In this document: positions 1 to 64,000 of the stretch, one piece after another
Numbering within the stretch: the stretch's first letter is position 1
Layout: each line of letters begins with the position of its first letter
Origin: Escherichia coli
Lineage (GTDB): Bacteria; Pseudomonadota; Gammaproteobacteria; Enterobacterales; Enterobacteriaceae
Length of the DNA stretch: 64,000 bases
NCBI RefSeq assembly: GCF_050920415.1
Contig: NZ_CP169309.1
Direction: 5' to 3' (one strand)
The notes under the pieces: model-generated
Databases searched by the model: none
Told to the model about the DNA's origin: nothing
What the model saw: only the letters and a program-made list of their open reading frames with translations
Made by a program: the position numbers and the translations under genes

Positions 1-11267: not shown

Positions 11268-12095
11268 TTAGCCGCCGAACTGGTCGGGATCGGGGCCGAG
11301 GCGTTTGCCCTGGTCGAGTTTGGCAATTTCACCTAGCTCGTCTTTGTCGAGACGGAAATCCCAGACATCAAAGTTTTCGGCAATACGTGAAGGTGTGACC
11401 GATTTCGGGATCACCACCAGGCCGTTATCCAGATGCCAGCGGATAACAATCTGCGCCGGGGTTTTGCCGTATTTATCTGCCAGATCGCGAATGACTTTCT
11501 GATCGAAAACGCCTTTCCCTCCTTGCGCTAATGGGCTCCAGGATTCGGTCTGGATTTTGTGTGTCGCGTTCCAGGCGTGAAGCTGGCGTTGCTGCATCAG
11601 CGGGTGGAGTTCAATCTGGTTTATCACCGGCGTCACGCCAGTTTCATCAATCAGGCGTTGCAGGTGGTGGATCTGGAAGTTGCACACGCCGATGCTTTTG
11701 ATTAAGCCCTCTTTTTGCAATTCGATCATGCCCTTCCATGCTTCGACATAATGGTCGATAGCAGGAACGGGCCAGTGCATTAAGTAAAGGTCGACATAAT
11801 CAAGCTGGAGTTTTTTCAGGCTGTCGAGCAGGGCTTCGCGGGGGCGCTTGTGGTCGTCGTTCCACAGTTTAGTGGTGATGAACAGTTCTTCTCTGTTAAC
11901 TGAGGCATTTTTCAGGGCTTTGCCGACACCTTCTTCGTTCTTATAGGCCGCGGCGGTATCAATCGAGCGATAACCCACGTCTAACGCTTTTTGAATGGCA
12001 GTGATTACTTCCTCATTACTTGCTTGCCAGACGCCCAGTCCCAGCTGGGGCATGACATTGCCATCCTGTAGCTTAATAACGGTTGGATTAGCCAT
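11268..12095 (-). CDS. dkgA: 2,5-diketo-D-gluconate reductase A / methylglyoxal reductase (aldo-keto reductase)
   Basis: 275-aa ORF; aldo-keto reductase family; synteny with yqhD and yqhC. Confidence 0.92.
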   Translation of the reverse strand: MANPTVIKLQDGNVMPQLGLGVWQASNEEVITAIQKALDVGYRSIDTAAAYKNEEGVGKALKNASVNREELFITTKLWNDDHKRPREALLDSLKKLQLDYVDLYLMHWPVPAIDHYVEAWKGMIELQKEGLIKSIGVCNFQIHHLQRLIDETGVTPVINQIELHPLMQQRQLHAWNATHKIQTESWSPLAQGGKGVFDQKVIRDLADKYGKTPAQIVIRWHLDNGLVVIPKSVTPSRIAENFDVWDFRLDKDELGEIAKLDQGKRLGPDPDQFGG

Positions 12096-12199
12096 ACGTT
12101 CCTCCTTTATATGAACTCACCGGAGCTGGCTCCGGTGAGGTGTTGTGAACTTAAGTCTGGACGAAATGCCCGAAAACGAAAGTTTGAGGCGTAAAAAGC

Positions 12200-13363
12200 T
12201 TAGCGGGCGGCTTCGTATATGCGGCGGCTGACATCCAGCGTAATGTCATGATTTTCACCCAGTTGGGTCATACCGTGCTCTTCCAGTTTTTTCAACAAAG
12301 CCGGGATGGAGCTGCCGTCCAGACCGTAGTCGGAGAGGTGGGTCGGCACGCCTAATTGCTCAAAGAAATTGCGGGTTGCGGCAATCGCGGCGTCAATACG
12401 CTCATCGTCAGAACCTTCTGTGATGTTCCAGACGCGTTCAGCATATTGCAGCAGTTTAGCGCGTTTAGTGTCGCGTTTCTCATTCCACAGTGCAGGCAGG
12501 ACGATAGCCAGCGTTTGCGCGTGATCCAGACCGTGCATCGCAGTCAGTTCGTGGCCCAGCATATGCGTTGCCCAATCCTGGGGTACACCTGCGCCAATTA
12601 AACCGTTCAGCGCCTGAGTCGCCGCCCACATAACGTTGGCGCGTACATCGTAGTTTTCTGGCTCTTTCAGGGCTTTCGGACCATCTTCGATCAGCGTCAG
12701 CAAAATGCCTTCTGCGAAACGGTCCTGAATTTTGGCATCAACCGGTTTGGTAACATACTGTTCCACGGTGTGCACAAAGGCATCCACTACACCGTTAGCC
12801 ACCTGACGCGGCGGCAGAGTGTAGGTATAAACCGGATCGAGCACGGCAAATACCGGCTGAACATGGGCAGAATGGAACGCCTGCTTGTCGCCTGTAGTTT
12901 TACGGGAGATGACCGCACCTGCGTTGGATTCTGAACCGGTTGCTGGCAGCGTCAGCACACAGCCCATCGGGATGGCGCTTTTAATCTCTTTACCGCCCGT
13001 TTGTAGAATGTGCCACGGATCGATATTTTCCGGATAATTAGCCGCTGCGGCGATAAATTTGGTGCCGTCCAGTACAGAACCGCCGCCAACCGCCAGCAGG
13101 AAAGTCACTTTTTGTTCGCGAACCAGTTTCACGGCATTCATCAGCGTTTCATAAGCCGGGTTTGGCTCAATACCGCCAAATTCCAGCACGTCCATGCCTT
13201 TCAGGGCATCCAGAACTTGATCGAGAACGCCGGTTTTTTTCACGCTGCCGCCGCCGTAGGTAATCAATACGCGAGCATCGTGAGGAATTTGTTCGCGTAA
13301 ACCAGCGATTGCGCCTTTACCAAAAAGAATGCGGGTTGGGGTGTGCAGATTAAAGTTGTTCAT
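12200..13363 (-). CDS. yqhD: NADPH-dependent aldehyde reductase (iron-containing alcohol dehydrogenase family)
   Basis: ORF-track ORF is 395 aa; start moved to internal Met ([10 protein letters not shown]) to give the known 387-aa YqhD. Confidence 0.92.
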
Positions 13364-13499
13364 TACTTGCTCCCTTTGCTGGGTCAATATGAGGGCAGAG
13401 ATCGGTCTGCCTGATGTTTTTCATTGTGGTCGCCAGCGCCTTACCTCTCAATGCTCATTTCTGCCAATGTCTTGCCTATTTCTCCAGAGTGCTGGAGAA

Positions 13500-14456
13500 A
13501 TGCGACAAAATTGCGCACAATCAAATTGCCGCATTATTCCTAAGAAATTACGCGATATGAAACGTGAAGAGATTTGCCGCTTGCTGGCGGGTAAAGTTAA
13601 TAAACTGAAAAATAAAGAAAATAGTTTGTCAGAGCTATTGCCCGATGTGCGTTTGTTGTATGGCGAGACGCCTTTCGCACGTACGCCGGTGATGTACGAG
13701 CCCGGCATCATAATTCTCTTTTCTGGGCATAAAATCGGTTATATCAATGAACGCGTGTTTCGTTATGATGCCAATGAATATCTGCTGCTGACGGTGCCGT
13801 TGCCGTTTGAGTGCGAAACTTATGCCACGTCAGAGGTACCGCTGGCAGGGTTGCGTCTCAATGTCGATGTTTTGCAGTTACAAGAGCTGTTGATGGACAT
13901 TGGCGAAGATGAGCATTTTCGGCCGTCGATGGCAGCCAGCGGGATTAACTCTGCCACGTTATCAGAAGAGATTTTATGTGCGGCGGAGCGGTTACTCGAT
14001 GTGATGGAGCGACCGCTGGATGCGCGTATTCTCGGCAAACAGATCATCCGCGAAATTCTGTACTACGTGCTGACCGGACCTTGCGGCGGCGCGTTACTGG
14101 CGCTGGTCAGTCGCCAGACTCACTTCAGCCTGATTAGTCGAGTGCTGAAACGAATTGAGAATAAATACACCGAAAACCTGAGCGTCGAGCAACTGGCGGC
14201 AGAAGCCAACATGAGCGTATCGGCGTTCCACCATAATTTTAAGTCTGTCACTAGCACCTCGCCGTTGCAGTATTTGAAGAATTACCGTCTGCATAAGGCG
14301 CGGATGATGATTATCCACGACGGCATGAAGGCCAGTGCAGCAGCGATGCGCGTCGGCTACGAAAGCGCGTCGCAATTTAGCCGTGAGTTTAAACGTTACT
14401 TTGGTGTGACACCGGGGGAGGATGCGGCAAGAATGCGGGCGATGCAGGGGAGTTAA
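13500..14456 (+). CDS. yqhC: AraC-family transcriptional activator of yqhD-dkgA
   Basis: C-terminal AraC HTH region; start chosen at internal ATG (MRQNCAQ...) to give 318 aa, matching YqhC. Confidence 0.85.
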
Positions 14457-14460
14457 ATGC

Positions 14461-14484
14461 GTTCCCGGTACCGCAACCGGGAAC
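14461..14484. terminator. Hairpin between convergent yqhC and yghB
   Basis: Inverted repeat gttcccgg / ccgggaac read from sequence. Confidence 0.35.
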
Positions 14485-14495
14485 GGGGGAAATTG

Positions 14496-15155
14496 TCAGG
14501 CGTTACAGTATTTCTTTTTAATCACCACAAACAGCGTGCCTAACAAGCCTGCAGTTAACAAGGCAATCGGCAGGATCATCAGGAATGTCATTACCTGATC
14601 TTCATGCCGTTTAACGAACGGAATCATGCTTAAGGCATAGCCGAAACTAGTTACTACGCTGACCCACAGCAATCCGCTTAGCCAGTTGAAAAACTGGAAG
14701 CGGCGGTTTGGCAGACCGGAAATACCCGCCATGGTTGGCAACAGCGTACGGACAAATGCGAGAAAACGTCCAGCCAGCAGCGCCAGCAGACCGTGACGGT
14801 CAAACATACAGGTAGCACGCTGGTGATATTTGGCAGGAAGCTGTGCCAGCCAGCCTTTCACCGTTTTAGTATTCCCTAACCAGCGCCCCTGAATATAACT
14901 TAACCAGCAGCCCAAACTTGCTGCGGCGGTCAGAATCGCAATCGTTGGCAGAAAATCCATAACCCCCTGAGCAATCAATGCGCCTGCCAGTATCAACAAG
15001 CTGTCGCCTGGCAAAAATGAGGCGGGCAGCAGGCCGTTTTCTAAAAACAGCGTGGCAAACATGACAAAGTAAACAACGCTAACAATATGAGGATCCGCCA
15101 GCGCGGCAAAGTCGTGTTGCCAGAGCGCAGCGATGATATCTTGAATAACAGCCAT
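14496..15155 (-). CDS. yghB: DedA-family inner membrane protein
   Basis: 219-aa hydrophobic ORF; length and synteny match YghB. Confidence 0.9.
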
Positions 15156-15293
15156 GGACTTTCCTGTGGAACAGCGTTTAAGCCTTTATCTGCCTATTGT
15201 ACTCCTGAATCACCCGGGACGCCTTGATCCCGGACGCAACAATTTAAGACTTTTCACAATTAAATGTCTGCAAATTTGTCCAAACTGGCAACA

Positions 15294-16481
15294 TTACACA
15301 ATTCGCGCAAAACCGGCGTCCAGATCGGCAATCAAATCATCGACATCTTCCAGACCAATATGCAGGCGAATCAAGGTCCCGCTAAAATCGATCTCGCCTT
15401 GCGGGCGAATGGCGGCGATATGTTCTGGTTGATTTGCCAGGATCAACGATTCATACCCGCCCCACGAGTAGGCCATGCTGAATAAACTGAAGTTATCCAG
15501 ATAGTTCGCCAGCTCTTCATCATTGAGTTTTTTCTTAAGCACAAAGGAAAATAGCCCGCTGCTACCTGTAAAGTCTCGTTGCCAGAATTCGTGACCTTTA
15601 CTGCCAGGCAGAGCAGGGTGGTTAACTCGCGCTACTTGCGGATGTTCCGCCAGCCATTCAGCTACTTTCAGGCTACTTTCGTGATGTTGACGCAGGCGAA
15701 CACCCAAAGTGCGCAGGCCACGACTGGTTATATAGGCGGTATCGGCATCGACCATCTGCCCCATCAGATAGGCATTCTCCCGTAGCTGCTCCCAGCAACG
15801 GGCATTGCATACGGCAGTACCAATCATCGCATCTGAATGCCCAACCAGATATTTGGTAGCGGCCTGAATGGAAACATCAATGCCAAAATCCAGCGCCTTA
15901 AACAGCACGCCGGCCGCCCAGGTGTTATCGATCATAATGATGGCATCTGGCACTACACTGCGCACGGCGGCAACAATCGCCGGAACGTCGTGGACTTCCA
16001 TGGTGATGGAGCCCGGCGATTCCAGAAATACAATTTTAGTGTTTGGCTGCAGATGTTTAACAATATTCGCGCCAATCAGCGGATCAAACCACGATGTCGT
16101 TACGCCCAGTTTGCTGAGGATTTTGCTACAGAAATCCTGACTCGGTTCATAGGCGGTGTTGGTCATCAACACATGATCGCCCTGTTCGACAAAAGCAAGA
16201 ATGGAATTAGCAACCGCTGCTGCTCCGCAGGGGAACAGCACGCAGCCTGCGCCACCTTCCAGTTCGCACATCGCTTCTTGTAAGGAGAAATGGGTTAACG
16301 TTCCGCGCCGTCCATAAAACAACTCGCCATTGGCGCGATTGCGCGTCGCGTGTTTTTTGGCTTCCACACTGTCAAAGACCAGCGAAGAAGCGCGCTGAAT
16401 CACGCTATTTACCGCGCCGAGAGTGTATTTTTTGCTGCGTCCTGCGTTGACCAGTTGAGTATCAAGCTTTTTGTCCGCCAT
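15294..16481 (-). CDS. metC: Cystathionine beta-lyase
   Basis: ORF-track ORF 440 aa; start moved to internal Met ([15 protein letters not shown]) giving 395 aa as in MetC; PLP-dependent transferase family. Confidence 0.93.
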
Positions 16482-16644
16482 CTCGGGATTCCTGTTTTTA
16501 TACGTCTGGATGTCTAAACTAGCATGAATATTCGCGGGCGCATCCTGAAGAATTAGCATAAAGCAGAAAATTTTCGCAAATGGCGTGCTGGTGACTTTTT
16601 TACTGCGTAAACGCAAGGAAAAGAAAACAAAGGTACGGCAGTAT

Positions 16645-16673
16645 GCAAATAGTAATGAGAACGACTATCAATT
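16645..16673. promoter_or_regulatory. Candidate Fur box in exbB promoter region
   Basis: AT-rich hexamer array (aaatag taatga gaacga ctatca) upstream of exbB; exbBD is known to be Fur-regulated; match to consensus is only partial. Confidence 0.3.
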
Positions 16674-16732
16674 CGACGTCGTTTTGATATTATTATGCGC
16701 AGATTTTGTGATTTGCGTCCTGGAGATACACA

Positions 16733-17467
16733 GTGGGTAATAATTTAATGCAGACGGATCTTTCCGTCTGGGGTATGTATCAGCACGCCGATATTGTCGT
16801 TAAGTGCGTGATGATTGGGCTTATTTTGGCCTCCGTAGTCACCTGGGCAATCTTCTTCAGTAAGAGCGTTGAGTTCTTCAATCAGAAGCGTCGCCTGAAA
16901 CGCGAACAGCAACTGCTGGCCCAAGCGCGTTCCTTGAACCAGGCCAACGATATCGCCGCTGATTTTGGTAGCAAAAGCTTAAGCCTGCATTTGCTCAATG
17001 AAGCGCAGGATGAGCTGGAACTGTCAGAAGGCAGCGACGATAACGAAGGTATTAAAGAACGTACCAGCTTCCGTCTGGAGCGTCGGGTCGCCGCCGTGGG
17101 GCGTCAAATGGGCCGCGGTAACGGCTACCTTGCAACCATCGGCGCGATTTCGCCGTTTGTGGGCCTCTTTGGTACGGTCTGGGGCATCATGAACAGCTTT
17201 ATCGGTATTGCGCAAACGCAGACCACTAATCTGGCTGTCGTTGCGCCGGGTATCGCAGAAGCTCTGTTAGCAACGGCAATCGGCCTCGTGGCAGCGATTC
17301 CGGCGGTCGTTATCTATAACGTATTTGCACGTCAGATTGGCGGCTTTAAAGCGATGCTGGGTGATGTCGCAGCGCAGGTATTATTGCTGCAAAGTCGTGA
17401 CCTGGATCTGGAAGCCAGCGCCGCTGCGCATCCGGTTCGTGTCGCCCAAAAATTACGCGCAGGATAA
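16733..17467 (+). CDS. exbB: TonB-system energizer ExbB
   Basis: 244-aa ORF (GTG start); matches ExbB. Confidence 0.93.
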   Translation: MGNNLMQTDLSVWGMYQHADIVVKCVMIGLILASVVTWAIFFSKSVEFFNQKRRLKREQQLLAQARSLNQANDIAADFGSKSLSLHLLNEAQDELELSEGSDDNEGIKERTSFRLERRVAAVGRQMGRGNGYLATIGAISPFVGLFGTVWGIMNSFIGIAQTQTTNLAVVAPGIAEALLATAIGLVAAIPAVVIYNVFARQIGGFKAMLGDVAAQVLLLQSRDLDLEASAAAHPVRVAQKLRAG

Positions 17468-17473
17468 TGTTCG

Positions 17474-17899
17474 ATGGCAATGCATCTTAACGAAAACCTC
17501 GACGATAACGGCGAAATGCATGATATCAACGTGACGCCGTTTATCGACGTGATGTTGGTTCTGCTGATTATCTTTATGGTGGCAGCGCCGTTAGCGACGG
17601 TAGATGTGAAGGTGAACTTGCCTGCTTCTACCAGCACGCCGCAGCCTCGTCCGGAAAAACCGGTTTATCTGTCGGTGAAGGCGGACAACTCGATGTTTAT
17701 CGGTAACGAGCCGGTCACCGATGAAACAATGGTTACAGCGCTGAATGCGTTAACCGAAGGTAAGAAAGACACCACTATCTTCTTCCGTGCGGATAAAACT
17801 GTCGATTACGAGACGTTGATGAAGGTAATGGATAAGCTGCATCAGGCAGGTTACCTGAAGATTGGTCTGGTTGGCGAAGAAACAGCCAAAGCGAAGTAA
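17474..17899 (+). CDS. exbD: TonB-system energizer ExbD
   Basis: 141-aa ORF directly downstream of exbB; matches ExbD. Confidence 0.93.
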   Translation: MAMHLNENLDDNGEMHDINVTPFIDVMLVLLIIFMVAAPLATVDVKVNLPASTSTPQPRPEKPVYLSVKADNSMFIGNEPVTDETMVTALNALTEGKKDTTIFFRADKTVDYETLMKVMDKLHQAGYLKIGLVGEETAKAK

Positions 17900-17904
17900 A
17901 GAGA

Positions 17905-18012
17905 ATTGCCTGATGCGCTACGCTTATCAGACCTACATAATATATTGCAACATATTGAATTTGCATGACATGTAGGCCGGATAAGGCGTTTAGACCGCAT
18001 CCGGCAAGAGTT
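17905..18012. repeat. REP (repetitive extragenic palindromic) element cluster
   Basis: Copies of gcctgatgcg...cttatcag and ggccggataaggcg...gcatccggc motifs typical of E. coli REP/BIME. Confidence 0.55.
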
Positions 18013-18022
18013 AAATGCATAA

Positions 18023-18059
18023 TGATGCCCGGTTGCTTTTCGCAACCGGGCATTTTTTT
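18023..18059 (+). terminator. Rho-independent terminator downstream of exbBD
   Basis: 12-bp stem (atgcccggttgc / gcaaccgggcat) followed by a run of 7 T. Confidence 0.6.
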
Positions 18060-18942
18060 AGCCTAAATGTTCGCCGCCGCACACGCCGTGTACTTCTGCA
18101 GTGACATAGCTCGACTCCTGACTTGCCAGATAAACATACACTGGGGCCAGCTCCGCCGGTTGTCCTGCACGTTTCATTGGTGTTTGCTGACCAAACTGCG
18201 GGATCTTATCCTGCGTCTGTCCACCGGAAATTTGCAGTGCTGTCCAGATCGGGCCTGGCGCAACAATATTCACCCGAATACCTTTCTCCGCGACCTGTTT
18301 TGCCAGGCCTCGGCTGTAGTTCAGAATCGCCGCCTTCGTAGCCGCATAGTCCAGTAAATGCGGGCTTGGCTGGTATGCCTGGATTGACGAAGTGGTGATG
18401 ATACTGGCACCTTTCGGTAGCAGGGGGATCGCTTCCTGGGTTAGCCAGAACAGCGCGAAAACGTTAATGGCAAAGGTCTTTTGAAACTGTTCGCTGGTGA
18501 GGTCTGCAATATCAGGAATGGCAACCTGTTTCCCGGCGACCAGCGCCATAATATCCAGCCCGCCTAACGCCTTGTGCGCTTCGTGAACCAGCGAACGGGC
18601 GAATTTCTCATCGCTTAAATCGCCTGGCAGCAGGACGGCTTTGCGTCCACATTCTTCAATGATCTTTTTCACATCCTGAGCGTCTTCTTCTTCCACGGGA
18701 AGATAACTGATCGCTACGTCAGCGCCTTCACGCGCGTAAGCGATGGCGGCAGCACGACCGATTCCGGAATCGCCCCCTGTCACCAGTGCCTTACGATCTT
18801 TCAGGCGACCGCTACCAACATAGGTTTTCTCGCCGCAATCCGGCACTGGTGTCATCTTCGCCTGGATGCCTGGCGTCGGTTGTTTCTGTTTGGGATATTC
18901 ACCAGTGTAATACTGCGTGGTCGGGTCTTTTAAATGAGACAT
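18058..18942 (-). CDS. yghA: Short-chain dehydrogenase/reductase YghA
   Basis: 294-aa ORF; SDR glycine-rich NAD-binding motif (TGGDSGIG); synteny. Confidence 0.9.
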
Positions 18943-19051
18943 CGCTTTTCTCCCTTCAGGTTCAACGTCCTTTAAGGGTAGACGCTCTCGATGCGTTGAT
19001 AAGGGAACCAGGAAAATCCCTAAACCTCAGAATTATGCGACAAAGGTTTAA

Positions 19052-19627
<576 letters not shown>

Positions 19628-19635
19628 TCTGATTC

Positions 19636-19661
19636 GGGCGCGGTTCTCGCGCCCGTTATTA
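19636..19661 (+). terminator. Rho-independent terminator after yqhA (likely bidirectional with gpr)
   Basis: Stem cgggcgcg / cgcgcccg, 5-nt loop, followed by ttatt. Confidence 0.5.
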
Positions 19662-19666
19662 ACAGG

Positions 19667-20707
19667 TCATTTATCGGAAGACGCCTGCCACAGATTCAGC
19701 TCGCCATCGGCGATATGCTGATCAATCTGCGCCAGCTCCTCGGTGCTAAATGTCAGATTATTCAGCGCCTGGACGTTCTCTTCCAGTTGCTCCGCGCGGC
19801 TGGCACCAATCAATACCGACGTCACTCGCTCATCTTTCAGCAACCAGCTTAACGCCATTTGTGCCATTGATTGTCCACGCTGCTGTGCCATTTCATTCAA
19901 TAACCGCAGGCTGTTGAGGTTGGCTTCGGTGAGCATTTTCGGCGTCAGACCACGAACTTTATTCCCTTCACGATGCATCCGTGAATCTTGCGGAATACCG
20001 TTGAGATATTTTCCGGTCAGCAATCCCTGAGCCAGAGGAGTAAAGGCAATGCAGCCCACGCCGTTATGTTGCAGGGTATCCAGCAGGCCGCTTTTATCCA
20101 CCCAGCGGTTCAGTAAATTGTACGAAGGTTGATGAATTAACAGCGGAATTTTCCACTCGCGCAGCAACTCGACCATTTTTTGCGTCCGCTCTGGCGAGTA
20201 AGAGGAGATCCCGACATAAAGCGCCTTACCGCTTTGTACCGCATGAGCCAGCGCAGAGGCGGTTTCTTCCATCGGCGTATTTTCATCGACGCGATGAGAG
20301 TAAAAGATATCGACATACTCAAGCCCCATCCGCTTCAGGCTTTGGTCGAGGCTGGCGAGCAGGTATTTACGTGAGCCGCCAGAGCCGTACGGGCCGGGCC
20401 ACATATCGTAGCCAGCTTTGGTAGAGATAATCAGTTCATCGCGATAAGCGGCAAAATCCTCCCGCAGCAGGCGACCAAAGTTCTCTTCTGCGCTTCCTGG
20501 AGGCGGCCCGTAATTGTTGGCTAAATCAAAGTGCGTAATGCCCAAATCAAACGCTTTGCGCAGGATCGCACGCTGTGATTCCAGTGCGTTAACGTGACCG
20601 AAATTGTGCCATAAACCGAGCGATAACGCGGGCAGGCGTAAACCGCTTTTTCCGCAATAGCGGTATTGCATCTGCCCGTAACGTTCGGGATTCGCTAACC
20701 AGACCAT
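19667..20707 (-). CDS. gpr: L-glyceraldehyde 3-phosphate reductase (aldo-keto reductase)
   Basis: ORF-track ORF 383 aa; start moved to internal Met (MVWLANPERY) to give the known 346 aa. Confidence 0.9.
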   Translation of the reverse strand: MVWLANPERYGQMQYRYCGKSGLRLPALSLGLWHNFGHVNALESQRAILRKAFDLGITHFDLANNYGPPPGSAEENFGRLLREDFAAYRDELIISTKAGYDMWPGPYGSGGSRKYLLASLDQSLKRMGLEYVDIFYSHRVDENTPMEETASALAHAVQSGKALYVGISSYSPERTQKMVELLREWKIPLLIHQPSYNLLNRWVDKSGLLDTLQHNGVGCIAFTPLAQGLLTGKYLNGIPQDSRMHREGNKVRGLTPKMLTEANLNSLRLLNEMAQQRGQSMAQMALSWLLKDERVTSVLIGASRAEQLEENVQALNNLTFSTEELAQIDQHIADGELNLWQASSDK

Positions 20708-20860
20708 GACCTCTCCTTTCCACCATTCAATTTCGAAACAATGTTTCCAGTTTAGCGATTTACCAGGGGGGATCCCGTAGCATCGCTCACAGTGTGACGA
20801 AAAACTGGGCAAAAACACGTGCTTATGCTTTGCTTAAAAAAACACCAATTGAGGAGTGCA

Positions 20861-21751
20861 ATGATGCCGCGTCTGACCGCTAAAGACTTCCCACAAGAGT
20901 TGCTGGATTACTACGACTATTACGCTCACGGGAAAATTTCGAAACGTGAGTTCCTCAACCTTGCGGCGAAGTATGCGGTGGGCGGGATGACGGCATTAGC
21001 GTTGTTTGATTTGCTCAAGCCAAATTATGCGCTGGCGACTCAGGTAGAGTTTACCGACCCGGAAATTGTTGCTGAGTACATCACGTATTCTTCGCCAAAT
21101 GGTCACGGCGAGGTACGGGGTTATCTGGTGAAGCCCGCAAAGATGAGCGGCAAAACGCCAGCCGTGGTGGTGGTGCATGAGAATCGTGGACTGAATCCGT
21201 ATATCGAAGATGTGGCACGGCGAGTAGCGAAGGCGGGGTATATCGCCCTGGCACCTGACGGCTTAAGTTCCGTTGGAGGTTATCCGGGTAATGATGATAA
21301 AGGTCGTGAGCTGCAACAGCAGGTTGATCCAACCAAACTGATGAATGATTTCTTTGCCGCAATTGAGTTTATGCAACGCTATCCGCAAGCGACAGGCAAA
21401 GTGGGTATTACCGGATTTTGCTATGGCGGTGGTGTATCGAACGCGGCGGCTGTCGCGTATCCGGAACTGGCCTGCGCGGTGCCGTTTTATGGTCGTCAGG
21501 CACCCACTGCCGATGTGGCGAAGATTGAAGCGCCTTTACTGCTCCACTACGCGGAACTGGATACCCGAATCAACGAGGGCTGGCCCGCTTACGAGGCGGC
21601 GTTGAAAGCCAATAATAAGGTCTATGAGGCGTATATCTATCCGGGGGTTAATCACGGATTCCATAATGATTCCACGCCCCGTTATGACAAATCTGCCGCC
21701 GATCTTGCCTGGCAAAGGACGCTGAAATGGTTCGATAAATATCTCTCCTGA
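20861..21751 (+). CDS. yghX: Dienelactone hydrolase family protein (intact YghX; possible Tat-type signal)
   Basis: Start at ATG 7 nt after GAGGAG; dienelactone-hydrolase-like translation; K-12 carries this as a split pseudogene (yghX/yghY) as I recall, here a single intact frame. Confidence 0.75.
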   Translation: MMPRLTAKDFPQELLDYYDYYAHGKISKREFLNLAAKYAVGGMTALALFDLLKPNYALATQVEFTDPEIVAEYITYSSPNGHGEVRGYLVKPAKMSGKTPAVVVVHENRGLNPYIEDVARRVAKAGYIALAPDGLSSVGGYPGNDDKGRELQQQVDPTKLMNDFFAAIEFMQRYPQATGKVGITGFCYGGGVSNAAAVAYPELACAVPFYGRQAPTADVAKIEAPLLLHYAELDTRINEGWPAYEAALKANNKVYEAYIYPGVNHGFHNDSTPRYDKSAADLAWQRTLKWFDKYLS

Positions 21752-21869
21752 TAGGTTTATCTCTTACGGGATTACGTCTTAAACAAGCATGAAAAAATAG
21801 CGTGCGCAAAAGTCGTTCTTTGCCTAAAATATCGCTATATATGACAATATATAGCGAATGAGGTGAACG

Positions 21870-22157
21870 ATGAATAACCATTTTGGTAAAGGCTTAATGG
21901 CGGGATTAAAAGCAACGCATGCCGACAGTGTGGTTAATGTGACAAAATACTGTGCCGATTATAAACGCGGTTTTGTATTAGGCTACTCACACCAGATGTA
22001 CGAAAAGACCGGAGATCGCCAGCTTAGCGCCTGGGAAGCGGGTATTCTGACGCGCCGCTATGGACTGGATAAAGAGATGGTAATGGATTTCTTTCGTGAG
22101 AATAATTCCTGTTCTACGTTGCGCTTTTTTATGGCCGGTTATCGCCTCGAAAATTGA
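21870..22157 (+). CDS. yghW: DUF2623 protein YghW
   Basis: 95-aa ORF; length and synteny match YghW. Confidence 0.8.
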
Positions 22158-22345
22158 TCAAACATACGTATTATCTTGCTTTAATTAATTACACTAATGC
22201 TTATTCCCTTCGTTTTAGTGCCCCGCCGCAGTATCATGATATCGATAACCATAATAAATGTGTGGTAAATGGCGCATCGATCGCATTATTGATTTTGCGA
22301 TTGAGGCAAAATATATGCCAGGTCTTCGCAACGGAATAACTATAA

Positions 22346-23464
22346 ATGACTGGAGATAACACCCTCATCCATTCTCACGGCATTAACCGTCGTGATTTCA
22401 TGAAGCTTTGTGCAGCATTAGCCGCCACCATGGGGTTAAGTAGCAAAGCCGCTGCAGAGATGGCCGAATCGGTTACTAACCCGCAGCGTCCGCCAGTTAT
22501 CTGGATTGGCGCGCAGGAGTGCACCGGTTGTACGGAATCTCTGCTTCGTGCAACGCATCCAACGGTAGAAAACCTCGTGCTGGAGACTATCTCTCTGGAG
22601 TATCACGAAGTGCTTTCCGCCGCCTTCGGTCATCAGGTCGAAGAGAACAAACATAACGCTCTCGAGAAGTACAAAGGGCAGTATGTGTTAGTGGTGGATG
22701 GCTCCATCCCATTAAAAGATAATGGTATTTATTGCATGGTTGCCGGTGAGCCGATTGTGGATCACATCCGCAAAGCGGCGGAAGGCGCAGCAGCCATTAT
22801 CGCTATCGGTTCCTGCTCTGCGTGGGGCGGTGTTGCCGCAGCTGGAGTTAACCCAACTGGCGCAGTCAGCCTGCAAGAAGTTCTACCGGGCAAAACCGTT
22901 ATCAACATTCCAGGTTGCCCGCCGAACCCGCACAACTTCCTCGCGACCGTTGCGCACATCATCACTTACGGCAAACCGCCGAAACTGGATGACAAAAACC
23001 GTCCGACTTTCGCCTATGGCCGTCTGATTCACGAACACTGCGAACGCCGCCCGCACTTCGATGCTGGTCGTTTTGCCAAAGAGTTCGGTGATGAAGGCCA
23101 CCGCGAAGGCTGGTGCCTGTACCACCTCGGCTGTAAAGGGCCAGAAACTTACGGCAACTGCTCAACGCTGCAATTCTGCGATGTTGGTGGTGTGTGGCCG
23201 GTGGCGATTGGTCACCCGTGCTATGGCTGTAACGAAGAAGGTATCGGCTTCCATAAAGGCATCCATCAGCTTGCCAACGTCGAAAACCAGACTCCGCGTT
23301 CGCAGAAACCGGATGTTAACGCTAAAGAGGGCGGCAACGTCTCTGCGGGCGCTATCGGTTTGCTCGGCGGTGTGGTTGGGCTGGTTGCCGGTGTCAGCGT
23401 GATGGCGGTGCGTGAACTGGGTCGTCAGCAAAAGAAAGATAACGCTGACTCACGGGGAGAATAA
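22346..23464 (+). CDS. hybO: Hydrogenase-2 small subunit
   Basis: 372-aa ORF; Tat signal (RRDFMK); NiFe hydrogenase small-subunit cysteine motifs. Confidence 0.93.
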
Positions 23465-23466
23465 CC

Positions 23467-24453
23467 GTGAACAGACGTAATTTTATTAAAGCAGCCTCCT
23501 GCGGCGCATTGCTGACGGGCGCGTTGCCGTCTGTCAGTCATGCGGCTGCTGAAAACCGCCCGCCAATTCCGGGATCGCTGGGGATGTTGTACGACTCGAC
23601 GCTGTGCGTAGGCTGCCAGGCTTGCGTCACTAAGTGTCAGGATATCAACTTCCCTGAACGTAACCCACAAGGGGAACAGACCTGGTCGAATAACGACAAA
23701 CTGTCGCCGTACACCAATAACATTATCCAGGTGTGGACCAGCGGCACGGGAGTCAACAAAGACCAGGAAGAGAACGGCTATGCGTACATTAAGAAACAGT
23801 GTATGCACTGCGTCGATCCGAACTGTGTCTCAGTGTGCCCGGTTTCTGCGCTGAAAAAAGATCCGAAAACCGGCATTGTCCATTACGACAAAGATGTGTG
23901 CACCGGCTGCCGTTACTGCATGGTTGCCTGTCCGTACAACGTGCCGAAGTACGACTACAACAACCCGTTTGGTGCGCTGCATAAGTGTGAGCTTTGCAAC
24001 CAGAAAGGTGTGGAACGTCTTGATAAAGGCGGTCTGCCTGGCTGCGTAGAAGTGTGCCCGGCGGGCGCGGTGATTTTTGGTACGCGTGAAGAGCTGATGG
24101 CGGAGGCGAAAAAACGTCTGGCGCTGAAGCCTGGCAGCGAATACCACTATCCACGTCAGACGCTGAAATCTGGCGACACTTACCTGCACACAGTGCCGAA
24201 ATATTATCCGCATCTGTACGGCGAGAAAGAGGGCGGTGGTACTCAGGTTCTGGTACTGACGGGTGTGCCTTATGAAAATCTCGACCTGCCGAAACTGGAC
24301 GATCTTTCTACTGGTGCGCGTTCCGAACATGTTCAACACACCCTGTATAAAGGCATGATGCTACCACTGGCTGTGCTGGCGGGCTTAACCGTGCTGGTTC
24401 GTCGCAACACCAAAAACGACCATCACGACGGAGGAGACGATCATGAGTCATGA
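23467..24453 (+). CDS. hybA: Hydrogenase-2 ferredoxin-type 4Fe-4S subunit
   Basis: 328-aa ORF (GTG start); multiple CxxCxxCxxxCP ferredoxin motifs. Confidence 0.93.
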
Positions 24454-25621
24454 TCCACAACCGCTGGGCGGCAAAATCATCAGTAAACCGGTCATGATTT
24501 TTGGACCGTTAATCGTCATCTGTATGCTCCTGATTGTGAAGCGTCTGGTGTTCGGTCTGGGCTCTGTCTCTGACCTGAACGGCGGCTTCCCGTGGGGCGT
24601 GTGGATCGCGTTTGACCTGCTGATCGGCACCGGCTTTGCCTGTGGCGGCTGGGCGCTGGCGTGGGCGGTATACGTCTTTAATCGTGGGCAATACCATCCG
24701 CTGGTGCGTCCGGCACTGTTGGCAAGTCTGTTTGGTTACTCACTGGGTGGCTTGTCGATCACTATCGACGTGGGTCGCTACTGGAACCTGCCGTACTTCT
24801 ACATTCCGGGTCACTTCAACGTGAACTCGGTACTGTTCGAGACGGCGGTCTGTATGACCATCTACATCGGCGTGATGGCACTGGAGTTTGCTCCGGCACT
24901 GTTTGAACGTCTGGGCTGGAAAGTGTCGCTCAAGCGTCTGAACAAGGTGATGTTCTTCATCATCGCGCTCGGCGCGCTGCTGCCAACTATGCACCAGTCT
25001 TCAATGGGGTCGCTGATGATCTCGGCGGGCTACAAGGTGCATCCGCTGTGGCAAAGCTATGAAATGTTGCCGCTGTTCTCGCTGTTGACGGCGTTCATCA
25101 TGGGCTTCTCGATTGTCATCTTTGAAGGTTCGCTGGTGCAGGCGGGTCTGCGTGGCAACGGTCCGGATGAAAAGAGCCTGTTCGTCAAACTGACTAACAC
25201 CATCAGTGTGTTGCTGGCGATTTTCATCGTGTTGCGCTTTGGCGAGCTGATCTATCGCGACAAGCTGTCGTTAGCGTTTGCCGGTGACTTCTACTCCGTG
25301 ATGTTCTGGATTGAAGTCCTGCTGATGCTCTTCCCGCTGGTTGTTCTGCGTGTGGCGAAGCTGCGTAATGATTCCCGCATGCTGTTCCTGTCAGCACTGA
25401 GCGCACTGTTAGGTTGTGCAACCTGGCGTCTGACCTATTCGCTGGTGGCATTCAACCCGGGCGGTGGTTACGCCTACTTCCCGACCTGGGAAGAACTGTT
25501 GATTTCTATTGGTTTTGTGGCTATTGAGATTTGCGCTTACATCGTACTCATTCGTCTACTGCCGATACTTCCTCCTTTAAAACAAAACGATCATAATCGT
25601 CATGAGGCGAGCAAAGCATGA
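24443..25621 (+). CDS. hybB: Hydrogenase-2 integral membrane subunit
   Basis: 392-aa polytopic membrane ORF; overlaps hybA stop. Confidence 0.92.
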
Positions 25622-27321
25622 GCCAGAGAATTACTATTGATCCGGTAACCCGAATTGAAGGGCATTTACGCATCGATTGCGAAATCGAAAATGGCGTCGT
25701 TTCGAAAGCATGGGCTTCCGGTACCATGTGGCGCGGCATGGAAGAGATCGTGAAAAACCGCGATCCGCGCGATGCATGGATGATTGTGCAACGTATCTGT
25801 GGCGTATGTACTACCACTCACGCGCTGTCTTCTGTCCGTGCGGCAGAGAGTGCGCTGAATATCGACGTTCCGGTTAACGCGCAATACATCCGTAACATCA
25901 TTCTGGCTGCGCACACCACGCATGACCATATCGTTCATTTCTATCAGCTTTCGGCGCTGGACTGGGTGGACATCACTTCTGCACTGCAAGCTGATCCAAC
26001 CAAAGCCTCCGAAATGCTGAAAGGCGTTTCGACCTGGCATCTGAACAGCCCGGAAGAGTTCACTAAAGTTCAGAACAAGATCAAAGATCTGGTTGCCAGC
26101 GGTCAGTTGGGTATTTTCGCTAATGGCTACTGGGGGCACCCGGCAATGAAACTGCCGCCGGAAGTGAACCTGATTGCGGTAGCGCACTACCTGCAGGCGC
26201 TGGAGTGCCAGCGTGACGCTAACCGCGTCGTGGCGCTGCTGGGCGGTAAAACGCCGCACATTCAGAACCTGGCGGTAGGCGGTGTCGCGAACCCAATCAA
26301 CCTCGACGGTTTGGGCGTGCTGAACCTTGAGCGCCTGATGTACATCAAGTCTTTCATCGACAAACTGAGCGACTTTGTTGAGCAGGTTTACAAGGTTGAT
26401 ACCGCAGTTATCGCCGCGTTCTACCCGGAATGGCTGACGCGCGGTAAAGGTGCGGTGAACTACCTGAGCGTGCCGGAATTCCCGACCGACAGCAAAAATG
26501 GTAGCTTCCTGTTCCCGGGCGGCTACATCCAGAATGCCGATCTGTCGACTTACCGTCCGATCACTTCTCATTCCGATGAATACCTGATCAAAGGGATTCA
26601 GGAAAGCGCGAAGCACTCCTGGTATAAAGACGAAGCGCCGCAGGCACCGTGGGAAGGTACCACCATTCCGGCTTACGACGGTTGGTCTGACGACGGTAAA
26701 TATTCCTGGGTGAAATCACCGACTTTCTACGGCAAAACGGTAGAAGTGGGTCCGCTGGCTAACATGCTGGTGAAACTGGCGGCAGGTCGCGAATCTACCC
26801 AAAACAAACTGAATGAAATCGTTGCGATTTATCAGAAACTGACTGGCAACACGCTGGAAGTGGCGCAGCTGCACTCCACGCTGGGCCGTATCATTGGTCG
26901 TACCGTTCACTGCTGCGAATTGCAGGATATCCTGCAAAATCAATACAGTGCACTGATCACCAATATCGGCAAAGGCGATCACACCACCTTTGTTAAGCCG
27001 AACATTCCGGCAACGGGTGAGTTCAAAGGCGTTGGCTTCCTTGAAGCACCGCGCGGTATGCTCTCTCACTGGATGGTGATCAAAGACGGTATTATCAGTA
27101 ACTACCAGGCAGTTGTTCCATCAACCTGGAACTCTGGCCCGCGTAACTTCAATGACGACGTTGGTCCTTACGAACAGTCGCTGGTGGGCACGCCGGTTGC
27201 TGATCCGAATAAACCGCTGGAAGTGGTGCGAACCATTCACTCCTTTGACCCGTGCATGGCCTGTGCGGTACACGTAGTGGATGCCGACGGCAACGAAGTG
27301 GTTTCAGTGAAGGTACTGTAA
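25618..27321 (+). CDS. hybC: Hydrogenase-2 large (NiFe) subunit
   Basis: 567-aa ORF; RICGVCT N-terminal and DPCMACAVH C-terminal Ni-binding motifs. Confidence 0.95.
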   Translation: MSQRITIDPVTRIEGHLRIDCEIENGVVSKAWASGTMWRGMEEIVKNRDPRDAWMIVQRICGVCTTTHALSSVRAAESALNIDVPVNAQYIRNIILAAHTTHDHIVHFYQLSALDWVDITSALQADPTKASEMLKGVSTWHLNSPEEFTKVQNKIKDLVASGQLGIFANGYWGHPAMKLPPEVNLIAVAHYLQALECQRDANRVVALLGGKTPHIQNLAVGGVANPINLDGLGVLNLERLMYIKSFIDKLSDFVEQVYKVDTAVIAAFYPEWLTRGKGAVNYLSVPEFPTDSKNGSFLFPGGYIQNADLSTYRPITSHSDEYLIKGIQESAKHSWYKDEAPQAPWEGTTIPAYDGWSDDGKYSWVKSPTFYGKTVEVGPLANMLVKLAAGRESTQNKLNEIVAIYQKLTGNTLEVAQLHSTLGRIIGRTVHCCELQDILQNQYSALITNIGKGDHTTFVKPNIPATGEFKGVGFLEAPRGMLSHWMVIKDGIISNYQAVVPSTWNSGPRNFNDDVGPYEQSLVGTPVADPNKPLEVVRTIHSFDPCMACAVHVVDADGNEVVSVKVL

Positions 27322-27815
27322 TGCGTATTTTAGTCTTAGGGGTTGGCAATATTTTGCTGACCGATGAAGCCATCGGTGTGCGGATTGTCGAAGCGTTAGA
27401 GCAACGATACATTCTGCCGGATTATGTTGAGATCCTCGATGGCGGCACGGCGGGAATGGAGCTGCTTGGCGACATGGCAAATCGCGATCATCTGATTATC
27501 GCCGATGCCATTGTGTCGAAAAAGAACGCGCCGGGAACGATGATGATCCTGCGGGATGAAGAAGTTCCGGCGTTGTTTACCAACAAAATCTCTCCGCATC
27601 AGCTTGGCCTGGCTGACGTATTGTCGGCCCTGCGCTTCACCGGCGAGTTTCCGAAAAAGCTGACCCTGGTCGGCGTGATCCCGGAATCGCTGGAGCCGCA
27701 CATCGGCTTGACGCCGACGGTCGAAGCGATGATTGAACCTGCGCTTGAGCAGGTTCTGGTTGCGCTGCGCGAATCAGGCGTGGAAGCCATCCCACGGGAG
27801 GCGACTCATGAATGA
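27321..27815 (+). CDS. hybD: Hydrogenase-2 maturation endopeptidase
   Basis: Start at TAATG overlap with hybC (MRILVLGVGN); 164 aa. Confidence 0.9.
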   Translation: MRILVLGVGNILLTDEAIGVRIVEALEQRYILPDYVEILDGGTAGMELLGDMANRDHLIIADAIVSKKNAPGTMMILRDEEVPALFTNKISPHQLGLADVLSALRFTGEFPKKLTLVGVIPESLEPHIGLTPTVEAMIEPALEQVLVALRESGVEAIPREATHE

Positions 27816-28296
27816 AGAGATAGCAGGTTTTCAGACCTCCCCGAAGGCGCAAGTACAGGCAGCGTTTGAAGAAATTGCCCGGCGTTCGATGCACGATCTC
27901 TCTTTTCTGCATCCTTCAATGCCGGTGTATGTTTCTGACTTTACGCTGTTCGAAGGTCAGTGGACGGGGTGTGTGATCACCCCGTGGATGCTGAGTGCAG
28001 TTATCTTCCCCGGCCCGGATCAACTCTGGCCGCTGCGCAAAGTGAGTGAAAAAATCGGTCTGCAACTGCCGTATGGCACCATGACCTTTACCGTTGGCGA
28101 ACTGGACGGTGTTTCGCAATATCTCTCCTGCTCGCTGATGTCGCCGCTTTCGCACAGCATGTCGATTGAAGAGGGCCAACGGCTGACGGATGACTGCGCG
28201 CGGATGATCCTTTCGCTGCCGGTCACCAATCCGGATGTACCACACGCAGGGCGTCGTGCCCTGCTATTTGGCCGCAGGAGTGGCGAAAATGCATGA
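27808..28296 (+). CDS. hybE: Hydrogenase-2 operon chaperone HybE
   Basis: Start at internal Met (MNEEIAGFQ) giving 162 aa; operon position. Confidence 0.88.
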   Translation: MNEEIAGFQTSPKAQVQAAFEEIARRSMHDLSFLHPSMPVYVSDFTLFEGQWTGCVITPWMLSAVIFPGPDQLWPLRKVSEKIGLQLPYGTMTFTVGELDGVSQYLSCSLMSPLSHSMSIEEGQRLTDDCARMILSLPVTNPDVPHAGRRALLFGRRSGENA

Positions 28297-28630
28297 GTTG
28301 TCGCTTTGCCAAAGCGCCGTTGAAATTATCCAACGGCAGGCGGAGCAGCATGATGTTAAGCGCGTCACCGCCGTGTGGCTGGAAATTGGCGCGCTATCCT
28401 GCGTTGAGGAGAGCGCCGTCCGTTTTAGTTTTGAAATTGTCTGCCACGGAACGGTGGCGCAAGGGTGCGATTTACATATCGTCTATAAACCCGCCCAGGC
28501 CTGGTGCTGGGATTGTAGCCAGGTAGTGGAGATTCATCAGCACGATGCGCAATGCCCGCTCTGTCACGGTGAGCGGTTGCGCGTCGATACCGGCGATTCG
28601 CTAATCGTCAAAAGTATTGAAGTTGAATAA
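28289..28630 (+). CDS. hybF: Hydrogenase nickel-incorporation protein (HypA paralog)
   Basis: Start MHELSLCQ giving 113 aa; CxxC...CxxC zinc motif. Confidence 0.9.
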   Translation: MHELSLCQSAVEIIQRQAEQHDVKRVTAVWLEIGALSCVEESAVRFSFEIVCHGTVAQGCDLHIVYKPAQAWCWDCSQVVEIHQHDAQCPLCHGERLRVDTGDSLIVKSIEVE

Positions 28631-28642
28631 CCGGAGTTAACA

Positions 28643-28891
28643 ATGTGTATTGGCGTTCCAGGCCAGGTGCTGGCTGTCGGTGAAGATATTCACCAGCTTG
28701 CGCAGGTTGAAGTATGTGGTATCAAGCGCGACGTGAATATCGCCCTGATTTGTGAAGGTAATCCTGCCGATCTGCTGGGCCAGTGGGTACTGGTACACGT
28801 CGGATTTGCCATGAGCATCATCGACGAAGATGAAGCCAAAGCCACATTAGACGCACTGCGCCAAATGGATTACGACATTACCAGCGCGTGA
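28643..28891 (+). CDS. hybG: Hydrogenase maturation factor (HypC paralog)
   Basis: 82-aa ORF beginning MCIGVP. Confidence 0.9.
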
Positions 28892-28903
28892 TGATTAGCT
28901 TTT

Positions 28904-28990
28904 GTAGGCCTGATAAGACGCGGCTGCATCGCATCAGGCATTGTGCACGATTGCCGGATGCGGCGTGAACGCCTTATCCGGCCTGGATGG
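28904..28990. repeat. REP element cluster between hybG and yghU
   Basis: ggcctgataagacgcg...cgcatcaggc and gccggatgcggcgtgaacgccttatccggcc palindromic units. Confidence 0.6.
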
Positions 28991-29013
28991 CTTGCTGCGA
29001 CGAACACCAACCC

Positions 29014-29880
29014 TTACCCCTGACGCTTATCTTCCGTATTCGTCTCGAAATCACTGGCGTCATGGCGCTCATGCAACTGCTCATTCAGCGGTCCGTTGGT
29101 GCGGTTAACAATACGCCCACGCTTCACCGCCGGACGCTCGCCTACTTCTTTCGCCCAGCGTTGTACATGCTTATAACTGCCCGCATCAAGAAACTCTGCG
29201 GCATCATACACACCACCTAACACAACGTTGCCAAACCACGGCCAGATTGCCATATCCGCAATGGTGTACTCATCGCCCGCAACAAACTTATGCTGTGCCA
29301 GTTGCTTATCCAGCACGTCGAGCAGGCGCTTGGCTTCCATGGTAAAGCGGTTGATGGCGTATTCAATTTTCACCGGCGCGTAATGGTAAAAGTGACCAAA
29401 ACCACCGCCGAGGAACGGCGCGGCACCCTGTAACCAGAACAGCCAGTTCATTGCTTCAGTACGTTTCGCCAGATCCTGCGGCAGGAAGTAGCCAAATTTC
29501 TCCGCCAGATAAAGCAGAATCGATCCAGACTCAAACACGCGGATCGGCGGAGTATGGGTATGATCGCGTAGCGCCGGGATCTTCGAGTTTGGGTTCACTT
29601 CGACAAAGCCGCTGGAGAATTGATCGCCATCGCCAATACGAATCAGCCAGGCGTCGTACTCTGCACCAGTAACGCCCAGCGCCAGCAGCTCCTCAAGCAT
29701 AATTGTCACTTTCTGACCGTTTGGCGTGCCCAGAGAATAGAGCTGCAACGGGTGCTTGCCCACCGGCAGCGTTTTCTCATGCGTTGGACCAGAAACCGGG
29801 CGATTGATATTGGCGAACGCGCCGCCAGCGGATTTATCCCACGTCCAGACTTTCGCGGGCTGATAAGTATTGTCTGTCAT
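29014..29880 (-). CDS. yghU: Glutathione S-transferase-like disulfide reductase YghU
   Basis: Start moved to internal Met (MTDNTYQPAKV) giving 288 aa as in YghU. Confidence 0.9.
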   Translation of the reverse strand: MTDNTYQPAKVWTWDKSAGGAFANINRPVSGPTHEKTLPVGKHPLQLYSLGTPNGQKVTIMLEELLALGVTGAEYDAWLIRIGDGDQFSSGFVEVNPNSKIPALRDHTHTPPIRVFESGSILLYLAEKFGYFLPQDLAKRTEAMNWLFWLQGAAPFLGGGFGHFYHYAPVKIEYAINRFTMEAKRLLDVLDKQLAQHKFVAGDEYTIADMAIWPWFGNVVLGGVYDAAEFLDAGSYKHVQRWAKEVGERPAVKRGRIVNRTNGPLNEQLHERHDASDFETNTEDKRQG

Positions 29881-30084
29881 AGTGAGTTGCCTTCTGAGTG
29901 GTAGTGTTGAAGCAGTGTAGCAGGTCACTTGCTGTACAGAATGTGAATTTTTTAACCCTTTGCGCCAGCCGCTGCGATGAGGTGTATGATTAGTCTGACC
30001 TCTGTCCGGTTAATGTCGCTGAGCAGGTAATCAGAGCACAACAATTACGCCAACTGCTTAGGTTGTATTGTTAAAGGTAAAGTG

Positions 30085-31944
30085 ATGAGCAAAGGAACGA
30101 CCAGCCAGGATGCCCCGTTCGGGACATTATTGGGCTACGCCCCAGGTGGGGTAGCAATCTACTCTTCAGATTACAGTTCTCTCGATCCGCAGGAATACGA
30201 AGATGACGCCGTATTCCGTAGCTATATCGACGACGAATATATGGGCCACAAATGGCAATGCGTTGAATTTGCTCGCCGTTTTCTCTTTCTGAATTACGGT
30301 GTGGTCTTCACTGACGTGGGTATGGCGTGGGAGATTTTCTCGCTGCGCTTCCTGCGTGAAGTGGTTAATGACAACATCCTGCCATTGCAGGCATTTCCTA
30401 ACGGCTCGCCGCGTGCGCCGGTCGCGGGTGCGCTTCTTATCTGGGATAAAGGCGGTGAATTTAAAGACACTGGCCATGTCGCCATCATTACTCAATTGCA
30501 TGGCAACAAAGTCCGTATTGCGGAACAGAACGTGATTCATTCCCCGTTACCGCAAGGGCAACAGTGGACACGCGAGCTGGAGATGGTGGTCGAAAACGGC
30601 TGCTATACCCTTAAAGACACGTTTGATGACACCACCATTCTGGGCTGGATGATCCAGACGGAAGATACCGACTACAGCTTACCGCAGCCGGAAATTGCAG
30701 GCGAGCTGCTGAAAATCAGCGGAGCGCGTCTGGAAAACAAAGGTCAGTTTGACGGTAAATGGCTGGATGAAAAAGATCCGCTACAAAATGCCTACGTGCA
30801 GGCCAACGGTCAGGTGATCAATCAGGATCCGTATCATTACTACACCATTACCGAGAGCGCAGAGCAGGAGCTGATTAAAGCCACCAACGAGCTGCACCTG
30901 ATGTATCTTCACGCAACCGACAAGGTGCTAAAAGATGACAACCTGCTGGCGCTGTTCGACATTCCGAAAATCCTCTGGCCACGTTTGCGTCTCTCCTGGC
31001 AGCGTCGCCGTCACCATATGATCACCGGTCGTATGGATTTCTGCATGGACGAACGTGGCCTGAAGGTCTACGAATACAACGCCGATTCCGCCTCCTGTCA
31101 TACCGAAGCGGGCTTGATCCTCGAACGTTGGGCGGAGCAGGGCTATAAAGGCAACGGCTTCAATCCTGCGGAAGGGCTGATTAACGAACTGGCTGGTGCC
31201 TGGAAACACAGTCGTGCACGTCCGTTTGTCCATATCATGCAGGACAAAGATATCGAGGAAAACTATCACGCGCAGTTTATGGAGCAGGCGCTGCACCAGG
31301 CGGGCTTTGAAACGCGTATCTTGCGTGGGTTGGATGAACTGGGCTGGGATGCTGCCGGGCAACTGATTGATGGGGAAGGGCGACAGGTTAACTGTGTGTG
31401 GAAAACCTGGGCGTGGGAAACCGCGTTTGATCAGATTCGTGAAGTTAGCGACCGTGAGTTTGCTGCGGTGCCGATCCGTACCGGTCATCCGCAAAATGAA
31501 GTGCGTTTAATTGACGTATTGCTGCGCCCGGAAGTGCTGGTCTTTGAGCCGCTGTGGACGGTGATCCCCGGCAACAAAGCGATTCTGCCGATCCTCTGGT
31601 CGCTGTTCCCGCACCATCGTTACCTGCTGGATACCGATTTCTCCGTGAATGATGAACTGGTGAAAACCGGTTACGCCGTGAAGCCGATTGCCGGTCGCTG
31701 TGGCAGCAATATCGACCTTGTCAGCCATCATGAAGAGGTGCTGGACAAAACCAGCGGTAAATTTGCCGAGCAGAAAAACATTTACCAGCAACTGTGGTGC
31801 TTGCCGAAAGTGGACGGTAAATACATCCAGGTATGTACTTTCACCGTTGGCGGCAACTACGGCGGTACTTGCTTGCGCGGTGATGAATCACTGGTCATCA
31901 AAAAAGAGAGTGATATTGAACCGTTAATTGTGGTGAAAGAGTAA
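30085..31944 (+). CDS. gss: Bifunctional glutathionylspermidine synthetase/amidase
   Basis: 619 aa from second Met (MSKGTTSQD); length and synteny match Gss. Confidence 0.93.
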   Translation: MSKGTTSQDAPFGTLLGYAPGGVAIYSSDYSSLDPQEYEDDAVFRSYIDDEYMGHKWQCVEFARRFLFLNYGVVFTDVGMAWEIFSLRFLREVVNDNILPLQAFPNGSPRAPVAGALLIWDKGGEFKDTGHVAIITQLHGNKVRIAEQNVIHSPLPQGQQWTRELEMVVENGCYTLKDTFDDTTILGWMIQTEDTDYSLPQPEIAGELLKISGARLENKGQFDGKWLDEKDPLQNAYVQANGQVINQDPYHYYTITESAEQELIKATNELHLMYLHATDKVLKDDNLLALFDIPKILWPRLRLSWQRRRHHMITGRMDFCMDERGLKVYEYNADSASCHTEAGLILERWAEQGYKGNGFNPAEGLINELAGAWKHSRARPFVHIMQDKDIEENYHAQFMEQALHQAGFETRILRGLDELGWDAAGQLIDGEGRQVNCVWKTWAWETAFDQIREVSDREFAAVPIRTGHPQNEVRLIDVLLRPEVLVFEPLWTVIPGNKAILPILWSLFPHHRYLLDTDFSVNDELVKTGYAVKPIAGRCGSNIDLVSHHEEVLDKTSGKFAEQKNIYQQLWCLPKVDGKYIQVCTFTVGGNYGGTCLRGDESLVIKKESDIEPLIVVKE

Positions 31945-31959
31945 TACATGTTGTAGCAA

Positions 31960-31994
31960 CCCCGTACTGATTATGAAGAATAGTCAGTACGGGG
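31960..31994 (+). terminator. Hairpin downstream of gss
   Basis: 11-bp stem ccccgtactga / tcagtacgggg with 13-nt loop, followed by A/T-rich sequence. Confidence 0.4.
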
Positions 31995-32235
31995 ATTAAT
32001 CAAAATATTCAATATTTATATATTTCAATGTCTATTCATTTTATATGTGAATATATCAACCAGCAGAATACCTGTGTTCTAATTATTTTTAAATATTTTG
32101 AATGAATGCTTATTGTCTGATACACAAGAAATAACTCTCTTTTTATCGTTAAAAGATGATATTTCACTTTGCCCGCGCCGTGAAAGTCACTGATAATGCG
32201 TTCGTTCGTAAATTCAAAATGGCGTAATCTAATAT

Positions 32236-33735
32236 ATGCTAAATTTATTTGTTGGCCTTGATATATACACAGGGCTTTTGTTATTACTTGCTCTGGCATT
32301 TGTGTTGTTCTACGAAGCAATCAATGGTTTTCATGACACGGCGAATGCGGTGGCAACCGTTATTTATACTCGTGCCATGCAGCCACAGCTTGCCGTGGTG
32401 ATGGCGGCATTTTTTAACTTTTTTGGCGTATTGCTAGGCGGACTTAGCGTTGCCTATGCCATTGTCCATATGTTGCCAACCGATTTGTTGCTGAATATGG
32501 GGTCAACTCACGGCCTGGCGATGGTCTTTTCCATGCTGCTGGCGGCGATTATCTGGAACCTGGGAACGTGGTTCTTTGGTTTACCGGCCTCCAGTTCGCA
32601 TACCTTGATTGGTGCGATTATCGGCATCGGTTTAACCAACGCGCTTTTAACCGGCTCATCGGTGATGGATGCGTTAAACCTGCGTGAAGTGACCAAAATT
32701 TTCTCCTCGCTGATTGTTTCCCCTATCGTCGGCCTGGTCATTGCGGGAGGCCTGATATTCCTGCTGCGCCGCTACTGGAGCGGGACGAAAAAGCGTGACC
32801 GTATTCACCGCATTCCGGAAGATCGCAAAAAGAAAAAAGGCAAACGTAAGCCACCATTCTGGACGCGTATTGCGCTGATTGTTTCCGCTGCGGGCGTGGC
32901 GTTTTCGCACGGCGCGAACGACGGGCAGAAAGGGATCGGACTGGTGATGCTGGTACTGGTGGGGATTGCTCCTGCTGGTTTCGTCGTCAATATGAATGCG
33001 TCCGGCTATGAAATTACCCGTACCCGCGATGCCGTCACCAACTTTGAACACTATCTGCAACAGCATCCTGAACTGCCGCAGAAGTTGATTGCGATGGAAC
33101 CTCCATTGCCTGCGGCATCGACTGATGGCACGCAAGTAACGGAGTTTCATTGTCATCCGGCAAATACCTTTGATGCGATTGCGCGCGTTAAAACGATGTT
33201 GCCAGGTAATATGGAAAGCTACGAGCCGTTAAGCGTGAGTCAGCGCAGCCAGCTGCGCCGCATTATGCTGTGCATCTCTGATACCTCTGCGAAGCTGGCG
33301 AAACTGCCAGGCGTCAGTAAAGAAGATCAGAACCTGCTGAAAAAACTGCGCAGCGATATGTTAAGCACCATTGAGTACGCTCCGGTGTGGATCATCATGG
33401 CGGTAGCACTGGCGCTCGGCATTGGCACCATGATTGGCTGGCGTCGTGTAGCGATGACCATCGGTGAGAAGATTGGTAAGCGCGGCATGACGTATGCGCA
33501 AGGCATGGCGGCACAAATGACGGCGGCAGTGTCTATCGGCCTTGCCAGTTATATTGGGATGCCCGTCTCCACAACGCACGTCCTCTCGTCTGCGGTAGCA
33601 GGGACGATGGTGGTGGACGGCGGTGGGTTACAGCGTAAAACGGTAACCAGCATCCTGATGGCGTGGGTGTTTACTTTACCGGCGGCGATTTTTCTGTCTG
33701 GTGGGTTGTACTGGATAGCATTGCAGTTGATTTAA
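32236..33735 (+). CDS. pitB: Low-affinity inorganic phosphate transporter PitB
   Basis: 499-aa polytopic ORF; PiT family GANDGQKG motif; synteny. Confidence 0.92.
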
Positions 33736-33744
33736 CCTTCCTGA

Positions 33745-33781
33745 AAATGCCCGGTCCTGACGATCGGGCATTTCCATTTTT
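33745..33781. terminator. Bidirectional rho-independent terminator between pitB and yghT
   Basis: 9-bp stem aaatgcccg / cgggcattt followed by T run. Confidence 0.6.
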
Positions 33782-33783
33782 GA

Positions 33784-34476
33784 CTAGTGATAACCACACG
33801 CGGTCATAAAATCCGTAATCGCTTTTTCTGCATCAACCAGCACCTTTTCCAGTGGCTGATTGGCGTCGATATCAACCAGTTGTGCACCACCAAAGGTTAA
33901 CTGTGGCGTTATGGCAATCTTTCTCGCCAGCGATTCCCGTTTATGGTCGGGTTTACGCGCGCAGGCAACTTCAAGGTCAACATTGAGTTTGATAACCAGA
34001 TCAGGCTTATGGCTCGCCATCCAGTGAAATGCTTTACGTTCCTGGCTTGCCAGCCATGAGACAAACCGGCCGCCTTCAACGTTAGGTGGGAACACCGTAC
34101 CATCGTAAGCGCCAGGAATTTGGTCCTGAGGATAACGATCGGTTAAGACAATCAGCCCGCGACGACGACAGGCGAGCATATGACGAAAGCGTAACAGTCG
34201 GCGGGCGACGAAAGCGGTGATCACCAGGGCCGGAACCGGACCCGGCAATTTTTTTGCCGTTTTCACTTCATTTTTTTCAATAGTCTTGTGCAGAGACTTT
34301 CCCATCAACGGTAATTTTGTCACTGCACGACCGACATTTCCGGCCTGTTTTCCTAAATGAACTCTTTCGGCAGCACCATATTTTTCGACAACGGTAATAA
34401 GATGTTCACACACCGTTGACTTGCCTGAACCATCGCTACCAATAACGGCAATTAATGGAGGTGTTATTGACTGCAT
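33784..34476 (-). CDS. yghT: P-loop kinase-like protein (Walker [14 protein letters not shown] motif; dTMP-kinase-like fold inferred)
   Basis: 230-aa ORF; paralogous to the next two genes. Confidence 0.85.
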
Positions 34477-34649
34477 GAATATATCCTTAAATTTAAATAT
34501 CCATCCAAAATATTTATTTGGTTAATATGTTTTTATGAAAGCGTAATTCAGGTCAATGTCACAATTAACCATTGTCACAATAAGGTTGAACGGATATTCT
34601 GAGCACGGACCACGTAATATTCAATACATTATTTGCTGCCGGGTTTTTC

Positions 34650-35363
34650 GTGAATCAACGTAATATGTCAATAATTAATTCCACGCCAGTGCGTGTTATT
34701 GCCATTGTAGGATGTGATGGTTCAGGTAAATCGACCCTCACGGCAAGCCTGGTAAATGAACTGGCAGCAACAATGCCAACAGAACACATTTATCTCGGGC
34801 AATCGTCCGGGCGAATTGGCGAATGGATTTCACAGCTCCCTGTTATTGGCGCACCTTTTGGGCGTTATCTGCGAAGTAAAGCGGCACATGTGCACGAAAA
34901 GCCCTCCACACCGCCTGGCAATATTACTGCGCTGGTTATCTATCTGCTTTCCTGCTGGCGGGCGTATAAGTTTCGCAAAATGTTGTGTAAAAGCCAGCAA
35001 GGCTATCTGCTCATCACCGACCGCTACCCGCAGGTTGAAGTGCCGGGTTTTCGCTTTGATGGCCCGCAACTGGCAAAAAACACGGGCGGTAACGGCTGGA
35101 TAAAAATGTTAAGACAGCGCGAGCTCAAACTTTACCAATGGATGGCGTCTTATTTGCCCGTATTGTTGATTCGTCTTGGCATTGATGAACAAACCGCGTT
35201 TGCGCGTAAACCTGACCACCAACTGGCGGCGTTACAGGAAAAAATCGCTGTTACGCCGCAACTGACATTCAATGGTGCAAAGATCCTTGAACTGGATGGT
35301 CGGCAACCCGCCGATGAAATTCTGCAAGCGTCACTACGCGCAATTCACGCCGCGCTTTCCTGA
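34650..35363 (+). CDS. yghS: P-loop kinase-like protein
   Basis: 237-aa ORF; GCDGSGKST and ITDRYP motifs. Confidence 0.85.
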   Translation: MNQRNMSIINSTPVRVIAIVGCDGSGKSTLTASLVNELAATMPTEHIYLGQSSGRIGEWISQLPVIGAPFGRYLRSKAAHVHEKPSTPPGNITALVIYLLSCWRAYKFRKMLCKSQQGYLLITDRYPQVEVPGFRFDGPQLAKNTGGNGWIKMLRQRELKLYQWMASYLPVLLIRLGIDEQTAFARKPDHQLAALQEKIAVTPQLTFNGAKILELDGRQPADEILQASLRAIHAALS

Positions 35364-35393
35364 TCACCAAATGGATAGGGGATGATTTAACGA

Positions 35394-36152
35394 ATGGATG
35401 CACTACAAACACAAACTGTTAATAGTACAACCGCGCCGCAGCCCAACTACATTCCGGGGCTGATTGCGGTGGTCGGGTGTGATGGCACCGGTAAATCCAC
35501 ACTGACCACTGACCTGGTGAAATCGCTGCAACAACACTGGCAAACCGAGCGCCGCTATCTGGGGCTGCTCTCCGGCGAAGACGGCGACAAAATCAAACGG
35601 TTGCCGCTCGTTGGCGTCTGGCTGGAACGGCGACTGGCGGCCAAATCCTCGAAAACCCAAAGCATGAAAACCAAATCTCCGGCGCTATGGGCGGCGGTGA
35701 TTATGTACTGCTTCTCGCTGCGAAGAATGGCGAATCTACGCAAGGTTCAGCGACTGGCGCAAAGTGGCGTTCTGGTGGTCAGCGATCGCTTCCCGCAGGC
35801 TGAAATTTCGGGCTTTTATTATGACGGACCGGGGATTGGCATCGAGCGTGCGACCGGGAAAATCAGCATGTTTCTGGCCCAGCGCGAACGGCGTTTATAC
35901 CAAAAAATGGCGCAATACCGTCCTGAATTAATTATTCGTTTGGGGATTGATATTGATACTGCCATCTCCCGCAAGCCTGACCATGACTATGCCGAGCTGC
36001 AGGACAAAATCGGTGTCATGTCGACGATTGGCTATAACGGCACAAAAATTCTTGAGATTGATTCCAGAGCGCCCTACAGCGAAGTGCTGGAACAGGCACA
36101 GAAGGCGGTTTCTCTGGTTGCAATCGTTTCTGACCGCCGAAGTTTAACTTAA
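35394..36152 (+). CDS. yghR: P-loop kinase-like protein
   Basis: 252-aa ORF; GCDGTGKST and VSDRFP motifs. Confidence 0.85.
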   Translation: MDALQTQTVNSTTAPQPNYIPGLIAVVGCDGTGKSTLTTDLVKSLQQHWQTERRYLGLLSGEDGDKIKRLPLVGVWLERRLAAKSSKTQSMKTKSPALWAAVIMYCFSLRRMANLRKVQRLAQSGVLVVSDRFPQAEISGFYYDGPGIGIERATGKISMFLAQRERRLYQKMAQYRPELIIRLGIDIDTAISRKPDHDYAELQDKIGVMSTIGYNGTKILEIDSRAPYSEVLEQAQKAVSLVAIVSDRRSLT

Positions 36153-36197
36153 GGTTGGCGGGATACTTTTTATTATCAACGATAAGGTCAGGCTGAA

Positions 36198-37547
36198 TTG
36201 GCGGGGTTTAACATCAAACATTGGTTTGCAGATGGCGCGTTTCGCACCATTATTCGCAATAGCGCCTGGTTAGGCTCCAGTAATGTCGTGAGCGCTTTGC
36301 TGGGTCTGTTGGCGCTCTCGTGTGCCGGTAAAGGGATGACGCCCGCCATGTTTGGCGTACTGGTGATTGTGCAATCGTACGCCAAGTCGATCAGCGATTT
36401 TATTAAGTTTCAGACATGGCAGCTGGTGGTTCAGTACGGAACGCCAGCCTTGACCAATAATAATCCGCAGCAATTTCGCAATGTCGTCTCATTTTCCTTC
36501 TCGTTGGATATCGTCAGCGGCGCGGTGGCGATTGTCGGCGGCATTGCCTTACTCCCTTTTCTTTCCCATTCATTAGGTCTGGATGACCAAAGCTTTTGGC
36601 TGGCAGCGCTGTATTGCACGCTCATTCCTTCAATGGCTTCCTCCACACCGACCGGCATTCTGCGTGCAGTAGATCGCTTCGATTTGATTGCTGTACAGCA
36701 GGCGACGAAACCTTTTCTGCGCGCAGCGGGGAGCGTCGTAGCCTGGTATTTTGATTTTGGTTTTGCGGGTTTTGTTATTGCCTGGTACGCATCGAATCTG
36801 GTTGGCGGCACCATGTACTGGTGGTTTGCCGCGCGCGAATTACGCCGCAGAAATATCCATAACGCCTTCAAATTGAATCTGTTTGAGTCTGCCCGACACA
36901 TTAAAGGCGCGTGGAGTTTTGTCTGGTCAACCAACATTGCCCACTCCATCTGGTCGGCACGTAACTCGTGCAGCACAGTGTTGGTGGGGATCGTGTTAGG
37001 ACCCGCTGCCGCCGGGTTATTTAAAATCGCCATGACATTCTTCGATGCCGCCGGAACGCCAGCGGGTTTACTGGGCAAAAGTTTTTACCCAGAGGTGATG
37101 CGTTTAGATCCGCGTACCACCAGACCGTGGTTGTTAGGCGTGAAGTCCGGTTTACTGGCGGGCGGAATCGGTATTCTGGTGGCGCTCGCGGTGTTGATCG
37201 TCGGCAAGCCGCTCATTTCGCTGGTGTTTGGCGTTAAGTATCTCGAAGCGTATGACCTGATTCAGGTGATGCTTGGCGCAATTGTGATTTCGATGCTGGG
37301 CTTCCCACAGGAGTCATTGCTATTGATGGCGGGAAAACAGCGCGCTTTTCTCGTGGCGCAAACCATCGCCTCAATCGGCTACATCGTATTGCTGTTCATG
37401 TTCTGTCATCTGTTTGGCGTGCTGGGGGCTGCATTTGCTTACTTCGGTGGGCAATGTCTGGATGTGGTGCTCTCGTTAATTCCAACCTTAAAGGCATTTT
37501 TTCAGCGCCATTCCTTGCTTTATAACGCAGCCGGAGAGAAATCCTGA
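36198..37547 (+). CDS. yghQ: Polytopic inner-membrane protein, MOP/Wzx-like flippase family (putative lipid or polysaccharide flippase)
   Basis: 449-aa hydrophobic ORF; ORF-track start is TTG, so true start uncertain; synteny with yghRST. Confidence 0.75.
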   Translation: MAGFNIKHWFADGAFRTIIRNSAWLGSSNVVSALLGLLALSCAGKGMTPAMFGVLVIVQSYAKSISDFIKFQTWQLVVQYGTPALTNNNPQQFRNVVSFSFSLDIVSGAVAIVGGIALLPFLSHSLGLDDQSFWLAALYCTLIPSMASSTPTGILRAVDRFDLIAVQQATKPFLRAAGSVVAWYFDFGFAGFVIAWYASNLVGGTMYWWFAARELRRRNIHNAFKLNLFESARHIKGAWSFVWSTNIAHSIWSARNSCSTVLVGIVLGPAAAGLFKIAMTFFDAAGTPAGLLGKSFYPEVMRLDPRTTRPWLLGVKSGLLAGGIGILVALAVLIVGKPLISLVFGVKYLEAYDLIQVMLGAIVISMLGFPQESLLLMAGKQRAFLVAQTIASIGYIVLLFMFCHLFGVLGAAFAYFGGQCLDVVLSLIPTLKAFFQRHSLLYNAAGEKS

Positions 37548-38371
37548 TGATGAGAAAATATTTCCCGCTTGAGGCGAGCGAGCGTCTATTTATTGCAGTT
37601 GAAGAAGATGATGTCGTTGATGCGCAGGTCAGTTTACCGCCGACTATCGCAACAGGTTGTACCACCGAAATCATTCATGATAATTACGCGTTATGCCTGC
37701 AATTCTGGCTGAATGGCGTTGATCGTCAGGAATTACTGCGTTTAATCCACAAACAAGCCAAAGGCGAGGGGCTTACGGCTGACGAGCGTAAACAGTTTAA
37801 ATATATGCGGGCGCGTTATAAGCATCTACGTTTTGCCCAACGGTTGTATTTAAAAAAGCATCAGGCCGGATTTTTATTTGGCAAAACGACCGTTTTTCTT
37901 GGACGTTTTCAGGACGGCTTTCGTAACGGTAAGAAAAATATTGTGTCGTTTTACGGCAACCTTTTACGGATTTATTTAAGCTCTCCGGTCTAGTTGTTGG
38001 TGAACTATTCATTACGCCATAGCCAGTTAGAAAGCGTAAGCGGTTTTATTGCCTATCGGCAAAAGCAAATGCACCTCCTGAAAGAGATTATTGCCAAACC
38101 ACGGCTAACTGGCAGGGAATTTCATGATGTACGAAAAATAATCAGCCAGCAGGTTTCTTATTACGACACCCTAAGATCGCTTGATCCTGAAAATAAAGAA
38201 GCGTTACAGATTTCCCGCTTCCTCGCCGCCATTAATGGCCTGATGGGGGATAAACACGACGACATGGTGGCGGATGATATGGAAAACCGCCAGTCGTATG
38301 ATGCACCGATGGCGCTGGATAGCGATATTCGTCAGCGCTTAGAACTGCTGATTTCGCGTTTTCCGCTATAA
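37547..38371 (+). pseudogene. Hypothetical protein reading frame (275 codons) interrupted by a single in-frame TAG at 37991-37993; either a nonsense pseudogene or two adjacent ORFs
   Basis: ORF-track ORFs 37547-37993 and 37994-38371 are in the same frame and contiguous; start ATG overlaps the yghQ stop (TGATG). Confidence 0.4.
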
Positions 38372-38379
38372 CCGGAGCA

Positions 38380-38943
38380 ATGATGTCATCTCGTTTGATT
38401 ATTGCGCTGATTATCATGCTCTTAGCCCCGGGTGTGCAGGCGCACAATTTCGTCACTGGTAAAACGGTTACCCCTGTTTATATCCAGGAAGGCGGCGAGC
38501 TGCTTCTGAATAGCGACGACGAAATTCACTACCAAAAGTGGAACAGCACACAGCTGGCGGGAAAAGTCCGCATTATTCAGTATATCGCCGGGCGTAAGTC
38601 GGCGAAGAAAAAGAACTCACTGTTAATTAAAGCGGTTGAAGCGGCAAACTTTCCGCAGGATCGTTTTCAGCCCACCACCATTGTGAACACCGATGATGCC
38701 ATCTTTGGTACTGGCTATTTTGTCGTTGGCAAAATCGAAAAAAATAAACGCCGCTATCCGTGGGCGCAATTCGTTATTGACGGCAATGGACAGGGACGCG
38801 TTGTCTGGCGGTTGCCGGAGCAGAGTTCAACCATTCTGGTGCTGAATAAAGCCGGGCAAATTCAGTGGGCAAAGGACGGCAGCCTGACGCCGGAAGAGGT
38901 AGATCATGTCATTGCGCTGGCGCAGAAGCTGATCAATGAATAA
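38380..38943 (+). CDS. YtfJ-family periplasmic protein (signal peptide)
   Basis: 187-aa ORF; N-terminal signal MMSSRLIIALIIMLLAPGVQA; resembles E. coli YtfJ as I recall it. Confidence 0.6.
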   Translation: MMSSRLIIALIIMLLAPGVQAHNFVTGKTVTPVYIQEGGELLLNSDDEIHYQKWNSTQLAGKVRIIQYIAGRKSAKKKNSLLIKAVEAANFPQDRFQPTTIVNTDDAIFGTGYFVVGKIEKNKRRYPWAQFVIDGNGQGRVVWRLPEQSSTILVLNKAGQIQWAKDGSLTPEEVDHVIALAQKLINE

Positions 38944-38973
38944 AAAACTCAAAGGATTGAGGGCGTTAGTGAG

Positions 38974-40044
38974 ATGAAGCTGGTTGAACACTACATCATG
39001 CGTGGTACGCGCCGTCTGGTGCTGATTATCGTCGGTTTTCTGATCTTTATTTTCGCCAGCTACTCCGCACAGCGTTATCTGACCGAAGCGGCAAATGGGA
39101 CATTAGCTCTTGATGTTGTGCTGGATATTGTTTTCTACAAGGTGCTGATTGCACTGGAGATGTTGTTACCTGTTGGACTGTATGTGTCAGTTGGCGTGAC
39201 GCTAGGGCAGATGTATACCGACTCGGAAATTACCGCTATTTCTGCGGCGGGGGGGAGTCCGGGACGCTTGTACAAAGCCGTTCTTTATCTGGCGATACCG
39301 CTAAGTATTTTTGTCACCCTTCTGTCGATGTATGGTCGTCCGTGGGCTTATGCGCAGATTTATCAACTGGAGCAACAGTCGCAGTCGGAGCTGGATGTTC
39401 GCCAGTTGCGGGCAAAGAAATTTAACACTAACGATAACGGACGAATGATCCTTTCGCAGACGGTTGATCAGGATAATAATCGCCTGACTGACGTGCTGAT
39501 TTATACTTCTACTGCCAATCGAACCCGTATTTTCCGCGCCCGTTCGGTTGATGTAGTTGACCCATCACCCGAGAAACCGACCGTTATGTTGCATAACGGG
39601 ACCGCCTATCTTCTCGATCATCAGGGGCGTGACGACAACGAACAGATCTACCGTAATCTGCAATTGCATCTGAATCCGCTGGATCAAAGCCCTAACGTCA
39701 AACGCAAAGCAAAATCGGTCACGGAGCTGGCGCGCTCCGCCTTTCCTGCCGATCATGCCGAACTGCAATGGCGACAAAGCCGTGGCCTGACAGCATTGTT
39801 GATGGCGCTGCTGGCCATTTCATTAAGTCGGGTAAAACCGCGGCAAGGGCGATTTTCAACGTTATTGCCACTGACGTTGCTGTTTGTTGCCATTTTTTAT
39901 GGCGGCGACGTCTGCCGTACGCTGGTGGCTAACGGCGCGATTCCCCTCATTCCTGGTTTGTGGTTAGTACCCGGACTCATGCTAATGGGCCTGCTGATGC
40001 TGGTCGCACGCGACTTCTCTTTGCTGCAGAAATTTTCCCGATGA
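38974..40044 (+). CDS. LptF-like permease (YjgP/YjgQ family) paralog
   Basis: 356-aa ORF; N-terminal TM then large periplasmic segment then C-terminal TMs, the LptF/LptG architecture. Confidence 0.7.
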   Translation: MKLVEHYIMRGTRRLVLIIVGFLIFIFASYSAQRYLTEAANGTLALDVVLDIVFYKVLIALEMLLPVGLYVSVGVTLGQMYTDSEITAISAAGGSPGRLYKAVLYLAIPLSIFVTLLSMYGRPWAYAQIYQLEQQSQSELDVRQLRAKKFNTNDNGRMILSQTVDQDNNRLTDVLIYTSTANRTRIFRARSVDVVDPSPEKPTVMLHNGTAYLLDHQGRDDNEQIYRNLQLHLNPLDQSPNVKRKAKSVTELARSAFPADHAELQWRQSRGLTALLMALLAISLSRVKPRQGRFSTLLPLTLLFVAIFYGGDVCRTLVANGAIPLIPGLWLVPGLMLMGLLMLVARDFSLLQKFSR

Positions 40045-41120
40045 ATGTTTTCAGTCGCTATTTAATTCGTCATCTCTTTCTCGGTTTTGCCGCCGCCGCA
40101 GGGCTATTGCTGCCGCTCTTTACCACCTTCAACCTGATTAACGAACTGGATGATGTCAGCCCGGGTGGTTATCGCTGGACTCAGGCGGTGCTGGTGGTGC
40201 TGATGACCTTACCGCGCACACTGGTCGAACTTTCGCCGTTTATCGCCTTATTGGGAGGGATTGTCGGCCTGGGGCAGTTATCGAAAAACAGTGAGCTTAC
40301 CGCCATTCGCAGCACGGGGTTTTCTATCTTCCGTATTGCACTGGTGGCGCTGGTTGCCGGGATATTGTGGACTGTTTCATTAGGCACGATAGATGAGTGG
40401 GTGGCGTCGCCATTGCAGCAACAGGCGCTGCAAATCAAATCGACTGCCACTGCGTTGGGGGAGGACGATGACATTACCGGCAATATGCTGTGGGCCAGGC
40501 GTGGTAATGAATTTGTGACGGTGAAATCGCTGAACGAGCAGGGCCAGCCGGTGGGCGTGGAGATATTTCATTACCGCGACGATCTCTCGCTCGAATCCTA
40601 CATTTATGCACGCAGTGCCACCATTGAAGACGACAAAACGTGGATCCTGCATGGTGTGAATCATAAAAAATGGCTGAATGGCAAAGAAACGCTGGAAACA
40701 TCTGATAATCTTGCCTGGCAATCGGCCTTCACCAGTATGAATCTTGAAGAGTTATCGATGCCGGGAAATACTTTTTCTGTCCGTCAACTTAATCATTACA
40801 TCCATTATTTGCAGGAAACCGGGCAACCCAGCAGCGAATACCGCTTTGCACTGTGGGAAAAACTGGGACAACCCATCTTGACCCTTGCGATGATTTTGCT
40901 GGCTGTGCCGTTTACCTTTAGTGCCCCGCGTTCGCCTGGGATGGGTAGCCGTCTCGCTGTAGGCGTCATCGTGGGGTTACTCACCTGGAGCAGCTATCAA
41001 ATCATGGTCAATCTGGGATTGCTATTTGCGTTGAGCGCACCTGTTACCGCGCTCGGTTTACCGATAGCGTTTATGCTGGTGGCGTTGAGCCTGGTGTATT
41101 GGTATGACAGTCAACATTAA
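40041..41120 (+). CDS. LptG-like permease (YjgP/YjgQ family) paralog
   Basis: Start at ATGA overlap with upstream gene (MNVFSRYLIRHL); same architecture; 359 aa. Confidence 0.7.
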   Translation: MNVFSRYLIRHLFLGFAAAAGLLLPLFTTFNLINELDDVSPGGYRWTQAVLVVLMTLPRTLVELSPFIALLGGIVGLGQLSKNSELTAIRSTGFSIFRIALVALVAGILWTVSLGTIDEWVASPLQQQALQIKSTATALGEDDDITGNMLWARRGNEFVTVKSLNEQGQPVGVEIFHYRDDLSLESYIYARSATIEDDKTWILHGVNHKKWLNGKETLETSDNLAWQSAFTSMNLEELSMPGNTFSVRQLNHYIHYLQETGQPSSEYRFALWEKLGQPILTLAMILLAVPFTFSAPRSPGMGSRLAVGVIVGLLTWSSYQIMVNLGLLFALSAPVTALGLPIAFMLVALSLVYWYDSQH

Positions 41121-41154
41121 ACCCGCCGTGGCGCAGCACCACAGCGGGCTCACA

Positions 41155-42327
41155 TTACTGCTTCAGAGTAGCAAATGCCTGAATGATGGCATCGATTTGC
41201 TCACGAGTGTGGGCAGCGTTTACGCTACAGCGCAGCAGCGTGATGCCTGCAGGCGCGGCAGGTGGCAGGATAAGATTCACATAAACGCCCAGCGAAATAA
41301 GCTCGCGCCAGATGCGTAAACCTTCCTCTTTCGAACCGATTATTACTGGCACTACCGGGCTAATATGTGAACTTAACTCGTAACCCAGTTTTTGCAGACC
41401 GTCATACAGATGGCTGGCGTTATCCATCAGCTTTTGCCGCAACTCTGGTTGTGAGGCAATGGTTCTTAACGACGAGCGCACGGTCGCAATGCAGGACGGA
41501 GAAGGAGAGGCGGTAAAAATATACGGGCGGCTGCCGTAGCGCAGCACTTCCATCGCTTCCGAACCGACAGCAAAACCGCCAATCGAGGCCAGACTTTTAC
41601 TGAAAGTACCAACGATAATATCCACATCATCTTCAACGCCAACGGCTTCAGCCAGTCCGCGCCCCGTTGCGCCTAACACGCCAAACGAATGCGCTTCATC
41701 GACAATCAAATAACCACCGAGACGACGTTTGATATCAACAATTTCCGCCAGCGGCGCAACGTCACCGAGCATACTGTAGATGCCTTCAACGATGATAATC
41801 GCCTCTTTTGCCCGTTCACCGAGGCGAACCATGCGCCGTTCCAGATCTTTAGCATCGTTATGGCGGAAACGAATAATTTCCGCTCCACCGAGAGAACAGG
41901 CGTCATAAATACTGGCGTGGCTATCGGCATCCAGTAACACCACGGCGTTATGGTCGGCAAGTGCGCTGATGACACCTAAATTAGCGGTATAACCGGTTGA
42001 AAAAACGATAGCGGTAGGGCGATTGAAAAACTCGGCAATCTCTTTCTCTAACGCCAGATGTGGCGCATAGCTGCCATTAGCCATACGAGAACCGGTAGTG
42101 CCGGTGCCTTGTGCCGCTAATGCTGCCTGACCTTCGGTGATGGCATCATGATTGAAAGTTAAACCGAGATAATTATTAGTCCCGGCCAGAATCACTTTTT
42201 TATTGCCGATACGGCCTTCAGTGGCGGAGTACACTTCATCAATACAGGTACCAAACGGCGTTAATCCGTTGTCACTAAATTGCAGTCGCTCGCCAGCAAG
42301 GCGCGCATATTTATCGTATAGCCCCAT
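41155..42327 (-). CDS. PLP-dependent alpha-oxoamine synthase (serine palmitoyltransferase / BioF / Kbl family)
   Basis: 390-aa ORF; conserved VDEAHSFGVLG and PLP-lysine GTFSKSL motifs. Confidence 0.8.
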   Translation of the reverse strand: MGLYDKYARLAGERLQFSDNGLTPFGTCIDEVYSATEGRIGNKKVILAGTNNYLGLTFNHDAITEGQAALAAQGTGTTGSRMANGSYAPHLALEKEIAEFFNRPTAIVFSTGYTANLGVISALADHNAVVLLDADSHASIYDACSLGGAEIIRFRHNDAKDLERRMVRLGERAKEAIIIVEGIYSMLGDVAPLAEIVDIKRRLGGYLIVDEAHSFGVLGATGRGLAEAVGVEDDVDIIVGTFSKSLASIGGFAVGSEAMEVLRYGSRPYIFTASPSPSCIATVRSSLRTIASQPELRQKLMDNASHLYDGLQKLGYELSSHISPVVPVIIGSKEEGLRIWRELISLGVYVNLILPPAAPAGITLLRCSVNAAHTREQIDAIIQAFATLKQ

Positions 42328-42575
42328 TATTTATTCTCCAGCCATGGAAGTAGAGTTTCCATTAATTGCGCAGGGGTTTTGACATCCAGCAGAATATTAA
42401 TAGGAATGGAAATATCGAATCTGTCTTCCAGCATCATTAAGAGATCCATCACTTTGATCGACTCCAGGCCAAGATCGTTGACGAGATCGCTGTCGGGCTT
42501 AATTTCCACACCGTTTTCGACCAAATCCTGTAAACAGGAAAGGATGTAATCCATTACTATTTCACGATTTACCAT
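42327..42575 (-). CDS. Acyl carrier protein (dedicated, not housekeeping acpP)
   Basis: 82-aa acidic ORF with phosphopantetheine-attachment-like motif DLGLESIKVMDL. Confidence 0.75.
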   Translation of the reverse strand: MVNREIVMDYILSCLQDLVENGVEIKPDSDLVNDLGLESIKVMDLLMMLEDRFDISIPINILLDVKTPAQLMETLLPWLENK

Positions 42576-42606
42576 AGAAACGTTAACACACCTTTAAACA
42601 AGACAA

Positions 42607-43521
42607 TCAAAATAGCCCGCTGCGTAATGCGTGTTCCAGGCTAATCCCGGGAAACCAATTAATATCTTCAGAAATACGGTTATTACTTGCTGACCAGTCG
42701 GCGTGGGTTAATTCACGGATTTTCGAGCGGGTCAGCATAGGTTCTTTACCTGCCAGGCGACTCAACGCGGTACTGATATCCGCAAGGCAGGTGAGTACCG
42801 ACAGAGGAATACCAACCATTCGAACGGAACCGCAACGGGCGTCGGCGGCAAGTTGCTGTACGCGTTGCCAGTCATAGCCGCCGGCGACGCCATCGCATAA
42901 TTCATAGGTTTGCGTTTGTACAGTTTCGGCGCTTAACCACTGCCCCACGGCTTGCGCGAAATCGGTGACGTGCAGGAAAGAGAGCTGTGTATCTGGCGCA
43001 CCAAGTCGTGGCAGCAGGCCGCGCAGCATCCAGCCAAACAGCGGTTTTAACTCTTTATCGCCGGGACCATACACGGCTGTCGGGCGAAAAATGCCCAGCG
43101 TAATTTCGTCAGCCATTGCGGTCAGTCGTTGTTCGGCGACGTGTTTGGAATTTGCGTACCAGGAGAGTTCGGGATGGCGCGCCGCCAGCGAAGAGATAAA
43201 CAGAAAACGTTGGCAAAAGCCGCTCTCTTTTGCCGCTTGCATCAGGCGCAGGCTGCCGTCAACGTTACAGCGGGTAAAAATCTCTTCTTTGTGTCCGCGC
43301 ACTTGCCCGGCGCAATGGACCACCGCGCTGGCTCCGGCAACCAGTTCGCTAAGCGAATGTGTATCTTCCAGCGAACCGCGCACCCAGATGAGATTATCAT
43401 TGACGTGAGCGCGGGCAGTACGCGTCAATGCGCGAACGTGAAAGCCGCGGGCGAGCAGGTTATCGATAATATATTTACCGATAAACCCGGTAGCGCCCGT
43501 CACCGCGACAGTTTGATTCAT
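42607..43521 (-). CDS. NAD(P)-dependent epimerase/dehydratase-family (extended SDR) oxidoreductase; candidate 3-keto reductase
   Basis: 304-aa ORF; N-terminal Rossmann motif VTGATGFIG. Confidence 0.75.
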   Translation of the reverse strand: MNQTVAVTGATGFIGKYIIDNLLARGFHVRALTRTARAHVNDNLIWVRGSLEDTHSLSELVAGASAVVHCAGQVRGHKEEIFTRCNVDGSLRLMQAAKESGFCQRFLFISSLAARHPELSWYANSKHVAEQRLTAMADEITLGIFRPTAVYGPGDKELKPLFGWMLRGLLPRLGAPDTQLSFLHVTDFAQAVGQWLSAETVQTQTYELCDGVAGGYDWQRVQQLAADARCGSVRMVGIPLSVLTCLADISTALSRLAGKEPMLTRSKIRELTHADWSASNNRISEDINWFPGISLEHALRSGLF

Positions 43522-45236
43522 GCCATGGATTCCTGCACATGAAGGCTTGCAGCATAACGTTTTTTCGCTTCCGCACGGGCAGGCTTGCCGGAGGACGTTC
43601 GGGGAATACTGTGGGGCGGCAACAGATCGATAGCCGCTGTTACGCCAAATTCGCTTTGGATCCGTGCTGCCAGTGCGTGGATAAGCTGCCCACGACGTTC
43701 TTCGTCGCTGATCCTACACTGGATCTGCAAAATGATTTTTTCCTGGGCGGTAACAAAAGCAATCGCATCGCCAGAATGAATTTCCGGTTCCTGTTCCGCA
43801 ATATATTCAATATCCTGCGGCCAGATATTACGGCCACGAATAATAATCAGATCTTTAATGCGCCCGGTGACATACAGATAACCATCCAGCAGATAACCGA
43901 GGTCGCCGGTATCTAACCAGCCCGTCGCGGCAATCTCGTCTTGCGAAACCTGGTCGCCAAAGTAACCGCTCATCAGGCTGGGGCCGGAGATGCAAATATG
44001 GCCTACCACACGTTCCGCGACCGGCATACCTGCTTCATTGCGGATTTCAATGCCATGTTCCGGCAACGCTTTACCGCAGTTGACGAAAGTCGATACGGCG
44101 CGTGTTTCAGCACCCGGCGCGACGGCTTTGCCCTGATATTCAAGGATGTCGCGATCCACTTCGTTAACCACAACCCCGGAGGCTTCATCAGAGAAGCTGA
44201 CAGCCAGCGCATTTTCTGCCAGTCCGTAGCACGGCATGAAAGTTTTATCGTCAAAGTTAACCTGACGGAAACATTCAGCAAATTGGTGGAGTTGTTCTGC
44301 GGAGATGGGTTCTGCGCCAATACCAGCGACGCGCCAGCACGAGAGATCCAGTTCAGCGAGATCTTTTTCATTCACGCGGCGCTGACACAATTCATAGCCA
44401 AACGGCGGCGCGACGGAAACTGTGCCACGATTTTTACTGATCAATTTAAGCCATTGCAGCGGACGCATGGCAAAATCCTGAGTGCGCAAATAATCTACTG
44501 AGAGCTGCGTGGCGACGGGGGTCAGGAGAAAGCCGACCAGTCCCATATCATGGTAGAAAGGCAGCCAGGAGACGCAGCGGTCGCCAGGGCGTAATTTAAT
44601 GCCATCGTGGCTTATAGCACGTAGATTAGCCATCACTTCGCGATGGGTGATAATGACGCCACGGGGAAAACGGGTGCTGCCGGAGGTGTACTGGAGGTAG
44701 GCGATATCGTTCGGAACTGGACGCTGGAGTACAACATCGGCTTCCGGTAATGCCTTAAACCAGGCGTGGCTTAAAACATGTAATTCGGGGTTGTTATGCG
44801 TAGCAGCATTGACCAGTGGCAACCACTCATCACCAGTGATAATGGCTGCGGGCTGGCAACTAGCCAGTAAACCTTGCAGTTTAGCGCTCCAGGAATCCCG
44901 CTGACCGACGCCCATTGGAATCGCTAACGGGACGGCGACTAAGCCGGCATACTGGCAGGCAAAAAAAGCCTCTACAAACCCGCTACTCGTTTCGGCAATC
45001 AGCGCCACGCGATCGCCTTTTTTCAGATTTAGTGATAACAACCGCTTCGCACCAGCTTCGGCACACGCTTTTAACGTCTGATATTCCAGTTGATCTTCAA
45101 GTTGGCAACGTCTGTCATAAAAATTCATTCCGGCGCTACTCAGAGCGGCGTAGTCCAAAGCATCAACCAGCGTTGGAAAATCGGCATAGCGCATAGGTAG
45201 GGAATGCGTAAAGATGTTATTAGACATATACACCAC
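43518..45236 (-). CDS. Fatty acyl-AMP ligase / acyl-ACP synthetase (AMP-binding superfamily)
   Basis: 572-aa ORF; AMP-binding signature YTSGSTRFPRGV; overlaps downstream reductase gene by 4 nt. Confidence 0.8.
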   Translation of the reverse strand: MVYMSNNIFTHSLPMRYADFPTLVDALDYAALSSAGMNFYDRRCQLEDQLEYQTLKACAEAGAKRLLSLNLKKGDRVALIAETSSGFVEAFFACQYAGLVAVPLAIPMGVGQRDSWSAKLQGLLASCQPAAIITGDEWLPLVNAATHNNPELHVLSHAWFKALPEADVVLQRPVPNDIAYLQYTSGSTRFPRGVIITHREVMANLRAISHDGIKLRPGDRCVSWLPFYHDMGLVGFLLTPVATQLSVDYLRTQDFAMRPLQWLKLISKNRGTVSVAPPFGYELCQRRVNEKDLAELDLSCWRVAGIGAEPISAEQLHQFAECFRQVNFDDKTFMPCYGLAENALAVSFSDEASGVVVNEVDRDILEYQGKAVAPGAETRAVSTFVNCGKALPEHGIEIRNEAGMPVAERVVGHICISGPSLMSGYFGDQVSQDEIAATGWLDTGDLGYLLDGYLYVTGRIKDLIIIRGRNIWPQDIEYIAEQEPEIHSGDAIAFVTAQEKIILQIQCRISDEERRGQLIHALAARIQSEFGVTAAIDLLPPHSIPRTSSGKPARAEAKKRYAASLHVQESMA

Positions 45237-45598
45237 GAAAAAAATTGGATATCAGAAATAAAATGACAATAATGCGGTGGATTATATAGGCATAAAAGAT
45301 AAATGAGATAGTATTTTCATCGGTGCGATATTGAACATTGATTTAAATAATAGGTTTGGCTTTGTTGTTTTTATTGTGAATTATATTTAATTTATGAATA
45401 TATTAAGAAGAAGCCTTGTTTGGTTGCCTTAAATCGACAAAAGGCATTGAGGCGCTTCTGTGTAGTCTCTGACCTTATCTTAATTATTAATAAATACTAT
45501 TTATTCTTTGTTTGTATTCTTTGGGTTGATTATTAAGATGCCGTTCGTTGCTGTTGCAATCTGTTTGTCACCGTTAATTATTTGTTATCCACAGAGAT
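45237..45598. promoter_or_regulatory. AT-rich divergent promoter region between the acyl-AMP ligase operon and yghO
   Basis: 362 bp, visibly AT-rich with multiple A/T tracts; flanked by divergently oriented start codons. Confidence 0.45.
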
Positions 45599-46741
45599 AT
45601 GGAATGCGATCTGCTGATGATTAAAATTGAAAAAGTAATTAATAAAAATGACCTTAAGGCATTTATCGCTTTTCCGTCATCACTTTATCCCGATGATCCA
45701 AACTGGATACCCCCTTTGTTCATTGAACGCAGCGAGCATTTGTCGGCGAAGAATCCGGGGACGGACCATATTATCTGGCAGGCGTGGGTAGCAAAAAAAG
45801 CGGGGCAGATAGTCGGGCGGATTACCGCGCAAATCGATACCTTGCACCGCGAGCGTTACGGTGACGATACCGGTCATTTCGGCATGATTGACGCCATTGA
45901 TGATCCGCAGGTTTTTGCCGCGTTGTTTGGCGCAGCGGAAGCGTGGTTGAAGTCACAAGGTGCAAGTAAGATCAGCGGGCCTTTCAGCCTGAATATCAAT
46001 CAGGAAAGCGGATTACTGATTGAAGGTTTCGACACTCCGCCCTGTGCGATGATGCCGCACGGTAAACCGTGGTATGCCGCGCATATTGAACAATTGGGTT
46101 ATCACAAAGGTATTGATTTACTGGCGTGGTGGATGCAACGAACCGATCTCACTTTCTCTCCGGCGCTAAAAAAACTGATGGATCAGGTGCGCAAAAAGGT
46201 GACCATTCGCTGCATCAAGCGCCAGCGGTTTGCCGAAGAGATGCTGATCCTGCGTGAGATTTTCAACTCTGGCTGGCAGCACAACTGGGGATTTGTGCCG
46301 TTTACCGAACATGAATTCGCTACCATGGGCGATCAACTAAAGTATCTGGTACCGGACGATATGATCTACGTCGCCGAGATTGATTCTGCTCCCTGCGCGT
46401 TTATAGTCGGCTTGCCGAACATCAACGAGGCGATTGCCGATCTGAACGGAGCGCTCTTTCCCTTCGGCTGGGCAAAATTGCTGTGGCGCTTAAAAGTCAG
46501 CGGTGTGCGAACTGCGCGAGTGCCGCTGATGGGCGTGCGTGACGAGTATCAGTTCAGCCGCATCGGCCCGGTGATTGCGCTGTTATTGATTGAAGCCTTA
46601 CGCGATCCGTTTGCTCGCCGGAAGATCGATGCGCTGGAAATGTCATGGATCCTCGAAACCAATACAGGCATGAATAACATGCTGGAACGCATTGGAGCGG
46701 AGCCGTACAAGCGTTACCGATTGTATGAAAAGCAGATTTGA
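45599..46741 (+). CDS. yghO: YghO, intact; putative GNAT-like acyltransferase (family assignment tentative)
   Basis: 380-aa uninterrupted ORF; synteny next to glcC; K-12 yghO is an annotated pseudogene as I recall. Confidence 0.7.
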   Translation: MECDLLMIKIEKVINKNDLKAFIAFPSSLYPDDPNWIPPLFIERSEHLSAKNPGTDHIIWQAWVAKKAGQIVGRITAQIDTLHRERYGDDTGHFGMIDAIDDPQVFAALFGAAEAWLKSQGASKISGPFSLNINQESGLLIEGFDTPPCAMMPHGKPWYAAHIEQLGYHKGIDLLAWWMQRTDLTFSPALKKLMDQVRKKVTIRCIKRQRFAEEMLILREIFNSGWQHNWGFVPFTEHEFATMGDQLKYLVPDDMIYVAEIDSAPCAFIVGLPNINEAIADLNGALFPFGWAKLLWRLKVSGVRTARVPLMGVRDEYQFSRIGPVIALLLIEALRDPFARRKIDALEMSWILETNTGMNNMLERIGAEPYKRYRLYEKQI

Positions 46742-46747
46742 TGGCAG

Positions 46748-47512
46748 TCACCCCTGCTTCATCTCCAGCGGCACCGCCGAGCGAATCAAATGGTGGCCTT
46801 CCAGCTCGATATCGTGGAGATTCTTTTTCACGGTCCGCACATGATCGCGTGCTGCGCGCTGGGCGACGTGTGGCAGCCGCTGCAACACCGCGTTGTAGAT
46901 CCGCGCATGCTGGCGATCGATCTGCTTTTTTTGCTGTGGTCGATGGTAGAGATTATTTACGCTGGCAAACACTGAATTAAACATCAGGTCGGTCAATGAT
47001 TGCAGTGTAAACACCAGCACCTGATTGTGGGAAGCCTGACAAATGGCGAGATGGAAAGCGTGATCCAGTTGTGCATGTTCGATCAGCGAAATCTCTTTGT
47101 TGTTCTCACTGGCGGCGAGCATTTTTTCATAACAGCGGGTTATCACAACAAAATCAGCCTGGGTTCCCAGCGTTGCCGCCAGCCTTGCCGATTCGCCCTC
47201 CAGCAATGCGCGAACGTCGAGCAGATCGTACAGCGTTCGCGGCTGCGTACTGAACAGATGGATCAGCGGGCTGGTGTCCTGCACCCGATTGAGCCGTGCG
47301 ACACGAGAATCGCGCCCCTGCGCCGTTTCAATAATCCCACGCCCGCGCAGCACGGTCAGCCCTTCACGCAGTGCGGAGCGTGAGAAGCCGAGCTTTTCAC
47401 ACAGTCGACGTTCCGAGGGAAGCGGCTGACCGACCTTCAGCACGCCGTCGATAATTAACCGTTCGATACTCTCTGCAACCACTTCGCAAATAGGGCGACG
47501 TTCATCTTTCAT
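46748..47512 (-). CDS. glcC: GntR-family transcriptional activator of the glc operon
   Basis: Start moved to internal Met (MKDERRPICE) giving 254 aa; GntR HTH; divergent from glcD. Confidence 0.9.
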   Translation of the reverse strand: MKDERRPICEVVAESIERLIIDGVLKVGQPLPSERRLCEKLGFSRSALREGLTVLRGRGIIETAQGRDSRVARLNRVQDTSPLIHLFSTQPRTLYDLLDVRALLEGESARLAATLGTQADFVVITRCYEKMLAASENNKEISLIEHAQLDHAFHLAICQASHNQVLVFTLQSLTDLMFNSVFASVNNLYHRPQQKKQIDRQHARIYNAVLQRLPHVAQRAARDHVRTVKKNLHDIELEGHHLIRSAVPLEMKQG

Positions 47513-47762
47513 TCCCGGACCTCGTGCACAGGTAGGACCAATTTTTCTGTTCTTGATTCGCAAAACACGCACATCACGTAAGTGATTATGTTACATCAAT
47601 TTAACATTAGTTTAACCAAAGAAAGGTCACAGAGCTGGAAAAAAAATGGTCTGACCGGTAGCTAAAGAGATAGACGAAAACGAAAAGCCCGCTTAATAAC
47701 TGTTCACAGAAGCAGCGCGCAAAAATCAGCTGCCACACAACACAACAAAGCGAAGCCTACTC

Positions 47763-49262
47763 ATGAGCATCTTGTACGAAGAGCGTCTTGATGGCGCTTT
47801 ACCCGATGTCGACCGCACATCGGTACTGATGGCACTGCGTGAGCATGTCCCTGGACTGGAGATCCTGCATACCGATGAGGAGATCATTCCTTACGAGTGT
47901 GACGGGTTGAGCGCGTATCGTACGCGTCCATTACTGGTTGTTCTGCCTAAGCAGATGGAACAGGTGACGGCGATTCTCGCTGTCTGCCACCGTTTGCATG
48001 TACCGGTAGTGACCCGTGGCGCAGGCACCGGACTTTCTGGCGGTGCGCTGCCGCTGGAAAAAGGTGTGTTGTTGGTGATGGCGCGCTTTAAAGAAATCCT
48101 CGACATTAACCCCGTTGGTCGCCGTGCGCGTGTGCAGCCGGGCGTGCGTAACCTGGCGATCTCCCAGGCTGTTGCGTCGCATAATCTCTATTACGCGCCG
48201 GATCCTTCCTCACAAATCGCCTGTTCCATTGGCGGCAACGTGGCGGAAAACGCCGGGGGCGTCCACTGTCTGAAATATGGTCTGACCGTACATAACCTGC
48301 TGAAAATTGAAGTGCAAACGCTGGATGGCGAGGCACTAACGCTGGGATCGGACGCGCTGGATTCACCCGGTTTTGACCTACTGGCGCTGTTCACCGGATC
48401 GGAAGGCATGCTCGGCGTGACCACCGAAGTGACGGTAAAACTGCTGCCGAAGCCCCCTGTGGCACGAGTTCTGTTAGCCAGCTTTGACTCGGTAGAAAAA
48501 GCCGGACTTGCAGTTGGTGACATCATCGCTAATGGCATTATCCCCGGCGGGCTGGAGATGATGGATAACCTGTCGATCCGCGCGGCGGAAGATTTTATTC
48601 ATGCCGGTTATCCCGTCGATGCCGAAGCAATTTTATTGTGTGAGTTGGACGGCGTGGAATCTGATGTACAGGAAGACTGCGAGCGAGTTAACGGCATCTT
48701 ACTGAAAGCGGGCGCGACTGACGTCCGTCTGGCGCAGGATGAAGCGGAGCGCGTGCGTTTCTGGGCCGGCCGCAAAAATGCTTTTCCGGCGGTAGGACGT
48801 ATCTCCCCGGATTACTACTGCATGGACGGCACCATCCCGCGCCGCGCGTTGCCTGGCGTACTGGAAGGCATTGCCCGTTTATCGCAGCAATATGATTTAC
48901 GCGTTGCCAACGTCTTTCATGCCGGAGACGGCAATATGCACCCGTTAATCCTTTTCGATGCCAACGAACCCGGTGAATTCGCCCGTGCGGAAGAATTGGG
49001 TGGGAAGATCCTTGAACTCTGTGTTGAAGTAGGCGGCAGTATCAGTGGGGAACATGGCATCGGGCGCGAAAAAATCAATCAGATGTGCGCCCAGTTCAAC
49101 AGTGATGAAATTACTACCTTTCATGCAGTCAAGGCGGCGTTTGATCCTGATGGTTTGCTGAACCCTGGGAAAAACATCCCCACACTGCACCGCTGCGCTG
49201 AATTTGGTGCCATGCACGTGCATCACGGTCATTTACCTTTCCCTGAACTGGAGCGTTTCTGA
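47763..49262 (+). CDS. glcD: Glycolate oxidase subunit GlcD (FAD-binding)
   Basis: 499-aa ORF; FAD-linked oxidase family; synteny. Confidence 0.93.
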   Translation: MSILYEERLDGALPDVDRTSVLMALREHVPGLEILHTDEEIIPYECDGLSAYRTRPLLVVLPKQMEQVTAILAVCHRLHVPVVTRGAGTGLSGGALPLEKGVLLVMARFKEILDINPVGRRARVQPGVRNLAISQAVASHNLYYAPDPSSQIACSIGGNVAENAGGVHCLKYGLTVHNLLKIEVQTLDGEALTLGSDALDSPGFDLLALFTGSEGMLGVTTEVTVKLLPKPPVARVLLASFDSVEKAGLAVGDIIANGIIPGGLEMMDNLSIRAAEDFIHAGYPVDAEAILLCELDGVESDVQEDCERVNGILLKAGATDVRLAQDEAERVRFWAGRKNAFPAVGRISPDYYCMDGTIPRRALPGVLEGIARLSQQYDLRVANVFHAGDGNMHPLILFDANEPGEFARAEELGGKILELCVEVGGSISGEHGIGREKINQMCAQFNSDEITTFHAVKAAFDPDGLLNPGKNIPTLHRCAEFGAMHVHHGHLPFPELERF

Positions 49263-50314
49263 TGCTACGCGAGTGTGATTACAGCCAGGTACTGCTGGAG
49301 CAGGTGAATCAGGCAATTAGCGATAAAACGCCGCTGGCGATTCAGGGAAGCAATAGCAAAGCCTTTTTAGGTCGTCCTGTCATCGGGCAAACGCTGGATG
49401 TGCGTTGCCATCGTGGCATTGTTAATTACGACCCGACCGAGCTGGTGATTACCGCGCGTGCCGGAACGCCGCTGGTGGCGATTGAAGCGGCGCTGGAGAG
49501 CGCGGGGCAAATGCTCCCCTGCGAGCCACCGCATTATGGTGACGAAGCCACCTGGGGCGGTATGGTCGCCTGCGGGCTGGCGGGGCCGCGTCGCCCGTGG
49601 AGCGGTTCGGTTCGCGATTTTGTCCTCGGCACGCGCATCATTACCGGCACTGGAAAACATCTGCGCTTTGGTGGCGAAGTGATGAAAAACGTTGCCGGAT
49701 ACGATCTCTCGCGGTTAATGGCCGGAAGCTACGGCTGTCTTGGCGTGCTCACTGAAATCTCGATGAAAGTGTTGCCGCGACCGCGCGCCACACTGAGCTT
49801 GCGTCGGGAAATAAGCCTGCAAGAAGCCATGAGTGAAATCGCCCAGTGGCAACTCCAGCCATTACCCATTAGTGGCTTATGTTACTTCGACAATGCGTTG
49901 TGGATCCGCCTTGAAGGCGGTGAAGGATCGGTAAAAGCAGCACGTGAACTGCTGGGTGGCGAAGAGGTTGCGGGTCAGTTCTGGCAGCAATTGCGTGAAC
50001 AACAACTGCCGTTCTTCTCATTACCGGGCACTTTATGGCGTATTTCCTTACCCACCGATGCGCCGATGATGGATTTACCCGGCGAGCAACTGATCGACTG
50101 GGGCGGCGCGTTACGTTGGCTGAAATCGACAGCCGATGACAATCAAATCCATCGCATTGCCCGCAACGCAGGCGGTCATGCGACCCGCTTTAGTGCCGGA
50201 GATGGTGGCTTTGCCCCGCTACCGGCTCCTTTATTCCGCTATCACCAGCAGCTTAAACAGCAGCTCGACCCTTGCGGCGTGTTTAACCCCGGTCGTATGT
50301 ACGCGGAACTTTAA
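49262..50314 (+). CDS. glcE: Glycolate oxidase subunit GlcE
   Basis: 350-aa ORF overlapping glcD stop. Confidence 0.92.
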   Translation: MLRECDYSQVLLEQVNQAISDKTPLAIQGSNSKAFLGRPVIGQTLDVRCHRGIVNYDPTELVITARAGTPLVAIEAALESAGQMLPCEPPHYGDEATWGGMVACGLAGPRRPWSGSVRDFVLGTRIITGTGKHLRFGGEVMKNVAGYDLSRLMAGSYGCLGVLTEISMKVLPRPRATLSLRREISLQEAMSEIAQWQLQPLPISGLCYFDNALWIRLEGGEGSVKAARELLGGEEVAGQFWQQLREQQLPFFSLPGTLWRISLPTDAPMMDLPGEQLIDWGGALRWLKSTADDNQIHRIARNAGGHATRFSAGDGGFAPLPAPLFRYHQQLKQQLDPCGVFNPGRMYAEL

Positions 50315-50324
50315 GGAGCAGACT

Positions 50325-51548
50325 ATGCAAACCCGGTTAACTGAAGAGATGCTTCAGAACGCACGTGCGCTGGAAGCCGACAGCATCCTGCGCGCCTGTG
50401 TTCACTGTGGGTTTTGTACTGCAACCTGCCCAACCTATCAGCTTTTGGGCGATGAACTGGACGGGCCGCGCGGGCGCATCTATCTGATTAAACAGGTGCT
50501 GGAGGGCAACGAAGTCACGCTTAAAACGCAGGAGCATCTCGATCGCTGCCTCACTTGCCGCAATTGTGAAACCACCTGTCCTTCTGGTGTGCGCTATCAC
50601 AATTTGCTGGATATCGGGCGTGATATTGTCGAGCAGAAAGTGAAACGCCCACTGCCAGAACGAATGCTGCGCGAAGGGTTGCGCCAGGTTGTGCCGCGTC
50701 CGGCGGTCTTCCGTGCGCTGACGCAGGTAGGGCTGGTGCTGCGACCGTTGTTACCAGAGCAAGTCAGAGCAAAATTGCCCGCTGGAACCGTGAAAGCCAA
50801 ACCGCGTCCGCCGCTGCGCCATAAGCGCCGGGTTTTAATGCTGGAAGGCTGCGCCCAGCCTACGCTTTCGCCCAATACCAACGCGGCAACTGCGCGAGTG
50901 CTGGATCGTCTGGGGATCAGCGTCATGCCAGCTAACGAAGCAGGCTGTTGTGGCGCGGTGGACTATCATCTTAATGCGCAAGAGAAAGGGCTAGCGCGGG
51001 CGCGAAATAATATTGATGCCTGGTGGCCCGCGATTGAAGCCGGTGCCGAGGCAATTTTACAAACCGCCAGCGGTTGCGGCGCGTTCGTGAAAGAGTATGG
51101 GCAGATGCTGAAAAGTGATGCGTTGTACGCCGATAAAGCGCGTCGGGTCAGTGAACTGGCGGTCGATTTAGTCGAACTTCTGCGCAAGGAACCGCTGGAA
51201 AAACTGGCAATTCGCGGCGATAAAAAACTGGCCTTCCACTGCCCGTGTACCCTACAACATGCGCAAAAGCTGAACGGCGAAGTAGAAAAAGTGTTACTTC
51301 GTCTTGGATTTACCTTAACCGACGTTCCCGACAGCCATCTGTGCTGCGGGTCGGCGGGAACGTATGCATTAACGCATCCCGATCTGGCGCGCCAGCTGCG
51401 GGATAACAAAATGAATGCGCTGGAAAGCGGCAAACCGGAAATGATCGTCACCGCCAACATTGGTTGCCAGATGCATCTGGCGAGTGCCGGTCGTACCTCT
51501 GTGCGTCACTGGATTGAAATTGTAGAACAAGCCCTTGAAAAGGAATAA
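50325..51548 (+). CDS. glcF: Glycolate oxidase iron-sulfur subunit GlcF
   Basis: Start at internal Met (MQTRLTEEML) giving 407 aa; CxxCxxCxxxCP motifs. Confidence 0.92.
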   Translation: MQTRLTEEMLQNARALEADSILRACVHCGFCTATCPTYQLLGDELDGPRGRIYLIKQVLEGNEVTLKTQEHLDRCLTCRNCETTCPSGVRYHNLLDIGRDIVEQKVKRPLPERMLREGLRQVVPRPAVFRALTQVGLVLRPLLPEQVRAKLPAGTVKAKPRPPLRHKRRVLMLEGCAQPTLSPNTNAATARVLDRLGISVMPANEAGCCGAVDYHLNAQEKGLARARNNIDAWWPAIEAGAEAILQTASGCGAFVKEYGQMLKSDALYADKARRVSELAVDLVELLRKEPLEKLAIRGDKKLAFHCPCTLQHAQKLNGEVEKVLLRLGFTLTDVPDSHLCCGSAGTYALTHPDLARQLRDNKMNALESGKPEMIVTANIGCQMHLASAGRTSVRHWIEIVEQALEKE

Positions 51549-51552
51549 CAAA

Positions 51553-51957
51553 ATGAAAACTAAAGTCATTCTTAGCCAGCAAATGGCGAGTGCAATTATT
51601 GCCGCAGGTCAGGAAGAGGCGCAGAAAAATAACTGGTCTGTTTCCATTGCTGTTGCCGATGACGGCGGTCATCTGCTGGCGTTAAGTCGCATGGACGATT
51701 GCGCGCCGATTGCGGCTTACATCTCCCAGGAGAAAGCGCGTACCGCCGCGCTGGGGCGTCGTGAAACTAAGGGCTATGAAGAGATGGTGAACAACGGACG
51801 TACCGCGTTCGTGACTGCGCCGTTACTGACGTCGCTGGAAGGTGGCGTACCGGTTATTGTGGATGGGCAAATTATTGGTGCCGTGGGCGTTTCTGGTTTA
51901 ACCGGAGCACAGGATGCGCAGGTCGCGAAAGCGGCTGCAGCGGTGTTGGCGAAATAA
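51553..51957 (+). CDS. glcG: GlcG (heme-binding DUF336 family)
   Basis: Start at MKTKVIL giving 134 aa; synteny. Confidence 0.88.
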   Translation: MKTKVILSQQMASAIIAAGQEEAQKNNWSVSIAVADDGGHLLALSRMDDCAPIAAYISQEKARTAALGRRETKGYEEMVNNGRTAFVTAPLLTSLEGGVPVIVDGQIIGAVGVSGLTGAQDAQVAKAAAAVLAK

Positions 51958-51978
51958 GCGAAAACGAGGAGATAAACA

Positions 51979-64000: not shown

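Follow-up and report, generated by a model that had tools for sequence, protein, structure and literature searches.

The yqhD-dkgA intergenic region

The genes yqhD (12200–13363) and dkgA (11268–12095) lie next to each other on the minus strand of the window, that is, of the whole 64,000-nt stretch of Escherichia coli DNA that was analysed. The gene identities, the shared strand and the assignment to a YqhC-regulated yqhD-dkgA operon, all of which had been proposed from the sequence alone, proved to be correct, and published work describes the two genes as one operon activated by YqhC. The region was matched in 5412 of 5426 complete E. coli genomes, with yqhD and dkgA as its annotated neighbours.

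The untranslated spacer between the genes is 104 nt long and reads, on the transcribed strand, UAAGCUUUUUACGCCUCAAA-[CUUUCGUUUUCGGGCAUUUCGUCCAGACUUAA]-GUUCACAACAC-[CUCACCGGAGCCAGCUCCGGUGAG]-UUCAUAUAA-AGGAGG-AACGU-AUG. In the direction of transcription, the following features were recognized in the spacer and behind dkgA:

12200–12202, minus strand: stop codon UAA of yqhD, followed by a conserved G(C/G)UUUUU (from the alignment)
12134–12197, minus strand: match to the Rfam family RF02753, ES173 sRNA (99 bits against a gathering score of 90, E = 1e-20)
12151–12182, minus strand: near-invariant 32-nt box, CTTTCGTTTT-N6-TTTCGTCCAGACTTAA (invariant columns of a 70-sequence alignment)
12140–12150, minus strand: C/A-rich unpaired linker GUUCACAACAC, with an ACA at 12143–12141 (from the sequence)
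12116–12139, minus strand: hairpin CUCACCGGAGC-CA-GCUCCGGUGAG (repeat finder, fold, covariation, single copy)
12093–12106, minus strand: ribosome-binding site of dkgA, AGGAGG (12106–12101), and its start codon AUG (12095–12093; from the sequence)
11222–11254, minus strand: operon terminator past dkgA, a hairpin followed by ACUUUU (sequence and a Term-seq 3′ end)

A small open reading frame in the spacer, or a readthrough extension of YqhD, was considered and rejected, as the length differences between spacers are not multiples of 3 and the substitutions show no codon periodicity. A scan of the spacer found no sigma-70 promoter consensus. The box matches neither a promoter nor a terminator consensus, and inspection by eye revealed no convincing sigma-54, sigma-32 or sigma-E match in it. 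The TAAGTT of the E. coli box might serve as a -10 element but lacks a conserved T at -7, and an internal promoter is unlikely.

The palindrome folds into a stable RNA hairpin

The original prediction described a perfect palindrome with 10-bp arms at 12117–12138, and we found it exactly there. The arms hold as claimed, but the repeat is in fact one base longer on each side: the repeat finder returned 12116–12139, with arms of 11 nt (12116–12126 and 12129–12139) that are 100% complementary around a 2-nt spacer. Since the two central bases are unable to close an RNA loop, the RNA folds into a 10-bp stem with the 4-nt loop CCAG (-17.8 kcal/mol). The hairpin is present in both the minimum-free-energy and the centroid fold of the yqhD-dkgA spacer, and the spacer as a whole folds with z = -4.5 relative to shuffled sequences. 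No T tract follows the palindrome on either strand, as had been noted (the tails are TTCATATA on the minus strand and GTGTTGTG on the plus strand), and a terminator scan gave no match at the palindrome. In E. coli, 9 nt separate the end of the stem from the dkgA Shine-Dalgarno sequence downstream.

By itself, the palindrome is only mildly unusual. For perfect inverted repeats whose arms are 11 nt or longer and lie 0–8 nt apart, first-order Markov resamples predict 0.25 per 64 kb, and the window holds four such loci. The weight of the hairpin derives from its conservation; the palindrome alone would carry little. The window is in general richer in such inverted repeats than chance predicts; others with arms of 10–11 nt or more and short spacers are located at 21832–21857, 18025–18055, 56197–56225 and 9559–9582, the last one directly after an open reading frame that ends at 9548.

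A query with the hairpin gave one match within the window and a median of 2 places per E. coli genome. Because the adjacent box gives a median of 1 place per genome, the two places presumably reflect the palindrome matching itself on both strands. The hairpin is a single-copy element unrelated to the REP consensus, which places it outside the multi-copy REP/BIME and ERIC families. In K-12 it lies at 3156579–3156602. The loop variant of the window, CCAG (12127), is rare, with 45 of 5412 E. coli genomes matching a 40-nt hairpin query at 99% or above; K-12 and most other E. coli strains carry CCUG.

The helix is maintained across Enterobacteriaceae

To follow the spacer beyond E. coli, a collection of species-representative genomes was scanned with DkgA. 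The matches listed comprised 80 loci from more than 25 genera (including Escherichia, Salmonella, Citrobacter, Enterobacter, Lelliottia, Leclercia, Kosakonia and Phytobacter as well as Trabulsiella, Buttiauxella, Atlantibacter, Siccibacter, Yokenella, Superficieibacter and Pluralibacter), and yqhD was directly upstream of dkgA at every one of these 80. Loci of Klebsiella, Raoultella and Cronobacter were added by way of YqhD. A hairpin was present at the equivalent position in all 82 distinct spacers examined, in 74 distinct sequences. Over these 82 spacers its dimensions were as follows:

Box-to-stem distance: 0–13 nt, median 9 nt
Stem-to-Shine-Dalgarno distance: median 9 nt, interquartile range 7–10
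Stem length: 7–19 bp, median 11
Loop length: 3–12 nt
Folding energy of the hairpin: median -17.8 kcal/mol

In a plain MAFFT alignment of 70 sequences, not fitted to any structure, six core pairs were recovered, five of them with compensatory changes. A covariance model with the full stem was then built from this alignment and all loci were realigned to it. In the realigned set 90.3% of the cells were paired, compared with 73.5% in column shuffles (none of 500 shuffles reached the observed value), and changes on both sides of a pair were seen at 10 of 11 pairs (152 cells, 38 expected); as the realignment is fitted to the structure, these pairing and covariation figures are somewhat inflated. 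When the 3′ partner was slid by 1–3 columns as a control, pairing dropped to 20–61%. The eleventh, outermost pair is not conserved.

The exchange of one arm together with the other is visible by eye in the raw sequences, for example in the arm pairs CUCACCGGAG/CUCCGGUGAG, CAUCGCCGGAG/CUCCGGCGAUG, CCAUCGGGGG/CCCCCGAUGG, UACCCCGCAG/UUGCGGGGUA and CUUAGCG/CGCUAAG. Within Escherichia, variation is limited to the loop (CCAG, CCUG, CUUG, CAGG) and to the apical pair in one EPEC strain. Conservation across Enterobacteriaceae had been suggested as a check on the palindrome, and the stem is indeed retained beyond E. coli by means of compensatory changes. The hairpin is under selection and, judging from the aligned sequences, the selected property is the helix, neither its sequence nor its loop.

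Natural variants of the spacer

Several genomes carry rearranged versions of the spacer. ERIC-like or other insertions of about 85–135 nt separate the hairpin from the Shine-Dalgarno sequence at four loci, and one locus has such an insertion inside the box. At two Buttiauxella loci (L071 and L076) an unrelated palindromic unit stands in place of the hairpin, one Buttiauxella genome has two hairpins, and at locus L067 two hairpin copies flank an insert of about 165 nt. Palindromic or ERIC-like insertions at varied points of the spacer were noted at loci L046, L047, L074, L079, L071, L076 and L067 (upstream of position 2501).

In Klebsiella and Raoultella (L082–L085, at about 4180–4225), the stop codon of yqhD is immediately followed by an additional strong hairpin with UUUUU after it, and the box is retained downstream. 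This extra hairpin has the look of a canonical terminator placed inside the operon. In the same genomes the conserved hairpin is less stable, with 7 bp and -7 to -10 kcal/mol. The free loop, the replacement in Buttiauxella and this weaker stem argue for a generic function of the hairpin.

Outside Enterobacteriaceae, the yqhD and dkgA homologues of Proteus mirabilis (L089, 3656–3688) are 27 nt apart and have neither box nor hairpin between them, and in Aeromonas caviae (L088) yqhC-yqhD is followed by G+C-rich palindromes and no dkgA. On comparison of these loci, the spacer with box and hairpin is an addition made within Enterobacteriaceae. Both records are filed as plasmids, yet they are of chromosome size.

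ES173 and the near-invariant box

The ES173 match exceeds the gathering threshold of its family and begins 3 nt past the stop codon of yqhD and reaches 6 nt into the hairpin's 5′ arm, so that only these 6 nt of the hairpin fall inside it and 18 of its 24 bases lie outside the ES173 model. No other Rfam family matched in the region. ES173 was originally found by deep sequencing of E. coli, and it shares both locus and strand with the hairpin. The two differ in what is conserved. In the 70-sequence alignment the stems of the Rfam model are 82% paired, which matches the 81% expected from shuffles, and show hardly any compensatory changes; these stems are conserved as sequence without covariation support, which the hairpin has. 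The start of ES173, right after UAAGC and at UUUUU, resembles the RN|WUU cleavage preference of RNase E, which may point to that enzyme.

The box forms the core of the ES173 match and is the less ordinary part of the spacer. It is near-invariant across more than 25 genera, kept as strongly as the Shine-Dalgarno sequence, while the segments around it are saturated with substitutions. Each E. coli genome has one copy, identical in 5370 of 5412, and there is no second copy within the window. The alignment indicates conservation of the box sequence but does not demonstrate conservation of a structure. Pairing of the box RNA with the start region of yqhC was considered and dropped: the 12 bp with one bulge that can form in E. 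coli are lost in other genera.

Transcript ends and expression of the operon

Published data place transcript boundaries close to the hairpin. In Table 1 of Sauert et al. (PMC5001579), dkgA is listed among the MazF-processed mRNAs, with its cleaved ACA at a distance of 47 nt from the start codon, and such processed mRNAs are said to be associated with polysomes. Coverage profiles recorded under mazF overexpression gave the dkgA site, which is not among the sites confirmed by primer extension (PMC5001579). Applying the counting of the table, in which an ACA directly before AUG has the distance 2, we infer that the -47 site is C12142 of the ACA at 12143–12141 in the linker. The processed dkgA mRNA would then start with CAC and continue into the stem, the cut lying 3 nt 5′ of it. 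This linker ACA is absent in Salmonella, Atlantibacter, Buttiauxella and Klebsiella, and as it is missing in several genera, cleavage by MazF cannot be the conserved function. A transcript boundary near the palindrome had been named as something to look for; two adjoin it, the end of the ES173 match at 12134 and the MazF-dependent cut at -47, which corresponds to 12142.

In Term-seq data from K-12 grown under three conditions, neither a 3′ end nor a Rho-dependent region was reported within 3156400–3157299 (PMC7815308). The same study gives a 3′ end after dkgA at K-12 position 3157494 (PMC7815308 supplement), which corresponds to about 11224 in the window. The Term-seq conditions were non-inducing and the operon was poorly expressed in them; the lack of a 3′ end there means that 3′ ends protected by the hairpin are not plentiful when cells are unstressed. 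No entry for the locus appears in the supplements of Ettwiller 2016, Yan 2018 and Kim 2012, and no transcription start site was found in the supplements searched.

Under vanillin stress YqhD was increased 35-fold and DkgA 41-fold (PMC6561319). RNA polymerase reads through the hairpin.

Weighing the explanations

The earlier description left two possibilities side by side, a protein-binding palindrome and an RNA-processing hairpin, and the data strongly favour an RNA hairpin: the stem is kept by compensatory changes and adjoins transcript boundaries, while the arms differ from genus to genus. A site for a dimeric protein is expected to keep its half-site sequence and its spacing. The perfect dyad symmetry and the CCGG core conserved in many genera would suit a DNA operator for YqhC or another dimeric regulator, but with 74 distinct sequences, covarying arms and an inter-arm distance that ranges from 3 to 12 nt, no constant half-site is seen. 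Moreover, gSELEX with purified YqhC returned a single genomic site, which lies elsewhere, in the yqhC/yqhD spacer (PMC8249747), and an operator flanked by co-transcribed genes, in a stretch where no promoter consensus was found, has no obvious target; we consider an operator extremely unlikely. It is quite unlikely that the hairpin acts as a pause hairpin or a leaky intrinsic terminator and thereby reduces transcription of dkgA below that of yqhD. The hairpin resembles a Rho-independent terminator in being a G+C-rich stem-loop downstream of a stop codon (10 bp, -17.8 kcal/mol), U makes up 4 of 8 nt in the E. coli tail UUCAUAUA, and the genuine dkgA terminator likewise has only four U. It differs in that a U tract is not conserved (over the 82 spacers the 8 nt past the stem contain a median of 2 U, and in many genera 0–1), the consensus scan gave no match, no 3′ end was mapped to it by Term-seq and the downstream gene is induced in parallel with yqhD instead of being reduced. 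The hairpin could also have no selected function and be a quasi-palindrome whose perfection is maintained by template-switch mutation as the DNA replicates. Mutation by template switching is known to produce seemingly compensatory changes in quasi-palindromes, and perfect palindromes occur several times in the window. Against such neutral upkeep stands the fact that all 82 spacers have a hairpin in the same place while their other unconstrained parts have become saturated with substitutions, as well as the replacement of a lost hairpin by another one in Buttiauxella, which makes this explanation very unlikely.

A role in translation, in which the hairpin insulates or presents the ribosome-binding site of dkgA or acts as an operator for an RNA-binding protein, would explain why in most genera the stem ends 7–10 nt before the Shine-Dalgarno sequence despite the variable sequence in between, and the hairpin-led dkgA mRNA made by MazF is among those associated with polysomes. 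Folding, however, speaks against insulation: the predicted probability that the Shine-Dalgarno sequence is unpaired was 0.31 with the natural hairpin and 0.31, 0.32 and 0.31 in controls with either arm scrambled or the hairpin deleted (all p > 0.3). The insertions of about 85–135 nt tolerated between hairpin and Shine-Dalgarno sequence at four loci and the free loop and stem sequences, which speak against a specific binder, also make a translational role unlikely. Translational coupling through pairing of the segment after the yqhD stop codon with the Shine-Dalgarno region was rejected separately (-7.79 kcal/mol for cognate and -7.76 kcal/mol for swapped partners, permutation p = 0.59; z = -0.17 against shuffles). 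It is doubtful, too, that the hairpin supplies the 3′ end or the structural part of a larger functional RNA that contains the invariant box, either a processed intercistronic sRNA (ES173, with the box as its seed) or a cis-acting leader that controls dkgA separately. Such an RNA would account for a box conserved across more than 25 genera as strongly as a Shine-Dalgarno sequence and for the constant box-to-stem spacing (median 9 nt). ES173 is also curated in Rfam as an sRNA, Proteus, which has neither box nor hairpin, suggests that the module was added in Enterobacteriaceae, and Klebsiella retains the box downstream of a terminator-like hairpin. On the other hand, the hairpin has no U tail like those of Hfq- or ProQ-type sRNAs, Term-seq shows no 3′ end for ES173, the stems in Rfam lack informative covariation and no other Rfam family matches, and other genera do not retain the complementarity that the E. 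coli box has to the yqhC start. That box and hairpin form a riboregulatory module specific to Enterobacteriaceae and inserted into an older yqhD-dkgA pair, acting in trans as ES173 with a seed or in cis as a leader for separate control of dkgA in aldehyde stress, is likewise improbable.

A putative nuclease barrier between two cistrons

The hairpin is real and is an ordinary kind of element. The explanation that we favour, and to which we give about an even chance of being right, is that it serves as a sequence-independent nuclease barrier, a processing and stability boundary between the two cistrons. A barrier is what its structure, conservation and position, the read-through and the nearby RNA ends most likely point to. 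According to this model, the palindrome would be transcribed within the YqhC-activated yqhD-dkgA mRNA and would fold into a stable G+C-rich stem-loop, and endonucleolytic cuts would fall in the single-stranded A/U-rich or C/A-rich stretches that flank it. The hairpin could then halt 3′-to-5′ exonucleases and so spare the upstream part with yqhD and ES173, or it could come to lie within about 3 nt of a new dkgA 5′ end and shield that end from 5′-end-dependent attack.

Protection of the upstream part may be indicated by the accumulation of ES173 RNA just upstream and by the weaker stem of those genomes that have a second hairpin upstream, and the anatomy of the locus, by analogy, recalls that described by Dar and Sorek. 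Stable stem-loops without U-rich tails protect the 3′ ends of E. coli RNAs from PNPase and RNase II (Dar and Sorek 2018, PMC6061677). Our hairpin shares with that class a stable G+C-rich stem-loop after a coding region, the lack of a U-rich sequence and the importance of the helix. It differs in that no steady-state 3′ end or Rho-dependent region was reported at the hairpin under three non-inducing conditions, and in that its place is within an operon, with the next ribosome-binding site starting 9 nt further on, unlike protective stem-loops at 3′ ends. The Rfam boundary of ES173, which falls inside the 5′ arm and not past the hairpin, also counts against the anatomy of a 3′ barrier. Older examples of intercistronic stabilisers are the REP hairpins, such as that between malE and malF; in contrast to them, the present hairpin occurs in a single copy and has no relation to the REP consensus.

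Protection of the downstream part may be suggested by the boundary at -47, which precedes the stem by 3 nt, by the exclusion of most of the stem from ES173 and by the lack of a Term-seq 3′ end. Stabilising stem-loops at the 5′ terminus, of the ompA type, were reportedly described by Emory, Bouvet and Belasco in 1992 as protecting against 5′-end-dependent decay. A dkgA mRNA that starts at C12142 would resemble them, with 3 unpaired nt followed by a 10-bp stem. The likeness has its limits, as the sole mapped 5′ end of dkgA was deduced from coverage under mazF overexpression and its ACA is not conserved.

YqhD and DkgA are the main NADPH-consuming aldehyde reductases and limit tolerance to furfural and vanillin, and their genes are routinely deleted or overexpressed in engineered E. 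coli. If the barrier model is true, the conserved boundary would set the relative dosage of YqhD and DkgA, and constructs that copy or delete the spacer would be affected. The locus also offers a clean natural example of selection for a helix as such, with 74 sequence variants and one structure, and it places the uncharacterised Rfam sRNA ES173 in an anatomical context that can be tested.

Observations on the neighbouring yqhC-yqhD region

A further perfect palindrome with two 10-nt arms, ATTTCTCCAG-CACT-CTGGAGAAAT, is located at 13478–13501, overlaps the start codon of yqhC and is conserved across genera. Its arm ATTTCTCCAG resembles ATTTCGTCCAG of the box, and we considered the box as a second site for a protein that binds this palindrome. 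The idea fails, since the palindrome shows no matching change in the taxa in which the box differs (Leclercia-like taxa, Buttiauxella and Kosakonia); a profile search of the yqhD promoter with the box gave no match.

The yqhC-yqhD spacer contains a long conserved stretch, GGCAAGACATTGGCAGAAATGAGCATTGAGAG. Finally, a sigma-54 site was detected by ChIP-seq inside yqhC, in antisense orientation and 438 bp upstream of yqhD (PMC4591121); its K-12 position, 3152925 in U00096.2, corresponds to about 13800–13950 in the window.

Follow-up and report, generated by a model that had tools for sequence, protein, structure and literature searches.

Results

The present study analyzes palindromic elements that lie just past the stop codons of exbD, hybG and sslE in a 64 kb window of the Escherichia coli chromosome, the window being the whole stretch of DNA analyzed (64,000 nucleotides). 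It corresponds to positions 3,112–3,166 kb of K-12 MG1655 in reversed orientation and runs from parC to sslE, pppA and the start of gsp. Alignment with K-12 was collinear from parC to pppA, with about 95.7% identity across the 52.6 kb aligned, and the enterobacterial backbone that had been claimed for the segment from its letters alone is thus that of the E. coli chromosome. Gene names were confirmed by RefSeq annotation, in matching records for exbD/yghA and sslE/pppA and via K-12 for hybG/yghU and parC/plsC. The original prediction had placed REP-type palindromes after exbD, hybG and sslE and a related inverted repeat after parC, and palindromic units do occur at all four places, within 1–4 nt of where they had been put. 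The three elements after exbD, hybG and sslE comprise five REPs, every one of them extragenic, between annotated or ORF-defined genes, and the same three gene ends carry REPs in K-12, where they were compared by sequence alignment.

Knowledge of REP/BIME elements in E. coli goes back about 40 years. REPs are extragenic, occur in many copies per genome and are usually transcribed with a flanking gene. They are imperfect palindromes of 30–40 nt with a mismatch within the stem and a GTAG 5′ of the palindrome, which is needed by the REP transposase (PMC3333891); BIME-1 and BIME-2 are defined in the same source. Rfam has no generic REP family, and only its models naRNA4 (a BIME-2 unit) and ES036 (a BIME-1 linker) touch the elements studied here, so we made a covariance model of our own, R1, with 21 distinct K-12 REPs as its source, collected in three regions unrelated to this locus (4.30–4.35, 4.23–4.28 and 2.40–2.45 Mb). 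Its structure is the canonical stem, mismatch, stem, and it was run on both strands of the whole window with filters off. A search with REP models was the check that had been proposed along with the prediction, and over the 64 kb it returned exactly five strong matches, all after exbD, hybG and sslE and all between 39.3 and 52.2 bits, with the next best at 16.1 bits. The best in the window was 61247–61281 on the plus strand (52.2 bits), followed by 28904–28940 (plus, 48.0 bits), 28952–28984 (minus, 45.7 bits), 17972–18006 (plus, 43.4 bits) and 17907–17936 (minus, 39.3 bits, E 4e-10). Consensus searches allowing up to 3 mismatches agreed, the y-type consensus matching at 17972–18005, 28953–28986 and 61247–61280 and the z1 consensus at 17908–17936, each with 0 matches in 100 dinucleotide shuffles.

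Repetitiveness was assessed with the 110-nt exbD unit, which had a median of at least 40 places per genome (28–66 among the matches listed) in 5425 of 5426 E. coli genomes, 5153 records giving at least 40 pieces; because it recurs tens of times per genome in nearly all of them, the exbD element is genuinely repetitive. Other copies of the same z1-L-y unit, at 80–90% identity to that of exbD, were found in every genome. The REPs fold with the expected internal 2×2 mismatch at between −7 and −24 kcal/mol, the y and z2 types having a 7-bp outer stem, a 2×2 internal loop and an inner stem, and the z1 copy being a shorter version. As in the y, z1 and z2 types of REP (or PU) described by Gilson, Bachellier and Hofnung and restated by Ton-Hoang et al. 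2012 (PMC3333891), the window copies are imperfect palindromes, here of 30–37 nt, with an internal 2-nt mismatch, placed just past stop codons. They differ from the REP consensus in that two copies have mutated heads and three carry inner-stem substitutions, which is normal variation for the family: GTAG is present in three of the five (at 17972, at 28904 and, on the minus strand, at 17936) and is replaced by CCAG at 28983–28986 (minus strand) and by GTAT at 61247–61250, and inner-stem pairs are broken in three of five in the R1 alignment. The elements at the ends of exbD, hybG and sslE are genuine, ordinary E. coli members of the already known REP/BIME family, and their earlier description as ordinary E. 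coli features holds.

At exbD (stop codon TAA, 17897–17899) a z1-type REP begins 7 nt past the stop and occupies 17907–17936 on the minus strand, on which it reads GTAGGTCTGATAAGCGTAGCGCATCAGGCA, with one mismatch to the z1 consensus and with its head seen as CTAC at 17933–17936 on the plus strand. It is followed by an AT-rich L-type linker of 35 nt (17937–17971) and by a y-type REP with a GTAG head on the plus strand (17972–18006; 3 mismatches in the consensus search), in which two substitutions (GGCGTTTAGACC) weaken the inner stem, with non-canonical inner pairs in the R1 alignment. The y REP folds at −15.8 kcal/mol, and for the exbD 3′ region taken as a whole z was −6.6. The Rfam family ES036/CssrF, which models the BIME-1 linker plus adjacent GTAGGCCT, aligns to the linker over 43 of 43 positions at 29.2 bits, below its gathering score of 37.6. 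A candidate IHF-like site, CAACATATTGAAT, was seen by eye in the linker at 17948–17960 on the minus strand, one mismatch from the consensus WATCAANNNNTTR; a scan for the exact IHF consensus gave 0 matches in the exbD linker and a window-wide count equal to the chance expectation, which makes that scan uninformative. Judged by its sequence, the exbD element is one BIME-1 unit consisting of z1, a 35-nt L-type linker and y in inverted orientation. BIME-1 elements (also RIB/RIP) are described as single copies with a long L linker that frequently binds IHF (PMC3333891), and the exbD element has the same order of z1, L linker and y, likewise in single copy, its candidate IHF site being one mismatch from the consensus. 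After exbD, K-12 has a tandem pair of z1-L-y units (4548–4818 of the extracted K-12 locus L001) where the window has one (17900–18057), and it is the K-12 pair that departs from the single-copy description in the literature.

Downstream of this unit, beginning 18 nt past it, there is an intrinsic terminator of exbBD at 18024–18060 on the plus strand, which is not a REP. It has a GC-rich stem of 12–13 bp with perfect 12-nt arms followed by T7, is the sole terminator-like site in 17400–18400, is conserved in K-12 and overlaps the yghA stop codon (18058–18060, minus strand), yghA being convergent. On these sequence features the end of exbBD is set by the hairpin and T-run at 18024–18060, and since the BIME lies upstream of this separate terminator it would therefore be 3′-UTR content.

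In the sslE-pppA spacer, a y-type REP at 61247–61281 on the plus strand begins 4 nt past the sslE stop codon (TAA, 61240–61242), was detected both by R1 and by consensus, has the head GTAT where K-12 has GTAG, and folds at −24.0 kcal/mol (z = −4.1). The next 66 nt (61282–61347) hold remnants of two further REPs, recognized by alignment to K-12, in which both are intact, and to alleles of other strains. Relative to K-12 the middle REP, of the GCCCGATG type, is deleted and the third keeps only its 3′ half, CCGCATCCGGCA; together the remnants score 7.9 bits with R1 (E about 3) and refold into a different hairpin at 61297–61338. A cluster of REPs had been predicted over 61243–61350, and of this the intact copy at 61247–61281 stands while the rest is remnant. 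The possibility of a second, intact variant REP at about 61290–61347 was rejected on its R1 score and on comparison with K-12 and the alleles of other strains.

The spacer (61243–61371; 9354–9550 of the K-12 locus L003) is a hot spot at which the number of REPs changes among E. coli strains. Strain SCU-316 had seven REPs and K-12 three, GF130 had two and a remnant, and a single REP with remnants was seen in EC12, in ETEC4071 and in the window, whose allele differs from that of EC12 by 18 nt missing between ATCGGG direct repeats. Matches to the spacer spanned 300–625 bp against a query of 301 nt, and arrays of other strains include the GCCCGATG-type REP missing in the window. Alleles close to that of the window appear from sequence to be common, because about 970 genomes match its spacer stretch at 95% identity or more. 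It could be proposed that an array of one to seven REPs is a hypervariable dial that adjusts sslE message and protein against the downstream type II secretion genes, the window allele being a selected setting as opposed to the product of neutral erosion, but we consider this improbable. The sslE array is visibly eroding, and the mutated heads in two of five REPs together with broken inner stems in three of five look, as far as sequence can tell, like neutral decay and not like maintained function.

The gene pppA lies 129 nt downstream of sslE on the same strand, and scanning of the spacer gave no terminator-like and no promoter-like site. A report on ETEC describes sslE as transcribed in a polycistronic mRNA with downstream type II secretion genes (PMC5012682), and co-regulation of sslE with downstream secretion genes has also been noted (PMC3707838). 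Because pppA is co-directional, because the spacer has no terminator or promoter signal and because co-transcription has been reported, the sslE REP is to be classed as intercistronic and does not lie at the end of an operon. The REPs of malE-malF and hisJ-hisQ are the classic intercistronic cases with differential expression within an operon. The sslE REP is like them in starting 4 nt past a stop codon and in having on either side co-directional genes that are reported to share a polycistronic unit, and is unlike them in being reduced to one intact copy in the window strain and in that a role in expression would be assigned to it by analogy.

The inverted repeat downstream of parC had been called related to the REPs, and this did not hold up. 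It is a hairpin at 2386–2415 with a perfect stem GCCGGATGA...TCATCCGGC and no T-run, was not called by the terminator scan, folds at −17.2 kcal/mol (z = −5.6) and is identical in K-12. A similar GCCGGATGA...TCATCCGGC stem occurs in a hairpin after glcA (56198–56224), which with its T-rich tail (TTCATTCTTTGTT) covers 56198–56237 on the plus strand and has a fold of −18 kcal/mol (z = −5.9) and 8.7 bits with R1. Both hairpins might be degenerate REPs of the same family, as the outer stem GCCGGATG...CATCCGGC is common to them and REPs and their length (30 nt) is similar, as by visual comparison about 21 of 30 positions agree with a y REP, as a repeat search groups the parC hairpin with y REPs at 64% identity, and as it is the sixth-best R1 match in the window (16.1 bits, E about 0.009). 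Rather, that score comes from the 7-bp outer stem alone: the inner 18 positions of the R1 model are replaced, the hairpin lacks a GTAG head, and its stem pairs perfectly without the internal mismatch. Moreover, the 101-nt stretch around the hairpin had a median of 1 place per genome in 5425 E. coli genomes. The parC hairpin is a single-copy, locus-specific element and not a REP, and the one after glcA, with its low score and terminator-like tail, is probably the terminator of the glc operon and not a REP either, so that degenerate REP ancestry is an unlikely explanation for the pair. Since the GCCGGATG stem is shared by these two non-REP hairpins, sharing it is therefore insufficient for REP status.

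At hybG (stop codon TGA, 28889–28891) a z2-type REP with a GTAG head lies 12 nt past the stop at 28904–28940 on the plus strand, found by R1 and as part of a match to naRNA4, with one inner-stem pair broken relative to K-12 in the alignment. It is followed by an 11-nt linker of BIME-2 type (28941–28951), aligned to the naRNA4 (Y-l-Z2) linker, and by a y-type REP at 28952–28986 on the minus strand, which had 2 mismatches in the consensus search and matched R1 from model position 3 on. The head of this y REP is CCAG and not GTAG (CTGG on the plus strand), as it is in K-12; it folds at −21.3 kcal/mol (z = −3.9) and is 27 nt from the stop codon (29014–29016) of the convergent gene yghU. Neither a terminator-like nor a promoter-like site was found for the hybG-yghU spacer in a scan of 28500–29400. 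On the minus strand, 28907–28983 matches the Rfam family naRNA4 (RF02564; gathering score 59.5) along the full 77 positions of its model with 87.1 bits; naRNA4 is the 77-nt Y-l-Z2 unit of REP325, a BIME-2 (Qian et al. 2015, PMC4550694). From its parts as read in the DNA, the hybG element is one BIME-2-type unit of z2, 11-nt linker and y. Like the unit of REP325 it has y, a short linker and z2 over 77 nt with a full-model match, whereas REP325 is a tandem array of six and the hybG-yghU element is one unit, between convergent genes. The tandem multi-copy organization of BIME-2 is thus not seen at hybG, with one unit in the window and one in K-12.

The naRNA4 match raises an alternative explanation, that the hybG-yghU element is a gene for a naRNA4-like nucleoid-associated small RNA acting with HU, and that the exbD linker is perhaps an ES036/CssrF-like RNA. 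The match is above the gathering score and on the minus strand, which is the sense strand of yghU, the exbD linker gives its sub-threshold match to ES036, and it has been reported that naRNA4 condenses DNA with HU and that most REPs are transcribed (PMC4550694). However, the naRNA4 family is simply the Y-l-Z2 BIME-2 unit, such that any BIME-2 would match, and the near-palindromic nature of the unit gives the plus strand of hybG-yghU 55 bits as well. There is only one unit here as compared with six in REP325, there is no promoter-like site in the region scanned, and the ES036 match falls below threshold. This makes a dedicated small-RNA gene quite unlikely.

Discussion

Patterns detected in the window are best explained as a whole by ordinary REP/BIME palindromes lying past three stop codons, to which we assign a probability of about 0.93, with the functional steps supplied by analogy with the family. 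The original prediction went further in having the REP clusters mark operon ends, and this is true loosely for exbBD and hyb, so that two sites out of three are genuine operon ends, but it fails at sslE, which is followed by pppA on the same strand, and even at exbBD the end is set by the separate hairpin. At most other gene ends in the window the hairpins are of an ordinary, non-REP kind, as at gss (31960–31994), pitB/yghT (33742–33776) and glcA (56192–56230). That the palindromes are themselves Rho-independent terminators defining operon ends, as the original prediction implied, is very unlikely, for although REPs come directly behind the genes that close exbBD and hybOABCDEFG and form stable GC-rich hairpins, none of the five has a T-run after it and none was called by the terminator scan, exbD has its own canonical terminator further downstream, the sslE REP is followed by a same-strand gene in a cluster reported as one operon, and the elements recur as a sequence family (at least 40 per genome) as opposed to being locus-specific hairpins. 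The REPs at these sites are not terminators.

As members of the REP/BIME family, the elements may be expected to act at several levels. The REPs would be transcribed in the upstream mRNA and would fold to stem-loops blocking 3′-to-5′ exonucleases, stabilising the upstream message, and the sslE REP would in this way favour the sslE message over those of the downstream secretion genes. Stabilisation of mRNA by REPs, and the division into 3′-terminal and intercistronic classes, have been reviewed (PMC12306157). In addition, a REP less than 16 nt past a stop codon makes ribosomes stall and so lowers translation of the upstream gene (Liang et al. 2015, cited via PMC12306157). Distances from stop codon to REP were 7 nt for exbD, 4 nt for sslE and, for hybG, 12 nt to GTAG or 16 nt to the first stem pair. 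By analogy, stalling of terminating ribosomes would reduce translation of exbD and sslE, both clear cases, while hybG is borderline because its gap of 12–16 nt, depending on the definition used, straddles the 16-nt limit.

As DNA, the BIME-1 linker at exbD is a likely, predicted IHF site, and the BIME-2 unit at hybG is likewise a predicted contact site for gyrase and of the HU/naRNA type. BIME-2 units are known gyrase targets. They have also been described as HU/naRNA4 contact points (PMC4550694). Gain and loss of REPs at these sites presumably occur via a REP-associated tyrosine transposase together with slippage at short direct repeats; a gene for such a transposase (TnpA-REP/RAYT) is absent from the 64 kb window.

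The practical gain is correct annotation, in that a REP at a gene end is not to be read as a terminator or an operon boundary. Differences in REP number between strains at exbD-yghA and sslE-pppA show fast growth and erosion of arrays. Beyond annotation the importance of the finding is small, as REP/BIME elements are already known.

Several other observations concern the window as a whole. Identity to K-12 varies along it, from 97.3% at parC-ftsP to 93.6% over glc-sslE, and the exbD-yghA stretch has just 90–95% identity in most complete E. coli genomes. Because divergence is uneven and because exbD-yghA is only 90–95% identical in most genomes, the comparison suggests a rare or mosaic lineage. 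Strain MFDS1022581 (NZ_CP169399.1) was the sole complete genome 100% identical over the tested stretches.

Two large segments distinguish the window from K-12. Between ftsP and ygiQ there is an extra segment of about 2.45 kb (4803–7257) where the K-12 spacer is 110 bp, and among 5426 complete E. coli genomes only 13 have it. Two ORFs lie in this segment, both on the plus strand, at 4853–6277 (474 aa, with a hydrophobic N-terminus) and 6521–7213 (230 aa), and they are paralogous, sharing 29% identity across about 200 aa (E = 5e-27). For both, Pfam, NCBIfam and PADLOC gave no match, and RefSeq labels both as membrane or hypothetical proteins or, in some strains, as ankyrin repeat domain-containing protein. 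The second segment, 8.4 kb at 37267–45638, is without K-12 counterpart, K-12 having an IS5 copy between truncated yghQ and yghO. An ORF of the Polysacc_synt family at 36198–37547 aligns in its 5′ part to K-12 yghQ and has the rest in this segment, which also encodes a YtfJ_HI0045 protein, an LptF/LptG-like permease, a class I/II aminotransferase, an NAD-dependent epimerase/reductase and an AMP-binding enzyme. The idea that REPs flank these large indels (4.8–7.3 kb and 37.3–45.6 kb) was rejected, with 0 R1 REP matches at the junctions.

Finally, two small RNAs were matched at gathering level in Rfam, C0719 RNA at 54205–54426 (minus strand, 285.6 bits) between glcB and glcA and the ES173 sRNA at 12134–12197 (minus strand, 99 bits) between dkgA and yqhD. 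Three diverged 41-nt direct repeats, with 73–76% identity to the reference copy, lie at 9678–9984, inside and beside a small minus-strand ORF (9587–9868) in the region of the yqhH lipoprotein.

Follow-up and report, generated by a model that had tools for sequence, protein, structure and literature searches.

What does yghX encode in a strain of Escherichia coli that carries the gene unbroken, and how exceptional is such a strain? The question is raised by a 64,000-nucleotide stretch of E. coli DNA (contig NZ_CP169309.1; hereafter ‘the window’), for which a sequence-only reading had reported a single uninterrupted dienelactone-hydrolase gene with a possible twin-arginine-like export signal, at a place where K-12 has a split pseudogene. 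The explanation that we favour, and that we hold as a whole to be probable, is that the window contains the intact and ancestral form of yghX, that its product is a cysteine hydrolase made as a Tat-type precursor, and that the gene was inactivated in K-12 by two deletions. The difference between the intact gene and the broken K-12 copy is real, but it is also ordinary and already known: there is a curated NCBI family model, a crystal structure of the mature domain and a recognised pseudogene status for the K-12 copy—the last being so familiar that the locus serves in strain engineering as a neutral site for integration, with papers describing genes integrated at ‘the pseudogene yghX locus’. 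The coordinates of the features discussed below are collected in Table 1.

Working along the plus strand of the window, we see an open reading frame that runs without interruption to a stop codon at 21749–21751, just as had been claimed. Three starts are possible for this frame: a GTG at 20819 (310 amino acids), an ATG at 20861 (296 amino acids) and a second ATG at 20864 (295 amino acids). The earlier count of about 296 residues, from the ATG that follows a GAGGAG motif, is right as to the motif and the approximate length but not as to the start, which most likely lies one codon further on, at 20864. We prefer this codon because a near-identical RefSeq record (four differences in the first 50,000 bases) annotates yghX at 20864–21751, because the codon at 20861–20863 is ACG in K-12, O157:H7 and ST131, and because MPRL or MTRL are the first residues in all of the orthologues compared; the ATG at 20861 is an extra, strain-specific codon. 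The GAGGAG itself is kept in K-12, O157, ST131 and Ecol_545.

An intact frame of 888 bases is not the product of chance here, since its translation scores 586.3 bits against the NCBIfam model NF041440 (‘YghX family hydrolase’; profile positions 1–292 of 292, curated cut-off 460 bits) and 164.6 bits against the Pfam model PF01738 (DLH; profile positions 1–217 of 217, cut-off 21 bits). The gene occupies its usual chromosomal position between gpr and yghW-hybOABCDEFG, as in other E. coli; its neighbours are yqhA, the divergently transcribed gpr, yghW and the hybOABC genes, the order gpr-yghX-yghW-hybO being that of K-12, and the locus was found in 5425 of the 5426 complete E. coli genomes searched.

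Table 1. Features of the yghX locus, in window coordinates
Feature	Position	Strand	Basis or remark
gpr-yghX divergent intergenic region	20708..20863	.	gpr end 20707, yghX start 20864 (near-identical record)
Shine-Dalgarno GAGGAG	20851..20856	+	7 nt upstream of ATG 20864
yghX CDS, intact	20864..21751	+	295 codons + stop; NF041440, Pfam DLH, dN/dS
Predicted Tat-type signal peptide, codons 1–58	20864..21037	+	homology, hydrophobicity, 4ZV9 boundary
Lys27-Arg28 (AAA CGT), position of the twin-arginine pair	20942..20947	+	alignment
TA of codon Tyr37, deleted in K-12 (2 bp) and kept in the window	20972..20973	+	alignment, translation
Mature alpha/beta-hydrolase (dienelactone hydrolase fold) domain, residues 59–295	21038..21748	+	4ZV9, AF2
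C of codon Thr157, deleted in K-12 (1 bp) and kept in the window	21333..21333	+	alignment
Cys186 nucleophile, TGC in G-F-C-Y-G	21419..21421	+	aligns to ClcD 123
Asp233 triad acid, GAT	21560..21562	+	aligns to ClcD Asp171
His264 triad base, CAC	21653..21655	+	aligns to ClcD His202

The pairwise alignment with K-12 (strain W3110), suggested as a check by the sequence-only reading, places the K-12 lesions in codons 37 and 157, from which a TA and a C respectively are absent; the window retains both and does not carry the K-12-type pseudogene. Identity across the region, which would have refuted the sequence-only reading, is not observed: apart from the deletions there are about 27 substitutions over 1001 aligned columns, of which 19 fall within the coding sequence. 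In K-12, frame 0 runs into a TGA after 47 codons (at codon 48), and several more stops follow before the second deletion is reached. RefSeq flags the K-12 gene as ‘frameshifted’ and a K-12 paper lists a fragment ‘yghX_2’, in agreement with the description of the K-12 copy as a split pseudogene; the name ‘yghY’, also used in that description, was not found in the literature searched.

The two K-12 deletions sum to −3, such that codons after 157 are again read in the original frame, and the fragment bearing the catalytic triad shares its frame with the start. One might read this as an allele that is still alive, giving a full-length protein through ribosomal frameshifting or from fragments, but we find this barely conceivable: the TGA at codon 48 and the further stops lie in the way, the product actually observed is the 47-residue YqhI (see below), RefSeq treats the gene as frameshifted, and an allele with the 2-bp deletion alone makes the second deletion a step of further decay. 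The existence of that allele—seen in apparently about 50 genomes, with NZ_AP027873 checked directly—tells us that the 2-bp deletion came first and that the 1-bp deletion is later decay rather than rescue. A compensatory role for the second deletion was considered and rejected on this ground, as well as on that of the frame-0 stops between the two sites. As an aside, in NZ_AP027873.1 (L003, 365–1250) the segment from Ala38 to the stop is one open ORF in the +1 frame, with Met42 lying inside it; in principle, this allele could still yield an enzyme that has no signal.

The frequency of each state was determined in the 5426 complete E. coli genomes with junction probes of 48–50 nt, each matching one state only. 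At the 2-bp site (codon 37) the K-12-type junction is found in 1251 genomes and the intact junction in at least 3785, the remainder being accounted for by nearby SNPs; at the 1-bp site (codon 157) the corresponding numbers are 1199 and 4221. Expressed as proportions, the K-12 lesions occur in some 22–23% of E. coli genomes, with about 78% intact at the second site. Intact orthologues of 294–299 residues (85–92% identity) are also found in Citrobacter, Pseudescherichia, Enterobacter, Kosakonia and Leclercia, from which it follows that the intact form is ancestral. The window is the common, majority and ancestral state of yghX in E. coli: the strain does retain the intact form, as had been proposed, but there is nothing special in its doing so. 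Pairwise dN/dS values among intact E. coli alleles fall between 0.04 and 0.08 (0.03–0.09 at the widest), indicating strong purifying selection wherever the gene is intact, and a K-12 sequence with both deletions repaired differs from the window protein at only two residues, indicating that the K-12 lesions are young.

The window allele has a peculiarity of its own at codon 76 (21089–21091), which encodes Ser; the residue is Pro in K-12, O157:H7, ST131, Ecol_545 and the close enterobacterial orthologues. Identity to the window of at least 99% over positions 20700–21900 is found in only 19 of 5425 genomes, making this a minority allele. Could yghX be open, yet already functionless in this lineage, with Ser76 possibly one of the causes? 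The gene is evidently dispensable, being lost in about 22% of genomes, and at least 90% of close homologues keep the Pro that Ser76 replaces. Set against this, the position is variable in distant homologues, dN/dS between the window allele and the others is 0.03–0.05, and the triad and all of the invariant residues are intact; we therefore consider loss of function in the window lineage to be highly improbable.

The assignment to the dienelactone-hydrolase family is well founded. Beyond the full-length match to PF01738, the catalytic triad can be aligned with that of a characterised relative (Table 1), Cys186 and His264 are invariant in close homologues, and Asp233 is invariant in the homologue alignment A4. 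The structure deposited under PDB accession code 4ZV9 (‘EcoDLH’) is that of an orthologue, the YghX protein of E. coli O157:H7 Sakai, which shares the triad and the fold and is 98% identical over residues 59–294; an AlphaFold2 (AF2) model of the window protein superposes on it with an rmsd of 0.5 Å over 235 columns. Four residues separate the O157 allele (strain Z570), and likewise the 4ZV9 chain, from the window protein—V69F, S76P, S135N and Y229F—and the crystallised construct is without the N-terminal 60 residues. Published work on the O157 enzyme reports that phosphotriesterase activity is absent from the purified protein, and that the active-site cysteine is oxidised or modified in the crystal.

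ClcD from Pseudomonas knackmussii (PDB: 1DIN and variants) has the same alpha/beta-hydrolase fold, with its Cys-His-Asp triad at aligned positions, and target-normalised TM-scores to ClcD structures are 0.83–0.85 (Foldseek against 1din: 0.83); the chain used, 4u2c, is the C123S variant, so that a Ser is found at the residue aligned with Cys186. The resemblance has its limits, however: identity is only ~25%, ClcD has 236 residues and no N-terminal extension (the match beginning at ClcD residue 5), and it belongs to the chlorocatechol pathway, which is absent from the yghX locus; a carboxymethylenebutenolidase activity (EC 3.1.1.45), with dienelactone as the substrate for YghX, is not supported. 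A putative DLH from Klebsiella pneumoniae (PDB: 3F67) is likewise an enterobacterial member of the family that shares its fold with YghX, but at 28% identity it falls in another subfamily and is not an orthologue; the solved chain is also without an N-terminal signal-like region. From the fold and the triad we infer that YghX acts by hydrolysis, through an acyl-cysteine intermediate. An earlier proposal by Rychlewski, cited in PMC3709699, took yghX to encode a cPHB polymerase on the basis of a GXCXG motif. We reject this reading, as GXCXG describes no more than the nucleophile elbow that belongs to the DLH fold, and nothing specific points to a polymerase. Gene context in two distant homologues (P0126 and P0139) offers neither a conserved partner or chaperone nor a clue to the substrate, both being monocistronic genes with unrelated neighbours (GFA, HNH and Oxidored_FMN).

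Turning to the N-terminus, we think it most likely that residues 1–58 are a Tat-type signal of a K-R variant. The predicted layout consists of an acidic/aromatic n-region helix, the motif S-K27-R28-E-F-L, an h-region (YAVGGMTALALF) and a c-region K-P-N-Y-A-L-A, with cleavage predicted before Thr59, after A-L-A; the same boundary at which the 4ZV9 chain begins. Consecutive arginines of the S/T-R-R-x-F-L-K type are not found, YghX reading S-K-R-E-F-L-N, and the motif in Enterobacteriaceae is invariably S/T/N-K-R-E-F-L. Among full-length distant homologues (representatives of clusters at 50% identity), on the other hand, some 40 of 58 have R-R-x-F-[LIM] at the homologous position and three have K-R, with R28 and F30 kept in 90% or more. 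Behind the RR pair these proteins have a generic Ala/Gly-rich hydrophobic stretch, usually ending in A-x-A; some end in lipobox-like sequences (LTALGC, LVAAC, SIAAC), and in some the catalytic domain is preceded by Pro/Ala/Thr linkers that vary in length. The ‘twin-arginine-like’ signal of the sequence-only reading thus has support from homology, with RR in most distant homologues, though the pair itself is K-R.

Tat signals with K-R, both natural and engineered, can be exported; that of Salmonella TtrB is a natural example. The likeness to YghX lies in the replacement of R-R by K-R within an otherwise consensus S/T-R-R-x-F-L-K. YghX differs from TtrB and its kind in having an extended and conserved n-region of acidic and aromatic character (L-[YF]-D-x-Y-x-H), and in that no gene for a cofactor-binding partner or chaperone lies near the distant homologues examined. 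Literature searches found no experiment on YghX export and nothing that links YghX to Tat; the genome and transcriptome papers that treat both dienelactone hydrolase and twin-arginine likewise include none, by titles and abstracts, on export of YghX.

The composition of the signal bears on the choice of export route. The h-region has a mean Kyte-Doolittle value of 1.59, compared with 1.76 for HybO and 1.57 for HybA from the window; both of the latter are bona fide Tat substrates, encoded 0.6–1.7 kb downstream of yghX. A basic residue in the c-region and low hydrophobicity of the h-region are typical of Tat signals, and YghX has a moderately hydrophobic h-region, a basic c-region residue (Lys52) and A-L-A ahead of Thr59. 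We regard it as improbable that YghX is instead exported by Sec, or anchored in the inner membrane through an uncleaved signal. Such a fate would suit the lost first arginine and a hydrophobic segment of ~20 residues; it sits poorly with the family-wide RR-x-F-L motif, with Lys52 and an h-region of low hydrophobicity like those of HybO and HybA, and with the conserved A-x-A site, whilst a stable membrane anchor is hardly to be expected where the charged Lys36 and Asp49 lie within the h-region. The two charges also count against the Tat reading.

In the explanation we favour, yghX would thus encode a precursor of 295 residues, in which a Tat-type signal (residues 1–58) with its first arginine replaced by lysine precedes the hydrolase (residues 59–295). 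The protein would fold in the cytoplasm before export by Tat, be cleaved after Ala58, and act in the periplasm, where the Cys186-His264-Asp233 enzyme should cleave an ester, lactone or thioester by way of its acyl-cysteine intermediate. In genomes of the K-12 type, inactivation proceeded by the 2-bp deletion in codon 37 and then the 1-bp deletion in codon 157; in K-12 itself translation now ends after 47 residues to give YqhI.

The AF2 model invites another view of the same residues. Residues 1–60 are predicted with pLDDT values of 88–94 as three short helices (11–21, 27–37 and 44–51), and pTM for the whole chain is 0.93; confidence of this order would not normally be expected of a signal peptide that is discarded, and the modelled N-terminus could pack on the enzyme. 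The L-[YF]-D-x-Y-x-H sequence upstream of the RR/KR pair is, moreover, conserved in homologues down to ~36–40% identity, and conservation of the n-region is above that usual for signal peptides. The N-terminal 58 residues could on these grounds be a structured three-helix cap, retained on a cytoplasmic hydrolase, with the Tat resemblance incidental in Enterobacteriaceae: besides the model scores, there is hardly any variation among genera in the n-region and in the ‘PNYALA’ segment, the pair is K-R and not R-R, and Pfam gives residues 1–36 a domain of their own (PF23678). We nevertheless judge a retained cap to be unlikely. Distant homologues keep R-R-x-F-L whilst swapping the segment that follows for Ala-rich stretches or lipobox-like ends, their variable-length linkers before the catalytic domain fit a signal rather than a packed domain, and the catalytic domain was crystallised without the N-terminal region. 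Decidedly doubtful, too, is a related idea in which the YqhI-like module keeps its targeting role but also binds the cysteine hydrolase, once folded and before it is exported, and there serves for instance as inhibitor, as intramolecular chaperone or in Tat quality control; were it true, YqhI of K-12 would be a free copy of the module and not a dedicated small protein.

The Pfam model PF23678 (‘YqhI-like’; gathering score 27 bits) matches residues 2–37 of the 296-residue form (codons 1–36 from ATG 20864) with 75.9 bits, and also matches distant DLH homologues; it corresponds to the n-region of the predicted signal. The published K-12 YqhI sequence, of 47 residues (MPRLTAKDFPQELLDYYDYYAHGKISKREFLNLAAKCGRRDDGISVV), is the exact frame-0 translation of the K-12 yghX pseudogene, made up of YghX residues 1–36 and 11 out-of-frame residues; it lies at 3165–3308 of the K-12 locus (L001), with its counterpart in the window at 20864–20971. 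Judged by sequence, YqhI is the translated stub of frameshifted yghX. The protein has been detected in K-12 by tagging and ribosome profiling, and is induced at low Mg2+; neither of the two papers on it mentions a pseudogene, yghX or dienelactone hydrolase. These data on YqhI synthesis show that yghX has a working promoter and translation start, and the K-12 ‘small protein’ is in our view better regarded as what remains of a frameshifted precursor.

At yghX, then, K-12 is the exception, and studies of YghX function or of the list of Tat substrates need a strain with an intact allele; YghX itself, with a pre-sequence conserved to an unusual degree, may be counted as a candidate Tat substrate of the K-R type.

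The intergenic region between gpr and yghX should hold the yghX promoter and leader. A consensus scan for sigma-70 promoters and terminators over 20600–22400 returned no promoter-like site in this region, and in total no more sites than in shuffled sequence.

Some further observations concern the surroundings of the gene. Directly upstream of the yghW ribosome-binding site, at 21832–21857, there is a perfect 11-bp inverted repeat (TCGCTATATAT-N4-ATATATAGCGA), the arms of which are identical in K-12, O157, ST131 and Ecol_545 whilst the 4-nt centre varies (GACA, TACG, GGCA); to us it looks like an operator or an RNA hairpin that may control yghW. Elsewhere in the window, the interval from ftsP to ygiQ (4853–7213) contains a ‘membrane protein’ of 474 amino acids and a ‘hypothetical protein’ of 224 amino acids, with no further annotation. 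The interval from yghS to yghO (35394–45227) holds, in the annotation of the near-identical RefSeq record, a block of ten genes: two hypothetical proteins, a ‘lipopolysaccharide biosynthesis protein’, a YtfJ-family protein and extra copies of lptF and lptG, together with serine palmitoyltransferase (spt), an acyl carrier protein, an epimerase/dehydratase and a fatty acyl-AMP ligase. The block looks like a lipid-building cluster equipped with an LptFG-like exporter of its own.

Follow-up and report, generated by a model that had tools for sequence, protein, structure and literature searches.

A probable sphingolipid synthesis and export locus in Escherichia coli, deleted from K-12

Work on bacterial membrane lipids takes Escherichia coli as its reference organism, and the species is taught to lack sphingolipids. 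What, then, is made by the 13 genes that lie on both strands between pitB and glcC in the 64,000-nucleotide stretch of contig NZ_CP169309.1 analysed here (hereafter the window)? Our analysis indicates that this region is very probably the Escherichia version of a proteobacterial sphingolipid locus, a 13-gene unit for ceramide synthesis, head-group modification and delivery to the outer membrane. The gene content, order, strands and coordinates (Table 1) are those described in an initial annotation made from the sequence alone, and all five Pfam families that it predicted (PF00155, PF00550, PF00501, PF01370, and PF03739) have been recorded for the same products of sister contigs, in addition to PF09695 and PF01943.

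Table 1. Features of the locus between pitB and glcC, in window coordinates
Feature	Position	Strand	Assignment
yghT	33784-34476	-	thymidylate-kinase-fold P-loop kinase-like protein, paralog 1; divergent from yghS
yghS	34650-35363	+	P-loop kinase-like protein, paralog 2
yghR	35394-36152	+	P-loop kinase-like protein, paralog 3; faint PF02223 match
yghQ	36198-37547	+	MOP/Wzx-type flippase, 449 aa; full length here, truncated in K-12
orf274 (UniProt name Ybl138)	37547-38371	+	conserved CHAD-fold all-alpha protein, 274 codons, with private nonsense codon
private TGG-to-TAG codon in orf274	37991-37993	+	Trp149 to stop
ytfJ2	38383-38943	+	secreted YtfJ-family protein; second, locus-specific copy
lptF2	38974-40044	+	divergent paralog of the LPS-export permease LptF
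lptG2	40041-41120	+	divergent paralog of LptG
spt	41155-42327	-	serine palmitoyltransferase; RefSeq gene name already spt
acpR	42327-42575	-	dedicated acyl carrier protein, PF00550
cerR (epi)	42607-43521	-	extended-SDR reductase, ceramide reductase homolog, PF01370
aasR	43518-45227	-	fatty acyl-AMP ligase, acyl-AcpR synthetase
divergent aasR/yghO intergenic region	45228-45598	.	AT-rich; presumed site of both promoters; deleted in K-12
yghO	45599-46741	+	bacterial ceramide synthase (bCerS/Aca) homolog

The sphingolipid reading first put forward in that annotation is borne out by sequence profiles, solved relatives and the literature, and nothing that the annotation had listed as grounds for rejecting it came to light. 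The alpha-oxoamine synthase encoded by spt scored 599.6 bits against the NCBIfam serine palmitoyltransferase (SPT) equivalog NF047599 (cut-off 500) and fell below the BioF and Kbl cut-offs; among solved structures, bacterial SPTs come closest (2jg2, E 4e-111), with Kbl and BioF at about 1e-59 to 1e-51. The catalytic residues are retained, as H137, D210, H213, K244, and R366 align with those of S. paucimobilis SPT. An enzyme of this type might nevertheless make another amino-lipid, such as a sulfonolipid of the capnine type built from cysteate, a base derived from alanine or glycine, or a signal resembling CAI-1: alpha-oxoamine synthases are promiscuous, Padilla-Gomez et al. (2022, PMC9386255) include a section on relaxed SPT substrate specificity, Arg378 of S. 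paucimobilis SPT aligns with Leu354 of Spt from the window, and the solved relatives include a cysteate-C-fatty acyltransferase (28eh). We regard this as highly improbable, given that cysteate acyltransferase, Kbl, BioF, and CqsA matched at E 1e-58 or weaker, far behind SPT, and that the SPT equivalog cut-off was passed whereas those of the other families were not. The capnine alternative raised earlier for the synthase is unsupported, since no profile matches better than that of SPT.

[quoted passage not shown] When co-expressed, the BL21(DE3) orthologues of AasR, AcpR, and Spt (tested as ECD_02851, ECD_02853, and ECD_02854) make this compound; 4'-phosphopantetheinylation of the BL21 AcpR was demonstrated, AasR supports 3-oxo-sphinganine formation only with its cognate AcpR, and Spt prefers acyl-AcpR (PMC9386255). 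In BL21(DE3), ECD_02850 to ECD_02854 (yghO, aasR, epi, acpR, and spt) correspond to the five core genes of the window and occupy the same chromosomal site, and the activities published for AcpR, AasR, and Spt apply directly to the orthologues in the window. Here acpR is located directly upstream of spt and overlaps its start by one base, and its product carries the serine of the GLES motif; the exact AcpR sequence is widespread, being indexed in about 101,000 blocks of the assembly collection. AasR scored 871 bits against NF006624 (cut-off 600).

The remaining core proteins, YghO and the SDR, are named as ceramide synthase and reductase homologues in PMC9386255, where Supplementary Table 2 gives 44% identity (E 1e-107) between yghO (ECD_02850) and Caulobacter bCerS CC_1154, and 34% identity (E 7e-38) between the SDR (cerR) and CC_1164. 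YghO had no match in Pfam, NCBIfam or PDB, and yghO is retained with the cluster in every complete enterobacterial locus. In the pathway that we propose, AasR would adenylate a fatty acid and load it onto the dedicated carrier AcpR, and Spt would join acyl-AcpR and L-serine to give 3-oxo-sphinganine, both as shown for the BL21(DE3) orthologues (PMC9386255). From their homology to Caulobacter bCerS and CerR, YghO may N-acylate the sphingoid base and CerR may reduce the 3-keto group, yielding dihydroceramide. Which of the YghO-type acylation and the CerR-type reduction comes first is disputed in the literature.

The initial annotation knew of no characterised function for the locus, but its core was published in 2022 (PMC9386255) and RefSeq already carries the name spt. 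Since this enzymology has been published, the finding itself is not new; the core is known, and the accessory module of five genes is so far undescribed. The available text of PMC9386255, which concerns BL21(DE3), leaves aside yghT, yghS, yghR, yghQ, orf274, ytfJ2, lptF2, and lptG2, describes no sphingolipid made natively by E. coli and does not address the prevalence of the locus. Our literature searches by name found nothing pairing yghQ, yghR, yghS or yghT with 'sphingolipid'. A paper on an Enterobacter 'SPT' (PMC11413220) was set aside as evidence, as its genes came from generic BLASTP and were not shown to belong to this locus.

Are the native genes used? No report of a sphingolipid detected in unmodified E. 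coli was found in the literature searched, and BL21(DE3) with empty vectors gave no 3-oxo-sphinganine spot (PMC9386255); the genes at their native site may therefore not be expressed in laboratory culture. Both observations would also be consistent with a cryptic or decaying locus, whose enzymes work when over-expressed while the native genes go unused and no natural sphingolipid is made. The same explanation could accommodate several independent losses. The initial annotation was right about K-12 as to the IS5 at the site and the absence of eight genes, but the deletion is larger than stated there: it corresponds to positions 37267-45638 of the window, replaced by IS5. Besides the eight genes it takes away the last 281 bp of yghQ, the region of the divergent promoters and the initial 40 nt of yghO. 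This loss is shared by 347 genomes of K-12 and its relatives; the locus is also near-completely absent from O157:H7 ATCC 43888, and a decayed strain, BS-01, has pseudogenised fragments of it. Such repeated losses indicate that the locus is dispensable. Furthermore, the promoter region is AT-rich (GC 0.41 in 45000-45999 versus about 0.51 in the flanks), which would be compatible with silencing. Promoter-consensus and terminator scans of the locus gave nothing above chance except a terminator-like hairpin between pitB and yghT (33745-33773).

The window itself carries a lesion that would fit decay. The in-frame TAG noted earlier in orf274 is real, but it is a private change, G to A at position 37992, that turns Trp149 into a stop: it is among the 6 of 64,000 bases by which the window differs from NZ_CP169399.1, SE11 and SaT040 have TGG at this position, and the 101 nt around the TAG had an exact match in none of the 3661 complete genomes carrying the gene. 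Readthrough or pyrrolysine-type recoding was considered because the PGAP coding sequence is uninterrupted, and was rejected because RefSeq has TGG, one base apart. The other five differences (two synonymous, two missense, and one intergenic) look like natural variation, which argues against artificial mutations in the window. With orf274 cut by this nonsense mutation, the sphingolipid pathway of this particular strain may be impaired.

Across the species and the order, however, the pattern is one of maintenance. The full locus is present in 4051 of 5426 complete E. coli genomes (75%), and dN/dS was 0.03-0.10 for every gene that aligned without gaps (10 of the 13 within E. coli, against SaT040, where acpR had no substitutions, and 8 of the 13 against E. 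whittamii; the two comparisons together covered all genes but ytfJ2 and aasR), which differs by no more than a few-fold from the neighbouring housekeeping genes pitB and glcC. The 13-gene set spans about 20 genera of Enterobacterales, and every enterobacterial locus with sufficient flanking sequence has all 13 genes side by side, in four or more gene orders and varied chromosomal contexts; decaying remnants would not be expected to stay together through several rearrangements. A cryptic or decaying locus is therefore unlikely in our view, and we favor a maintained sphingolipid locus. Its GC content is ordinary (about 0.5), and horizontal acquisition was discarded on this ground.

The same synteny bears on whether the plus-strand operon (yghS to lptG2) and yghT might be an unrelated polysaccharide- or LPS-type exporter merely adjoining the ceramide genes. 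In the PGAP annotation yghQ is a 'lipopolysaccharide biosynthesis protein' and the permeases are called lptF and lptG, and distant relatives of the kinase-like proteins occur in exopolysaccharide-like clusters (GT4, Wzy), some of them fused to Wzx-type flippases. Against this, the two gene sets stay together through all of the rearrangements and in different chromosomal neighbourhoods, and in Xanthomonadales yghQ and orf274 come immediately after spt in the same orientation. The locus products include no glycosyltransferase, polymerase or chain-length regulator, and in Caulobacter the LptF2/G2 paralogs are genetically tied to sphingolipid synthesis (bioRxiv 10.64898/2026.04.12.717747). We consider an unrelated exporter very unlikely; comparative and structural analysis instead suggests that the plus-strand genes are part of the same system as the ceramide genes.

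The locus CC_1152-CC_1168 of Caulobacter crescentus offers the closest comparison. It shares with E. coli the five-gene ceramide core, a Polysacc_synt-type flippase candidate (CC_1166, as YghQ) and a dedicated pair of LptF/LptG paralogs that is not accompanied by a paralog of LptB, whereas LptC2 is present in Caulobacter only. E. coli lacks counterparts of the Caulobacter head-group genes (CpgABC and partners), which encode a ceramide kinase of DAGK type (CC_1160), a Tam41-like protein (CC_1161), a CDP-alcohol transferase (CC_1159), a phosphoesterase (CC_1158), and two nucleotidyltransferases (CC_1152 and CC_1153); in their place are three proteins with the thymidylate-kinase fold, one with a CHAD fold and a periplasmic one of the YtfJ family. 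None of the domains for the CPG2 head group (DAGK-type ceramide kinase, Tam41-like, and CDP-alcohol phosphatidyltransferase) was found among the 13 products, so that the E. coli head group is probably different and the product is unlikely to be ceramide di-phosphoglycerate.

YghR had been described as P-loop kinase-like, which holds, although it is not alone: YghS and YghT are its paralogs, YghS being 32-37% identical to the other two. All three have the same invariant motifs (a P-loop, DR[YF] following the third strand, and the basic, lid-like segment RKPDH), and their best structural matches are thymidylate kinases (the YghT model is of moderate quality, pLDDT 72). They share with the thymidylate kinase/nucleoside-monophosphate kinase family the fold, the P-loop and the DRY-type motifs, but differ in forming three paralogs within a lipid locus and in having relatives fused to Wzx flippases. 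Their scores against the dTMP kinase equivalog (24.7-31.3 bits) are so far under the cut-off of 83.25 that PGAP is not justified in calling yghS and yghT 'dTMP kinase'. Elsewhere the family includes fusions with MOP flippases and with a GT4 glycosyltransferase, and dN/dS was 0.10 for yghS and 0.09 for yghR. Two other roles were discarded: the thymidylate-kinase fold, together with the presence of these proteins without LptF2G2 in Xanthomonadales and Sphingomonadales, argues against a missing ABC ATPase of LptF2G2, and homology to CpgB, the Caulobacter ceramide kinase, is ruled out by the membership of CpgB in the DAG-kinase (LCB5) family. As neither a glycosyltransferase nor the Caulobacter Cpg enzymes are present at the locus, we propose kinase-type modification, in which YghT, YghS, and YghR would phosphorylate the ceramide head group. 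The E. coli head group would most plausibly be phosphorylated.

The product of orf274, Ybl138, has a CHAD fold with two helical bundles rich in conserved basic and histidine residues, and by fold resembles the polyphosphate-binding CHAD domains of Ricinus communis (6qv5), Streptomyces PptA (6rn5), and E. coli YgiF (5a61). Ybl138 stands alone in a lipid locus, with no fusion to a triphosphate tunnel metalloenzyme. Neither Ybl138 nor any of 10 aligned homologues had a match in Pfam, to the CHAD profile or any other, and a family-profile search gave no PDB sequence match; a sequence-level link to CHAD was accordingly dropped and the likeness stands at the level of the fold. Relatives of orf274 are present in Zymomonas, Acetobacter, and Gluconobacter, and Zymomonas and Gluconobacter are among the carriers of sphingolipid genes compared in PMC9386255. 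Sphingomonadales have a kinase-kinase-yghQ-orf274 operon. Comparative and structural considerations make it conceivable that Ybl138 binds or hands over a phosphate-rich head group.

The transport proteins would complete the route to the outer membrane. For YghQ, the Polysacc_synt domains PF01943 and PF13440 are on record for a product of identical length; it matches the WzxC equivalog weakly (34 bits, cut-off 273), and it is 49% identical to the flippase of a kinase-flippase-CHAD module in a non-enterobacterial contig. LptF2 scored 323 bits against TIGR04407 (cut-off 230) and LptG2 304 bits against TIGR04408 (cut-off 240), with E 1e-25 to E. coli LptF (6mhu_F) and 2.5e-40 to LptG (6mhu_G). The coupling-helix glutamate is kept in both, 'SEIT' and 'SELT' aligning with 'SEMT' and 'SELV' of the solved LptF and LptG; in E. 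coli the glutamates that dock on LptB are E84 in LptF and E88 in LptG. Absent from K-12, LptF2 and LptG2 are dispensable paralogs and not the essential housekeeping LptFG. A 2026 preprint implicates the Caulobacter LptF2/LptG2 paralogs in sphingolipid export: the two proteins interact with one another and with LptB, and their deletion is possible only if sphingolipid synthesis has been switched off (bioRxiv 10.64898/2026.04.12.717747). YtfJ2 scored 209 bits against TIGR01626 (cut-off 151), its signal peptide ends AxA before HNF, and across taxa ytfJ2 is present only where lptF2/lptG2 are. YghQ would move the lipid to the periplasmic leaflet, LptF2/LptG2, driven by the housekeeping LptB as in Caulobacter, would extract it for the outer membrane, and the secreted YtfJ-like protein may be an accessory to this export.

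For the head-group module as a whole we offer a tentative scheme, which we hold to be possible but doubtful in its entirety. Two to three thymidylate-kinase-fold kinases might build a mono- or oligo-phosphorylated ceramide, which the CHAD-fold Ybl138 might bind by its phosphate-rich head group and pass to YghQ, with the YtfJ-family protein assisting LptB2F2G2 in delivery to the outer membrane in Enterobacterales; Xanthomonadales and Sphingomonadales might use the module as well, with a reduced gene set.

Three quarters of complete E. coli genomes thus carry an intact, selectively maintained ceramide locus that the K-12 lineage lost to an IS5-associated deletion, and E. coli is a genetically easy organism for direct tests of the native product, the head group and the accessory genes. 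If the tentative scheme above holds, the outer membrane of most wild E. coli would contain an anionic sphingolipid similar to lipid A and never seen in K-12 research. Such a lipid, if it exists, would bear on polymyxin susceptibility, on the barrier function of the outer membrane, on host recognition of gut E. coli, and on how well K-12 represents the species.

The thirteen genes between pitB and glcC are a real feature, and their interpretation as a sphingolipid synthesis locus is correct, with a core that is already known and annotated. The initial annotation had their arrangement right, and the families it predicted (PF00155, PF00550, PF00501, PF01370 and, twice, PF03739) were all matched in records of the same products on sister contigs; these records add PF09695 and PF01943/PF13440, and hold no Pfam match for YghO, the 274-aa protein, YghS or YghT.

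Positions of the locus genes and of related features in the window and on compared contigs
Feature	Sequence	Position	Strand	Remark
pitB	window	32236-33735		upstream border of the locus
yghT	window		minus	
yghS/yghT intergenic region	window	34477-34649		divergent
yghS, yghR, yghQ	window		plus	
orf274	window	37547-38371	plus	274 codons; product Ybl138
TAG in orf274	window	37991-37993		codon 149
ytfJ2	window		plus	YtfJ family
lptF2, lptG2	window		plus	LptF-like and LptG-like
K-12-type lesion	window	37267-45638		stretch replaced by IS5
spt	window	42327-41155	minus	convergent with the plus-strand genes
acpR	window		minus	dedicated ACP; convergent, as spt
cerR (epi)	window		minus	extended SDR; convergent, as spt
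aasR	window		minus	fatty acyl-AMP ligase; convergent, as spt
yghO-aasR intergenic region	window	45228-45598		divergent
yghO	window			divergent from the spt-to-ligase operon
glcC	window			other border of the locus
3' of the glc operon	window	56683-64000		sslE (lipoprotein metalloprotease), pppA, gspS2, start of the gspC-gspD type II secretion cluster
Two-component system	Novosphingobium barchaimii (L084)	4869-6910		
DgkA-type gene	Sodalis-type contig (L015)	17823-18182		
Lipid kinase and glycosyltransferase-like genes	metagenomic contig (L018)	15071-16090		
Sulfotransferase-containing cluster	contig L016	5721-12048		
Decayed locus	strain BS-01, NZ_CP172816.1 (L005)	4199-9738		
yghQ::IS5 deletion	'BL21-RIPL', NZ_CP083273.1 (L002)	6269-7462		

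The alpha-oxoamine synthase scored 599.6 bits against the NCBIfam serine palmitoyltransferase (SPT) equivalog (cut-off 500) and fell under the cut-offs of the BioF, Kbl, ALAS and CqsA profiles. Its best solved relatives are Sphingomonas SPTs (E 4e-111), with cysteate acyltransferase, Kbl and BioF ranking behind them (E 1e-58 or weaker), and His137, Asp210, His213, Lys244 and Arg366 occupy the positions of the catalytic residues in the S. paucimobilis enzyme; neither a BioF- or Kbl-type closest relative nor an absence of the catalytic residues, which would have spoken against the initial annotation, was found. Leu354 of Spt aligns with Arg378 of S. paucimobilis SPT, a residue in contact with the serine carboxylate, all other catalytic residues being kept, and this substitution might be connected with a preference for acyl-ACP over acyl-CoA as substrate. 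The BL21(DE3) orthologues were examined by Padilla-Gomez et al. 2022 (PMC9386255). According to that paper, AcpR (ECD_02853) carries 4'-phosphopantetheine, E. coli Spt favours acyl-AcpR over acyl-CoA, and only Caulobacter and E. coli have the five dihydroceramide genes, among them epi (ECD_02852) and yghO (ECD_02850), in a cluster; its supplementary table lists yghO as 44% identical (E 1e-107) to the Caulobacter bacterial ceramide synthase bCerS, CC_1154, and the SDR as 34% identical to CC_1164. The SPT profile, the closest SPT structures and these published data support the sphingolipid reading, and the claim that the locus had no characterised function does not stand, since its core was published in 2022 and spt already bears that name in RefSeq.

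Homologues of the 274-aa protein were aligned and the alignment was used to scan one genome per GTDB species, yielding 66 loci that were scored by tblastn with the 13 E. coli proteins over 10 kb of flank on each side. Enterobacterales matches came from about 20 genera (Escherichia, Pseudocitrobacter, Hafnia, Citrobacter, Shimwellia, Pluralibacter, Serratia, Pantoea, Erwinia, Sodalis, Mangrovibacter, Tatumella, Klebsiella (K. indica), Cedecea, Rosenbergiella, Rahnella and others), and all 13 genes were present in every Enterobacterales locus with enough flank, in at least four gene orders and in differing neighbourhoods. The order in Xanthomonadales (Luteibacter, Rhodanobacter, Dyella) is yghT(-), yghS, yghR, aasR, cerR, acpR, spt, yghQ, orf274, with the last three adjoining on one strand, and tblastn found neither ytfJ2 nor lptF2/lptG2 in these loci. 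In Sphingomonadales, two kinase genes form a compact operon with yghQ and orf274, and the 10 kb flanks hold no spt, which fits the scatter of sphingolipid genes reported for that order. The survival of gene blocks through such extensive shuffling is good comparative evidence for a shared function of the 13 genes.

The paralogs YghT, YghS and YghR share 32-37% identity, and each keeps Walker A, a DR[YF]PQ motif and an RKPDH segment; the P-loop kinase-like character proposed for YghR therefore holds, but it belongs equally to the other two. Their scores lie far under the dTMP kinase cut-off (25-31 bits against 83), so that the PGAP name dTMP kinase is unwarranted. A family profile matched 2531 cluster representatives; some distant members are fused to the C-terminus of MOP flippases or to a GT4 glycosyltransferase, and others are located in exopolysaccharide-like clusters, indicating that the kinase-flippase pairing is old and general. 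In many members of ~500 aa the kinase is preceded by an uncharacterised N-terminal domain of ~260 aa, and one of these proteins (L016) is clustered with ATP-sulfurylase, sulfotransferase, flippase, GT4 and Wzy genes.

Additional genes accompany the module on single contigs. In Novosphingobium barchaimii, the kinase-kinase-flippase-CHAD operon has immediately upstream a divergently oriented PmrA/PmrB-like (QseBC-like) two-component system, which hints at envelope-stress control of the module in this species. On the Sodalis-type contig, an additional 119-aa DgkA-type (DAGK_prokar) gene lies between yghO and the kinases, and on a metagenomic alphaproteobacterium-like contig the kinase-flippase-CHAD genes adjoin a DAGK_cat lipid kinase gene and a PMT_2 glycosyltransferase-like gene.

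Both permeases pass the LptF and LptG equivalog cut-offs, in agreement with the pair first proposed, and retain the coupling-helix glutamate; they are distant from the housekeeping E. coli LptF and LptG (E 1e-25 and 2.5e-40), and no LptB paralog was found among the locus genes. The Caulobacter sphingolipid locus likewise holds LptF/LptG-type paralogs (PMC11324152), which according to a 2026 preprint bind one another and the single LptB, can be deleted only without spt or without ceramide kinase, and are found in many alpha- and gammaproteobacterial sphingolipid loci (bioRxiv 10.64898/2026.04.12.717747). The predicted flippase YghQ has Polysacc_synt-type MOP domains in Pfam and is of the same flippase-candidate type as Caulobacter CC_1166. 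The YtfJ-family protein matches its family and carries a signal peptide, as anticipated for a periplasmic protein, and across taxa ytfJ2 occurs only where lptF2/lptG2 occur.

Ybl138, as UniProt calls the 274-aa protein, had no sequence match in Pfam or PDB, and its structure model is of high confidence (pLDDT 92). In Sphingomonas, Zymomonas, Acetobacter, Komagataeibacter, Gluconobacter and Pseudomonas veronii, relatives 26-41% identical to it bear the name CHAD domain-containing protein, and no link between CHAD domains and sphingolipids was found in the searchable literature. Pluralibacter gergoviae and a Pluralibacter MAG (L037, L046) have a second CHAD-fold gene copy (56-59% identity) that lies at an unrelated site, away from all other locus genes; two adjacent orf274 matches, either separate genes or one split alignment, are seen in two Luteibacter species (L062, L069) and a Sphingomonas MAG (L080).

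The in-frame TAG noted earlier in orf274 is present, but it is a one-strain change rather than a property of the gene. It arises from a single G-to-A change at 37992 that converts Trp149 to a stop and truncates orf274 in the window strain; the codon is TGG in the nearest RefSeq genome, SE11 and SaT040 (two other E. coli), and the 101 nt around it had an exact match in none of 3661 complete genomes carrying orf274. By sequence comparison it is thus a private nonsense mutation (or sequencing error) affecting a gene that is conserved elsewhere, and a recoding signal is ruled out by the TGG of the relatives and the one-base nature of the change. Of the 64000 positions of the window, 6 are different in NZ_CP169399.1 (strain MFDS1022581); the five besides the TAG (3911, 16732, 29137, 60560 and 62874) comprise synonymous changes in ftsP and yghU, an intergenic change one base ahead of the exbB start codon, Thr1293Met in sslE and Thr68Ala in gspC, making the two very close sisters.

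As published, AasR loads a fatty acid on AcpR, and Spt joins acyl-AcpR and serine to form 3-oxo-sphinganine (PMC9386255). By homology, YghO would N-acylate and CerR would reduce this product to dihydroceramide, the order of the two steps being disputed in the literature. Unlike in Caulobacter, head-group enzymes of the DAGK-type ceramide kinase, Tam41-like, CDP-alcohol transferase, phosphoesterase and nucleotidyltransferase kinds are absent here, and no glycosyltransferase was found in the locus, which leaves the three kinases as the sole candidates for making the head group. The substrate of thymidylate kinases is a phosphomonoester, and CHAD domains are polyphosphate binders; a mono- or oligo-phosphorylated ceramide made by the three kinases is the most economical model. 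We hypothesize that Ybl138 would bind this phosphorylated ceramide, YghQ would flip it, and LptB2-LptF2-LptG2 would extract it with the help of YtfJ2.

Of 5426 complete genomes, 4051 hold at least 80% of the 14.5 kb region, and 347 have the K-12-type junction. The initial annotation recognized the IS5 and the eight missing genes of K-12 but understated the lesion, which also removes the yghQ 3' end, the divergent promoter region and the first 40 nt of yghO. O157:H7 ATCC 43888 keeps only the pitB end, and strain BS-01 has an independently decayed, pseudogenised copy, its fragments only 79-88% identical to the window, with flippase, YtfJ, spt and ligase genes frameshifted or truncated and yghT, yghS, yghR and yghO intact. 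Having been lost several times, the locus is dispensable. The dN/dS ratio was 0.03-0.10 for the genes that aligned gap-free (10 of 13 against SaT040, 8 of 13 against E. whittamii), acpR being without substitutions against SaT040 and ytfJ2 and aasR falling outside both comparisons. The K-12-type yghQ::IS5 deletion also occurs in a record labelled as a BL21 derivative (NZ_CP083273.1), whereas published descriptions of BL21(DE3) have the cluster intact (ECD_02850-02854); a wrong strain label or lineage of the record, or an exchange of the region, may account for this.

The searchable literature reports no native sphingolipid from E. coli, and BL21(DE3) carrying empty vectors showed no 3-oxo-sphinganine (PMC9386255). 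The stretch between yghO and aasR is AT-rich, and silencing in laboratory culture would fit this composition. The yghS/yghT divergent region is touched by a weak FlhDC-binding peak published from genomic SELEX in K-12 (PMC9962212). What the locus offers beyond its known core is an undescribed accessory module and a putative native lipid in the best-studied bacterium.

Follow-up and report, generated by a model that had tools for sequence, protein, structure and literature searches.

The three P-loop proteins YghT, YghS and YghR of Escherichia coli are paralogs with the thymidylate kinase (Tmk) fold and probably build the phosphate-rich head group of a bacterial sphingolipid, an acceptor that we infer. 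More specifically, and with confidence a little short of even, three distinct Tmk-fold phosphotransferases, catalytically competent by motif, are proposed to form, together with YghQ and a protein of the CHAD fold, a conserved module for decorating the sphingolipid that spt, acpR, cerR, aasR and yghO produce. Bacterial sphingolipids are widespread outer-membrane lipids that have been recognized as such only recently, and an anionic sphingolipid of Caulobacter is the target of polymyxin.

Three intact paralogous kinase genes

The window, the whole stretch of DNA that was analyzed, comprises 64,000 nucleotides of an E. coli genome. The open reading frames that a preliminary description had placed at 33784-36152 agreed exactly with RefSeq coding sequences, those of the near-identical genome NZ_CP169399.1:

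33784..34476, minus strand: yghT, 230 aa, Tmk-fold P-loop kinase, orthogroup T (open reading frame and RefSeq CDS, paralogy, neighbor-joining tree)
34477..34649, no strand: divergent yghT/yghS intergenic region, presumed promoter region
34650..35363, plus strand: yghS, 237 aa, Tmk-fold P-loop kinase, orthogroup S
35394..36152, plus strand: yghR, 252 aa, Tmk-fold P-loop kinase, orthogroup R (open reading frame and RefSeq CDS, paralogy, neighbor-joining tree)

Pairwise BLASTP comparison gave identities of 37% between YghT and YghS (E 4e-55), 34% between YghT and YghR (E 5e-47) and 43% between YghS and YghR (E 1e-62). This similarity is well above chance, and the three proteins are paralogs, as had been proposed. 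A Walker A motif was found at residue 13 of YghT (GSDGSGKST), residue 21 of YghS (GCDGSGKST) and residue 28 of YghR (GCDGTGKST), followed by DRYP at 113, DRYP at 124 and DRFP at 131, respectively; the measured spacing of 100-103 residues matches the interval of about 100 given earlier. RKPDH is an additional motif common to all three.

As previously noted, yghT is divergent while yghS and yghR are co-oriented with yghQ and the permease genes; the co-oriented run comprises the yghQ-like flippase gene, the gene for a 274-aa protein, a ytfJ-like gene and paralogs of lptF and lptG, and its successive gaps from yghS to the lptG paralog are 30, 45, -1, 8, 30 and -4 bases. The yghT/yghS intergenic region contained a single sigma-70-like match, at 34572-34600 on the plus strand; such matches here are not above chance, and scanning the region for promoters and terminators yielded no more of them than shuffled sequence did.

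Fold and family assignment

The Tmk (NMP-kinase) fold, with P-loop, DRX motif and LID, was present in YghT, YghS and YghR, consistent with their earlier description as NMP-kinase-like. The best family match was TIGR00041 (dTMP kinase), with 25.7, 24.7 and 31.3 bits for YghT, YghS and YghR (E 1.5e-7 to 1.6e-5); these whole-protein scores are about one third of the curated NCBIfam cut-off of 83.25 bits. The match of Pfam Thymidylate_kin (PF02223) to YghT was weak (i-E 0.019). In Tmk, an R-E-P-G-G stretch after beta-2 binds dTMP. This nucleotide-monophosphate-binding stretch is replaced in the trio by the orthogroup-specific HLGKQ, YLGQSS or YLGL-x-S, and HMMER alignment placed "KREPGG" of Tmk opposite "YLGkssG" of the trio family. 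The trio further differs from Tmk (PF02223, TIGR00041) in the extra motifs PQ after DRY, [YF]DG and RKPDH, in strong basicity and in consisting of three fixed orthogroups encoded with lipid genes.

Three ancient orthogroups

Orthologs were compared from 79 species loci in several proteobacterial classes (224 sequences). A neighbor-joining tree resolved three clean clades, with 70 of 70 T, 78 of 80 S and 74 plus 1 R sequences. On this tree the trio is a set of three ancient orthogroups, with no recent local triplication; the earlier term "triplicated" holds for the presence of three paralogs but not for a local duplication, the orthogroups having differing acceptor-side residues.

The motifs GxDGxGK[ST], DR[YF]PQ, D137-G, E158, RKPDH and K198 were retained in 224/224 orthologs across all three groups; thus, no member of the trio is a degenerate regulatory copy. 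The DRX arginine, R125, was invariant across all T, S and R sequences. Other invariant positions were specific to one group. After beta-2 and in the basic helix, these were K51, Q52, R103 and R107 in orthogroup T and Q51, S52, S53 and W103 in orthogroup S, and in orthogroup R they were L51, E55 and E194. These residues lie in the likely acceptor region and imply different acceptors for the three enzymes. All three orthogroups were strongly basic (median pI 9.7-10.0, minimum 8.6; YghT, 9.6), as expected for proteins that act at anionic membrane surfaces or on polyanionic substrates.

The layout of T on the minus strand with S and R on the plus strand was kept in 52 of 80 loci. Within E. coli, the trio was found at ≥80% coverage in 4604 of 5426 complete genomes, and the 13-kb region including the lipid genes in 4057 of the 5426. 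In E. coli K-12, an IS5-associated deletion has left only the trio, now orphaned, and this accounts for the lack of a phenotype for yghT, yghS and yghR. The module is common to Enterobacterales, Xanthomonadales, Betaproteobacteria, sphingomonads, Acetobacter and myxobacterial-type genomes.

Linkage to a sphingolipid locus

Downstream of the trio lie the following genes:

36198..37547, plus strand: yghQ-like MOP-superfamily flippase, 449 aa, weak NCBIfam match to a MOP flippase family
37547..38371, plus strand: CHAD-fold protein gene (annotated "hypothetical"), 274 aa, by fold prediction
38383..38943, plus strand: YtfJ-family periplasmic protein gene (TIGR01626, 209 bits against a cut-off of 151)
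38974-40044, plus strand: lptF2, second copy of an LPS-export permease (TIGR04407, 323 bits)
40041-41120, plus strand: lptG2, second copy of an LPS-export permease (TIGR04408, 304 bits)
41155-42327, minus strand: spt, ceramide-core operon (41155..45227; RefSeq annotation)
42327-42575, minus strand: acpR, ceramide-core operon (RefSeq annotation)
42607-43521, minus strand: cerR-like reductase, ceramide-core operon (RefSeq annotation)
43518-45227, minus strand: aasR acyl-ACP synthetase, ceramide-core operon (RefSeq annotation)
45599..46741, plus strand: yghO, bCerS-type N-acyltransferase (RefSeq annotation)

In this window, the CHAD-fold gene carries an in-frame TAG interruption at 37991-37993.

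The lipid-synthesis locus of the preliminary description stands as a lipid locus and can be made specific: spt, acpR, cerR, aasR and yghO/bCerS make it a sphingolipid locus (PMC9386255). RefSeq annotation, and tblastn across loci, found spt, acpR, aasR, a cerR-type reductase and a bCerS-type N-acyltransferase clustered, as in a Rhodobacteria-type sphingolipid locus. Spt, AcpR and AasR of E. coli BL21 have been biochemically characterized, and YghO has been equated with CC_1154 (aca/bCerS) (PMC9386255). The Caulobacter homologs of LptF2 and LptG2 are required for sphingolipid transport, with LptB as the ATPase (bioRxiv 10.64898/2026.04.12.717747).

The suggested association with lipid-synthesis and export genes is real and is conserved far beyond E. 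coli. Ceramide-synthesis genes lay within 10 kb of the trio in 49 of 79 loci, at least three of them in 46. A YghQ-like MOP flippase lay within the same distance in 60 of 79, the 274-aa CHAD-fold gene was present in 52 of 79, lptF2G2 in 35 of 79, and a YtfJ-family gene in 36 of 79, these last confined to Enterobacterales. Overall, 69 of 79 loci had at least one partner gene; the 10 with none within 10 kb count against the proposed function, as does the S-R fusion of Nitrotoga, which is surrounded by ilv genes. In Rhodanobacter, S, R, an OlsC-like lipid hydroxylase gene, aasR, cerR, acpR, spt, yghQ and the CHAD-fold gene follow one another on one strand as a single operon. The E. coli locus contained no glycosyltransferase, CDP-alcohol transferase or Cpg-type gene, which leaves the trio and the CHAD-fold protein as its only candidate head-group enzymes.

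A CHAD-fold neighbor

The product of the gene at 37547-38371, a neighbor that the preliminary description had missed, is predicted to be a CHAD-fold protein of two four-helix bundles. Foldseek comparison with CHAD gave E 0.16, a probability of 0.92 and a TM score of 0.43. Sequence searches of Pfam, NCBIfam and the PDB with the 274-aa protein returned nothing, Pfam CHAD (PF05235) giving no match to the E. coli protein even at E 10; one of 31 homologs matched Pfam CHAD (E 0.06). One UniRef cluster bears the name CHAD. An internal sequence repeat was not significant (E 0.21), so that the assignment is by fold alone. Residues H93, H105, H193, H237, R60, R88, K92, R95, R196 and K197 were invariant among the 31 sequences, whose identity goes as low as 30%. 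CHAD domains bind polyphosphate specifically (PMC6537752), and the predicted fold of this neighbor points to phosphate-chain chemistry.

Relation to known systems

The E. coli locus resembles the Caulobacter ceramide-phosphoglycerate locus in sharing spt, acpR, cerR, aasR, bCerS, a MOP-type flippase gene (CC_1166) and lptF2/lptG2. The Caulobacter head-group enzymes make an anionic phosphate-containing sphingolipid able to replace LPS functions (PMC11324152, PMC10331486, bioRxiv 2026.04.12.717747), and among them CpgB has sphingosine-kinase domains and GGDG (PMC10331486). CpgB is DAG-kinase-like, and no product of CC_1152-CC_1168 is a P-loop kinase or a CHAD protein; the E. coli-type locus, in contrast, contains the trio and the CHAD-fold gene in place of the Cpg genes, all of which are missing. 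YghT, YghS and YghR, as P-loop, Tmk-fold proteins, were without the GGDG DAG-kinase catalytic domain of CpgB. Homology of the trio to CpgA, CpgB or CpgC was rejected because no P-loop protein is among the Caulobacter candidates: CpgB resembles DAG kinases, CpgA belongs to the CDP-alcohol transferases, CC_1161 resembles Tam41, and CC_1152/1153 are nucleotidyltransferases. A few loci have a CpgB-like kinase and the trio together; in L013 a DAG-kinase/YegS-like lipid kinase of CpgB type (GGDG) is encoded immediately upstream of S, and in L050 and L069 one is encoded close to the trio.

By sequence, a wider family of the trio is formed by NTP_transf_5-kinase fusions of about 500 aa in Wzx/Wzy clusters. 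In their C-terminal domain, a homolog of YghS (E about 1e-45 to 1e-30), the same DRYPQ, DG and RKPxH motifs occur, and a MOP flippase is adjacent or fused. Unlike the trio, the fusions carry a nucleotidyltransferase domain (PF14907) at the N terminus, lie outside the T, S and R clades, and neighbor glycosyltransferase, Wzy and sulfation genes rather than sphingolipid genes. The 274-aa protein was rejected as a homolog of the N-terminal NTP_transf_5 domain (hhalign probability 0.8%). A 249-aa P-loop protein beside one fusion protein (P0169) has only a 28-residue stretch in common with the family.

Proposed function

In the scheme that we infer for acceptor, order of steps and product, the three basic enzymes would act at the cytoplasmic face of the inner membrane and carry out three different phosphoryl transfers. 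They would put a phosphate-based head group on ceramide or, more probably, lengthen one that is already there, converting ceramide-phosphate to a di- or oligophosphate, with the CHAD-fold protein binding the phosphate chain. YghQ would flip the anionic lipid after the head group is built, and LptF2G2, with LptB, would then extract it for export to the outer membrane. A precedent is LpxK, the lipid A 4'-kinase: this P-loop kinase phosphorylates a membrane lipid on the cytoplasmic side of the inner membrane, and flipping and export by Lpt follow.

The DRX arginine of Tmk-fold enzymes holds the terminal phosphates of both donor and acceptor in place (PMC12995831), which favors a phosphate-bearing acceptor for the trio. 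The CpgB-type kinases near the trio in L013, L050 and L069 fit a trio that acts after the first ceramide phosphorylation. Against this scheme, a CpgB-like kinase is missing from the E. coli locus itself, and either one member of the trio would need to phosphorylate a hydroxyl or an unlinked kinase would need to act first. In addition, more distant relatives are fused to NTP_transf_5, MOP flippases or GT4 glycosyltransferases in Wzx/Wzy polysaccharide clusters, and the ancestral partner may therefore have been a flippase or a glycan rather than a sphingolipid.

Alternative functions

The trio resembles PPK3 of Sulfolobus (Saci_2019/2020), a Tmk-derived, heteromeric enzyme whose acceptor is a phosphate chain, in that adjacent Tmk-fold paralogs, misannotated as dTMP kinases, stand beside a CHAD-type protein (PMC12995831). 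A soluble, PPK3-like polyphosphate kinase that makes or consumes free polyphosphate with the CHAD-fold protein, and is linked to lipids only indirectly, for example through phosphate supply, is nevertheless quite unlikely. It would suit the position of pitB next to the E. coli locus, but pitB was adjacent in only 10 of 79 loci, all from close E. coli relatives, and no ppx, ppk or pst gene was found in the loci inspected (no ppx, sixA or pst in the E. coli locus; a His_Phos_1 gene in L082). PPK3 neighbors are ppx/sixA, whereas those of the trio are a MOP flippase, lptF2G2 and sphingolipid genes. There are three paralogs rather than two, all with intact catalytic motifs and the DRX arginine that the regulatory PPK3 subunit lacks. 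The trio showed no specific sequence closeness to cPPK3 (2plr/5h70): its profile matched ordinary Tmks at 5.7e-11 and 2plr only at 1e-4, at the P-loop only. Nor would such an enzyme account for the tight linkage in operons with spt, the flippase and lptF2G2 that is seen in several classes.

We hold it just as improbable that the trio are hydroxyl-directed kinases of the deoxynucleoside kinase (dNK) type, each acting on a different sphingolipid hydroxyl (C1-OH, C3-OH or acyl 2-OH) or on a soluble head-group precursor that is attached later. The dNK families have an ERS motif, whereas the trio has DR[YF] as in Tmk. The E. coli locus contains neither a transferase for a soluble precursor nor a hydroxylase, and the CHAD-fold partner would be unexplained.

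In nearly every locus, R lies downstream of S with the same orientation. Fusions of S and R in one open reading frame occur in two Nitrotoga genomes (L048 and L051) and in a metagenomic protein on five contigs (P0121); P0122 is a T-S/R fusion. These arrangements, and the oligomeric state of Tmks and PPK3 (PMC12995831), would fit one hetero-oligomeric enzyme, or T together with an S-R pair, performing a single reaction, with paralogs kept for assembly or regulation. The complete active sites in all three proteins, in 224/224 sequences, make a single reaction distinctly improbable, while a complex and three separate reactions can both hold.

MOP flippases are not driven by ATP. It is very improbable that the trio are the missing ATPases of the LptF2G2 permease or the YghQ flippase, although they are P-loop proteins from the same operon as the permeases and some homologs carry the JGI label "ABC-type transport ATPase component". 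As stated in the preliminary description, there is no ABC signature: a motif search for [LFY]SGG[QEM] found none in any of the three proteins. ABC family matches spanned about 25 residues at the P-loop only, and the proteins fold like an NMP kinase rather than an ABC nucleotide-binding domain. Moreover, Caulobacter LptF2G2 binds the housekeeping LptB, and 44 of 79 trio loci are without lptF2G2.

That the trio are extra dTMP or nucleotide kinases, as RefSeq names them, and unrelated to the lipid genes, the outcome that the preliminary description had set against its own reading, is scarcely credible despite the fold and the best family match, given TIGR00041 scores far under the cut-off, a Pfam match only at E 0.019, [HY]LG motifs in place of "REPGG" and a conserved linkage to sphingolipid genes.

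Implications

Mentions of yghR, yghS, yghT and yghQ in the literature searched were incidental and none gave a function: strain tables, variants of yghQ in K-12 adapted to chlorhexidine, and an FlhDC SELEX peak located between yghS and yghT. Searches on bacterial sphingolipids together with thymidylate or P-loop kinases turned up no relevant work, nor did the literature searched contain a structure for an E. coli sphingolipid. The name "dTMP kinase" for the trio is a widespread misannotation, which this analysis corrects. The trio also extends the recent finding that Tmk paralogs beside CHAD proteins do phosphate-chain chemistry.

As a speculation that we rate as unlikely, about three quarters of E. 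coli strains and many Proteobacteria may make an undescribed class of outer-membrane lipid, a ceramide with a di-, tri- or oligophosphate (phosphoanhydride) head group. The trio would build this head group stepwise, the CHAD-fold protein would hold the chain as a chaperone, the MOP flippase would flip the product as it would a lipid-pyrophosphate substrate, and LptF2G2 would export it. If so, this ceramide phosphate would be a polyanionic lipid that is neither glycerol-based nor LPS, and its biosynthetic route would be separate from the Caulobacter Cpg pathway.

Most E. coli strains have a complete locus for sphingolipid synthesis and export, yet none of the known head-group enzymes is encoded in that locus. 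The likely head-group machinery can now be named as three ancient, non-redundant Tmk-fold kinases with a predicted CHAD-fold protein and a flippase. Thus, which sphingolipid E. coli makes, and how, becomes a question for a small set of experiments.

Three paralogous members of the thymidylate kinase superfamily

YghT, YghS and YghR are clear paralogues, with pairwise identities of 37%, 34% and 43% and E-values of 4e-55 to 1e-62. The Walker A sequence G[SC]DG[ST]GKST lies at residues 13, 21 and 28, respectively, DR[YF]P follows 100-103 residues downstream, and an RKPDH motif is common to all three proteins. None contains an ABC signature, and a role as transport ATPases is poorly supported. These results bear out the preliminary description of the motifs and paralogy, and refine its comparison with nucleoside monophosphate kinases: the proteins belong to the thymidylate kinase (Tmk) superfamily but are not dTMP kinases proper. 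NCBIfam dTMP-kinase matches were sub-threshold (24.7-31.3 bits versus a cut-off of 83.25), the segment aligned to the Tmk "REPGG" is replaced in all three, and a Pfam search with the three proteins gave no match with E < 0.01. Given these scores and the replaced segment, the RefSeq product name "dTMP kinase" is unsupported, and the trio are poorly explained as genuine dTMP kinases.

Organization of the E. coli locus

The window is E. coli chromosome, differing from NZ_CP169399.1 by 2 bases across positions 27000-52000. Its relevant features are as follows.

Genes of the E. coli locus, in order
Before yghT: hybG, yghU, gss, pitB
33784-34476, minus strand: yghT
34650-35363, plus strand: yghS
35394-36152, plus strand: yghR
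36198-37547, plus strand: yghQ-like MOP flippase gene
37547-38371, plus strand: "hypothetical" gene, 274 aa, predicted CHAD fold
38383-38943, plus strand: YtfJ-family periplasmic protein gene, between the 274-aa gene and lptF2
38974-41120, plus strand: second copies (paralogues) of lptF and lptG (lptF2, lptG2)
Opposite strand: spt, acyl carrier protein gene (acpR), NAD-dependent reductase gene (cerR-like), fatty acyl-AMP ligase gene (aasR)
End of the order: yghO, then glcC

As originally described, one kinase gene (yghT) is divergent and two are co-oriented with yghQ and the permease genes. The gaps from yghS to lptG2 are short (30, 45, -1, 8, 30 and -4 bases), and these genes therefore look like a single operon. 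A strong hairpin with a 12-bp stem (33745-33773), in the gap where the ends of pitB and yghT converge, is likely a bidirectional terminator as judged from its sequence; the total count of terminator-like sites across the region was no higher than chance. The YtfJ-family gene accompanies the trio in Enterobacterales only (36/79 compared loci), and its product may stand in place of LptC2, which occurs only in Caulobacter.

Beside the lptF/lptG second copies, positions 41155-46741 hold a complete Rhodobacteria-type sphingolipid locus (spt, acpR, cerR-like, aasR and yghO/bCerS). Biochemical work on E. coli BL21 has demonstrated that Spt, AcpR and AasR produce 3-oxo-sphinganine, and yghO encodes a bCerS-type N-acyltransferase (PMC9386255). 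The UTI89 version of the locus has been drawn as a sphingolipid locus with LptF2/G2 in a 2026 preprint (bioRxiv 10.64898/2026.04.12.717747). No description of an E. coli sphingolipid was found in the searched literature, although about 75% of complete E. coli genomes carry the region. Beyond the trio and the CHAD-fold gene, the E. coli locus contains no candidate head-group enzyme genes.

The trio comprises three ancient orthogroups

When 1.84 billion representative proteins were searched with a profile, 2172 relatives were identified, 141 of them with E < 1e-30, and a scan with one genome per species yielded 79 loci with YghS orthologues 48-95% identical. These loci span Enterobacterales (Escherichia, Pseudocitrobacter, Hafnia, Serratia, Pantoea, Erwinia, Rahnella, Sodalis and others), Xanthomonadales (Rhodanobacter, Luteibacter), Betaproteobacteria (Nitrotoga, Gallionellaceae, Rhodocyclaceae), Sphingomonadales, Acetobacter, and metagenome-assembled genomes of myxobacterial/deltaproteobacterial type, with one labelled Planctomycetota. 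By tblastn with the window proteins, nearly every locus carries a single T-like, S-like and R-like gene, and the E. coli arrangement (T minus, S plus, R plus) recurs in 52/80 loci. In a neighbour-joining tree of 224 kinase sequences rooted on fusion-type relatives, the orthogroups resolved into three clades with almost no mixing (T, 70/70; S, 78/80; R, 74 plus one). Together with the single copies, these clades indicate ancient orthogroups: of the "triplicated" genes first described, the three paralogues stand, but a recent triplication does not.

All 224 sequences retain GxDGxGK[ST], DR[YF]PQ, D137-G, E158, R186-K-P-D-H and K198 (YghS numbering). Residues invariant within a single orthogroup are located just past beta-2 and on the basic helix preceding beta-3: K51, Q52, N55, R103 and R107 in T; Q51, S52, S53 and W103 in S; and L51, E55 and E194 in R. 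By analogy with Tmk, this is read as the predicted acceptor-binding region. The shared catalytic motifs and group-specific acceptor-side residues thus suggest three active enzymes, each with a different acceptor. Strong basicity is common to the three orthogroups, whose median pI values are 9.7-10.0 (minimum 8.6).

Linkage to a flippase, a CHAD-fold protein and lipid genes

Partner genes were counted in fetched flanks of up to 10 kb at the 79 loci. At least one ceramide-synthesis gene was found within 10 kb in 49, and at least three in 46; a YghQ-like flippase gene was present in 60, the 274-aa gene in 52, lptF2/G2 in 35, and any of these partners in 69. The association with lipid genes proposed earlier clearly extends to other species. 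In Rhodanobacter, T diverges from a single-strand series of S, R, an OlsC/LpxO-type lipid 2-hydroxylase gene, aasR, cerR, acpR, spt, yghQ and the 274-aa gene. Such a lipid acyl 2-hydroxylase gene directly follows the yghR orthologue in 19 loci (e.g., L034, 11490-12248; L013, 11530-12276); many non-enterobacterial loci have the gene, and the E. coli locus is without it. Sphingolipid genes are known from the literature to be scattered in sphingomonads and Acetobacter, and there an S-R-T-yghQ(-274-aa gene) unit stands on its own. The remaining 10/79 loci had no partner gene nearby, such as a Nitrotoga locus amid ilv genes.

The 274-aa product is a CHAD-fold protein as predicted by modelling, with a pI of 9.3. 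It had no sequence match in Pfam, NCBIfam or the PDB, and one homologue is called a CHAD protein in a UniRef cluster name.

Natural fusions of the kinases also occur. Two Nitrotoga genomes (L048, 9866-11356; L051) encode S and R as a single ORF of about 496 aa, beside housekeeping genes (ilvBNC, an ECF sigma factor gene and guaA); neither lipid nor flippase genes are close by. Another single-chain S-R fusion (P0121) occurs on five contigs within an spt cluster. A fusion of T-like and S/R-like kinase domains (P0122; L082, 8001-12745) neighbours a CHAD-like gene (E 5e-63 to the 274-aa family alignment), a Polysacc_synt flippase gene and a His_Phos_1 phosphatase gene (SixA/PhoE superfamily); this locus adjoins dTDP-rhamnose genes, and spt is absent within 8 kb. 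A large sister family of about 500 aa joins an N-terminal PF14907 nucleotidyltransferase to a C-terminal YghS-like kinase domain (P0163, P0169, P0172, P0215, P0253). Some of these are also fused to a MOP flippase or GT4 glycosyltransferase, and one (L084, 5721-12048) lies between Wzx flippase and GT4/Wzy genes, with genes for ATP-sulfurylase and sulfotransferase nearby. Thus, partnership with a MOP flippase is a feature of the whole family.

Comparison with the Caulobacter locus

The Caulobacter and E. coli loci have ceramide core genes, lptF2/G2 and a gene for a MOP-type flippase in common, whereas the candidate head-group genes are entirely different. According to papers on that locus, CpgB is DAG-kinase-like with a GGDG motif, the remaining head-group genes encode a CDP-alcohol transferase, a Tam41-like enzyme, a phosphoesterase and nucleotidyltransferases, and none of the 17 genes encodes a P-loop kinase. 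Homology of YghT/S/R to CpgA/B/C was dropped, since the Cpg enzymes belong to other families. A DAG-kinase/YegS-type GGDG kinase gene occurs near the trio in three loci (L013, 8816-9877; L050, 2736-3635; L069, 13262-14236), directly upstream of S in the Pseudomonas-labelled L013. Presence of the trio thus does not exclude a CpgB-type kinase from the same locus.

Status in E. coli strains

The trio is present in 4604/5426 complete E. coli genomes, and the 13-kb region including the lipid genes in 4057/5426. K-12 (L083, an MG1655 derivative, 7200-9430) has IS5 at a deletion running from the 3' part of yghQ through aasR, leaving yghT, yghS, yghR, truncated yghQ and yghO; this orphaning probably explains why K-12 studies have yielded no function.

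In the window, the CHAD-fold gene contains an in-frame TAG at 37991-37993 (G-to-A at 37992, TGG Trp to stop), where NZ_CP169399.1 has TGG; the second difference between them within 25 kb is at 29137, in yghU. The 61-base stretch around 37992 had no exact match among 5426 complete E. coli genomes, 2474 of which differ at 95-99% identity. The TAG reflects either a nonsense allele private to this strain, in which case the module may be impaired, or a sequencing error.

Discussion

Collectively, T, S, R, a MOP flippase and a CHAD-fold protein form a conserved five-gene module, often operon-linked to ceramide synthesis and LptF2G2 export genes. Its kinases are three ancient Tmk-fold enzymes, predicted from their motifs to be active, and in general terms they are probably dedicated to the sphingolipid module. 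We propose that they would act at the cytoplasmic face, carrying out three distinct phosphoryl transfers to the sphingolipid head group. In the most economical version, ceramide would already bear a phosphate, which the trio would lengthen into a short phosphoanhydride chain bound by the CHAD-fold protein; the anionic lipid would then be flipped by YghQ and exported by LptF2G2 with LptB. Taken whole, this explanation falls slightly short of an even chance; its specific oligophosphate chemistry is rather unlikely.

CHAD domains are specific polyphosphate-binding modules (PMC6537752). In archaea, the recently described polyphosphate kinase PPK3 is made up of two Tmk-type paralogues whose neighbouring genes cluster with ppx and the genes for a CHAD protein and SixA; in Tmk-fold enzymes, the arginine of the DRX motif holds the terminal phosphates of both donor and acceptor in place (PMC12995831). 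Tmk-type paralogues and a CHAD-fold protein are likewise encoded together at most trio loci, and a rival reading is that the trio is a PPK3-like kinase for free polyphosphate. Alternatively, the trio may be three hydroxyl-directed kinases, or a single hetero-oligomeric enzyme.

No paper in the literature search assigned a function to yghT/S/R or reported the trio-CHAD-flippase module. Within the Tmk-type kinase superfamily, we regard these named but uncharacterised genes as a new branch, set in a new functional context. A ceramide oligophosphate, should the proposed phosphoryl transfers yield one, would constitute a new class of lipids.

Follow-up and report, generated by a model that had tools for sequence, protein, structure and literature searches.

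The intact form of an Escherichia coli sphingolipid locus and its probable loss from K-12 by an IS5-mediated deletion

The intact locus

Between pitB and glcC, the window (the whole 64,000-nucleotide stretch of E. coli DNA that was analysed) carries a 13-gene E. coli locus in what appears to be its ancestral, intact form. K-12 seems to have lost eight of these genes by an IS5-mediated deletion, and the locus would make a ceramide-type sphingolipid and probably send it to the outer membrane. Taken as a single explanation, these statements are very likely to be right. Six of the eight genes (aasR, cerR, acpR, spt, lptF2 and lptG2) correspond to the E. coli sphingolipid locus already published; the other two are a YtfJ-like gene and a gene for a CHAD-fold protein. 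The finding is correct but largely known already, the cluster itself having been published; the origin of an IS5 target site in a nonsense change at codon 356 of yghQ is a new detail. The features of the locus in the window are the following.

33784..34476, minus strand: yghT, P-loop protein, dTMP kinase-like; survives in K-12; member of the conserved 13-gene set, co-occurring with spt in many genera
34650..35363, plus strand: yghS, P-loop paralogue (annotation, weak dTMP-kinase matches, co-occurrence)
35394..36152, plus strand: yghR, P-loop paralogue (same three grounds as yghS)
36198..37547, plus strand: yghQ, full-length, 449 aa, flippase-like membrane protein (MOP flippase family match)
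37263..37265, plus strand: yghQ codon 356, CAG in the window, TAG in K-12 and in nine natural isolates
37266..45638, no strand: stretch for which K-12 has one IS5, 8,373 bp here (K-12 locus compared with the window by BLAST, both junctions read)
37547..38371, plus strand: 274-codon gene with no family name, CHAD-domain fold
38383..38943, plus strand: YtfJ-family protein gene (TIGR01626, 209 bits, cut-off 151)
38974..40044, plus strand: lptF2, paralogue of LptF, a permease of LPS export (TIGR04407, 323 bits, cut-off 230)
40041..41120, plus strand: lptG2, paralogue of LptG (TIGR04408, 304 bits, cut-off 240)
41155..42327, minus strand: spt, serine palmitoyltransferase, proteobacterial type (NF047599 equivalog, 599.6 bits, cut-off 500)
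42327..42575, minus strand: acpR, specialised acyl carrier protein, 82 aa (100% identical to BL21(DE3) ECD_02853)
42607..43521, minus strand: epi/cerR, putative NAD-dependent epimerase/dehydratase-family reductase (annotation and family match)
43518..45227, minus strand: aasR, fatty acyl-AMP ligase loading AcpR (NF006624, 871 bits, cut-off 600)
45228..45598, no strand: AT-rich region between the divergent aasR and yghO, GC about 0.41, entirely absent from K-12
45599..46741, plus strand: yghO, full-length (N-termini compared), presumed ceramide synthase (N-acyltransferase; aca/cerS)

The annotation was taken from the RefSeq record of a nearly identical genome, which differs from the window by one base only between positions 32000 and 51000. 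Between yghQ and yghO, the interval 37547-45598 (8,052 bp) contains eight CDS and no transposase. An earlier note on this DNA had described a transposase-free segment of eight genes at this place, which agrees with the annotation; the size of 7.7 kb given there corresponds to the coding span only.

The distribution of the segment is wide. It is found intact, chromosomal and in single copy in 4,066 of 5,426 complete E. coli genomes (about 75%), and it occupies the same pitB-glcC position in E. whittamii and two other Escherichia lineages. Together with yghT, yghS, yghR, yghQ and yghO, the eight genes form a 13-gene set present in more than 10 Enterobacterales genera in several gene orders, among them Citrobacter, Pseudocitrobacter, Hafnia, Serratia, Sodalis, Mangrovibacter, Pluralibacter, Rosenbergiella and Pantoea. 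This set supports the view of the earlier note that the loss of the eight genes explains why yghQRST and yghO look like orphans in K-12. The dN/dS ratio is 0.03-0.17 for all 13 genes, both within E. coli and across genera, and the dS of the locus genes is close to that of the flanking glcC and glcD. Judged from these ratios, the segment is under purifying selection. The reading frames checked in the human isolate G8, in E. whittamii and in C. amalonaticus are unbroken, and BL21(DE3) has the whole set annotated. Within E. coli the locus has also been lost recurrently and independently, as in K-12, in O157:H7, by a deletion from yghQ to gspL and in several partial forms.

The junction in K-12

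At this locus K-12 (strain JW5503) has a truncated yghQ followed by IS5 and yghO, and the eight genes are absent. The K-12 sequence aligns to 32000-37266 and 45639-51000 of the window, with a 1,195-bp IS5 in between. The element is complete, with both terminal inverted repeats (GGAAGGTGCG...CGCACCTTCC) and an annotated IS5 transposase. The earlier note was correct in placing an IS5 between yghQ and yghO in K-12, but the boundaries are not at the gene ends: K-12 lacks 37266-45638, which takes in 282 bp from the 3' end of yghQ and 40 bp of yghO together with the eight genes. This boundary is given within 1 bp, since the first G of IS5 is also the next base of yghQ. K-12 yghQ keeps codons 1-355 and has lost 94 C-terminal codons, and the K-12 annotation flags it as lacking its C-terminus. 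K-12 yghO has lost its first 13 codons and is fused from codon 14 onward to 11 IS5-derived codons.

The target consensus of IS5 is YTAR, which a random 4-mer fits by chance at a rate of 1 in 64 per site. CTAA and CTAG have been cited as IS5 targets (PMC11677980). The 4-bp flanks of the K-12 IS5 are unlike, with TTAG to the left and TTAA to the right, and form no direct duplication; both are native contiguous sequence, of yghQ and yghO respectively, and each fits YTAR. That the flanks differ while both fit the IS5 target argues for an IS5-mediated deletion and not a simple insertion, in line with the IS5-associated deletion proposed in the earlier note; the outcome of each check suggested there supports it. 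The K-12 junction is present in 347 genomes, and every sampled one resembles a K-12 derivative by strain name, size and junction coordinate.

There is a parallel elsewhere in K-12, where IS5 in wbbL (rfb-50) abolishes O-antigen. In both cases the same element in the same strain has inactivated a cell-surface lipid or glycolipid pathway. However, the wbbL IS5 is a simple insertion, whereas the yghQ-yghO IS5 lies on an 8.4-kb deletion with unlike flanks. Both wbbL and yghO are included in a list of K-12 IS5 sites (PMC11677980). Against an IS5-mediated deletion, TTAG and TTAA are only one base apart, and a later point change in a once-identical duplication is conceivable.

Order of events and alternative explanations

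The C-to-T change at codon 356 of yghQ makes an amber stop and, at the same time, the TTAG site now abutting IS5 in K-12; the TTAG target exists only because of this CAG-to-TAG nonsense change. The flanks of isolate G8 are 99.96-99.98% identical to those of K-12, and G8 has all eight genes in an 8.39-kb intact insert. Across the left flank, G8 and K-12 disagree at one base only, the C/T of codon 356. Nine natural genomes have the T allele with native yghQ sequence after it. Each of them has flanking proteins identical to those of K-12 and carries another deletion, free of IS, that runs from yghQ to gspL and starts 37 bp from the K-12 IS5 site. Since these nine isolates share the T allele, the nonsense change probably predates the IS5 event, by parsimony across two lineages. 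No genome was found to combine the T allele with an intact cluster.

The following sequence of events may be proposed for K-12. The change at codon 356 would have truncated the flippase and created a TTAG fitting YTAR. IS5 transposase would then have acted at this TTAG and at the TTAA 40 bp inside yghO, and the 8.4 kb between the two sites would have disappeared, so that a single IS5 remained between TTAG and TTAA. The loss could have occurred by recombination of two directly oriented IS5 copies or by a single IS5 transposing intramolecularly into the second site; the two routes seem about equally likely. Among the 5,426 complete genomes, none has an intermediate in which IS5 with a proper duplication is present at either site and the cluster is retained, and the order of the IS5 events was therefore not observed. 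This search used IS5 followed by TTAG and downstream yghQ, and the sequence upstream of yghO ending in TTAA followed by IS5; it returned chance or partial matches only. Loss of the flippase may, in turn, have selected for loss of the synthesis genes.

Theoretically, the K-12 state could be ancestral, with other strains having gained the eight genes as an island between yghQ and yghO. The 13-gene set does occur in varied contexts and gene orders across genera, and the whole cluster may have moved horizontally long ago. However, the truncated gene ends in K-12 already refute an insertion: the 94 codons missing from the C-terminus of its yghQ show conservation from E. coli as far as Citrobacter, and its yghO begins on IS5. 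The segment also lacks the marks of an island. Searches revealed no tRNA genes within it and no pair of direct or inverted repeats bracketing it, such foreign repeats being what the earlier note had named as a sign of insertion; it has no integrase, and its GC content (0.46-0.54) is flank-like, with no step. Moreover, 75% of E. coli genomes and other Escherichia species have it at the same site, and its dS is like that of the flanks. An inserted island has virtually no probability left. A second alternative is that the 8.4-kb deletion came first by illegitimate recombination, that IS5 inserted in the joint, and that one copy of the 4-bp duplication mutated. The one-base difference between the flanks would suit this, and the IS-free deletion 37 bp away in nine genomes suggests that the spot can delete without IS5. 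However, this course calls for one more change, A to G, that would have to fall exactly on the duplication and recreate the native T-allele yghQ sequence, whereas both flanks as they stand are native and proper YTAR sites. No IS5-free joint of the K-12 type was seen among the matches to the K-12 junction query; non-K-12 genomes matched that query over one flank or IS5 only. Because of the extra point change, we consider a prior deletion very improbable.

It may also be argued that the segment is a functionally dead relic in most E. coli, making its loss from K-12 biologically meaningless. The recurrent losses listed above are consistent with this, as are the amber stop in one gene of the window and the fact that no report of a sphingolipid made by wild-type E. 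coli was found in the literature searched. On the other side stand the low dN/dS of all 13 genes, the unbroken frames in G8, E. whittamii and C. amalonaticus, the full gene set in BL21(DE3) and the activity of the BL21(DE3) enzymes when expressed (PMC9386255). A dead relic is therefore unlikely, although less so than either of the other two alternatives. An IS5-mediated deletion of a selected locus is the reading we prefer.

The putative sphingolipid pathway

The sphingolipid genes ECD_02850-02854 of E. coli BL21(DE3), namely yghO/aca, aasR, epi, acpR and spt (Padilla-Gomez et al. 2022, PMC9386255), are the same locus in the same gene order, and the window proteins are 96-100% identical to theirs (AcpR 100%, Spt 98.7%, and AasR 97.4% to ECD_02851). 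The biochemistry of BL21(DE3) Spt, AcpR and AasR has been published, AcpR was reported to carry 4'-phosphopantetheine, and the only products shown came from overexpression (PMC9386255). The view of a functional pathway rests on sequence conservation and on these assays of overexpressed enzymes. The published study deals with five genes, treats the locus as an E. coli B feature and mentions neither K-12 nor IS5; the present data add that the locus has 13 genes, occurs in about three quarters of the complete E. coli genomes and is deleted in K-12. An explicit statement that IS5 caused the loss of sphingolipid genes in K-12 was not found in the open literature that was searched.

The putative synthesis genes in the window are aasR, acpR, spt, cerR/epi and yghO. 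The acpR gene is immediately upstream of spt, its stop overlapping the spt start, and AcpR scores under the curated cut-offs of the NCBIfam ACP models. The putative CerR reductase matches a broad epimerase/SDR family only and has a 34% identical relative in a Caulobacteraceae spt locus. YghO has no Pfam or NCBIfam match and is 42% identical to a gene in that locus. Previously, epi/cerR was equated with CC_1164 and yghO with CC_1154 (PMC9386255). The promoters of both aasR and yghO are presumably located in 45228..45598.

The probable export genes are yghQ, coding for the flippase, and lptF2/lptG2. A 33%-identical relative of YghQ adjoins aasR in a Caulobacteraceae locus; CC_1166 has been proposed as a flippase in the Caulobacter locus (PMC11324152). 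The second LptF/LptG pair lies within the sphingolipid locus, which contains no ABC ATPase gene. LptF2/G2 is needed in Caulobacter to transport sphingolipid, and this requirement and the pairing with the housekeeping LptB come from Caulobacter only; the E. coli UTI89 locus is drawn in the same report (bioRxiv 10.64898/2026.04.12.717747). The Caulobacter crescentus locus, CC_1152-CC_1168 (ccna_01212-01226), includes LptF2/LptG2 (PMC11324152; bioRxiv 10.64898/2026.04.12.717747), and like the E. coli locus it lacks an LptB of its own. The E. coli locus differs in having neither LptC2 nor any relative of the head-group genes of Caulobacter, and contains instead YghR, YghS, YghT, the CHAD-fold protein and the YtfJ-like protein, the products of putative accessory genes. 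The final E. coli lipid probably differs from that of Caulobacter. The dTMP-kinase matches of YghR/S/T are weak, far under the curated cut-off. These P-loop proteins are not ceramide kinases of the Caulobacter CpgB type, which is a diacylglycerol-kinase type with a GGDG motif (PMC10331486).

Implications

Envelope and lipid biochemistry of E. coli takes K-12 as its reference, although this strain lacks an intact 13-gene lipid pathway kept under purifying selection by about three quarters of complete genomes. Results obtained in K-12 on yghQ, yghR, yghS, yghT and yghO concern remnants of a broken system and call for caution when they are interpreted. With the intact locus, the question of sphingolipid production by E. 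coli can be addressed directly. In Caulobacter cells making anionic sphingolipid, a block of LptF2/G2 is lethal. One may tentatively imagine that most wild E. coli produce a still uncharacterised sphingolipid for export to the outer membrane, that its head group is added by YghR/S/T and the CHAD-fold protein and not by Caulobacter-type enzymes, that the lipid went unnoticed because K-12 lost the pathway, and that the K-12 synthesis genes were purged because the prior YghQ nonsense change made synthesis without export harmful. All of this holding jointly is possible, but we lean somewhat against it.

The CHAD-fold gene

In the window, the 274-codon gene is interrupted by an in-frame amber at 37991-37993 (TGG to TAG, W149*), which is the sole difference from the nearest genome across 19 kb. 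The 274-aa protein has no Pfam match, even at E values up to 10, and no NCBIfam match, and its profile matched none of the sequences of solved structures. It shows the helical-bundle fold of CHAD domains and is not recognised by the CHAD sequence model. CHAD domain proteins bind polyphosphate. Those of known structure include PDB 6qv5, 6rn5 and 3e0s. The 274-codon gene is located in a sphingolipid locus and not beside polyphosphate genes.

The segment and its replacement in K-12

In the window, the region 32000-51000 carries, in order, pitB, yghT, yghS, yghR, yghQ, eight further genes, yghO, glcC and glcDEF. Two sources give this order: the ORF list, and the annotated RefSeq genome of strain MFDS1022581, whose sequence differs by one base across the region. 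The eight genes are as follows.

Genes of the eight-gene segment between yghQ and yghO
37547-45598, 8,052 bp: the whole segment
37547-38371, plus strand: 274-codon gene, no family name
within 37547-45598: YtfJ-family gene
within 37547-45598: lptF paralogue and lptG paralogue
within 37547-45598, on the opposite strand to the other four: spt, acyl carrier protein gene, epimerase/dehydratase-family reductase gene and fatty acyl-AMP ligase gene

Annotation lists no transposase among these genes, a tRNA search of the segment returned none, and no GC or compositional step marks its edges. Over 33000-50000, matches of at least 99% identity occur in just one or two of the 5,426 complete E. coli genomes, the rest lying at about 95-97%; the window therefore belongs to an E. 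coli lineage that is either uncommon or locally divergent.

The K-12 locus (strain JW5503) aligns to window positions 32000-37266 and 45639-51000 at 95-96% identity, and none of its sequence aligns between 37266 and 45639. In this gap K-12 has an entire IS5, exactly 1,195 bp long and with its two terminal repeats in place; the junction reads ...CCTGATTTAG, then IS5, then TTAATAAAAATG.... The alignment gap and the junction readings together place the sequence absent from K-12 at window 37266-45638. The loss takes 94 codons from the 3' end of yghQ and 13 from the 5' end of yghO and, between them, the eight genes and 371 bp of intergenic sequence that separates divergent genes. K-12 YghQ ends after residue 355 of 449, and K-12 YghO has the N-terminus MISYQGLVRTFL, read from the end of IS5, in place of the native start MECDLLMIKIEKVI. 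The earlier note had put eight genes without a transposase at the site where K-12 has IS5, and the annotation and the K-12 alignment bear this out.

K-12 yghQ (4200-5267 in the JW5503 locus) has been handled as an intact gene in published work, and one study reports clusters of at least 10 variants in it in one evolved isolate (PMC8170033). Because the K-12 gene terminates at the IS5 junction, we conjecture that such clusters may be read-mapping artefacts.

Loss in K-12 rather than gain elsewhere

Four lines of evidence show that the change was a loss in K-12 and not a gain in other strains. Coding sequence at the gene ends that K-12 lacks is conserved out to Citrobacter. The human faecal isolate G8 differs from K-12 by a single mismatch in each flank (99.96% and 99.98% identity) and retains the complete 8.39-kb stretch. 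With presence defined as coverage of at least 80% of its length, the segment occurs in 4,066 of the 5,426 genomes, always single-copy and chromosomal, and its carriers include BL21(DE3), W, E24377A and O111 strains. Outside E. coli, the same pitB-to-glcD order is shared by E. whittamii and two further Escherichia lineages. Synonymous divergence from G8 is 0.07-0.25 for the eight genes (zero for the short acpR), and 0.07 and 0.29 for the flanking glcC and glcD; dN/dS is 0.03-0.17 throughout. These figures agree with vertical descent. A repeat search found no bracketing pair around 37547-45598, of the kind that would have suggested insertion. The IS5-associated deletion in K-12 proposed in the earlier note is thus upheld by the unlike IS5 flanks, the truncated K-12 gene ends and the intact relatives.

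Mechanism and an older yghQ nonsense allele

A simple IS5 insertion leaves an identical 4-bp duplication on both sides, and the IS5 target consensus is YTAR. In K-12 the flanks are TTAG versus TTAA, each of them native yghQ or yghO sequence, and both fit YTAR. Therefore, IS5 transposase probably acted at both the yghQ and the yghO site. CTAA and CTAG have been given as IS5 targets (PMC11677980). Either two IS5 copies in direct orientation recombined to give the deletion, or one copy moved intramolecularly to the other site; the two routes are about equally likely. No single-insertion intermediate at either site was found among the 5,426 complete genomes.

The left site is TCAG in G8, the window and most strains, and TTAG in K-12; TCAG falls outside the IS5 target consensus. 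The C-to-T change is at the first base of yghQ codon 356 and turns CAG (Gln) into TAG (amber). A 40-base probe that joined the T allele to the native yghQ sequence beyond it matched nine natural isolates (LD27-1, Br_178_kylling and seven others; for example, 12013-12060 in locus L062, and locus L063). All nine carry a different deletion, which begins 37 bp further on, runs to gspL and has no IS at its junction; it takes out the eight genes, yghO, the glc operon, sslE and most gsp genes. Their PitB, YghT, YghS and YghR are identical to the K-12 proteins. Because the allele runs on into native yghQ in these differently deleted isolates, it is itself native yghQ sequence, and parsimony across the two lineages suggests that it predates both deletions. 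Only once the nonsense allele existed could the K-12 IS5 junction form.

Genomes with the K-12 form, and losses in other lineages

The yghQ-IS5 junction is present in 347 genomes and the full yghQ'-IS5-yghO arrangement in 334. By strain name, size and junction coordinate, every sampled junction record looks like a K-12 derivative, including MG1655, W3110-type, DH, C600/EC600, BW25113 and O16:H48 strains. The locus has been lost independently in other lineages. In O157:H7 strain 7.1_Anguil (11237-24348 of its locus), IS elements truncate pitB at the point equal to window 33472: remnants of IS3 and IS66 come next, then an island that carries nleE, nleB and a pseudogene for a toxin-like glycosyltransferase. 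The ygh/sphingolipid region is wholly missing. Several partial forms stop within lptF2, spt or aasR.

The locus and its role are already published for BL21(DE3) and the locus is drawn for UTI89, and IS5 "at yghO" is among the listed K-12 copies (PMC11677980). A literature search found no statement that K-12 lost sphingolipid genes by an IS5 deletion, which is visible in any genome alignment; nor did the literature searched contain the exact end points, the unlike flanks, the amber allele common to nine isolates, the prevalence figures or the CHAD fold of the 274-codon gene product. The event is of an ordinary type and the gene cluster already described. Real interest attaches to whether E. coli in the wild produces a sphingolipid and exports it.

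Gene functions

Against the NCBIfam equivalog model of proteobacterial serine palmitoyltransferase, Spt scores above the cut-off; the fatty acyl-AMP ligase likewise exceeds the cut-off of its family. The window proteins AcpR, Spt and AasR are 100%, 98.7% and 97.4% identical to those of BL21(DE3), proteins that Padilla-Gomez et al. 2022 characterised by biochemical assay (PMC9386255); the same work assigned ECD_02852 (reductase) and yghO (N-acyltransferase) to dihydroceramide synthesis. Both the LptF and LptG paralogues exceed their equivalog cut-offs. Their Caulobacter counterparts are needed when an anionic sphingolipid is made and bind the housekeeping LptB (bioRxiv 10.64898/2026.04.12.717747, where the UTI89 locus is drawn). 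YghQ matches the MOP flippase family, and a flippase gene has been proposed in the Caulobacter locus (PMC11324152).

More than 10 enterobacterial genera carry all 13 genes (yghT, yghS, yghR, yghQ, yghO and the eight of the segment) as a set, arranged in three or more orders, which is good evidence that they form one functional unit. Such co-inheritance explains why the five K-12 survivors, yghQRST and yghO, look like orphans, a trait that the earlier note had put down to the K-12 deletion. The Caulobacter head-group genes have no counterpart in the E. coli set, and the Caulobacter ceramide kinase CpgB is another kind of kinase than YghR/S/T (PMC10331486). The head group, and with it the final lipid, therefore probably differs from that of Caulobacter.

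The 274-codon gene, first of the eight, has an in-frame TAG for TGG (W149) at 37991-37993. This is the sole difference from the nearest genome, NZ_CP169399.1, over 19 kb, and the tryptophan is invariant across 15 orthologues. The stop could be a true mutation or a sequencing error.

Finally, pitB (window 32236-33735) also adjoins the 13-gene set in Citrobacter, Pseudocitrobacter, Hafnia and Pluralibacter, in the last on the other side of the set, and may travel or work with the cluster. Serratia sp. M24T3 has two spt loci, one with a full 13-gene set and one with acpR-spt only.

What the first reader, a model, noticed from the sequence alone, without database searches (positions are those of the whole stretch)
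38974..41120. Second LptF/LptG-like permease pair embedded in the lipid locus
Two adjacent, 4-nt-overlapping ORFs of about 356 and 359 aa have the YjgP/YjgQ (LptF/LptG) architecture; the essential LPS-transport lptFG pair lies elsewhere on the chromosome. A dedicated paralogous pair next to lipid-synthesis genes suggests extraction of a specialised lipid from the inner membrane. No ABC ATPase (no LSGGQ signature) is encoded in the locus, so it would have to borrow LptB or another ATPase.
Basis: partly seen in the sequence, partly recalled or inferred. Interest (0 to 1): 0.75.

Follow-up and report, generated by a model that had tools for sequence, protein, structure and literature searches.

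The report
Second LptFG pair for sphingolipid export
Most E. coli strains (not K-12) carry a second, diverged copy of the two membrane proteins that normally pull LPS out of the inner membrane; it sits inside a ceramide-synthesis gene cluster and most likely exports that lipid, a system already shown experimentally in Caulobacter but untested in E. coli.

Summary
Two ORFs (38974-40044, 356 aa; 40041-41120, 359 aa; ATGA overlap) are full-length LptF- and LptG-family proteins, only 27-29% identical to the canonical E. coli pair, which lies next to pepA. They sit in the yghT-yghO region beside spt, a dedicated ACP, a reductase, an acyl-ACP synthetase and yghO (ceramide N-acyltransferase homologue). 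K-12 lost the block to an IS5-associated deletion; 76% of complete E. coli genomes keep it.

Relatives of this LptF in 80 species-level loci always have an adjacent LptG, and all 51 loci with full flanks contain ceramide genes. The LptB-coupling helix motif is essentially invariant. The LPS-phosphate-binding lysines of LptG TM1 are replaced by Asn/Asp. No locus encodes its own LptB, LptC or LptA. dN/dS is 0.05-0.09.

Caulobacter LptF2/LptG2 were named in 2024, and in April 2026 were shown to be required when anionic sphingolipid is made and to bind LptB; that preprint already draws the E. coli UTI89 locus. The E. coli version differs in lacking LptC2 and having other head-group genes. Its lipid product is unknown.

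The parts
38974..40044 (+). lptF2 (LptF-family permease paralog, 356 aa)
   Evidence: TIGR04407 323 bits, PF03739 2e-55. 29% identity to canonical E. coli LptF over 270 aa. AF2 model pLDDT 82.9 with 3 TM helices, a beta domain at 150-232, then 3 TM helices; best PDB hits are LptF chains. dN/dS 0.085-0.093.
40041..41120 (+). lptG2 (LptG-family permease paralog, 359 aa), ATGA overlap with lptF2
   Evidence: TIGR04408 304 bits, PF03739 3e-68. 27% identity to canonical LptG over 350 aa. Coupling-helix Glu retained. Canonical K34/K40/K41 are N31/D37/D38 here. dN/dS 0.048-0.065.
41122..41148 (.). GC-rich inverted repeat (CCCGCCGTGG-7 nt-CCACAGCGGG) between convergent lptG2 and spt; possible bidirectional terminator
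   Evidence: Read directly from the sequence. Only a weak minus-strand terminator-like hit, and the scan as a whole is at chance level, so this is not validated.
41155..42327 (-). spt, serine palmitoyltransferase
   Evidence: NF047599 599.6 bits, cutoff 500. The BL21 orthologue makes 3-oxo-sphinganine when expressed with AcpR/AasR (PMC9386255).
42327..42575 (-). acpR, dedicated acyl carrier protein (82 aa)
   Evidence: Annotated ACP. PP-binding domain in the Hafnia orthologue. AcpR of E. coli BL21 carries 4'-phosphopantetheine (PMC9386255).
42607..43521 (-). SDR/epimerase-family reductase (epi / CerR-like)
   Evidence: NAD-dependent epimerase/dehydratase family. Equated with ECD_02852, a putative keto-sphinganine/ceramide reductase.
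43518..45227 (-). aasR, acyl-AcpR synthetase (fatty acyl-AMP ligase)
   Evidence: NF006624 871 bits. AasR of BL21 acylates AcpR (PMC9386255).
45599..46741 (+). yghO, homologue of the ceramide N-acyltransferase (aca / bCerS)
   Evidence: No Pfam or NCBIfam hit. Equated with aca, ECD_02850, in PMC9386255. Conserved about 2 kb upstream of lptF2 in most non-enterobacterial loci.
38383..38943 (+). ytfJ-like periplasmic protein (186 aa, signal peptide), 30 nt upstream of lptF2
   Evidence: TIGR01626 209 bits. AF2 pLDDT 81.4, thioredoxin-like fold. No Cys in the sequence. Co-occurs with lptF2G2 only in Enterobacterales. Role unknown; not LptC-like.
37547..38371 (+). 274-aa protein of unknown function, interrupted in this strain by an amber codon at 37991-37993
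   Evidence: G-to-A at 37992 turns Trp149 into TAG relative to NZ_CP169399.1. No Pfam or NCBIfam match. The allele is in 0 of 5426 complete genomes.
36198..37547 (+). yghQ, MOP-family flippase-like membrane protein (449 aa), candidate inner-membrane flippase
   Evidence: Weak MOP flippase hit, NF007773 1.4e-8, below cutoff. Polysacc_synt Pfam hit in the Hafnia orthologue. Truncated by IS5 in K-12.
33784..36152 (.). yghT (-), yghS (+), yghR (+): three paralogous P-loop, kinase-like proteins, candidate head-group enzymes
   Evidence: Walker A GxDGxGKS only, no ABC signature. dTMP-kinase similarity far below cutoffs. Co-occur with the cluster in Enterobacterales and at 37-43% identity in some Pseudomonas loci.

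Best explanation
lptF2-lptG2 encode the two transmembrane subunits of a second LptB2FG-type (type VI ABC) lipid extractor dedicated to a ceramide-based lipid made by the adjacent spt-acpR-epi-aasR / yghO genes. Proposed sequence of events: ceramide (or oxidised ceramide) is built at the cytoplasmic face, flipped (YghQ is the candidate in Enterobacteria), and given a head group by yghR/S/T, the 274-aa protein and/or YtfJ'. [quoted passage not shown] It is passed through the LptF2 beta-jellyroll to the shared LptC/LptA/LptDE bridge for delivery to the outer membrane. Shown here: family, fold, paralogy, synteny, conserved coupling motif, altered cavity, purifying selection, and no dedicated ATPase, LptC or LptA. 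Shown elsewhere (Caulobacter): the genetic requirement, the F2-G2 complex and LptB binding. Inferred for E. coli: that the lipid is made, the substrate identity, the use of LptB, and the downstream route.
For: Family and fold. Ancient paralogy: 27-29% identity to the canonical pair. All 79 LptF relatives are closer to the paralog than to canonical LptF, and the canonical proteins fall outside the paralog groups in an NJ tree. Conserved synteny with ceramide genes in Enterobacterales, Pseudomonas/Azotobacter, Nitrosomonas/Nitrosospira, Salinisphaera, Thiotrichales, Desulfobacteraceae, Nitrospirales and Acidobacteriota: 68/80 loci, and 51/51 with full flanks. The head-group genes vary between lineages while lptF2G2 and the ceramide core stay constant. 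Coupling helix: LptF E84/G92 and LptG G96 are invariant, and LptG E88 is kept in 79 of 80; these residues mediate LptB binding (PMC5082905). Cavity: LptG K34 becomes N/D, K40 D/E, K41 D, R133 hydrophobic and I66 acidic, while LptF R33, K317 and LptG K62, R136 stay basic. K34E is lethal in the LPS transporter (PMC6744409), so the paralog is not tuned for lipid A. No LptB, LptC or LptA gene in the window or in any of the 80 loci. dN/dS of 0.05-0.09 is as low as for spt and yghO. The pair and the spt block have the same prevalence, 4131 vs 4163 of 5426 genomes. Caulobacter: lptF2/G2/C2 can be deleted only in delta-spt or delta-cpgB backgrounds; F2 and G2 co-purify and both pull down LptB. E. coli BL21 Spt/AcpR/AasR are enzymatically active.
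Against: I found no report that any E. coli makes a sphingolipid natively, so the cluster may be silent under laboratory conditions. The E. coli locus has no LptC2, unlike Caulobacter. I could not retrieve the Caulobacter sequences, so direct orthology to CCNA_01214/01213 is untested. Residue mapping rests on a single canonical sequence per protein: the TM1 region of LptG is ungapped, but the LptF N-terminus is less certain. In this strain the gene two positions upstream carries an amber codon that could be polar on lptF2G2. LptB binding in E. coli is inference only.
Confidence: 0.72

Rival explanations
1. A redundant or specialised LPS exporter: the second pair transports LPS or a modified lipid A variant, as the PGAP name 'LPS export ABC transporter permease' implies.
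For: Both proteins exceed the curated cut-offs of the LptF/LptG equivalog HMMs and are annotated as such in RefSeq. Several basic cavity residues are retained: LptF R33, K317; LptG K62, R136.
Against: The LptG TM1 lysines that bind lipid A phosphates and the inner core are replaced by Asn/Asp throughout the family, and K34E is lethal in the true LPS transporter. The pair travels with ceramide genes in 51/51 fully flanked loci, not with LPS genes. It is only 27-29% identical to the canonical pair. It is dispensable, being absent from K-12 and 24% of genomes, whereas the canonical pair is in 5425/5426.
Confidence: 0.05
2. An evolutionary relic: the cluster, including lptF2G2, is intact but silent or non-functional in E. 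coli, or at least in this strain.
For: I found no report of native E. coli sphingolipids. The locus is repeatedly lost or damaged: the IS5 deletion in K-12, truncated and fused LptF2 variants in Shigella and other lineages, and the amber codon in the upstream 274-aa gene in this window.
Against: dN/dS of 0.05-0.09 for lptF2/lptG2 against other Escherichia species, and similarly low values for spt and yghO. Near-full-length matches in 4105 of 5426 genomes. The whole 13-gene order is conserved in Hafnia, Pseudocitrobacter, Shimwellia and Pluralibacter. BL21 Spt/AcpR/AasR are active enzymes.
Confidence: 0.13
3. The pair does extract the locus's lipid but uses another energy source or route: an ATPase other than LptB, or delivery to a carrier other than the LptC/A/DE bridge.
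For: No partner is encoded locally. Three P-loop proteins (YghT/S/R) and a periplasmic thioredoxin-fold protein (YtfJ') are co-conserved in Enterobacterales. In Caulobacter the authors could not detect LptC2 binding, and the downstream route is unknown.
Against: YghT/S/R have a kinase-like P-loop without an ABC signature or Q-loop context, and they are absent from most non-enterobacterial loci that still have lptF2G2. The coupling-helix motif that docks LptB is essentially invariant. LptB binding was shown directly in Caulobacter. The LptF2 beta domain is a jellyroll that matches LptA.
Confidence: 0.1

Closest known systems
Caulobacter crescentus LptF2 (CCNA_01214/CC_1156-55) / LptG2 (CCNA_01213), with LptC2 (CCNA_01226): sphingolipid inner-membrane transporter. 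Named in Olea-Ozuna et al. 2024, PMC11324152; characterised in Uchendu, Isom & Klein 2026, bioRxiv 10.64898/2026.04.12.717747.
   Same: A second LptF/LptG pair beside a canonical one, encoded inside the spt/acpR/cerR/aasR/bCerS locus, with no second lptB. The preprint's Fig. 2B already shows the E. coli UTI89 locus with homologous genes coloured.
   Different: The E. coli locus has no LptC2. Its head-group genes are yghQ/R/S/T, a 274-aa protein and YtfJ', rather than cpgABC, so there is no DAG-kinase-fold ceramide kinase. Nothing has been tested in E. coli, and the lipid product is unknown. Sequence-level orthology to the Caulobacter proteins was not tested here.
Canonical LptB2FGC lipopolysaccharide extractor of E. 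coli (LptF b4261 / LptG b4262; PDB 6MHU, 6MIT, 6S8H)
   Same: Same Pfam family, the same 6-TM plus beta-jellyroll fold, an adjacent overlapping F-G gene pair, and a conserved coupling-helix Glu/Gly.
   Different: 27-29% identity. The cationic LPS-binding residues on LptG TM1 are charge-inverted, and R133 and I66 are changed. It is an accessory locus present in 76% of genomes, against 5425 of 5426 for the canonical pair. Its neighbours are ceramide genes rather than pepA.
spt-linked lptF2G2 loci of Pseudomonas/Azotobacter, Nitrosomonas and other Proteobacteria
   Same: The same LptF2/LptG2 clade (31-61% identity), next to the same five ceramide genes.
   Different: Those loci carry an MsbA-like fused ABC exporter after spt, a nucleotidyltransferase-like gene between yghO and lptF2, and DAG-kinase-like (CpgB-like) genes downstream. 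They lack yghQ, the 274-aa protein and YtfJ'.

Membership tests
LptF/LptG permease family (Pfam PF03739; TMDs of type VI ABC transporters) | Full-length profile match above family thresholds | tested here: met
   PF03739 2e-55 (residues 7-345) and 3e-68 (6-353). TIGR04407 323 bits and TIGR04408 304 bits, both above cut-offs.
LptF/LptG permease family (Pfam PF03739; TMDs of type VI ABC transporters) | Six TM helices with a periplasmic beta-jellyroll between TM3 and TM4 | tested here: met
   LptF2 AF2 model: helices 3-40, 46-82, 97-136; strands 150-232; helices 258-284, 297-319, 328-348. The top 9 PDB hits are LptF chains, and the beta domain alone hits LptA. LptG2 was not modelled but aligns end to end with LptG with 3 gaps.
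LptF/LptG permease family (Pfam PF03739; TMDs of type VI ABC transporters) | Coupling helix between TM2 and TM3 with the conserved Glu and Gly (LptF E84/G92, LptG E88/G96) | tested here: met
   E and G are present in E. coli LptF2 and LptG2. LptF E84/G92 are kept in 79 of 79 relatives; LptG E88 in 79 of 80 and G96 in 80 of 80. Motif definition from PMC5082905.
Canonical LPS exporter LptF/LptG (functional equivalog) | Cationic cavity residues that bind lipid A phosphates and inner core (LptG K34, K40, K41, R133, R136, K62; LptF R33, K317) | tested here: not met
   LptG2 has N, D, D, L at K34, K40, K41, R133. The family never has Lys at the K34 position. R136, K62, LptF R33 and K317 stay basic. 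Residue list from PMC6744409.
Canonical LPS exporter LptF/LptG (functional equivalog) | Near-universal presence and the conserved pepA-lptF-lptG context in E. coli | tested here: not met
   The canonical pair is beside pepA and in 5425/5426 genomes. This pair is in the yghT-yghO locus, in 4131/5426 genomes, and deleted in K-12.
Canonical LPS exporter LptF/LptG (functional equivalog) | Transports LPS and is essential for viability | not testable with these tools
   Requires complementation or depletion experiments. K-12 lives without this pair, so it is not essential.
Sphingolipid-type LptF2/LptG2 (Caulobacter paradigm) | A second LptF/LptG pair encoded within or next to the spt-acpR-cerR-aasR-bCerS genes | tested here: met
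   lptG2 ends 34 nt from spt. All five ceramide genes lie within 5.6 kb. The linkage is conserved in 51/51 fully flanked loci.
Sphingolipid-type LptF2/LptG2 (Caulobacter paradigm) | No dedicated LptB; the housekeeping LptB is used | tested here: inconclusive
   Absence of any LptB-like gene in the window and in 80 loci is shown, and the docking motif is conserved. Physical use of LptB in E. coli cannot be tested here; it was shown only in Caulobacter.
Sphingolipid-type LptF2/LptG2 (Caulobacter paradigm) | A dedicated LptC2 in the locus | tested here: not met
   No locus protein matches LptC: NCBIfam, Pfam on the 274-aa protein, tblastn with E. coli LptC/LptA at E > 0.1. YtfJ' is thioredoxin-like, not a jellyroll. 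The 274-aa protein was not modelled.
Sphingolipid-type LptF2/LptG2 (Caulobacter paradigm) | Deletion is lethal only when anionic sphingolipid is made; F2-G2-LptB form a complex | not testable with these tools
   Genetic and biochemical criteria from the preprint.
Sphingolipid-type LptF2/LptG2 (Caulobacter paradigm) | Sequence orthology to CCNA_01214 / CCNA_01213 | not tested
   The Caulobacter sequences were not obtainable. The genome scan returned no alpha-proteobacteria among its best 80, and cluster names were uninformative. Only the preprint's Fig. 2B legend asserts homology.

The most novel reading that the evidence does not exclude
Most natural E. coli, and many other Enterobacterales, make a still-undescribed outer-membrane ceramide lipid whose head group is built by YghQ/R/S/T, the 274-aa protein and YtfJ', not the Caulobacter cpgABC chemistry. 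It is exported by an LptB2-F2G2 machine that needs no dedicated LptC. The charge-inverted LptG2 TM1 (K34/K40/K41 to N/D/D) would be the selectivity filter that admits this lipid and rejects LPS, so two lipid cargoes share one ATPase and one periplasmic bridge.
Probability: 0.35. Interest if true: 0.65.

Novelty: new member of a known kind. Interest (0 to 1): 0.4.

Why it matters
E. coli is the textbook organism for LPS transport and is usually described as lacking sphingolipids, largely because K-12 has deleted this locus. If the pair is active, most wild and pathogenic E. coli would run two lipid-export streams through one ATPase and possibly one trans-envelope bridge. That bears on outer-membrane composition, polymyxin and detergent tolerance, host recognition of bacterial sphingolipids, and how Lpt-targeting antibiotics such as zosurabalpin-class compounds and thanatin behave. 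The conserved coupling helix combined with the charge-inverted cavity gives a natural pair of transporters for dissecting substrate selectivity. There is also a practical point: RefSeq names both pairs 'LPS export permease', which hides the distinction.

Tried and rejected
1. Genomic context from metagenomic representatives (P0127, P0129, P0135): the contigs were only 1.7-5.5 kb, too short to be informative.

It was redone with 8 sequences.

3. Looking up organism names for distant representatives, to find Caulobacter or Sphingomonas orthologues, gave almost no names. Orthology to the Caulobacter proteins therefore stays untested.

4. Promoter and terminator scans of 33.5-47 kb were at chance level (15 vs 15.1 expected; 22 vs 16.6). 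They give no operon evidence beyond gene spacing.

5. YtfJ' as an LptC/LptA-like periplasmic acceptor: rejected. It has a thioredoxin-like fold and no cysteine.

6. YghT/S/R as the missing ABC ATPase: rejected. They have a kinase-type P-loop, no signature motif, and are absent from most non-enterobacterial lptF2G2 loci.

7. The ABC ATPase hits near spt in Pseudomonas-type loci as a dedicated LptB: rejected. They are 575-600-aa fused TMD-NBD exporters, about 30% identical to LptB.

8. The ISGGQ motif at 18061-19026 lies in yghA, an SDR reductase, and is a chance match.

9. The dN/dS for the 274-aa gene is unreliable because the in-frame stop broke my codon alignment.

10. The 274-aa protein and YghO have no Pfam or NCBIfam match.
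Full report
**Observation.** The window is E. coli chromosome. It differs by 3 SNPs in 42 kb from NZ_CP169399.1. Two ORFs sit at the stated coordinates:
- 38974-40044, 356 aa.
- 40041-41120, 359 aa from the ATG that homologues and PGAP use. A longer GTG reading is only mechanical.

They overlap by ATGA. ORF1 matches the LptF equivalog TIGR04407 (323 bits, cutoff 230) and ORF2 the LptG equivalog TIGR04408 (304 bits, cutoff 240). Both match PF03739 end to end. An AlphaFold model of ORF1 built on a 50-sequence alignment (pLDDT 82.9, pTM 0.70) has three TM helices, a beta-rich insert at 150-232 and three more helices. Its best PDB matches are all LptF chains of LptB2FG(C) (E 6e-18, TM 0.66-0.75), followed by LptG chains, and the beta domain alone finds LptA.

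**A paralog, not a copy.**
- The canonical lptF-lptG lie beside pepA and are in 5425 of 5426 complete E. coli genomes.
- The second pair is 29% (LptF, 270 aa) and 27% (LptG, 350 aa) identical to them.
- LptF2 scores higher against Pseudomonas and Vibrio LptF than against the enterobacterial protein.
- The pair is in 4131 of 5426 genomes, the same prevalence as the adjacent spt-aasR block (4163).
- In K-12 an IS5 replaces everything from the 3' end of yghQ to upstream of yghO. This explains why the locus is missing from the standard picture of E. coli.

**Context.** The locus, between pitB and glcC, reads:
- yghT (-)
- yghS, yghR, yghQ, a 274-aa unknown, a YtfJ-family protein, lptF2, lptG2 (+; gaps of -4 to 45 nt)
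- spt, an 82-aa ACP, an SDR reductase, a fatty acyl-AMP ligase (-)
- yghO (+)

Spt passes its curated cut-off (599.6 vs 500). The literature equates these genes with spt/acpR/epi(cerR)/aasR/aca(bCerS). It shows that the BL21(DE3) Spt, AcpR and AasR make 3-oxo-sphinganine when co-expressed (PMC9386255).

**Is the linkage meaningful?**
- A deep search found a graded series of relatives at 28-38% identity, all scoring above canonical LptFs.
- A scan of one genome per species returned 80 loci, each with an adjacent LptG-like gene. They come from Enterobacterales, Pseudomonas/Azotobacter, Nitrosomonas/Nitrosospira, Methylothermaceae, Salinisphaera, Thiotrichales, Desulfobacteraceae, Nitrospirales and Acidobacteriota.
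- Homologues of spt/acpR/epi/aasR/yghO occur in 68 of the 80 loci, and in 51 of the 51 loci that have at least 8 kb on both sides. Most of the 12 without them are cut short by a contig end.
- All 79 LptF relatives are closer to the E. coli paralog than to canonical LptF (margin at least 65 bits). In an NJ tree the canonical proteins fall outside the paralog groups. The caveats are one canonical sequence per protein and no bootstrap; LptG discriminates less well (72/80).
- The variable part is the head-group and flippase set. Enterobacterales have yghQ/R/S/T, the 274-aa protein and YtfJ'. The other lineages have an MsbA-like fused ABC exporter after spt, a nucleotidyltransferase-like gene before lptF2, and DAG-kinase-like genes after lptG2. 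The last resemble the Caulobacter ceramide kinase CpgB (PMC10331486).
- The constant partners of lptF2G2 are therefore the ceramide core genes.

**Functional residues.** Published positions were mapped onto the family.
- Coupling helix: LptF E84 and G92 and LptG G96 are invariant, and LptG E88 is kept in 79 of 80. These residues dock LptF/LptG onto LptB (PMC5082905).
- Cavity residues changed: in LptG, K34 becomes N/D (never K), K40 becomes D/E, K41 becomes D, D37 becomes N in Enterobacterales, R133 becomes hydrophobic and I66 becomes acidic.
- Cavity residues kept basic: LptF R33 and K317, LptG K62 and R136.
- K34E is lethal in the LPS transporter (PMC6744409). The paralog therefore keeps the motor interface but has a re-charged substrate entrance. 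This argues against a redundant LPS exporter.
- The TM1 mapping in LptG is ungapped and robust. The LptF N-terminal mapping is less certain.

**Partners.**
- No ORF in the 64-kb window has both a Walker A and an ABC signature.
- E. coli LptB finds only ~30%-identity generic ABC domains in the 80 loci. LptC and LptA find nothing.
- YghT/S/R are kinase-like P-loop proteins.
- YtfJ', directly upstream of lptF2, has a signal peptide and a cysteine-free thioredoxin-like fold. It is not a jellyroll.
- The 274-aa protein has no detectable family and no TM segment.

So the E. coli locus supplies neither an ATPase nor an LptC2.

**Selection and integrity.** Against other Escherichia species, dN/dS is 0.085-0.093 for lptF2 and 0.048-0.065 for lptG2. 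This is similar to spt and yghO and inconsistent with a decaying relic. In this particular strain, however, the 274-aa gene two positions upstream carries an amber codon (G-to-A at 37992). None of 5426 complete genomes has it. It may be a recent mutation or a sequencing error, and it could be polar.

**Comparison with what is known.**
- Olea-Ozuna et al. 2024 (PMC11324152) already named CC_1168/1156/1155 as LptC2/F2/G2, 'probably' for phosphosphingolipid transport.
- Uchendu, Isom & Klein (bioRxiv, April 2026) showed that Caulobacter lptF2, lptG2 and lptC2 can be deleted only when spt or cpgB is absent. They also showed that F2 and G2 co-purify, that both bind LptB, and that there is no second lptB. 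Their Fig. 2B draws the E. coli UTI89 locus with homologous genes coloured.
It is supported but not new.
- Specific to the E. coli/enterobacterial version: no LptC2, a different head-group and flippase gene set, and, as far as I could find, no evidence that the lipid is made natively.
- I did not see the family-wide charge inversion on LptG TM1 mentioned in the passages of the preprint I read.

**Verdict.** This is a real, well-conserved, selectively maintained second LptFG pair. It is most likely the membrane part of a ceramide-lipid extractor that shares LptB (confidence about 0.7). It is a new, uncharacterised member of a recently described kind. Interest is moderate: the concept is published, but E. 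coli as a sphingolipid producer, the missing LptC2 and the selectivity residues are open and directly testable.

Noticed in passing
window 37991-37993 (gene 37547-38371, +): An amber codon (G-to-A at 37992, Trp149 to stop) splits the 274-aa unknown protein two genes upstream of lptF2. The nearest genome has TGG, and none of 5426 complete E. coli genomes carries this allele. It is either a private mutation or a sequencing error, and may be polar on ytfJ'-lptF2-lptG2.
   Followed up: yes
L003 (NC_000913.3 3129043-3132408): In K-12 MG1655 an IS5 (IS5LO) sits between yghO and a truncated yghQ. It replaces the 274-aa gene, ytfJ', lptF2, lptG2, spt, acpR, epi and aasR. The laboratory reference strain therefore lacks the whole system.
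   Followed up: yes
L031, L045, L062, L063 (about 1.6-3.4 kb in each locus, minus strand); also L044, L064, L065: Non-enterobacterial lptF2G2 loci carry a different accessory set. A 575-600-aa MsbA-like fused ABC exporter lies directly after spt. A ~285-aa nucleotidyltransferase-like gene lies between yghO and lptF2. Downstream of lptG2 are ~400-aa, ~325-aa (DAG-kinase-like 'LNPxSG', CpgB-like) and ~321-aa genes. They have no yghQ, 274-aa gene or YtfJ'.
   Followed up: partly
L004 17854-18579 (Hafnia alvei): An Sfp-type phosphopantetheinyl transferase (4PPT_N + ACPS) lies next to yghO in Hafnia. It is a plausible dedicated activator of AcpR. E. coli has glcC at that position instead.
   Followed up: no
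proteins P0001, P0002, P0006 (553 aa); P0015-P0018 (450 aa); P0103, P0106 (238-243 aa): Database variants of LptF2 include in-frame YtfJ'-LptF2 fusions, consistent with loss of the ytfJ' stop (the 30-nt spacer is in frame). There are also PitB-LptF2 fusions (PF01384 + PF03739) that imply deletions of yghT through ytfJ', and truncated forms in Shigella boydii and a 471-member cluster. The locus is being eroded independently in several lineages.
   Followed up: no
window 38974-41120; RefSeq annotation in L001: PGAP names both the canonical and the second pair 'LPS export ABC transporter permease LptF/LptG', because the paralogs exceed the equivalog cut-offs of TIGR04407/TIGR04408. The cut-offs do not separate the sphingolipid-linked clade, so the functional name is probably over-specific in thousands of genomes.
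   Followed up: partly
window 33784-36152 (yghT, yghS, yghR): Three paralogous P-loop proteins (Walker A GxDGxGKS) score only 25-31 bits against dTMP-kinase models (cut-off 83), yet two are named 'dTMP kinase' in RefSeq. They co-occur with the ceramide cluster in Enterobacterales, and at 37-43% identity in some Pseudomonas loci. They are candidate head-group kinases.
   Followed up: partly
window 38383-38943: The YtfJ-family protein has a confident thioredoxin-like fold but no cysteine at all, so it cannot be a thiol-disulfide oxidoreductase. The residues at the usual CxxC position are an invariant AGR..AKK motif.
   Followed up: partly
L090 16733-17467 (window about 16733-17467): The gene labelled exbB carries the product name 'tol-pal system-associated acyl-CoA thioesterase' in this RefSeq record. 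This looks like a gene/product annotation mismatch.
   Followed up: no

Follow-up and report, generated by a model that had tools for sequence, protein, structure and literature searches.

The operon at 41155-45236 of the window (the whole stretch of 64 000 nucleotides of Escherichia coli DNA that was analysed, from contig NZ_CP169309.1) is read, with a probability of about 0.93, as the core of a bacterial pathway for sphingolipids (dihydroceramide), the E. coli form of a system that was first elucidated in Caulobacter. The system is already known, being both annotated in RefSeq and published. In the proposed route, AasR (EcFAAL) would adenylate a long-chain fatty acid and load it onto the phosphopantetheine arm at Ser39 of AcpR rather than onto CoA; the PLP enzyme Spt would use Lys244 to condense acyl-AcpR with L-serine, giving 3-oxo-sphinganine and CO2; the divergently encoded YghO, which is of the tandem-GNAT type and homologous to bacterial ceramide synthase, would add the amide-linked acyl chain; and the NDUFA9-like SDR CerR would reduce the 3-keto group to yield dihydroceramide. 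It is speculative that a head group is added afterwards and that the linked YghQ flippase and LptF2/LptG2 export the product. Acyl-AcpR loading and 3-oxo-sphinganine formation have been shown experimentally for orthologues of 96–100% identity, and the acylation by YghO and reduction by CerR are predicted because both proteins have homologues in Caulobacter whose genes have been defined genetically.

The first-pass annotation had described a translationally coupled operon of four genes, and all four open reading frames were found on the minus strand at 41155-45236 (Table 1). Both overlaps that it had reported were read directly from the sequence: 4 nt between the ligase stop and the reductase start (ATGA, 43521-43518) and 1 nt between the carrier-protein stop and the spt start (TAATG, at 42327). 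These overlaps would allow translational coupling; the reductase and carrier-protein genes are separated by a 31-nt spacer. The ATGA overlap is also kept in Serratia and Pluralibacter, in which acpR and spt overlap by 14 nt as against 1 nt here. A hairpin directly after the spt stop (minimum free energy −27.7 kcal/mol, z-score −5.3 versus shuffles) is likely to mark the end of the operon transcript; its terminator function is put forward as an inference because the U-tract that follows is weak. The AT-rich region between aasR and yghO presumably holds the promoters of both units. Promoter-like matches were no commoner there than in shuffles, so that no promoter was mapped. Variation among E. 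coli peaks in this region (π 0.06–0.09).

Table 1. Features of the sphingolipid locus and its surroundings (window coordinates).
Feature	Position	Strand	Assignment	Basis or remark
yghT	33784-34476	-	Thymidylate-kinase-like P-loop	RefSeq annotation
yghS	34650-35363	+	Thymidylate-kinase-like P-loop	RefSeq annotation
yghR	35394-36152	+	P-loop	NCBIfam match, RefSeq annotation
yghQ	36198-37547	+	MOP flippase, full-length	NCBIfam match, RefSeq annotation
274-aa protein gene	37547-38371	+		Interrupted here by TAG at 37991-37993
YtfJ-family gene	38383-38943	+	YtfJ-family periplasmic protein	NCBIfam match, RefSeq annotation
Second lptF	38974-40044	+	LptF copy	Convergent with spt
Second lptG	40041-41120	+	LptG copy	Convergent with spt
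Hairpin	41118-41152	-	Likely transcript end	Directly after spt stop, in 34-nt gap to convergent lptG2
spt	41155-42327	-	Serine palmitoyltransferase (alpha-oxoamine synthase), 390 aa	NF047599 equivalog; start overlaps acpR stop
acpR	42327-42575	-	Dedicated acyl carrier protein, 82 aa	Phosphopantetheine at Ser39
cerR (epi)	42607-43521	-	Extended-SDR, NDUFA9-like ketoreductase of ceramide pathway, 304 aa	Pfam, PDB, motifs; start overlaps aasR stop (ATGA)
aasR	43518-45236	-	Fatty acyl-AMP ligase / AcpR-specific acyl-ACP synthetase (EcFAAL)	NF006624, PDB 3PBK
aasR/yghO intergenic region	45237-45598		Divergent, AT-rich; presumed promoters	GC 0.41-0.46
yghO (aca / bCerS homologue)	45599-46741	+	Predicted N-acyltransferase for second acyl chain, 380 aa	Fold and Caulobacter homology

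All five motifs quoted in the first-pass annotation are present in the translations, and its four enzyme identities proved correct as judged by family models, near-identity to crystallized EcFAAL and retention of catalytic residues. The scores for the ligase (871 bits against the NCBIfam fatty acyl-AMP ligase model NF006624, cutoff 600) and for Spt (599.6 bits, E = 2e-180, against the NCBIfam serine palmitoyltransferase equivalog NF047599, cutoff 500) mean that the assignment is not due to chance. The aasR product comprises 572 residues from a GTG start at 45236; RefSeq places the start at an ATG at 45227 (569 residues) and the BL21 annotation 11 codons further in. In the numbering of the 572-residue form, the YTSGSTRFPRGV motif lies at residue 183, and the FAAL-specific elements for CoA rejection are present (Trp224, Met231, Phe279 and the helix Thr252–Arg258). 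Judged by its sequence, the ligase is EcFAAL, the protein of crystal structure 3PBK: the match to this entry is near-identical over the full length (1271 bits) and is broken only by a few substitutions and a four-residue C-terminal indel. According to the available portions of PMC8460268, EcFAAL was crystallized with lauroyl-adenylate (Zhang et al., 2011, cited therein), passes acyl groups to the neighbouring ACP (EcACP) and rejects CoA; these portions treat it as a model FAAL and make no mention of sphingolipid synthesis.

In AcpR the DLGLESIKVMDL motif lies at residue 34 and the candidate serine is Ser39, which alignment places at the DSL serine of ACPs of known structure, as the first-pass annotation had anticipated. 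ACP family models match the protein at scores under their cutoffs. AcpR is identical to its BL21 counterpart (ECD_02853 / WP_000248097.1) at both the protein and the nucleotide level, and the BL21 protein incorporates β-alanine and carries 4′-phosphopantetheine (PMC9386255). E. coli genomes show no variation in a stretch of 315 nt around acpR.

The last gene of the operon, named spt in RefSeq, encodes a protein with VDEAHSFGVLG at residue 209 and GTFSKSL at residue 240, and its PLP lysine is Lys244. Its closest structure in the PDB is serine palmitoyltransferase from S. paucimobilis (SpSPT; 2JG2, 375 bits), and solved structures of the BioF/Kbl type score 177–187 bits. Alignment with SpSPT equates His137 of the His-Ala-Ser motif, Asp210, His213, Lys244 and Arg366 of Spt with His159, Asp231, His234, Lys265 and Arg390, so that all five catalytic residues are kept and the predicted position of the PLP lysine is borne out. 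The two enzymes differ in that SpSPT has been characterized with acyl-CoA, whereas the E. coli enzyme prefers acyl-AcpR. Of the NCBIfam models, E. coli Spt falls under 'BetaP' rather than 'AlphaP'. Identities as BioF, Kbl or CqsA were rejected, all three family models scoring under their curated cutoffs. BioF and Kbl of E. coli are recognizable paralogues that have the PLP fold type and Claisen-type decarboxylative/acyl-transfer chemistry in common with Spt, but they act on other substrates, lie in another genomic context and need no dedicated ACP or FAAL.

The first-pass annotation had left the amino-acid substrate open; it is L-serine, and the pathway is therefore one of sphingolipid synthesis and not of an unknown lipid. 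That the enzyme instead uses glycine, alanine or cysteate, leading to a sulfonolipid/capnine-like or CAI-1-like amino-lipid, is very improbable. Such a reading might draw on the absence of a named substrate in that annotation, on the presence of a cysteate acyltransferase and Kbl among the PDB matches of Spt, and on Leu354, which occupies the position of SpSPT Arg378, a residue near the substrate that forms a salt bridge with the serine carboxylate. The cysteate acyltransferase and Kbl matches, however, reach 200 bits against 375 for SPT; only the SPT equivalog passes its cutoff where the BioF, Kbl and CqsA models fall short; and the BL21 enzyme (ECD_02854), which is 98.7% identical, is active with serine all the same.

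The BL21(DE3) locus ECD_02850–ECD_02854 (yghO/aca, aasR, epi, acpR and spt; PMC9386255) is the same locus in the same order and orientation, the orthologous operon of another strain. Because the lineage of E. coli from which the window derives is a divergent one, the two differ allelically by ∼3.5% of nucleotides and in no other respect; AasR is 96.3% identical to ECD_02851, with a four-residue deletion near its C-terminus, and CerR is 96.4% identical to ECD_02852. With the BL21(DE3) proteins, AasR acylated AcpR (Padilla-Gomez et al., 2022, PMC9386255), and SPT produced 3-oxo-sphinganine from [14C]serine with a preference for acyl-AcpR (PMC9386255). These experiments support the route that had been predicted, from fatty acid through acyl-AMP and acyl-ACP to decarboxylative condensation with an amino acid and a 3-keto-amine that precedes the sphingoid base. 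The predicted chemistry was essentially right; its final part, reduction of the free base, concerns a disputed order of steps.

The same five protein families (AasR, CerR/Epi, AcpR, Spt and bCerS/Aca) are encoded by CC_1165–CC_1162 and CC_1154 of Caulobacter crescentus, at 34–53% identity to the BL21 orthologues. Both organisms have the order aasR–cerR–acpR–spt, and in both a flippase and second copies of LptF and LptG are encoded nearby. They differ in that homologues of the Caulobacter head-group genes are absent nearby in E. coli, and in that the Caulobacter ceramide kinase CpgB belongs to the LCB5/DAG-kinase type, YghR, YghS and YghT of E. coli being thymidylate-kinase-like.

YghO, missed by the first-pass annotation, is predicted to be the fifth pathway enzyme, an N-acyltransferase. 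It gave no family match in Pfam or NCBIfam; the top PDB folds for its AlphaFold model (pLDDT 96.2) are tandem-GNAT N-acyltransferases (E = 1e-15), its BL21 counterpart ECD_02850 is 44% identical to CC_1154 (1e-107), and in Serratia, Pluralibacter, Citrobacter and one further species yghO likewise adjoins the operon in divergent orientation. CerR matches the Pfam families Epimerase, NmrA and NAD_binding_10 and, in the PDB, NDUFA9-type SDRs; it carries VTGATGFIG at residue 7 (GxxGxxG at 9–15) and YxxxK at Tyr122/Lys126, and ECD_02852 is 34% identical to CC_1164 (7e-38). The Caulobacter homologues of YghO and CerR are required for ceramide synthesis (PMC9386255).

The order of these two steps is disputed. 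Deletion of cerR in Caulobacter leads to accumulation of oxidized ceramide, and in that organism CerR shows the behaviour of a periplasmic protein, Spt and bCerS being cytoplasmic (PMC11087976), which suggests N-acylation before reduction; by analogy, the E. coli reductase may act on N-acylated 3-keto-ceramide rather than on the free base. Both observations speak against the eukaryote-like order assumed in the first-pass annotation, in which a cytoplasmic CerR reduces 3-oxo-sphinganine and YghO then N-acylates sphinganine. This order was nevertheless proposed by the group that characterized the E. coli genes (PMC9386255). The Rossmann motif of E. coli CerR begins at residue 9 and leaves no room for an N-terminal signal peptide, a poor fit with the periplasmic CerR of Caulobacter; together with the apparent coupling of cerR to cytoplasmic aasR, it would fit a cytoplasmic reductase acting early. 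Reduction first is thus a tenable but lesser possibility, and acylation before reduction is modestly favoured.

The operon belongs to a cluster of ∼13 genes that is conserved in Enterobacterales and also encodes a flippase and second copies of LptF and LptG. The second lptF and lptG (TIGR04407, 323 bits; TIGR04408, 304 bits; dN/dS 0.07–0.09) show linkage to the operon in Pluralibacter and Citrobacter as well, and their products are candidate sphingolipid-export permeases by analogy with LptF2/LptG2 of the Caulobacter sphingolipid region, for which this role is itself a proposal (PMC11324152). The accessory set of yghR, yghQ, the 274-residue protein gene (no Pfam match) and the YtfJ-family gene adjoins spt in Serratia and Pluralibacter too, a linkage from which a role in sphingolipid metabolism is surmised. 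The annotation of yghT and yghS was transferred by coordinate offset from the RefSeq record of the identical strain; these genes lie at the cluster edge and only possibly belong to it. Three thymidylate-kinase-like P-loop genes lie beside spt in Serratia.

On the physiological role, 3-oxo-sphinganine was not detected by TLC in BL21(DE3) with empty vectors or over-expressing SPT alone (PMC9386255), so that the chromosomal operon appears silent in the laboratory, and a look through the literature turned up no sphingolipid reported from wild-type E. coli. The enzymes might work when over-expressed and the E. coli locus yet be a cryptic remnant that has no physiological product and is being lost. 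In K-12, aasR through part of yghQ has been lost by an IS5-associated deletion; 1223 of 5426 complete E. coli genomes contain nothing that matches the operon, and in 1360 no copy reaches 80% coverage; and a linked gene within the window carries a nonsense mutation. Decay is nonetheless improbable. All four operon genes are intact, with dN/dS of 0.04–0.17 versus BL21 (0.039 for spt and 0.047 for aasR) at dS 0.10–0.14, and dN/dS values of 0.02–0.17 show selection on the locus. The operon (RefSeq spt) is present in 4066 of the 5426 genomes (75%) and occurs in no fewer than eight further enterobacterial genera, and the five-gene module is kept in differing chromosomal contexts in Serratia, Pluralibacter, Citrobacter, Hafnia, Shimwellia, Erwinia and other Escherichia. 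Intact genes, low dN/dS and wide retention argue for a maintained function of the sphingolipid operon rather than decay.

Four consecutive minus-strand open reading frames, which the first-pass annotation had described as a translationally coupled operon for an acyl-AMP ligase, an SDR reductase, an ACP and an α-oxoamine synthase (AOS), form a four-gene operon in the window, as listed in the table. The aasR stop and the cerR start overlap in ATGA and acpR overlaps spt, which it directly precedes, by 1 nt in TAATG, both as claimed and read from the sequence; cerR and acpR are separated by a 31-nt spacer. Every sequence motif quoted in the annotation was recovered from the translations, and the PLP lysine (Lys244 of Spt) and the ACP serine (Ser39 of AcpR), the placement of which had been set beforehand as a refutation test, both lie at the conserved positions. 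The start of aasR is uncertain: initiation at the GTG at 45236 yields a 572-residue protein with numbering that agrees with the published EcFAAL residue numbers, RefSeq uses the ATG at 45227 in an identical strain and the BL21 start lies 11 codons later. A scan for promoters and terminators returned counts no higher than those from shuffled sequences, the sole standout on folding being a hairpin 3′ of the spt stop (−27.7 kcal/mol, z −5.3) within the 34 nt that separate spt from the convergent lptG2.

Table. The sphingolipid operon, the surrounding gene cluster and segments compared (positions in the window)
Feature	Coordinates	Strand	Length	Product or remark
aasR	45236..43518	minus	572 aa	fatty acyl-AMP ligase (EcFAAL)
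cerR (epi)	43521..42607	minus	304 aa	SDR
acpR	42575..42327	minus	82 aa	ACP
spt	42327..41155	minus	390 aa	AOS
Cluster around the operon	33784-41120 + 45599-46741			the members below
yghT, yghS, yghR				three thymidylate-kinase-like P-loop proteins
yghQ, full length				MOP flippase
Orphan gene	37547-38371		274 aa	split by an amber codon
YtfJ-family gene
lptF2, lptG2				second lptF and lptG
yghO	45599-46741			divergent from the operon
Invariant run	42305-42619		315 nt	cerR end, 31-nt spacer, whole acpR, first 23 nt of spt
cerR 3′ half	42700-42950			hypervariable segment
aasR-yghO intergenic region	45285-45583			presumed divergent promoter region
glcDEF	47763-51500			housekeeping neighbour

A sphingolipid operon is already known in E. 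coli. RefSeq names the last gene 'spt: serine palmitoyltransferase' and places it next to FAAL, epimerase-family and ACP genes, and the BL21(DE3) orthologues were described by Padilla-Gomez et al. (2022; PMC9386255) as ECD_02851 (aasR), ECD_02852 (epi), ECD_02853 (acpR), ECD_02854 (spt) and ECD_02850 (yghO/aca). The window proteins are 96.3% (AasR), 96.4% (CerR), 100% (AcpR) and 98.7% (Spt) identical to them. When compared with the BL21 proteins, the Caulobacter ceramide proteins show 53% identity for Spt, 44% for YghO (CC_1154, 1e-107), 42% for AasR and 41% for AcpR, and CC_1164 shows 34% (7e-38) for the CerR orthologue. With RefSeq names, one crystal structure and first committed steps reconstituted with E. 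coli proteins, the operon carries no weight as a discovery. It was matched at a query coverage of at least 80% in 4066 of 5426 complete E. coli genomes, and at ∼96% it is more conserved than the housekeeping neighbour glcDEF. The window differs from strain MFDS1022581 (NZ_CP169399) by one base across 20.5 kb, and the source strain is assigned, from sequence, to a divergent E. coli lineage. At glcDEF, identity is only 90–95% to 4508 complete E. coli genomes and reaches at least 99% in just one.

AasR passes the NCBIfam model of the fatty acyl-AMP ligase subfamily (NF006624; 871 bits, cutoff 600) and is near-identical to the E. coli FAAL of known crystal structure (PDB entry 3PBK; 1271 bits). 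It carries W224, M231, F279 and TQDFAMR at 252–258 (helix T252–R258), which are FAAL-specific CoA-blocking elements as defined for EcFAAL in PMC8460268. Patil et al. (2021; PMC8460268) demonstrated the acylation of EcACP by EcFAAL and the structural exclusion of CoA, and acyl transfer from AasR-Ec to AcpR-Ec has been published for the BL21 proteins (PMC9386255). The window enzyme would thus convert fatty acid via acyl-AMP to acyl-AcpR, as shown for near-identical orthologues. At its 3′ end (43518–43560) it is four residues shorter, with KRY----AASL in place of the KRYQKAYAASL of 3PBK and BL21.

In AcpR, Ser39 (within DLGLESIKV) falls in line with the serines of DLGLDSLDT and DLGADSLDV when solved ACPs are aligned, and four other genera retain it; it is the predicted phosphopantetheine-accepting position, where helix II begins. 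The identical protein AcpR-Ec (ECD_02853; WP_000248097.1) incorporates β-alanine (PMC9386255). Generic ACP family models scored under their cutoffs, as expected because AcpR is a divergent, specialized ACP.

The identity of the AOS was decided by family cutoffs and by the ranking of PDB scores. Spt passes the NCBIfam serine palmitoyltransferase equivalog (NF047599; 599.6 bits, cutoff 500) and falls below the cutoffs for BioF (TIGR00858; 334.8 bits, cutoff 426.45), Kbl (NF005394; 297.8 bits, cutoff 460) and CqsA (NF005526; 221.9 bits, cutoff 428); it is therefore a paralogue of BioF and Kbl and not a member of either family. The closest solved structure is the S. paucimobilis enzyme (SpSPT; PDB entry 2JG2) at 375 bits, with Kbl, BioF and cysteate acyltransferases at ∼200 bits or less. 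BioF, Kbl, CqsA, ALAS and cysteate acyltransferase are ruled out on these two grounds. On alignment to 2JG2, K244, H137-A138-S139, D210, H213 and R366 correspond to K265, H159, D231, H234 and R390 of SpSPT, the catalytic roles of which have been described (PMC6148460). The BL21 enzyme SPT-Ec, which is 98.7% identical, converts [14C]serine and prefers acyl-AcpR to palmitoyl-CoA, and AasR-Ec, AcpR-Ec and SPT-Ec together yield 3-oxo-sphinganine in vivo (PMC9386255). The window Spt would therefore condense acyl-AcpR with L-serine to give 3-oxo-sphinganine and CO2, as shown for near-identical orthologues. In SpSPT Arg378 swings in and forms a salt bridge to the serine carboxylate, whereas the window Spt has Leu354 (41266–41268) at this position while retaining Arg390 as R366. 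A leucine occupies the site in Spt of E. coli, Serratia and Pluralibacter, within the motif YVNL[IV]LPPAAPAG. Since E. coli Spt uses serine without Arg378, the leucine clade must have another way of holding the carboxylate.

The remaining two steps would be N-acylation by YghO and ketoreduction by CerR to dihydroceramide. YghO matched no Pfam or NCBIfam family and was identified solely by structure prediction and fold search; the model (pLDDT 96) retrieved tandem-GNAT acyltransferases, which fits the published assignment of YghO as a homologue of the Caulobacter ceramide synthase (PMC9386255). The family is large (1087 cluster representatives at E ≤ 1e-30) and linkage of yghO to spt was seen in five genera. 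YghO is thus a predicted N-acyltransferase of GNAT fold, homologous to CC_1154. CerR is an extended, NDUFA9-related SDR according to its PDB matches, with Pfam hits to Epimerase and NmrA, GxxGxxG at residues 9–15 and the YxxxK pair Y122/K126. On the basis of Caulobacter genetics it is a predicted 3-ketoreductase of 3-keto-(dihydro)ceramide or 3-oxo-sphinganine; a literature search found no enzyme assay for E. coli CerR. With an N-terminus of MNQTVAVTGATGFIG (43477–43521) and the Rossmann motif starting at residue 9, E. coli CerR cannot accommodate a Sec or Tat signal peptide, whereas a periplasmic location has been reported for the homologue in Caulobacter. Either the export of E. coli CerR would be noncanonical or the enzyme would be cytoplasmic.

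The order of these two steps differs between published schemes. In that of the Geiger laboratory reduction precedes N-acylation (PMC9386255), and work from the Klein laboratory on Caulobacter found that a cerR mutant accumulates oxidized ceramide and that CerR is periplasmic (PMC11087976). For E. coli we lean slightly towards acylation ahead of reduction. The final reduction to a long-chain base proposed in the first-pass annotation is plausible but not established; with such refinements its interpretation of the operon is supported.

Nucleotide variation across the locus is uneven. In an alignment of the operons of nine diverse E. coli genomes (π = 0.031, 389 of 4524 columns variable) the invariant run around acpR extends over 315 nt, the next longest being 78 nt, and between the window and BL21 acpR has zero nucleotide differences, against ∼3.5% in the flanking genes. 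With acpR as a 249-nt query, 4108 of 4109 E. coli genomes gave an identity of at least 99%; equal-length controls from spt and cerR reached this level in only two and 61 genomes, respectively, and the cerR control was only 80–90% identical in 999 E. coli genomes. The RNA stability of the tract is ordinary on either strand (z 0.11 and 0.35), an Rfam search gave no match and the antisense ORFs are short, start with TTG or GTG and are unconvincing. Other Escherichia species are 97.1–98.4% identical over the tract and 87–97% over its flanks, and their substitutions rule out an absolute constraint; two spt segments of Escherichia sp. MOD1-EC7003 are 96.5–97.3% identical. Comparisons inside Serratia and inside Pluralibacter showed too little divergence to be informative. 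Across genera, identical codons at conserved residues make up 52–68% in acpR and 40–52% in the neighbouring genes. The simplest reading of the tract is a slowly evolving small gene of which a single haplotype has been fixed across E. coli. The E. coli AcpR ends in LPWLENK at 82 residues (42327–42340), whereas in other genera it is four residues longer and the overlap with spt is 14 nt. The 3′ half of cerR, which encodes the C-terminal region that is at 80–90% identity to the window in those 999 genomes, is hypervariable (π up to 0.096), as is the aasR-yghO intergenic region (π 0.06–0.09), which suggests deeply diverged alleles or recombination.

The arrangement of yghO facing aasR-cerR-acpR-spt recurs in differing chromosomal neighbourhoods. 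It was seen in Serratia liquefaciens, Pluralibacter gergoviae, Citrobacter amalonaticus and one further species, and by a DNA pattern scan in Hafnia, Shimwellia, Citrobacter youngae, Erwinia and three other Escherichia species; the cluster around the operon is common to Serratia and Pluralibacter. A relationship of YghR, YghS and YghT to CpgB, the ceramide kinase of Caulobacter, was considered and rejected, CpgB being of LCB5/DAG-kinase type and the three proteins thymidylate-kinase-like. A literature search on the functions of yghQ/R/S/T returned nothing relevant, and the 274-residue cluster protein has no Pfam match. The single difference from MFDS1022581 falls in the gene for the latter: A instead of G at 37992 turns Trp149 (TGG, 37991–37993) into an amber stop and splits the frame into 148 and 125 residues. 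The change may mark a pseudogene particular to this strain, stem from an error in sequencing or have been introduced. In K-12 MG1655 an IS5 element has yghO on one side and a truncated yghQ on the other, and aasR through the 274-residue gene are gone; the pathway is therefore absent from the textbook strain.

Whether the locus is functional or decaying was considered from both sides. BL21 carrying empty vectors, or over-expressing SPT alone, shows no visible 3-oxo-sphinganine (PMC9386255), and a literature search for reports of native E. coli sphingolipids found none. Selection computed between the window and BL21 (dS 0.07–0.14) gave dN/dS values of 0.047 for aasR, 0.169 for cerR (the highest of the operon), 0.039 for spt, 0.091 for lptG2, 0.068 for lptF2 and 0.018 for yghQ. 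The low dN/dS, together with retention across genera, speaks against decay and in favour of a function that is maintained and expressed conditionally. A tentative wider reading, to which we give a probability of about 0.3, is that an Enterobacterales cluster of ∼13 genes is under purifying selection, with wild E. coli making an undetected, head-group-modified sphingolipid under non-laboratory conditions, a dedicated Lpt-like route carrying it to the outer membrane and the acpR tract possibly reflecting regulatory or translational constraint.

Roughly three in four sequenced E. coli strains, BL21(DE3) and many pathogens among them, possess a sphingolipid pathway that is intact, under selection and missing from K-12, and the remaining interest lies in the native product and in what the linked transport genes do. 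If the product exists, it would be an unrecognized outer-membrane component in the best-studied bacterium and could bear on envelope stress, sensitivity to antimicrobial peptides and host sphingolipid signalling.
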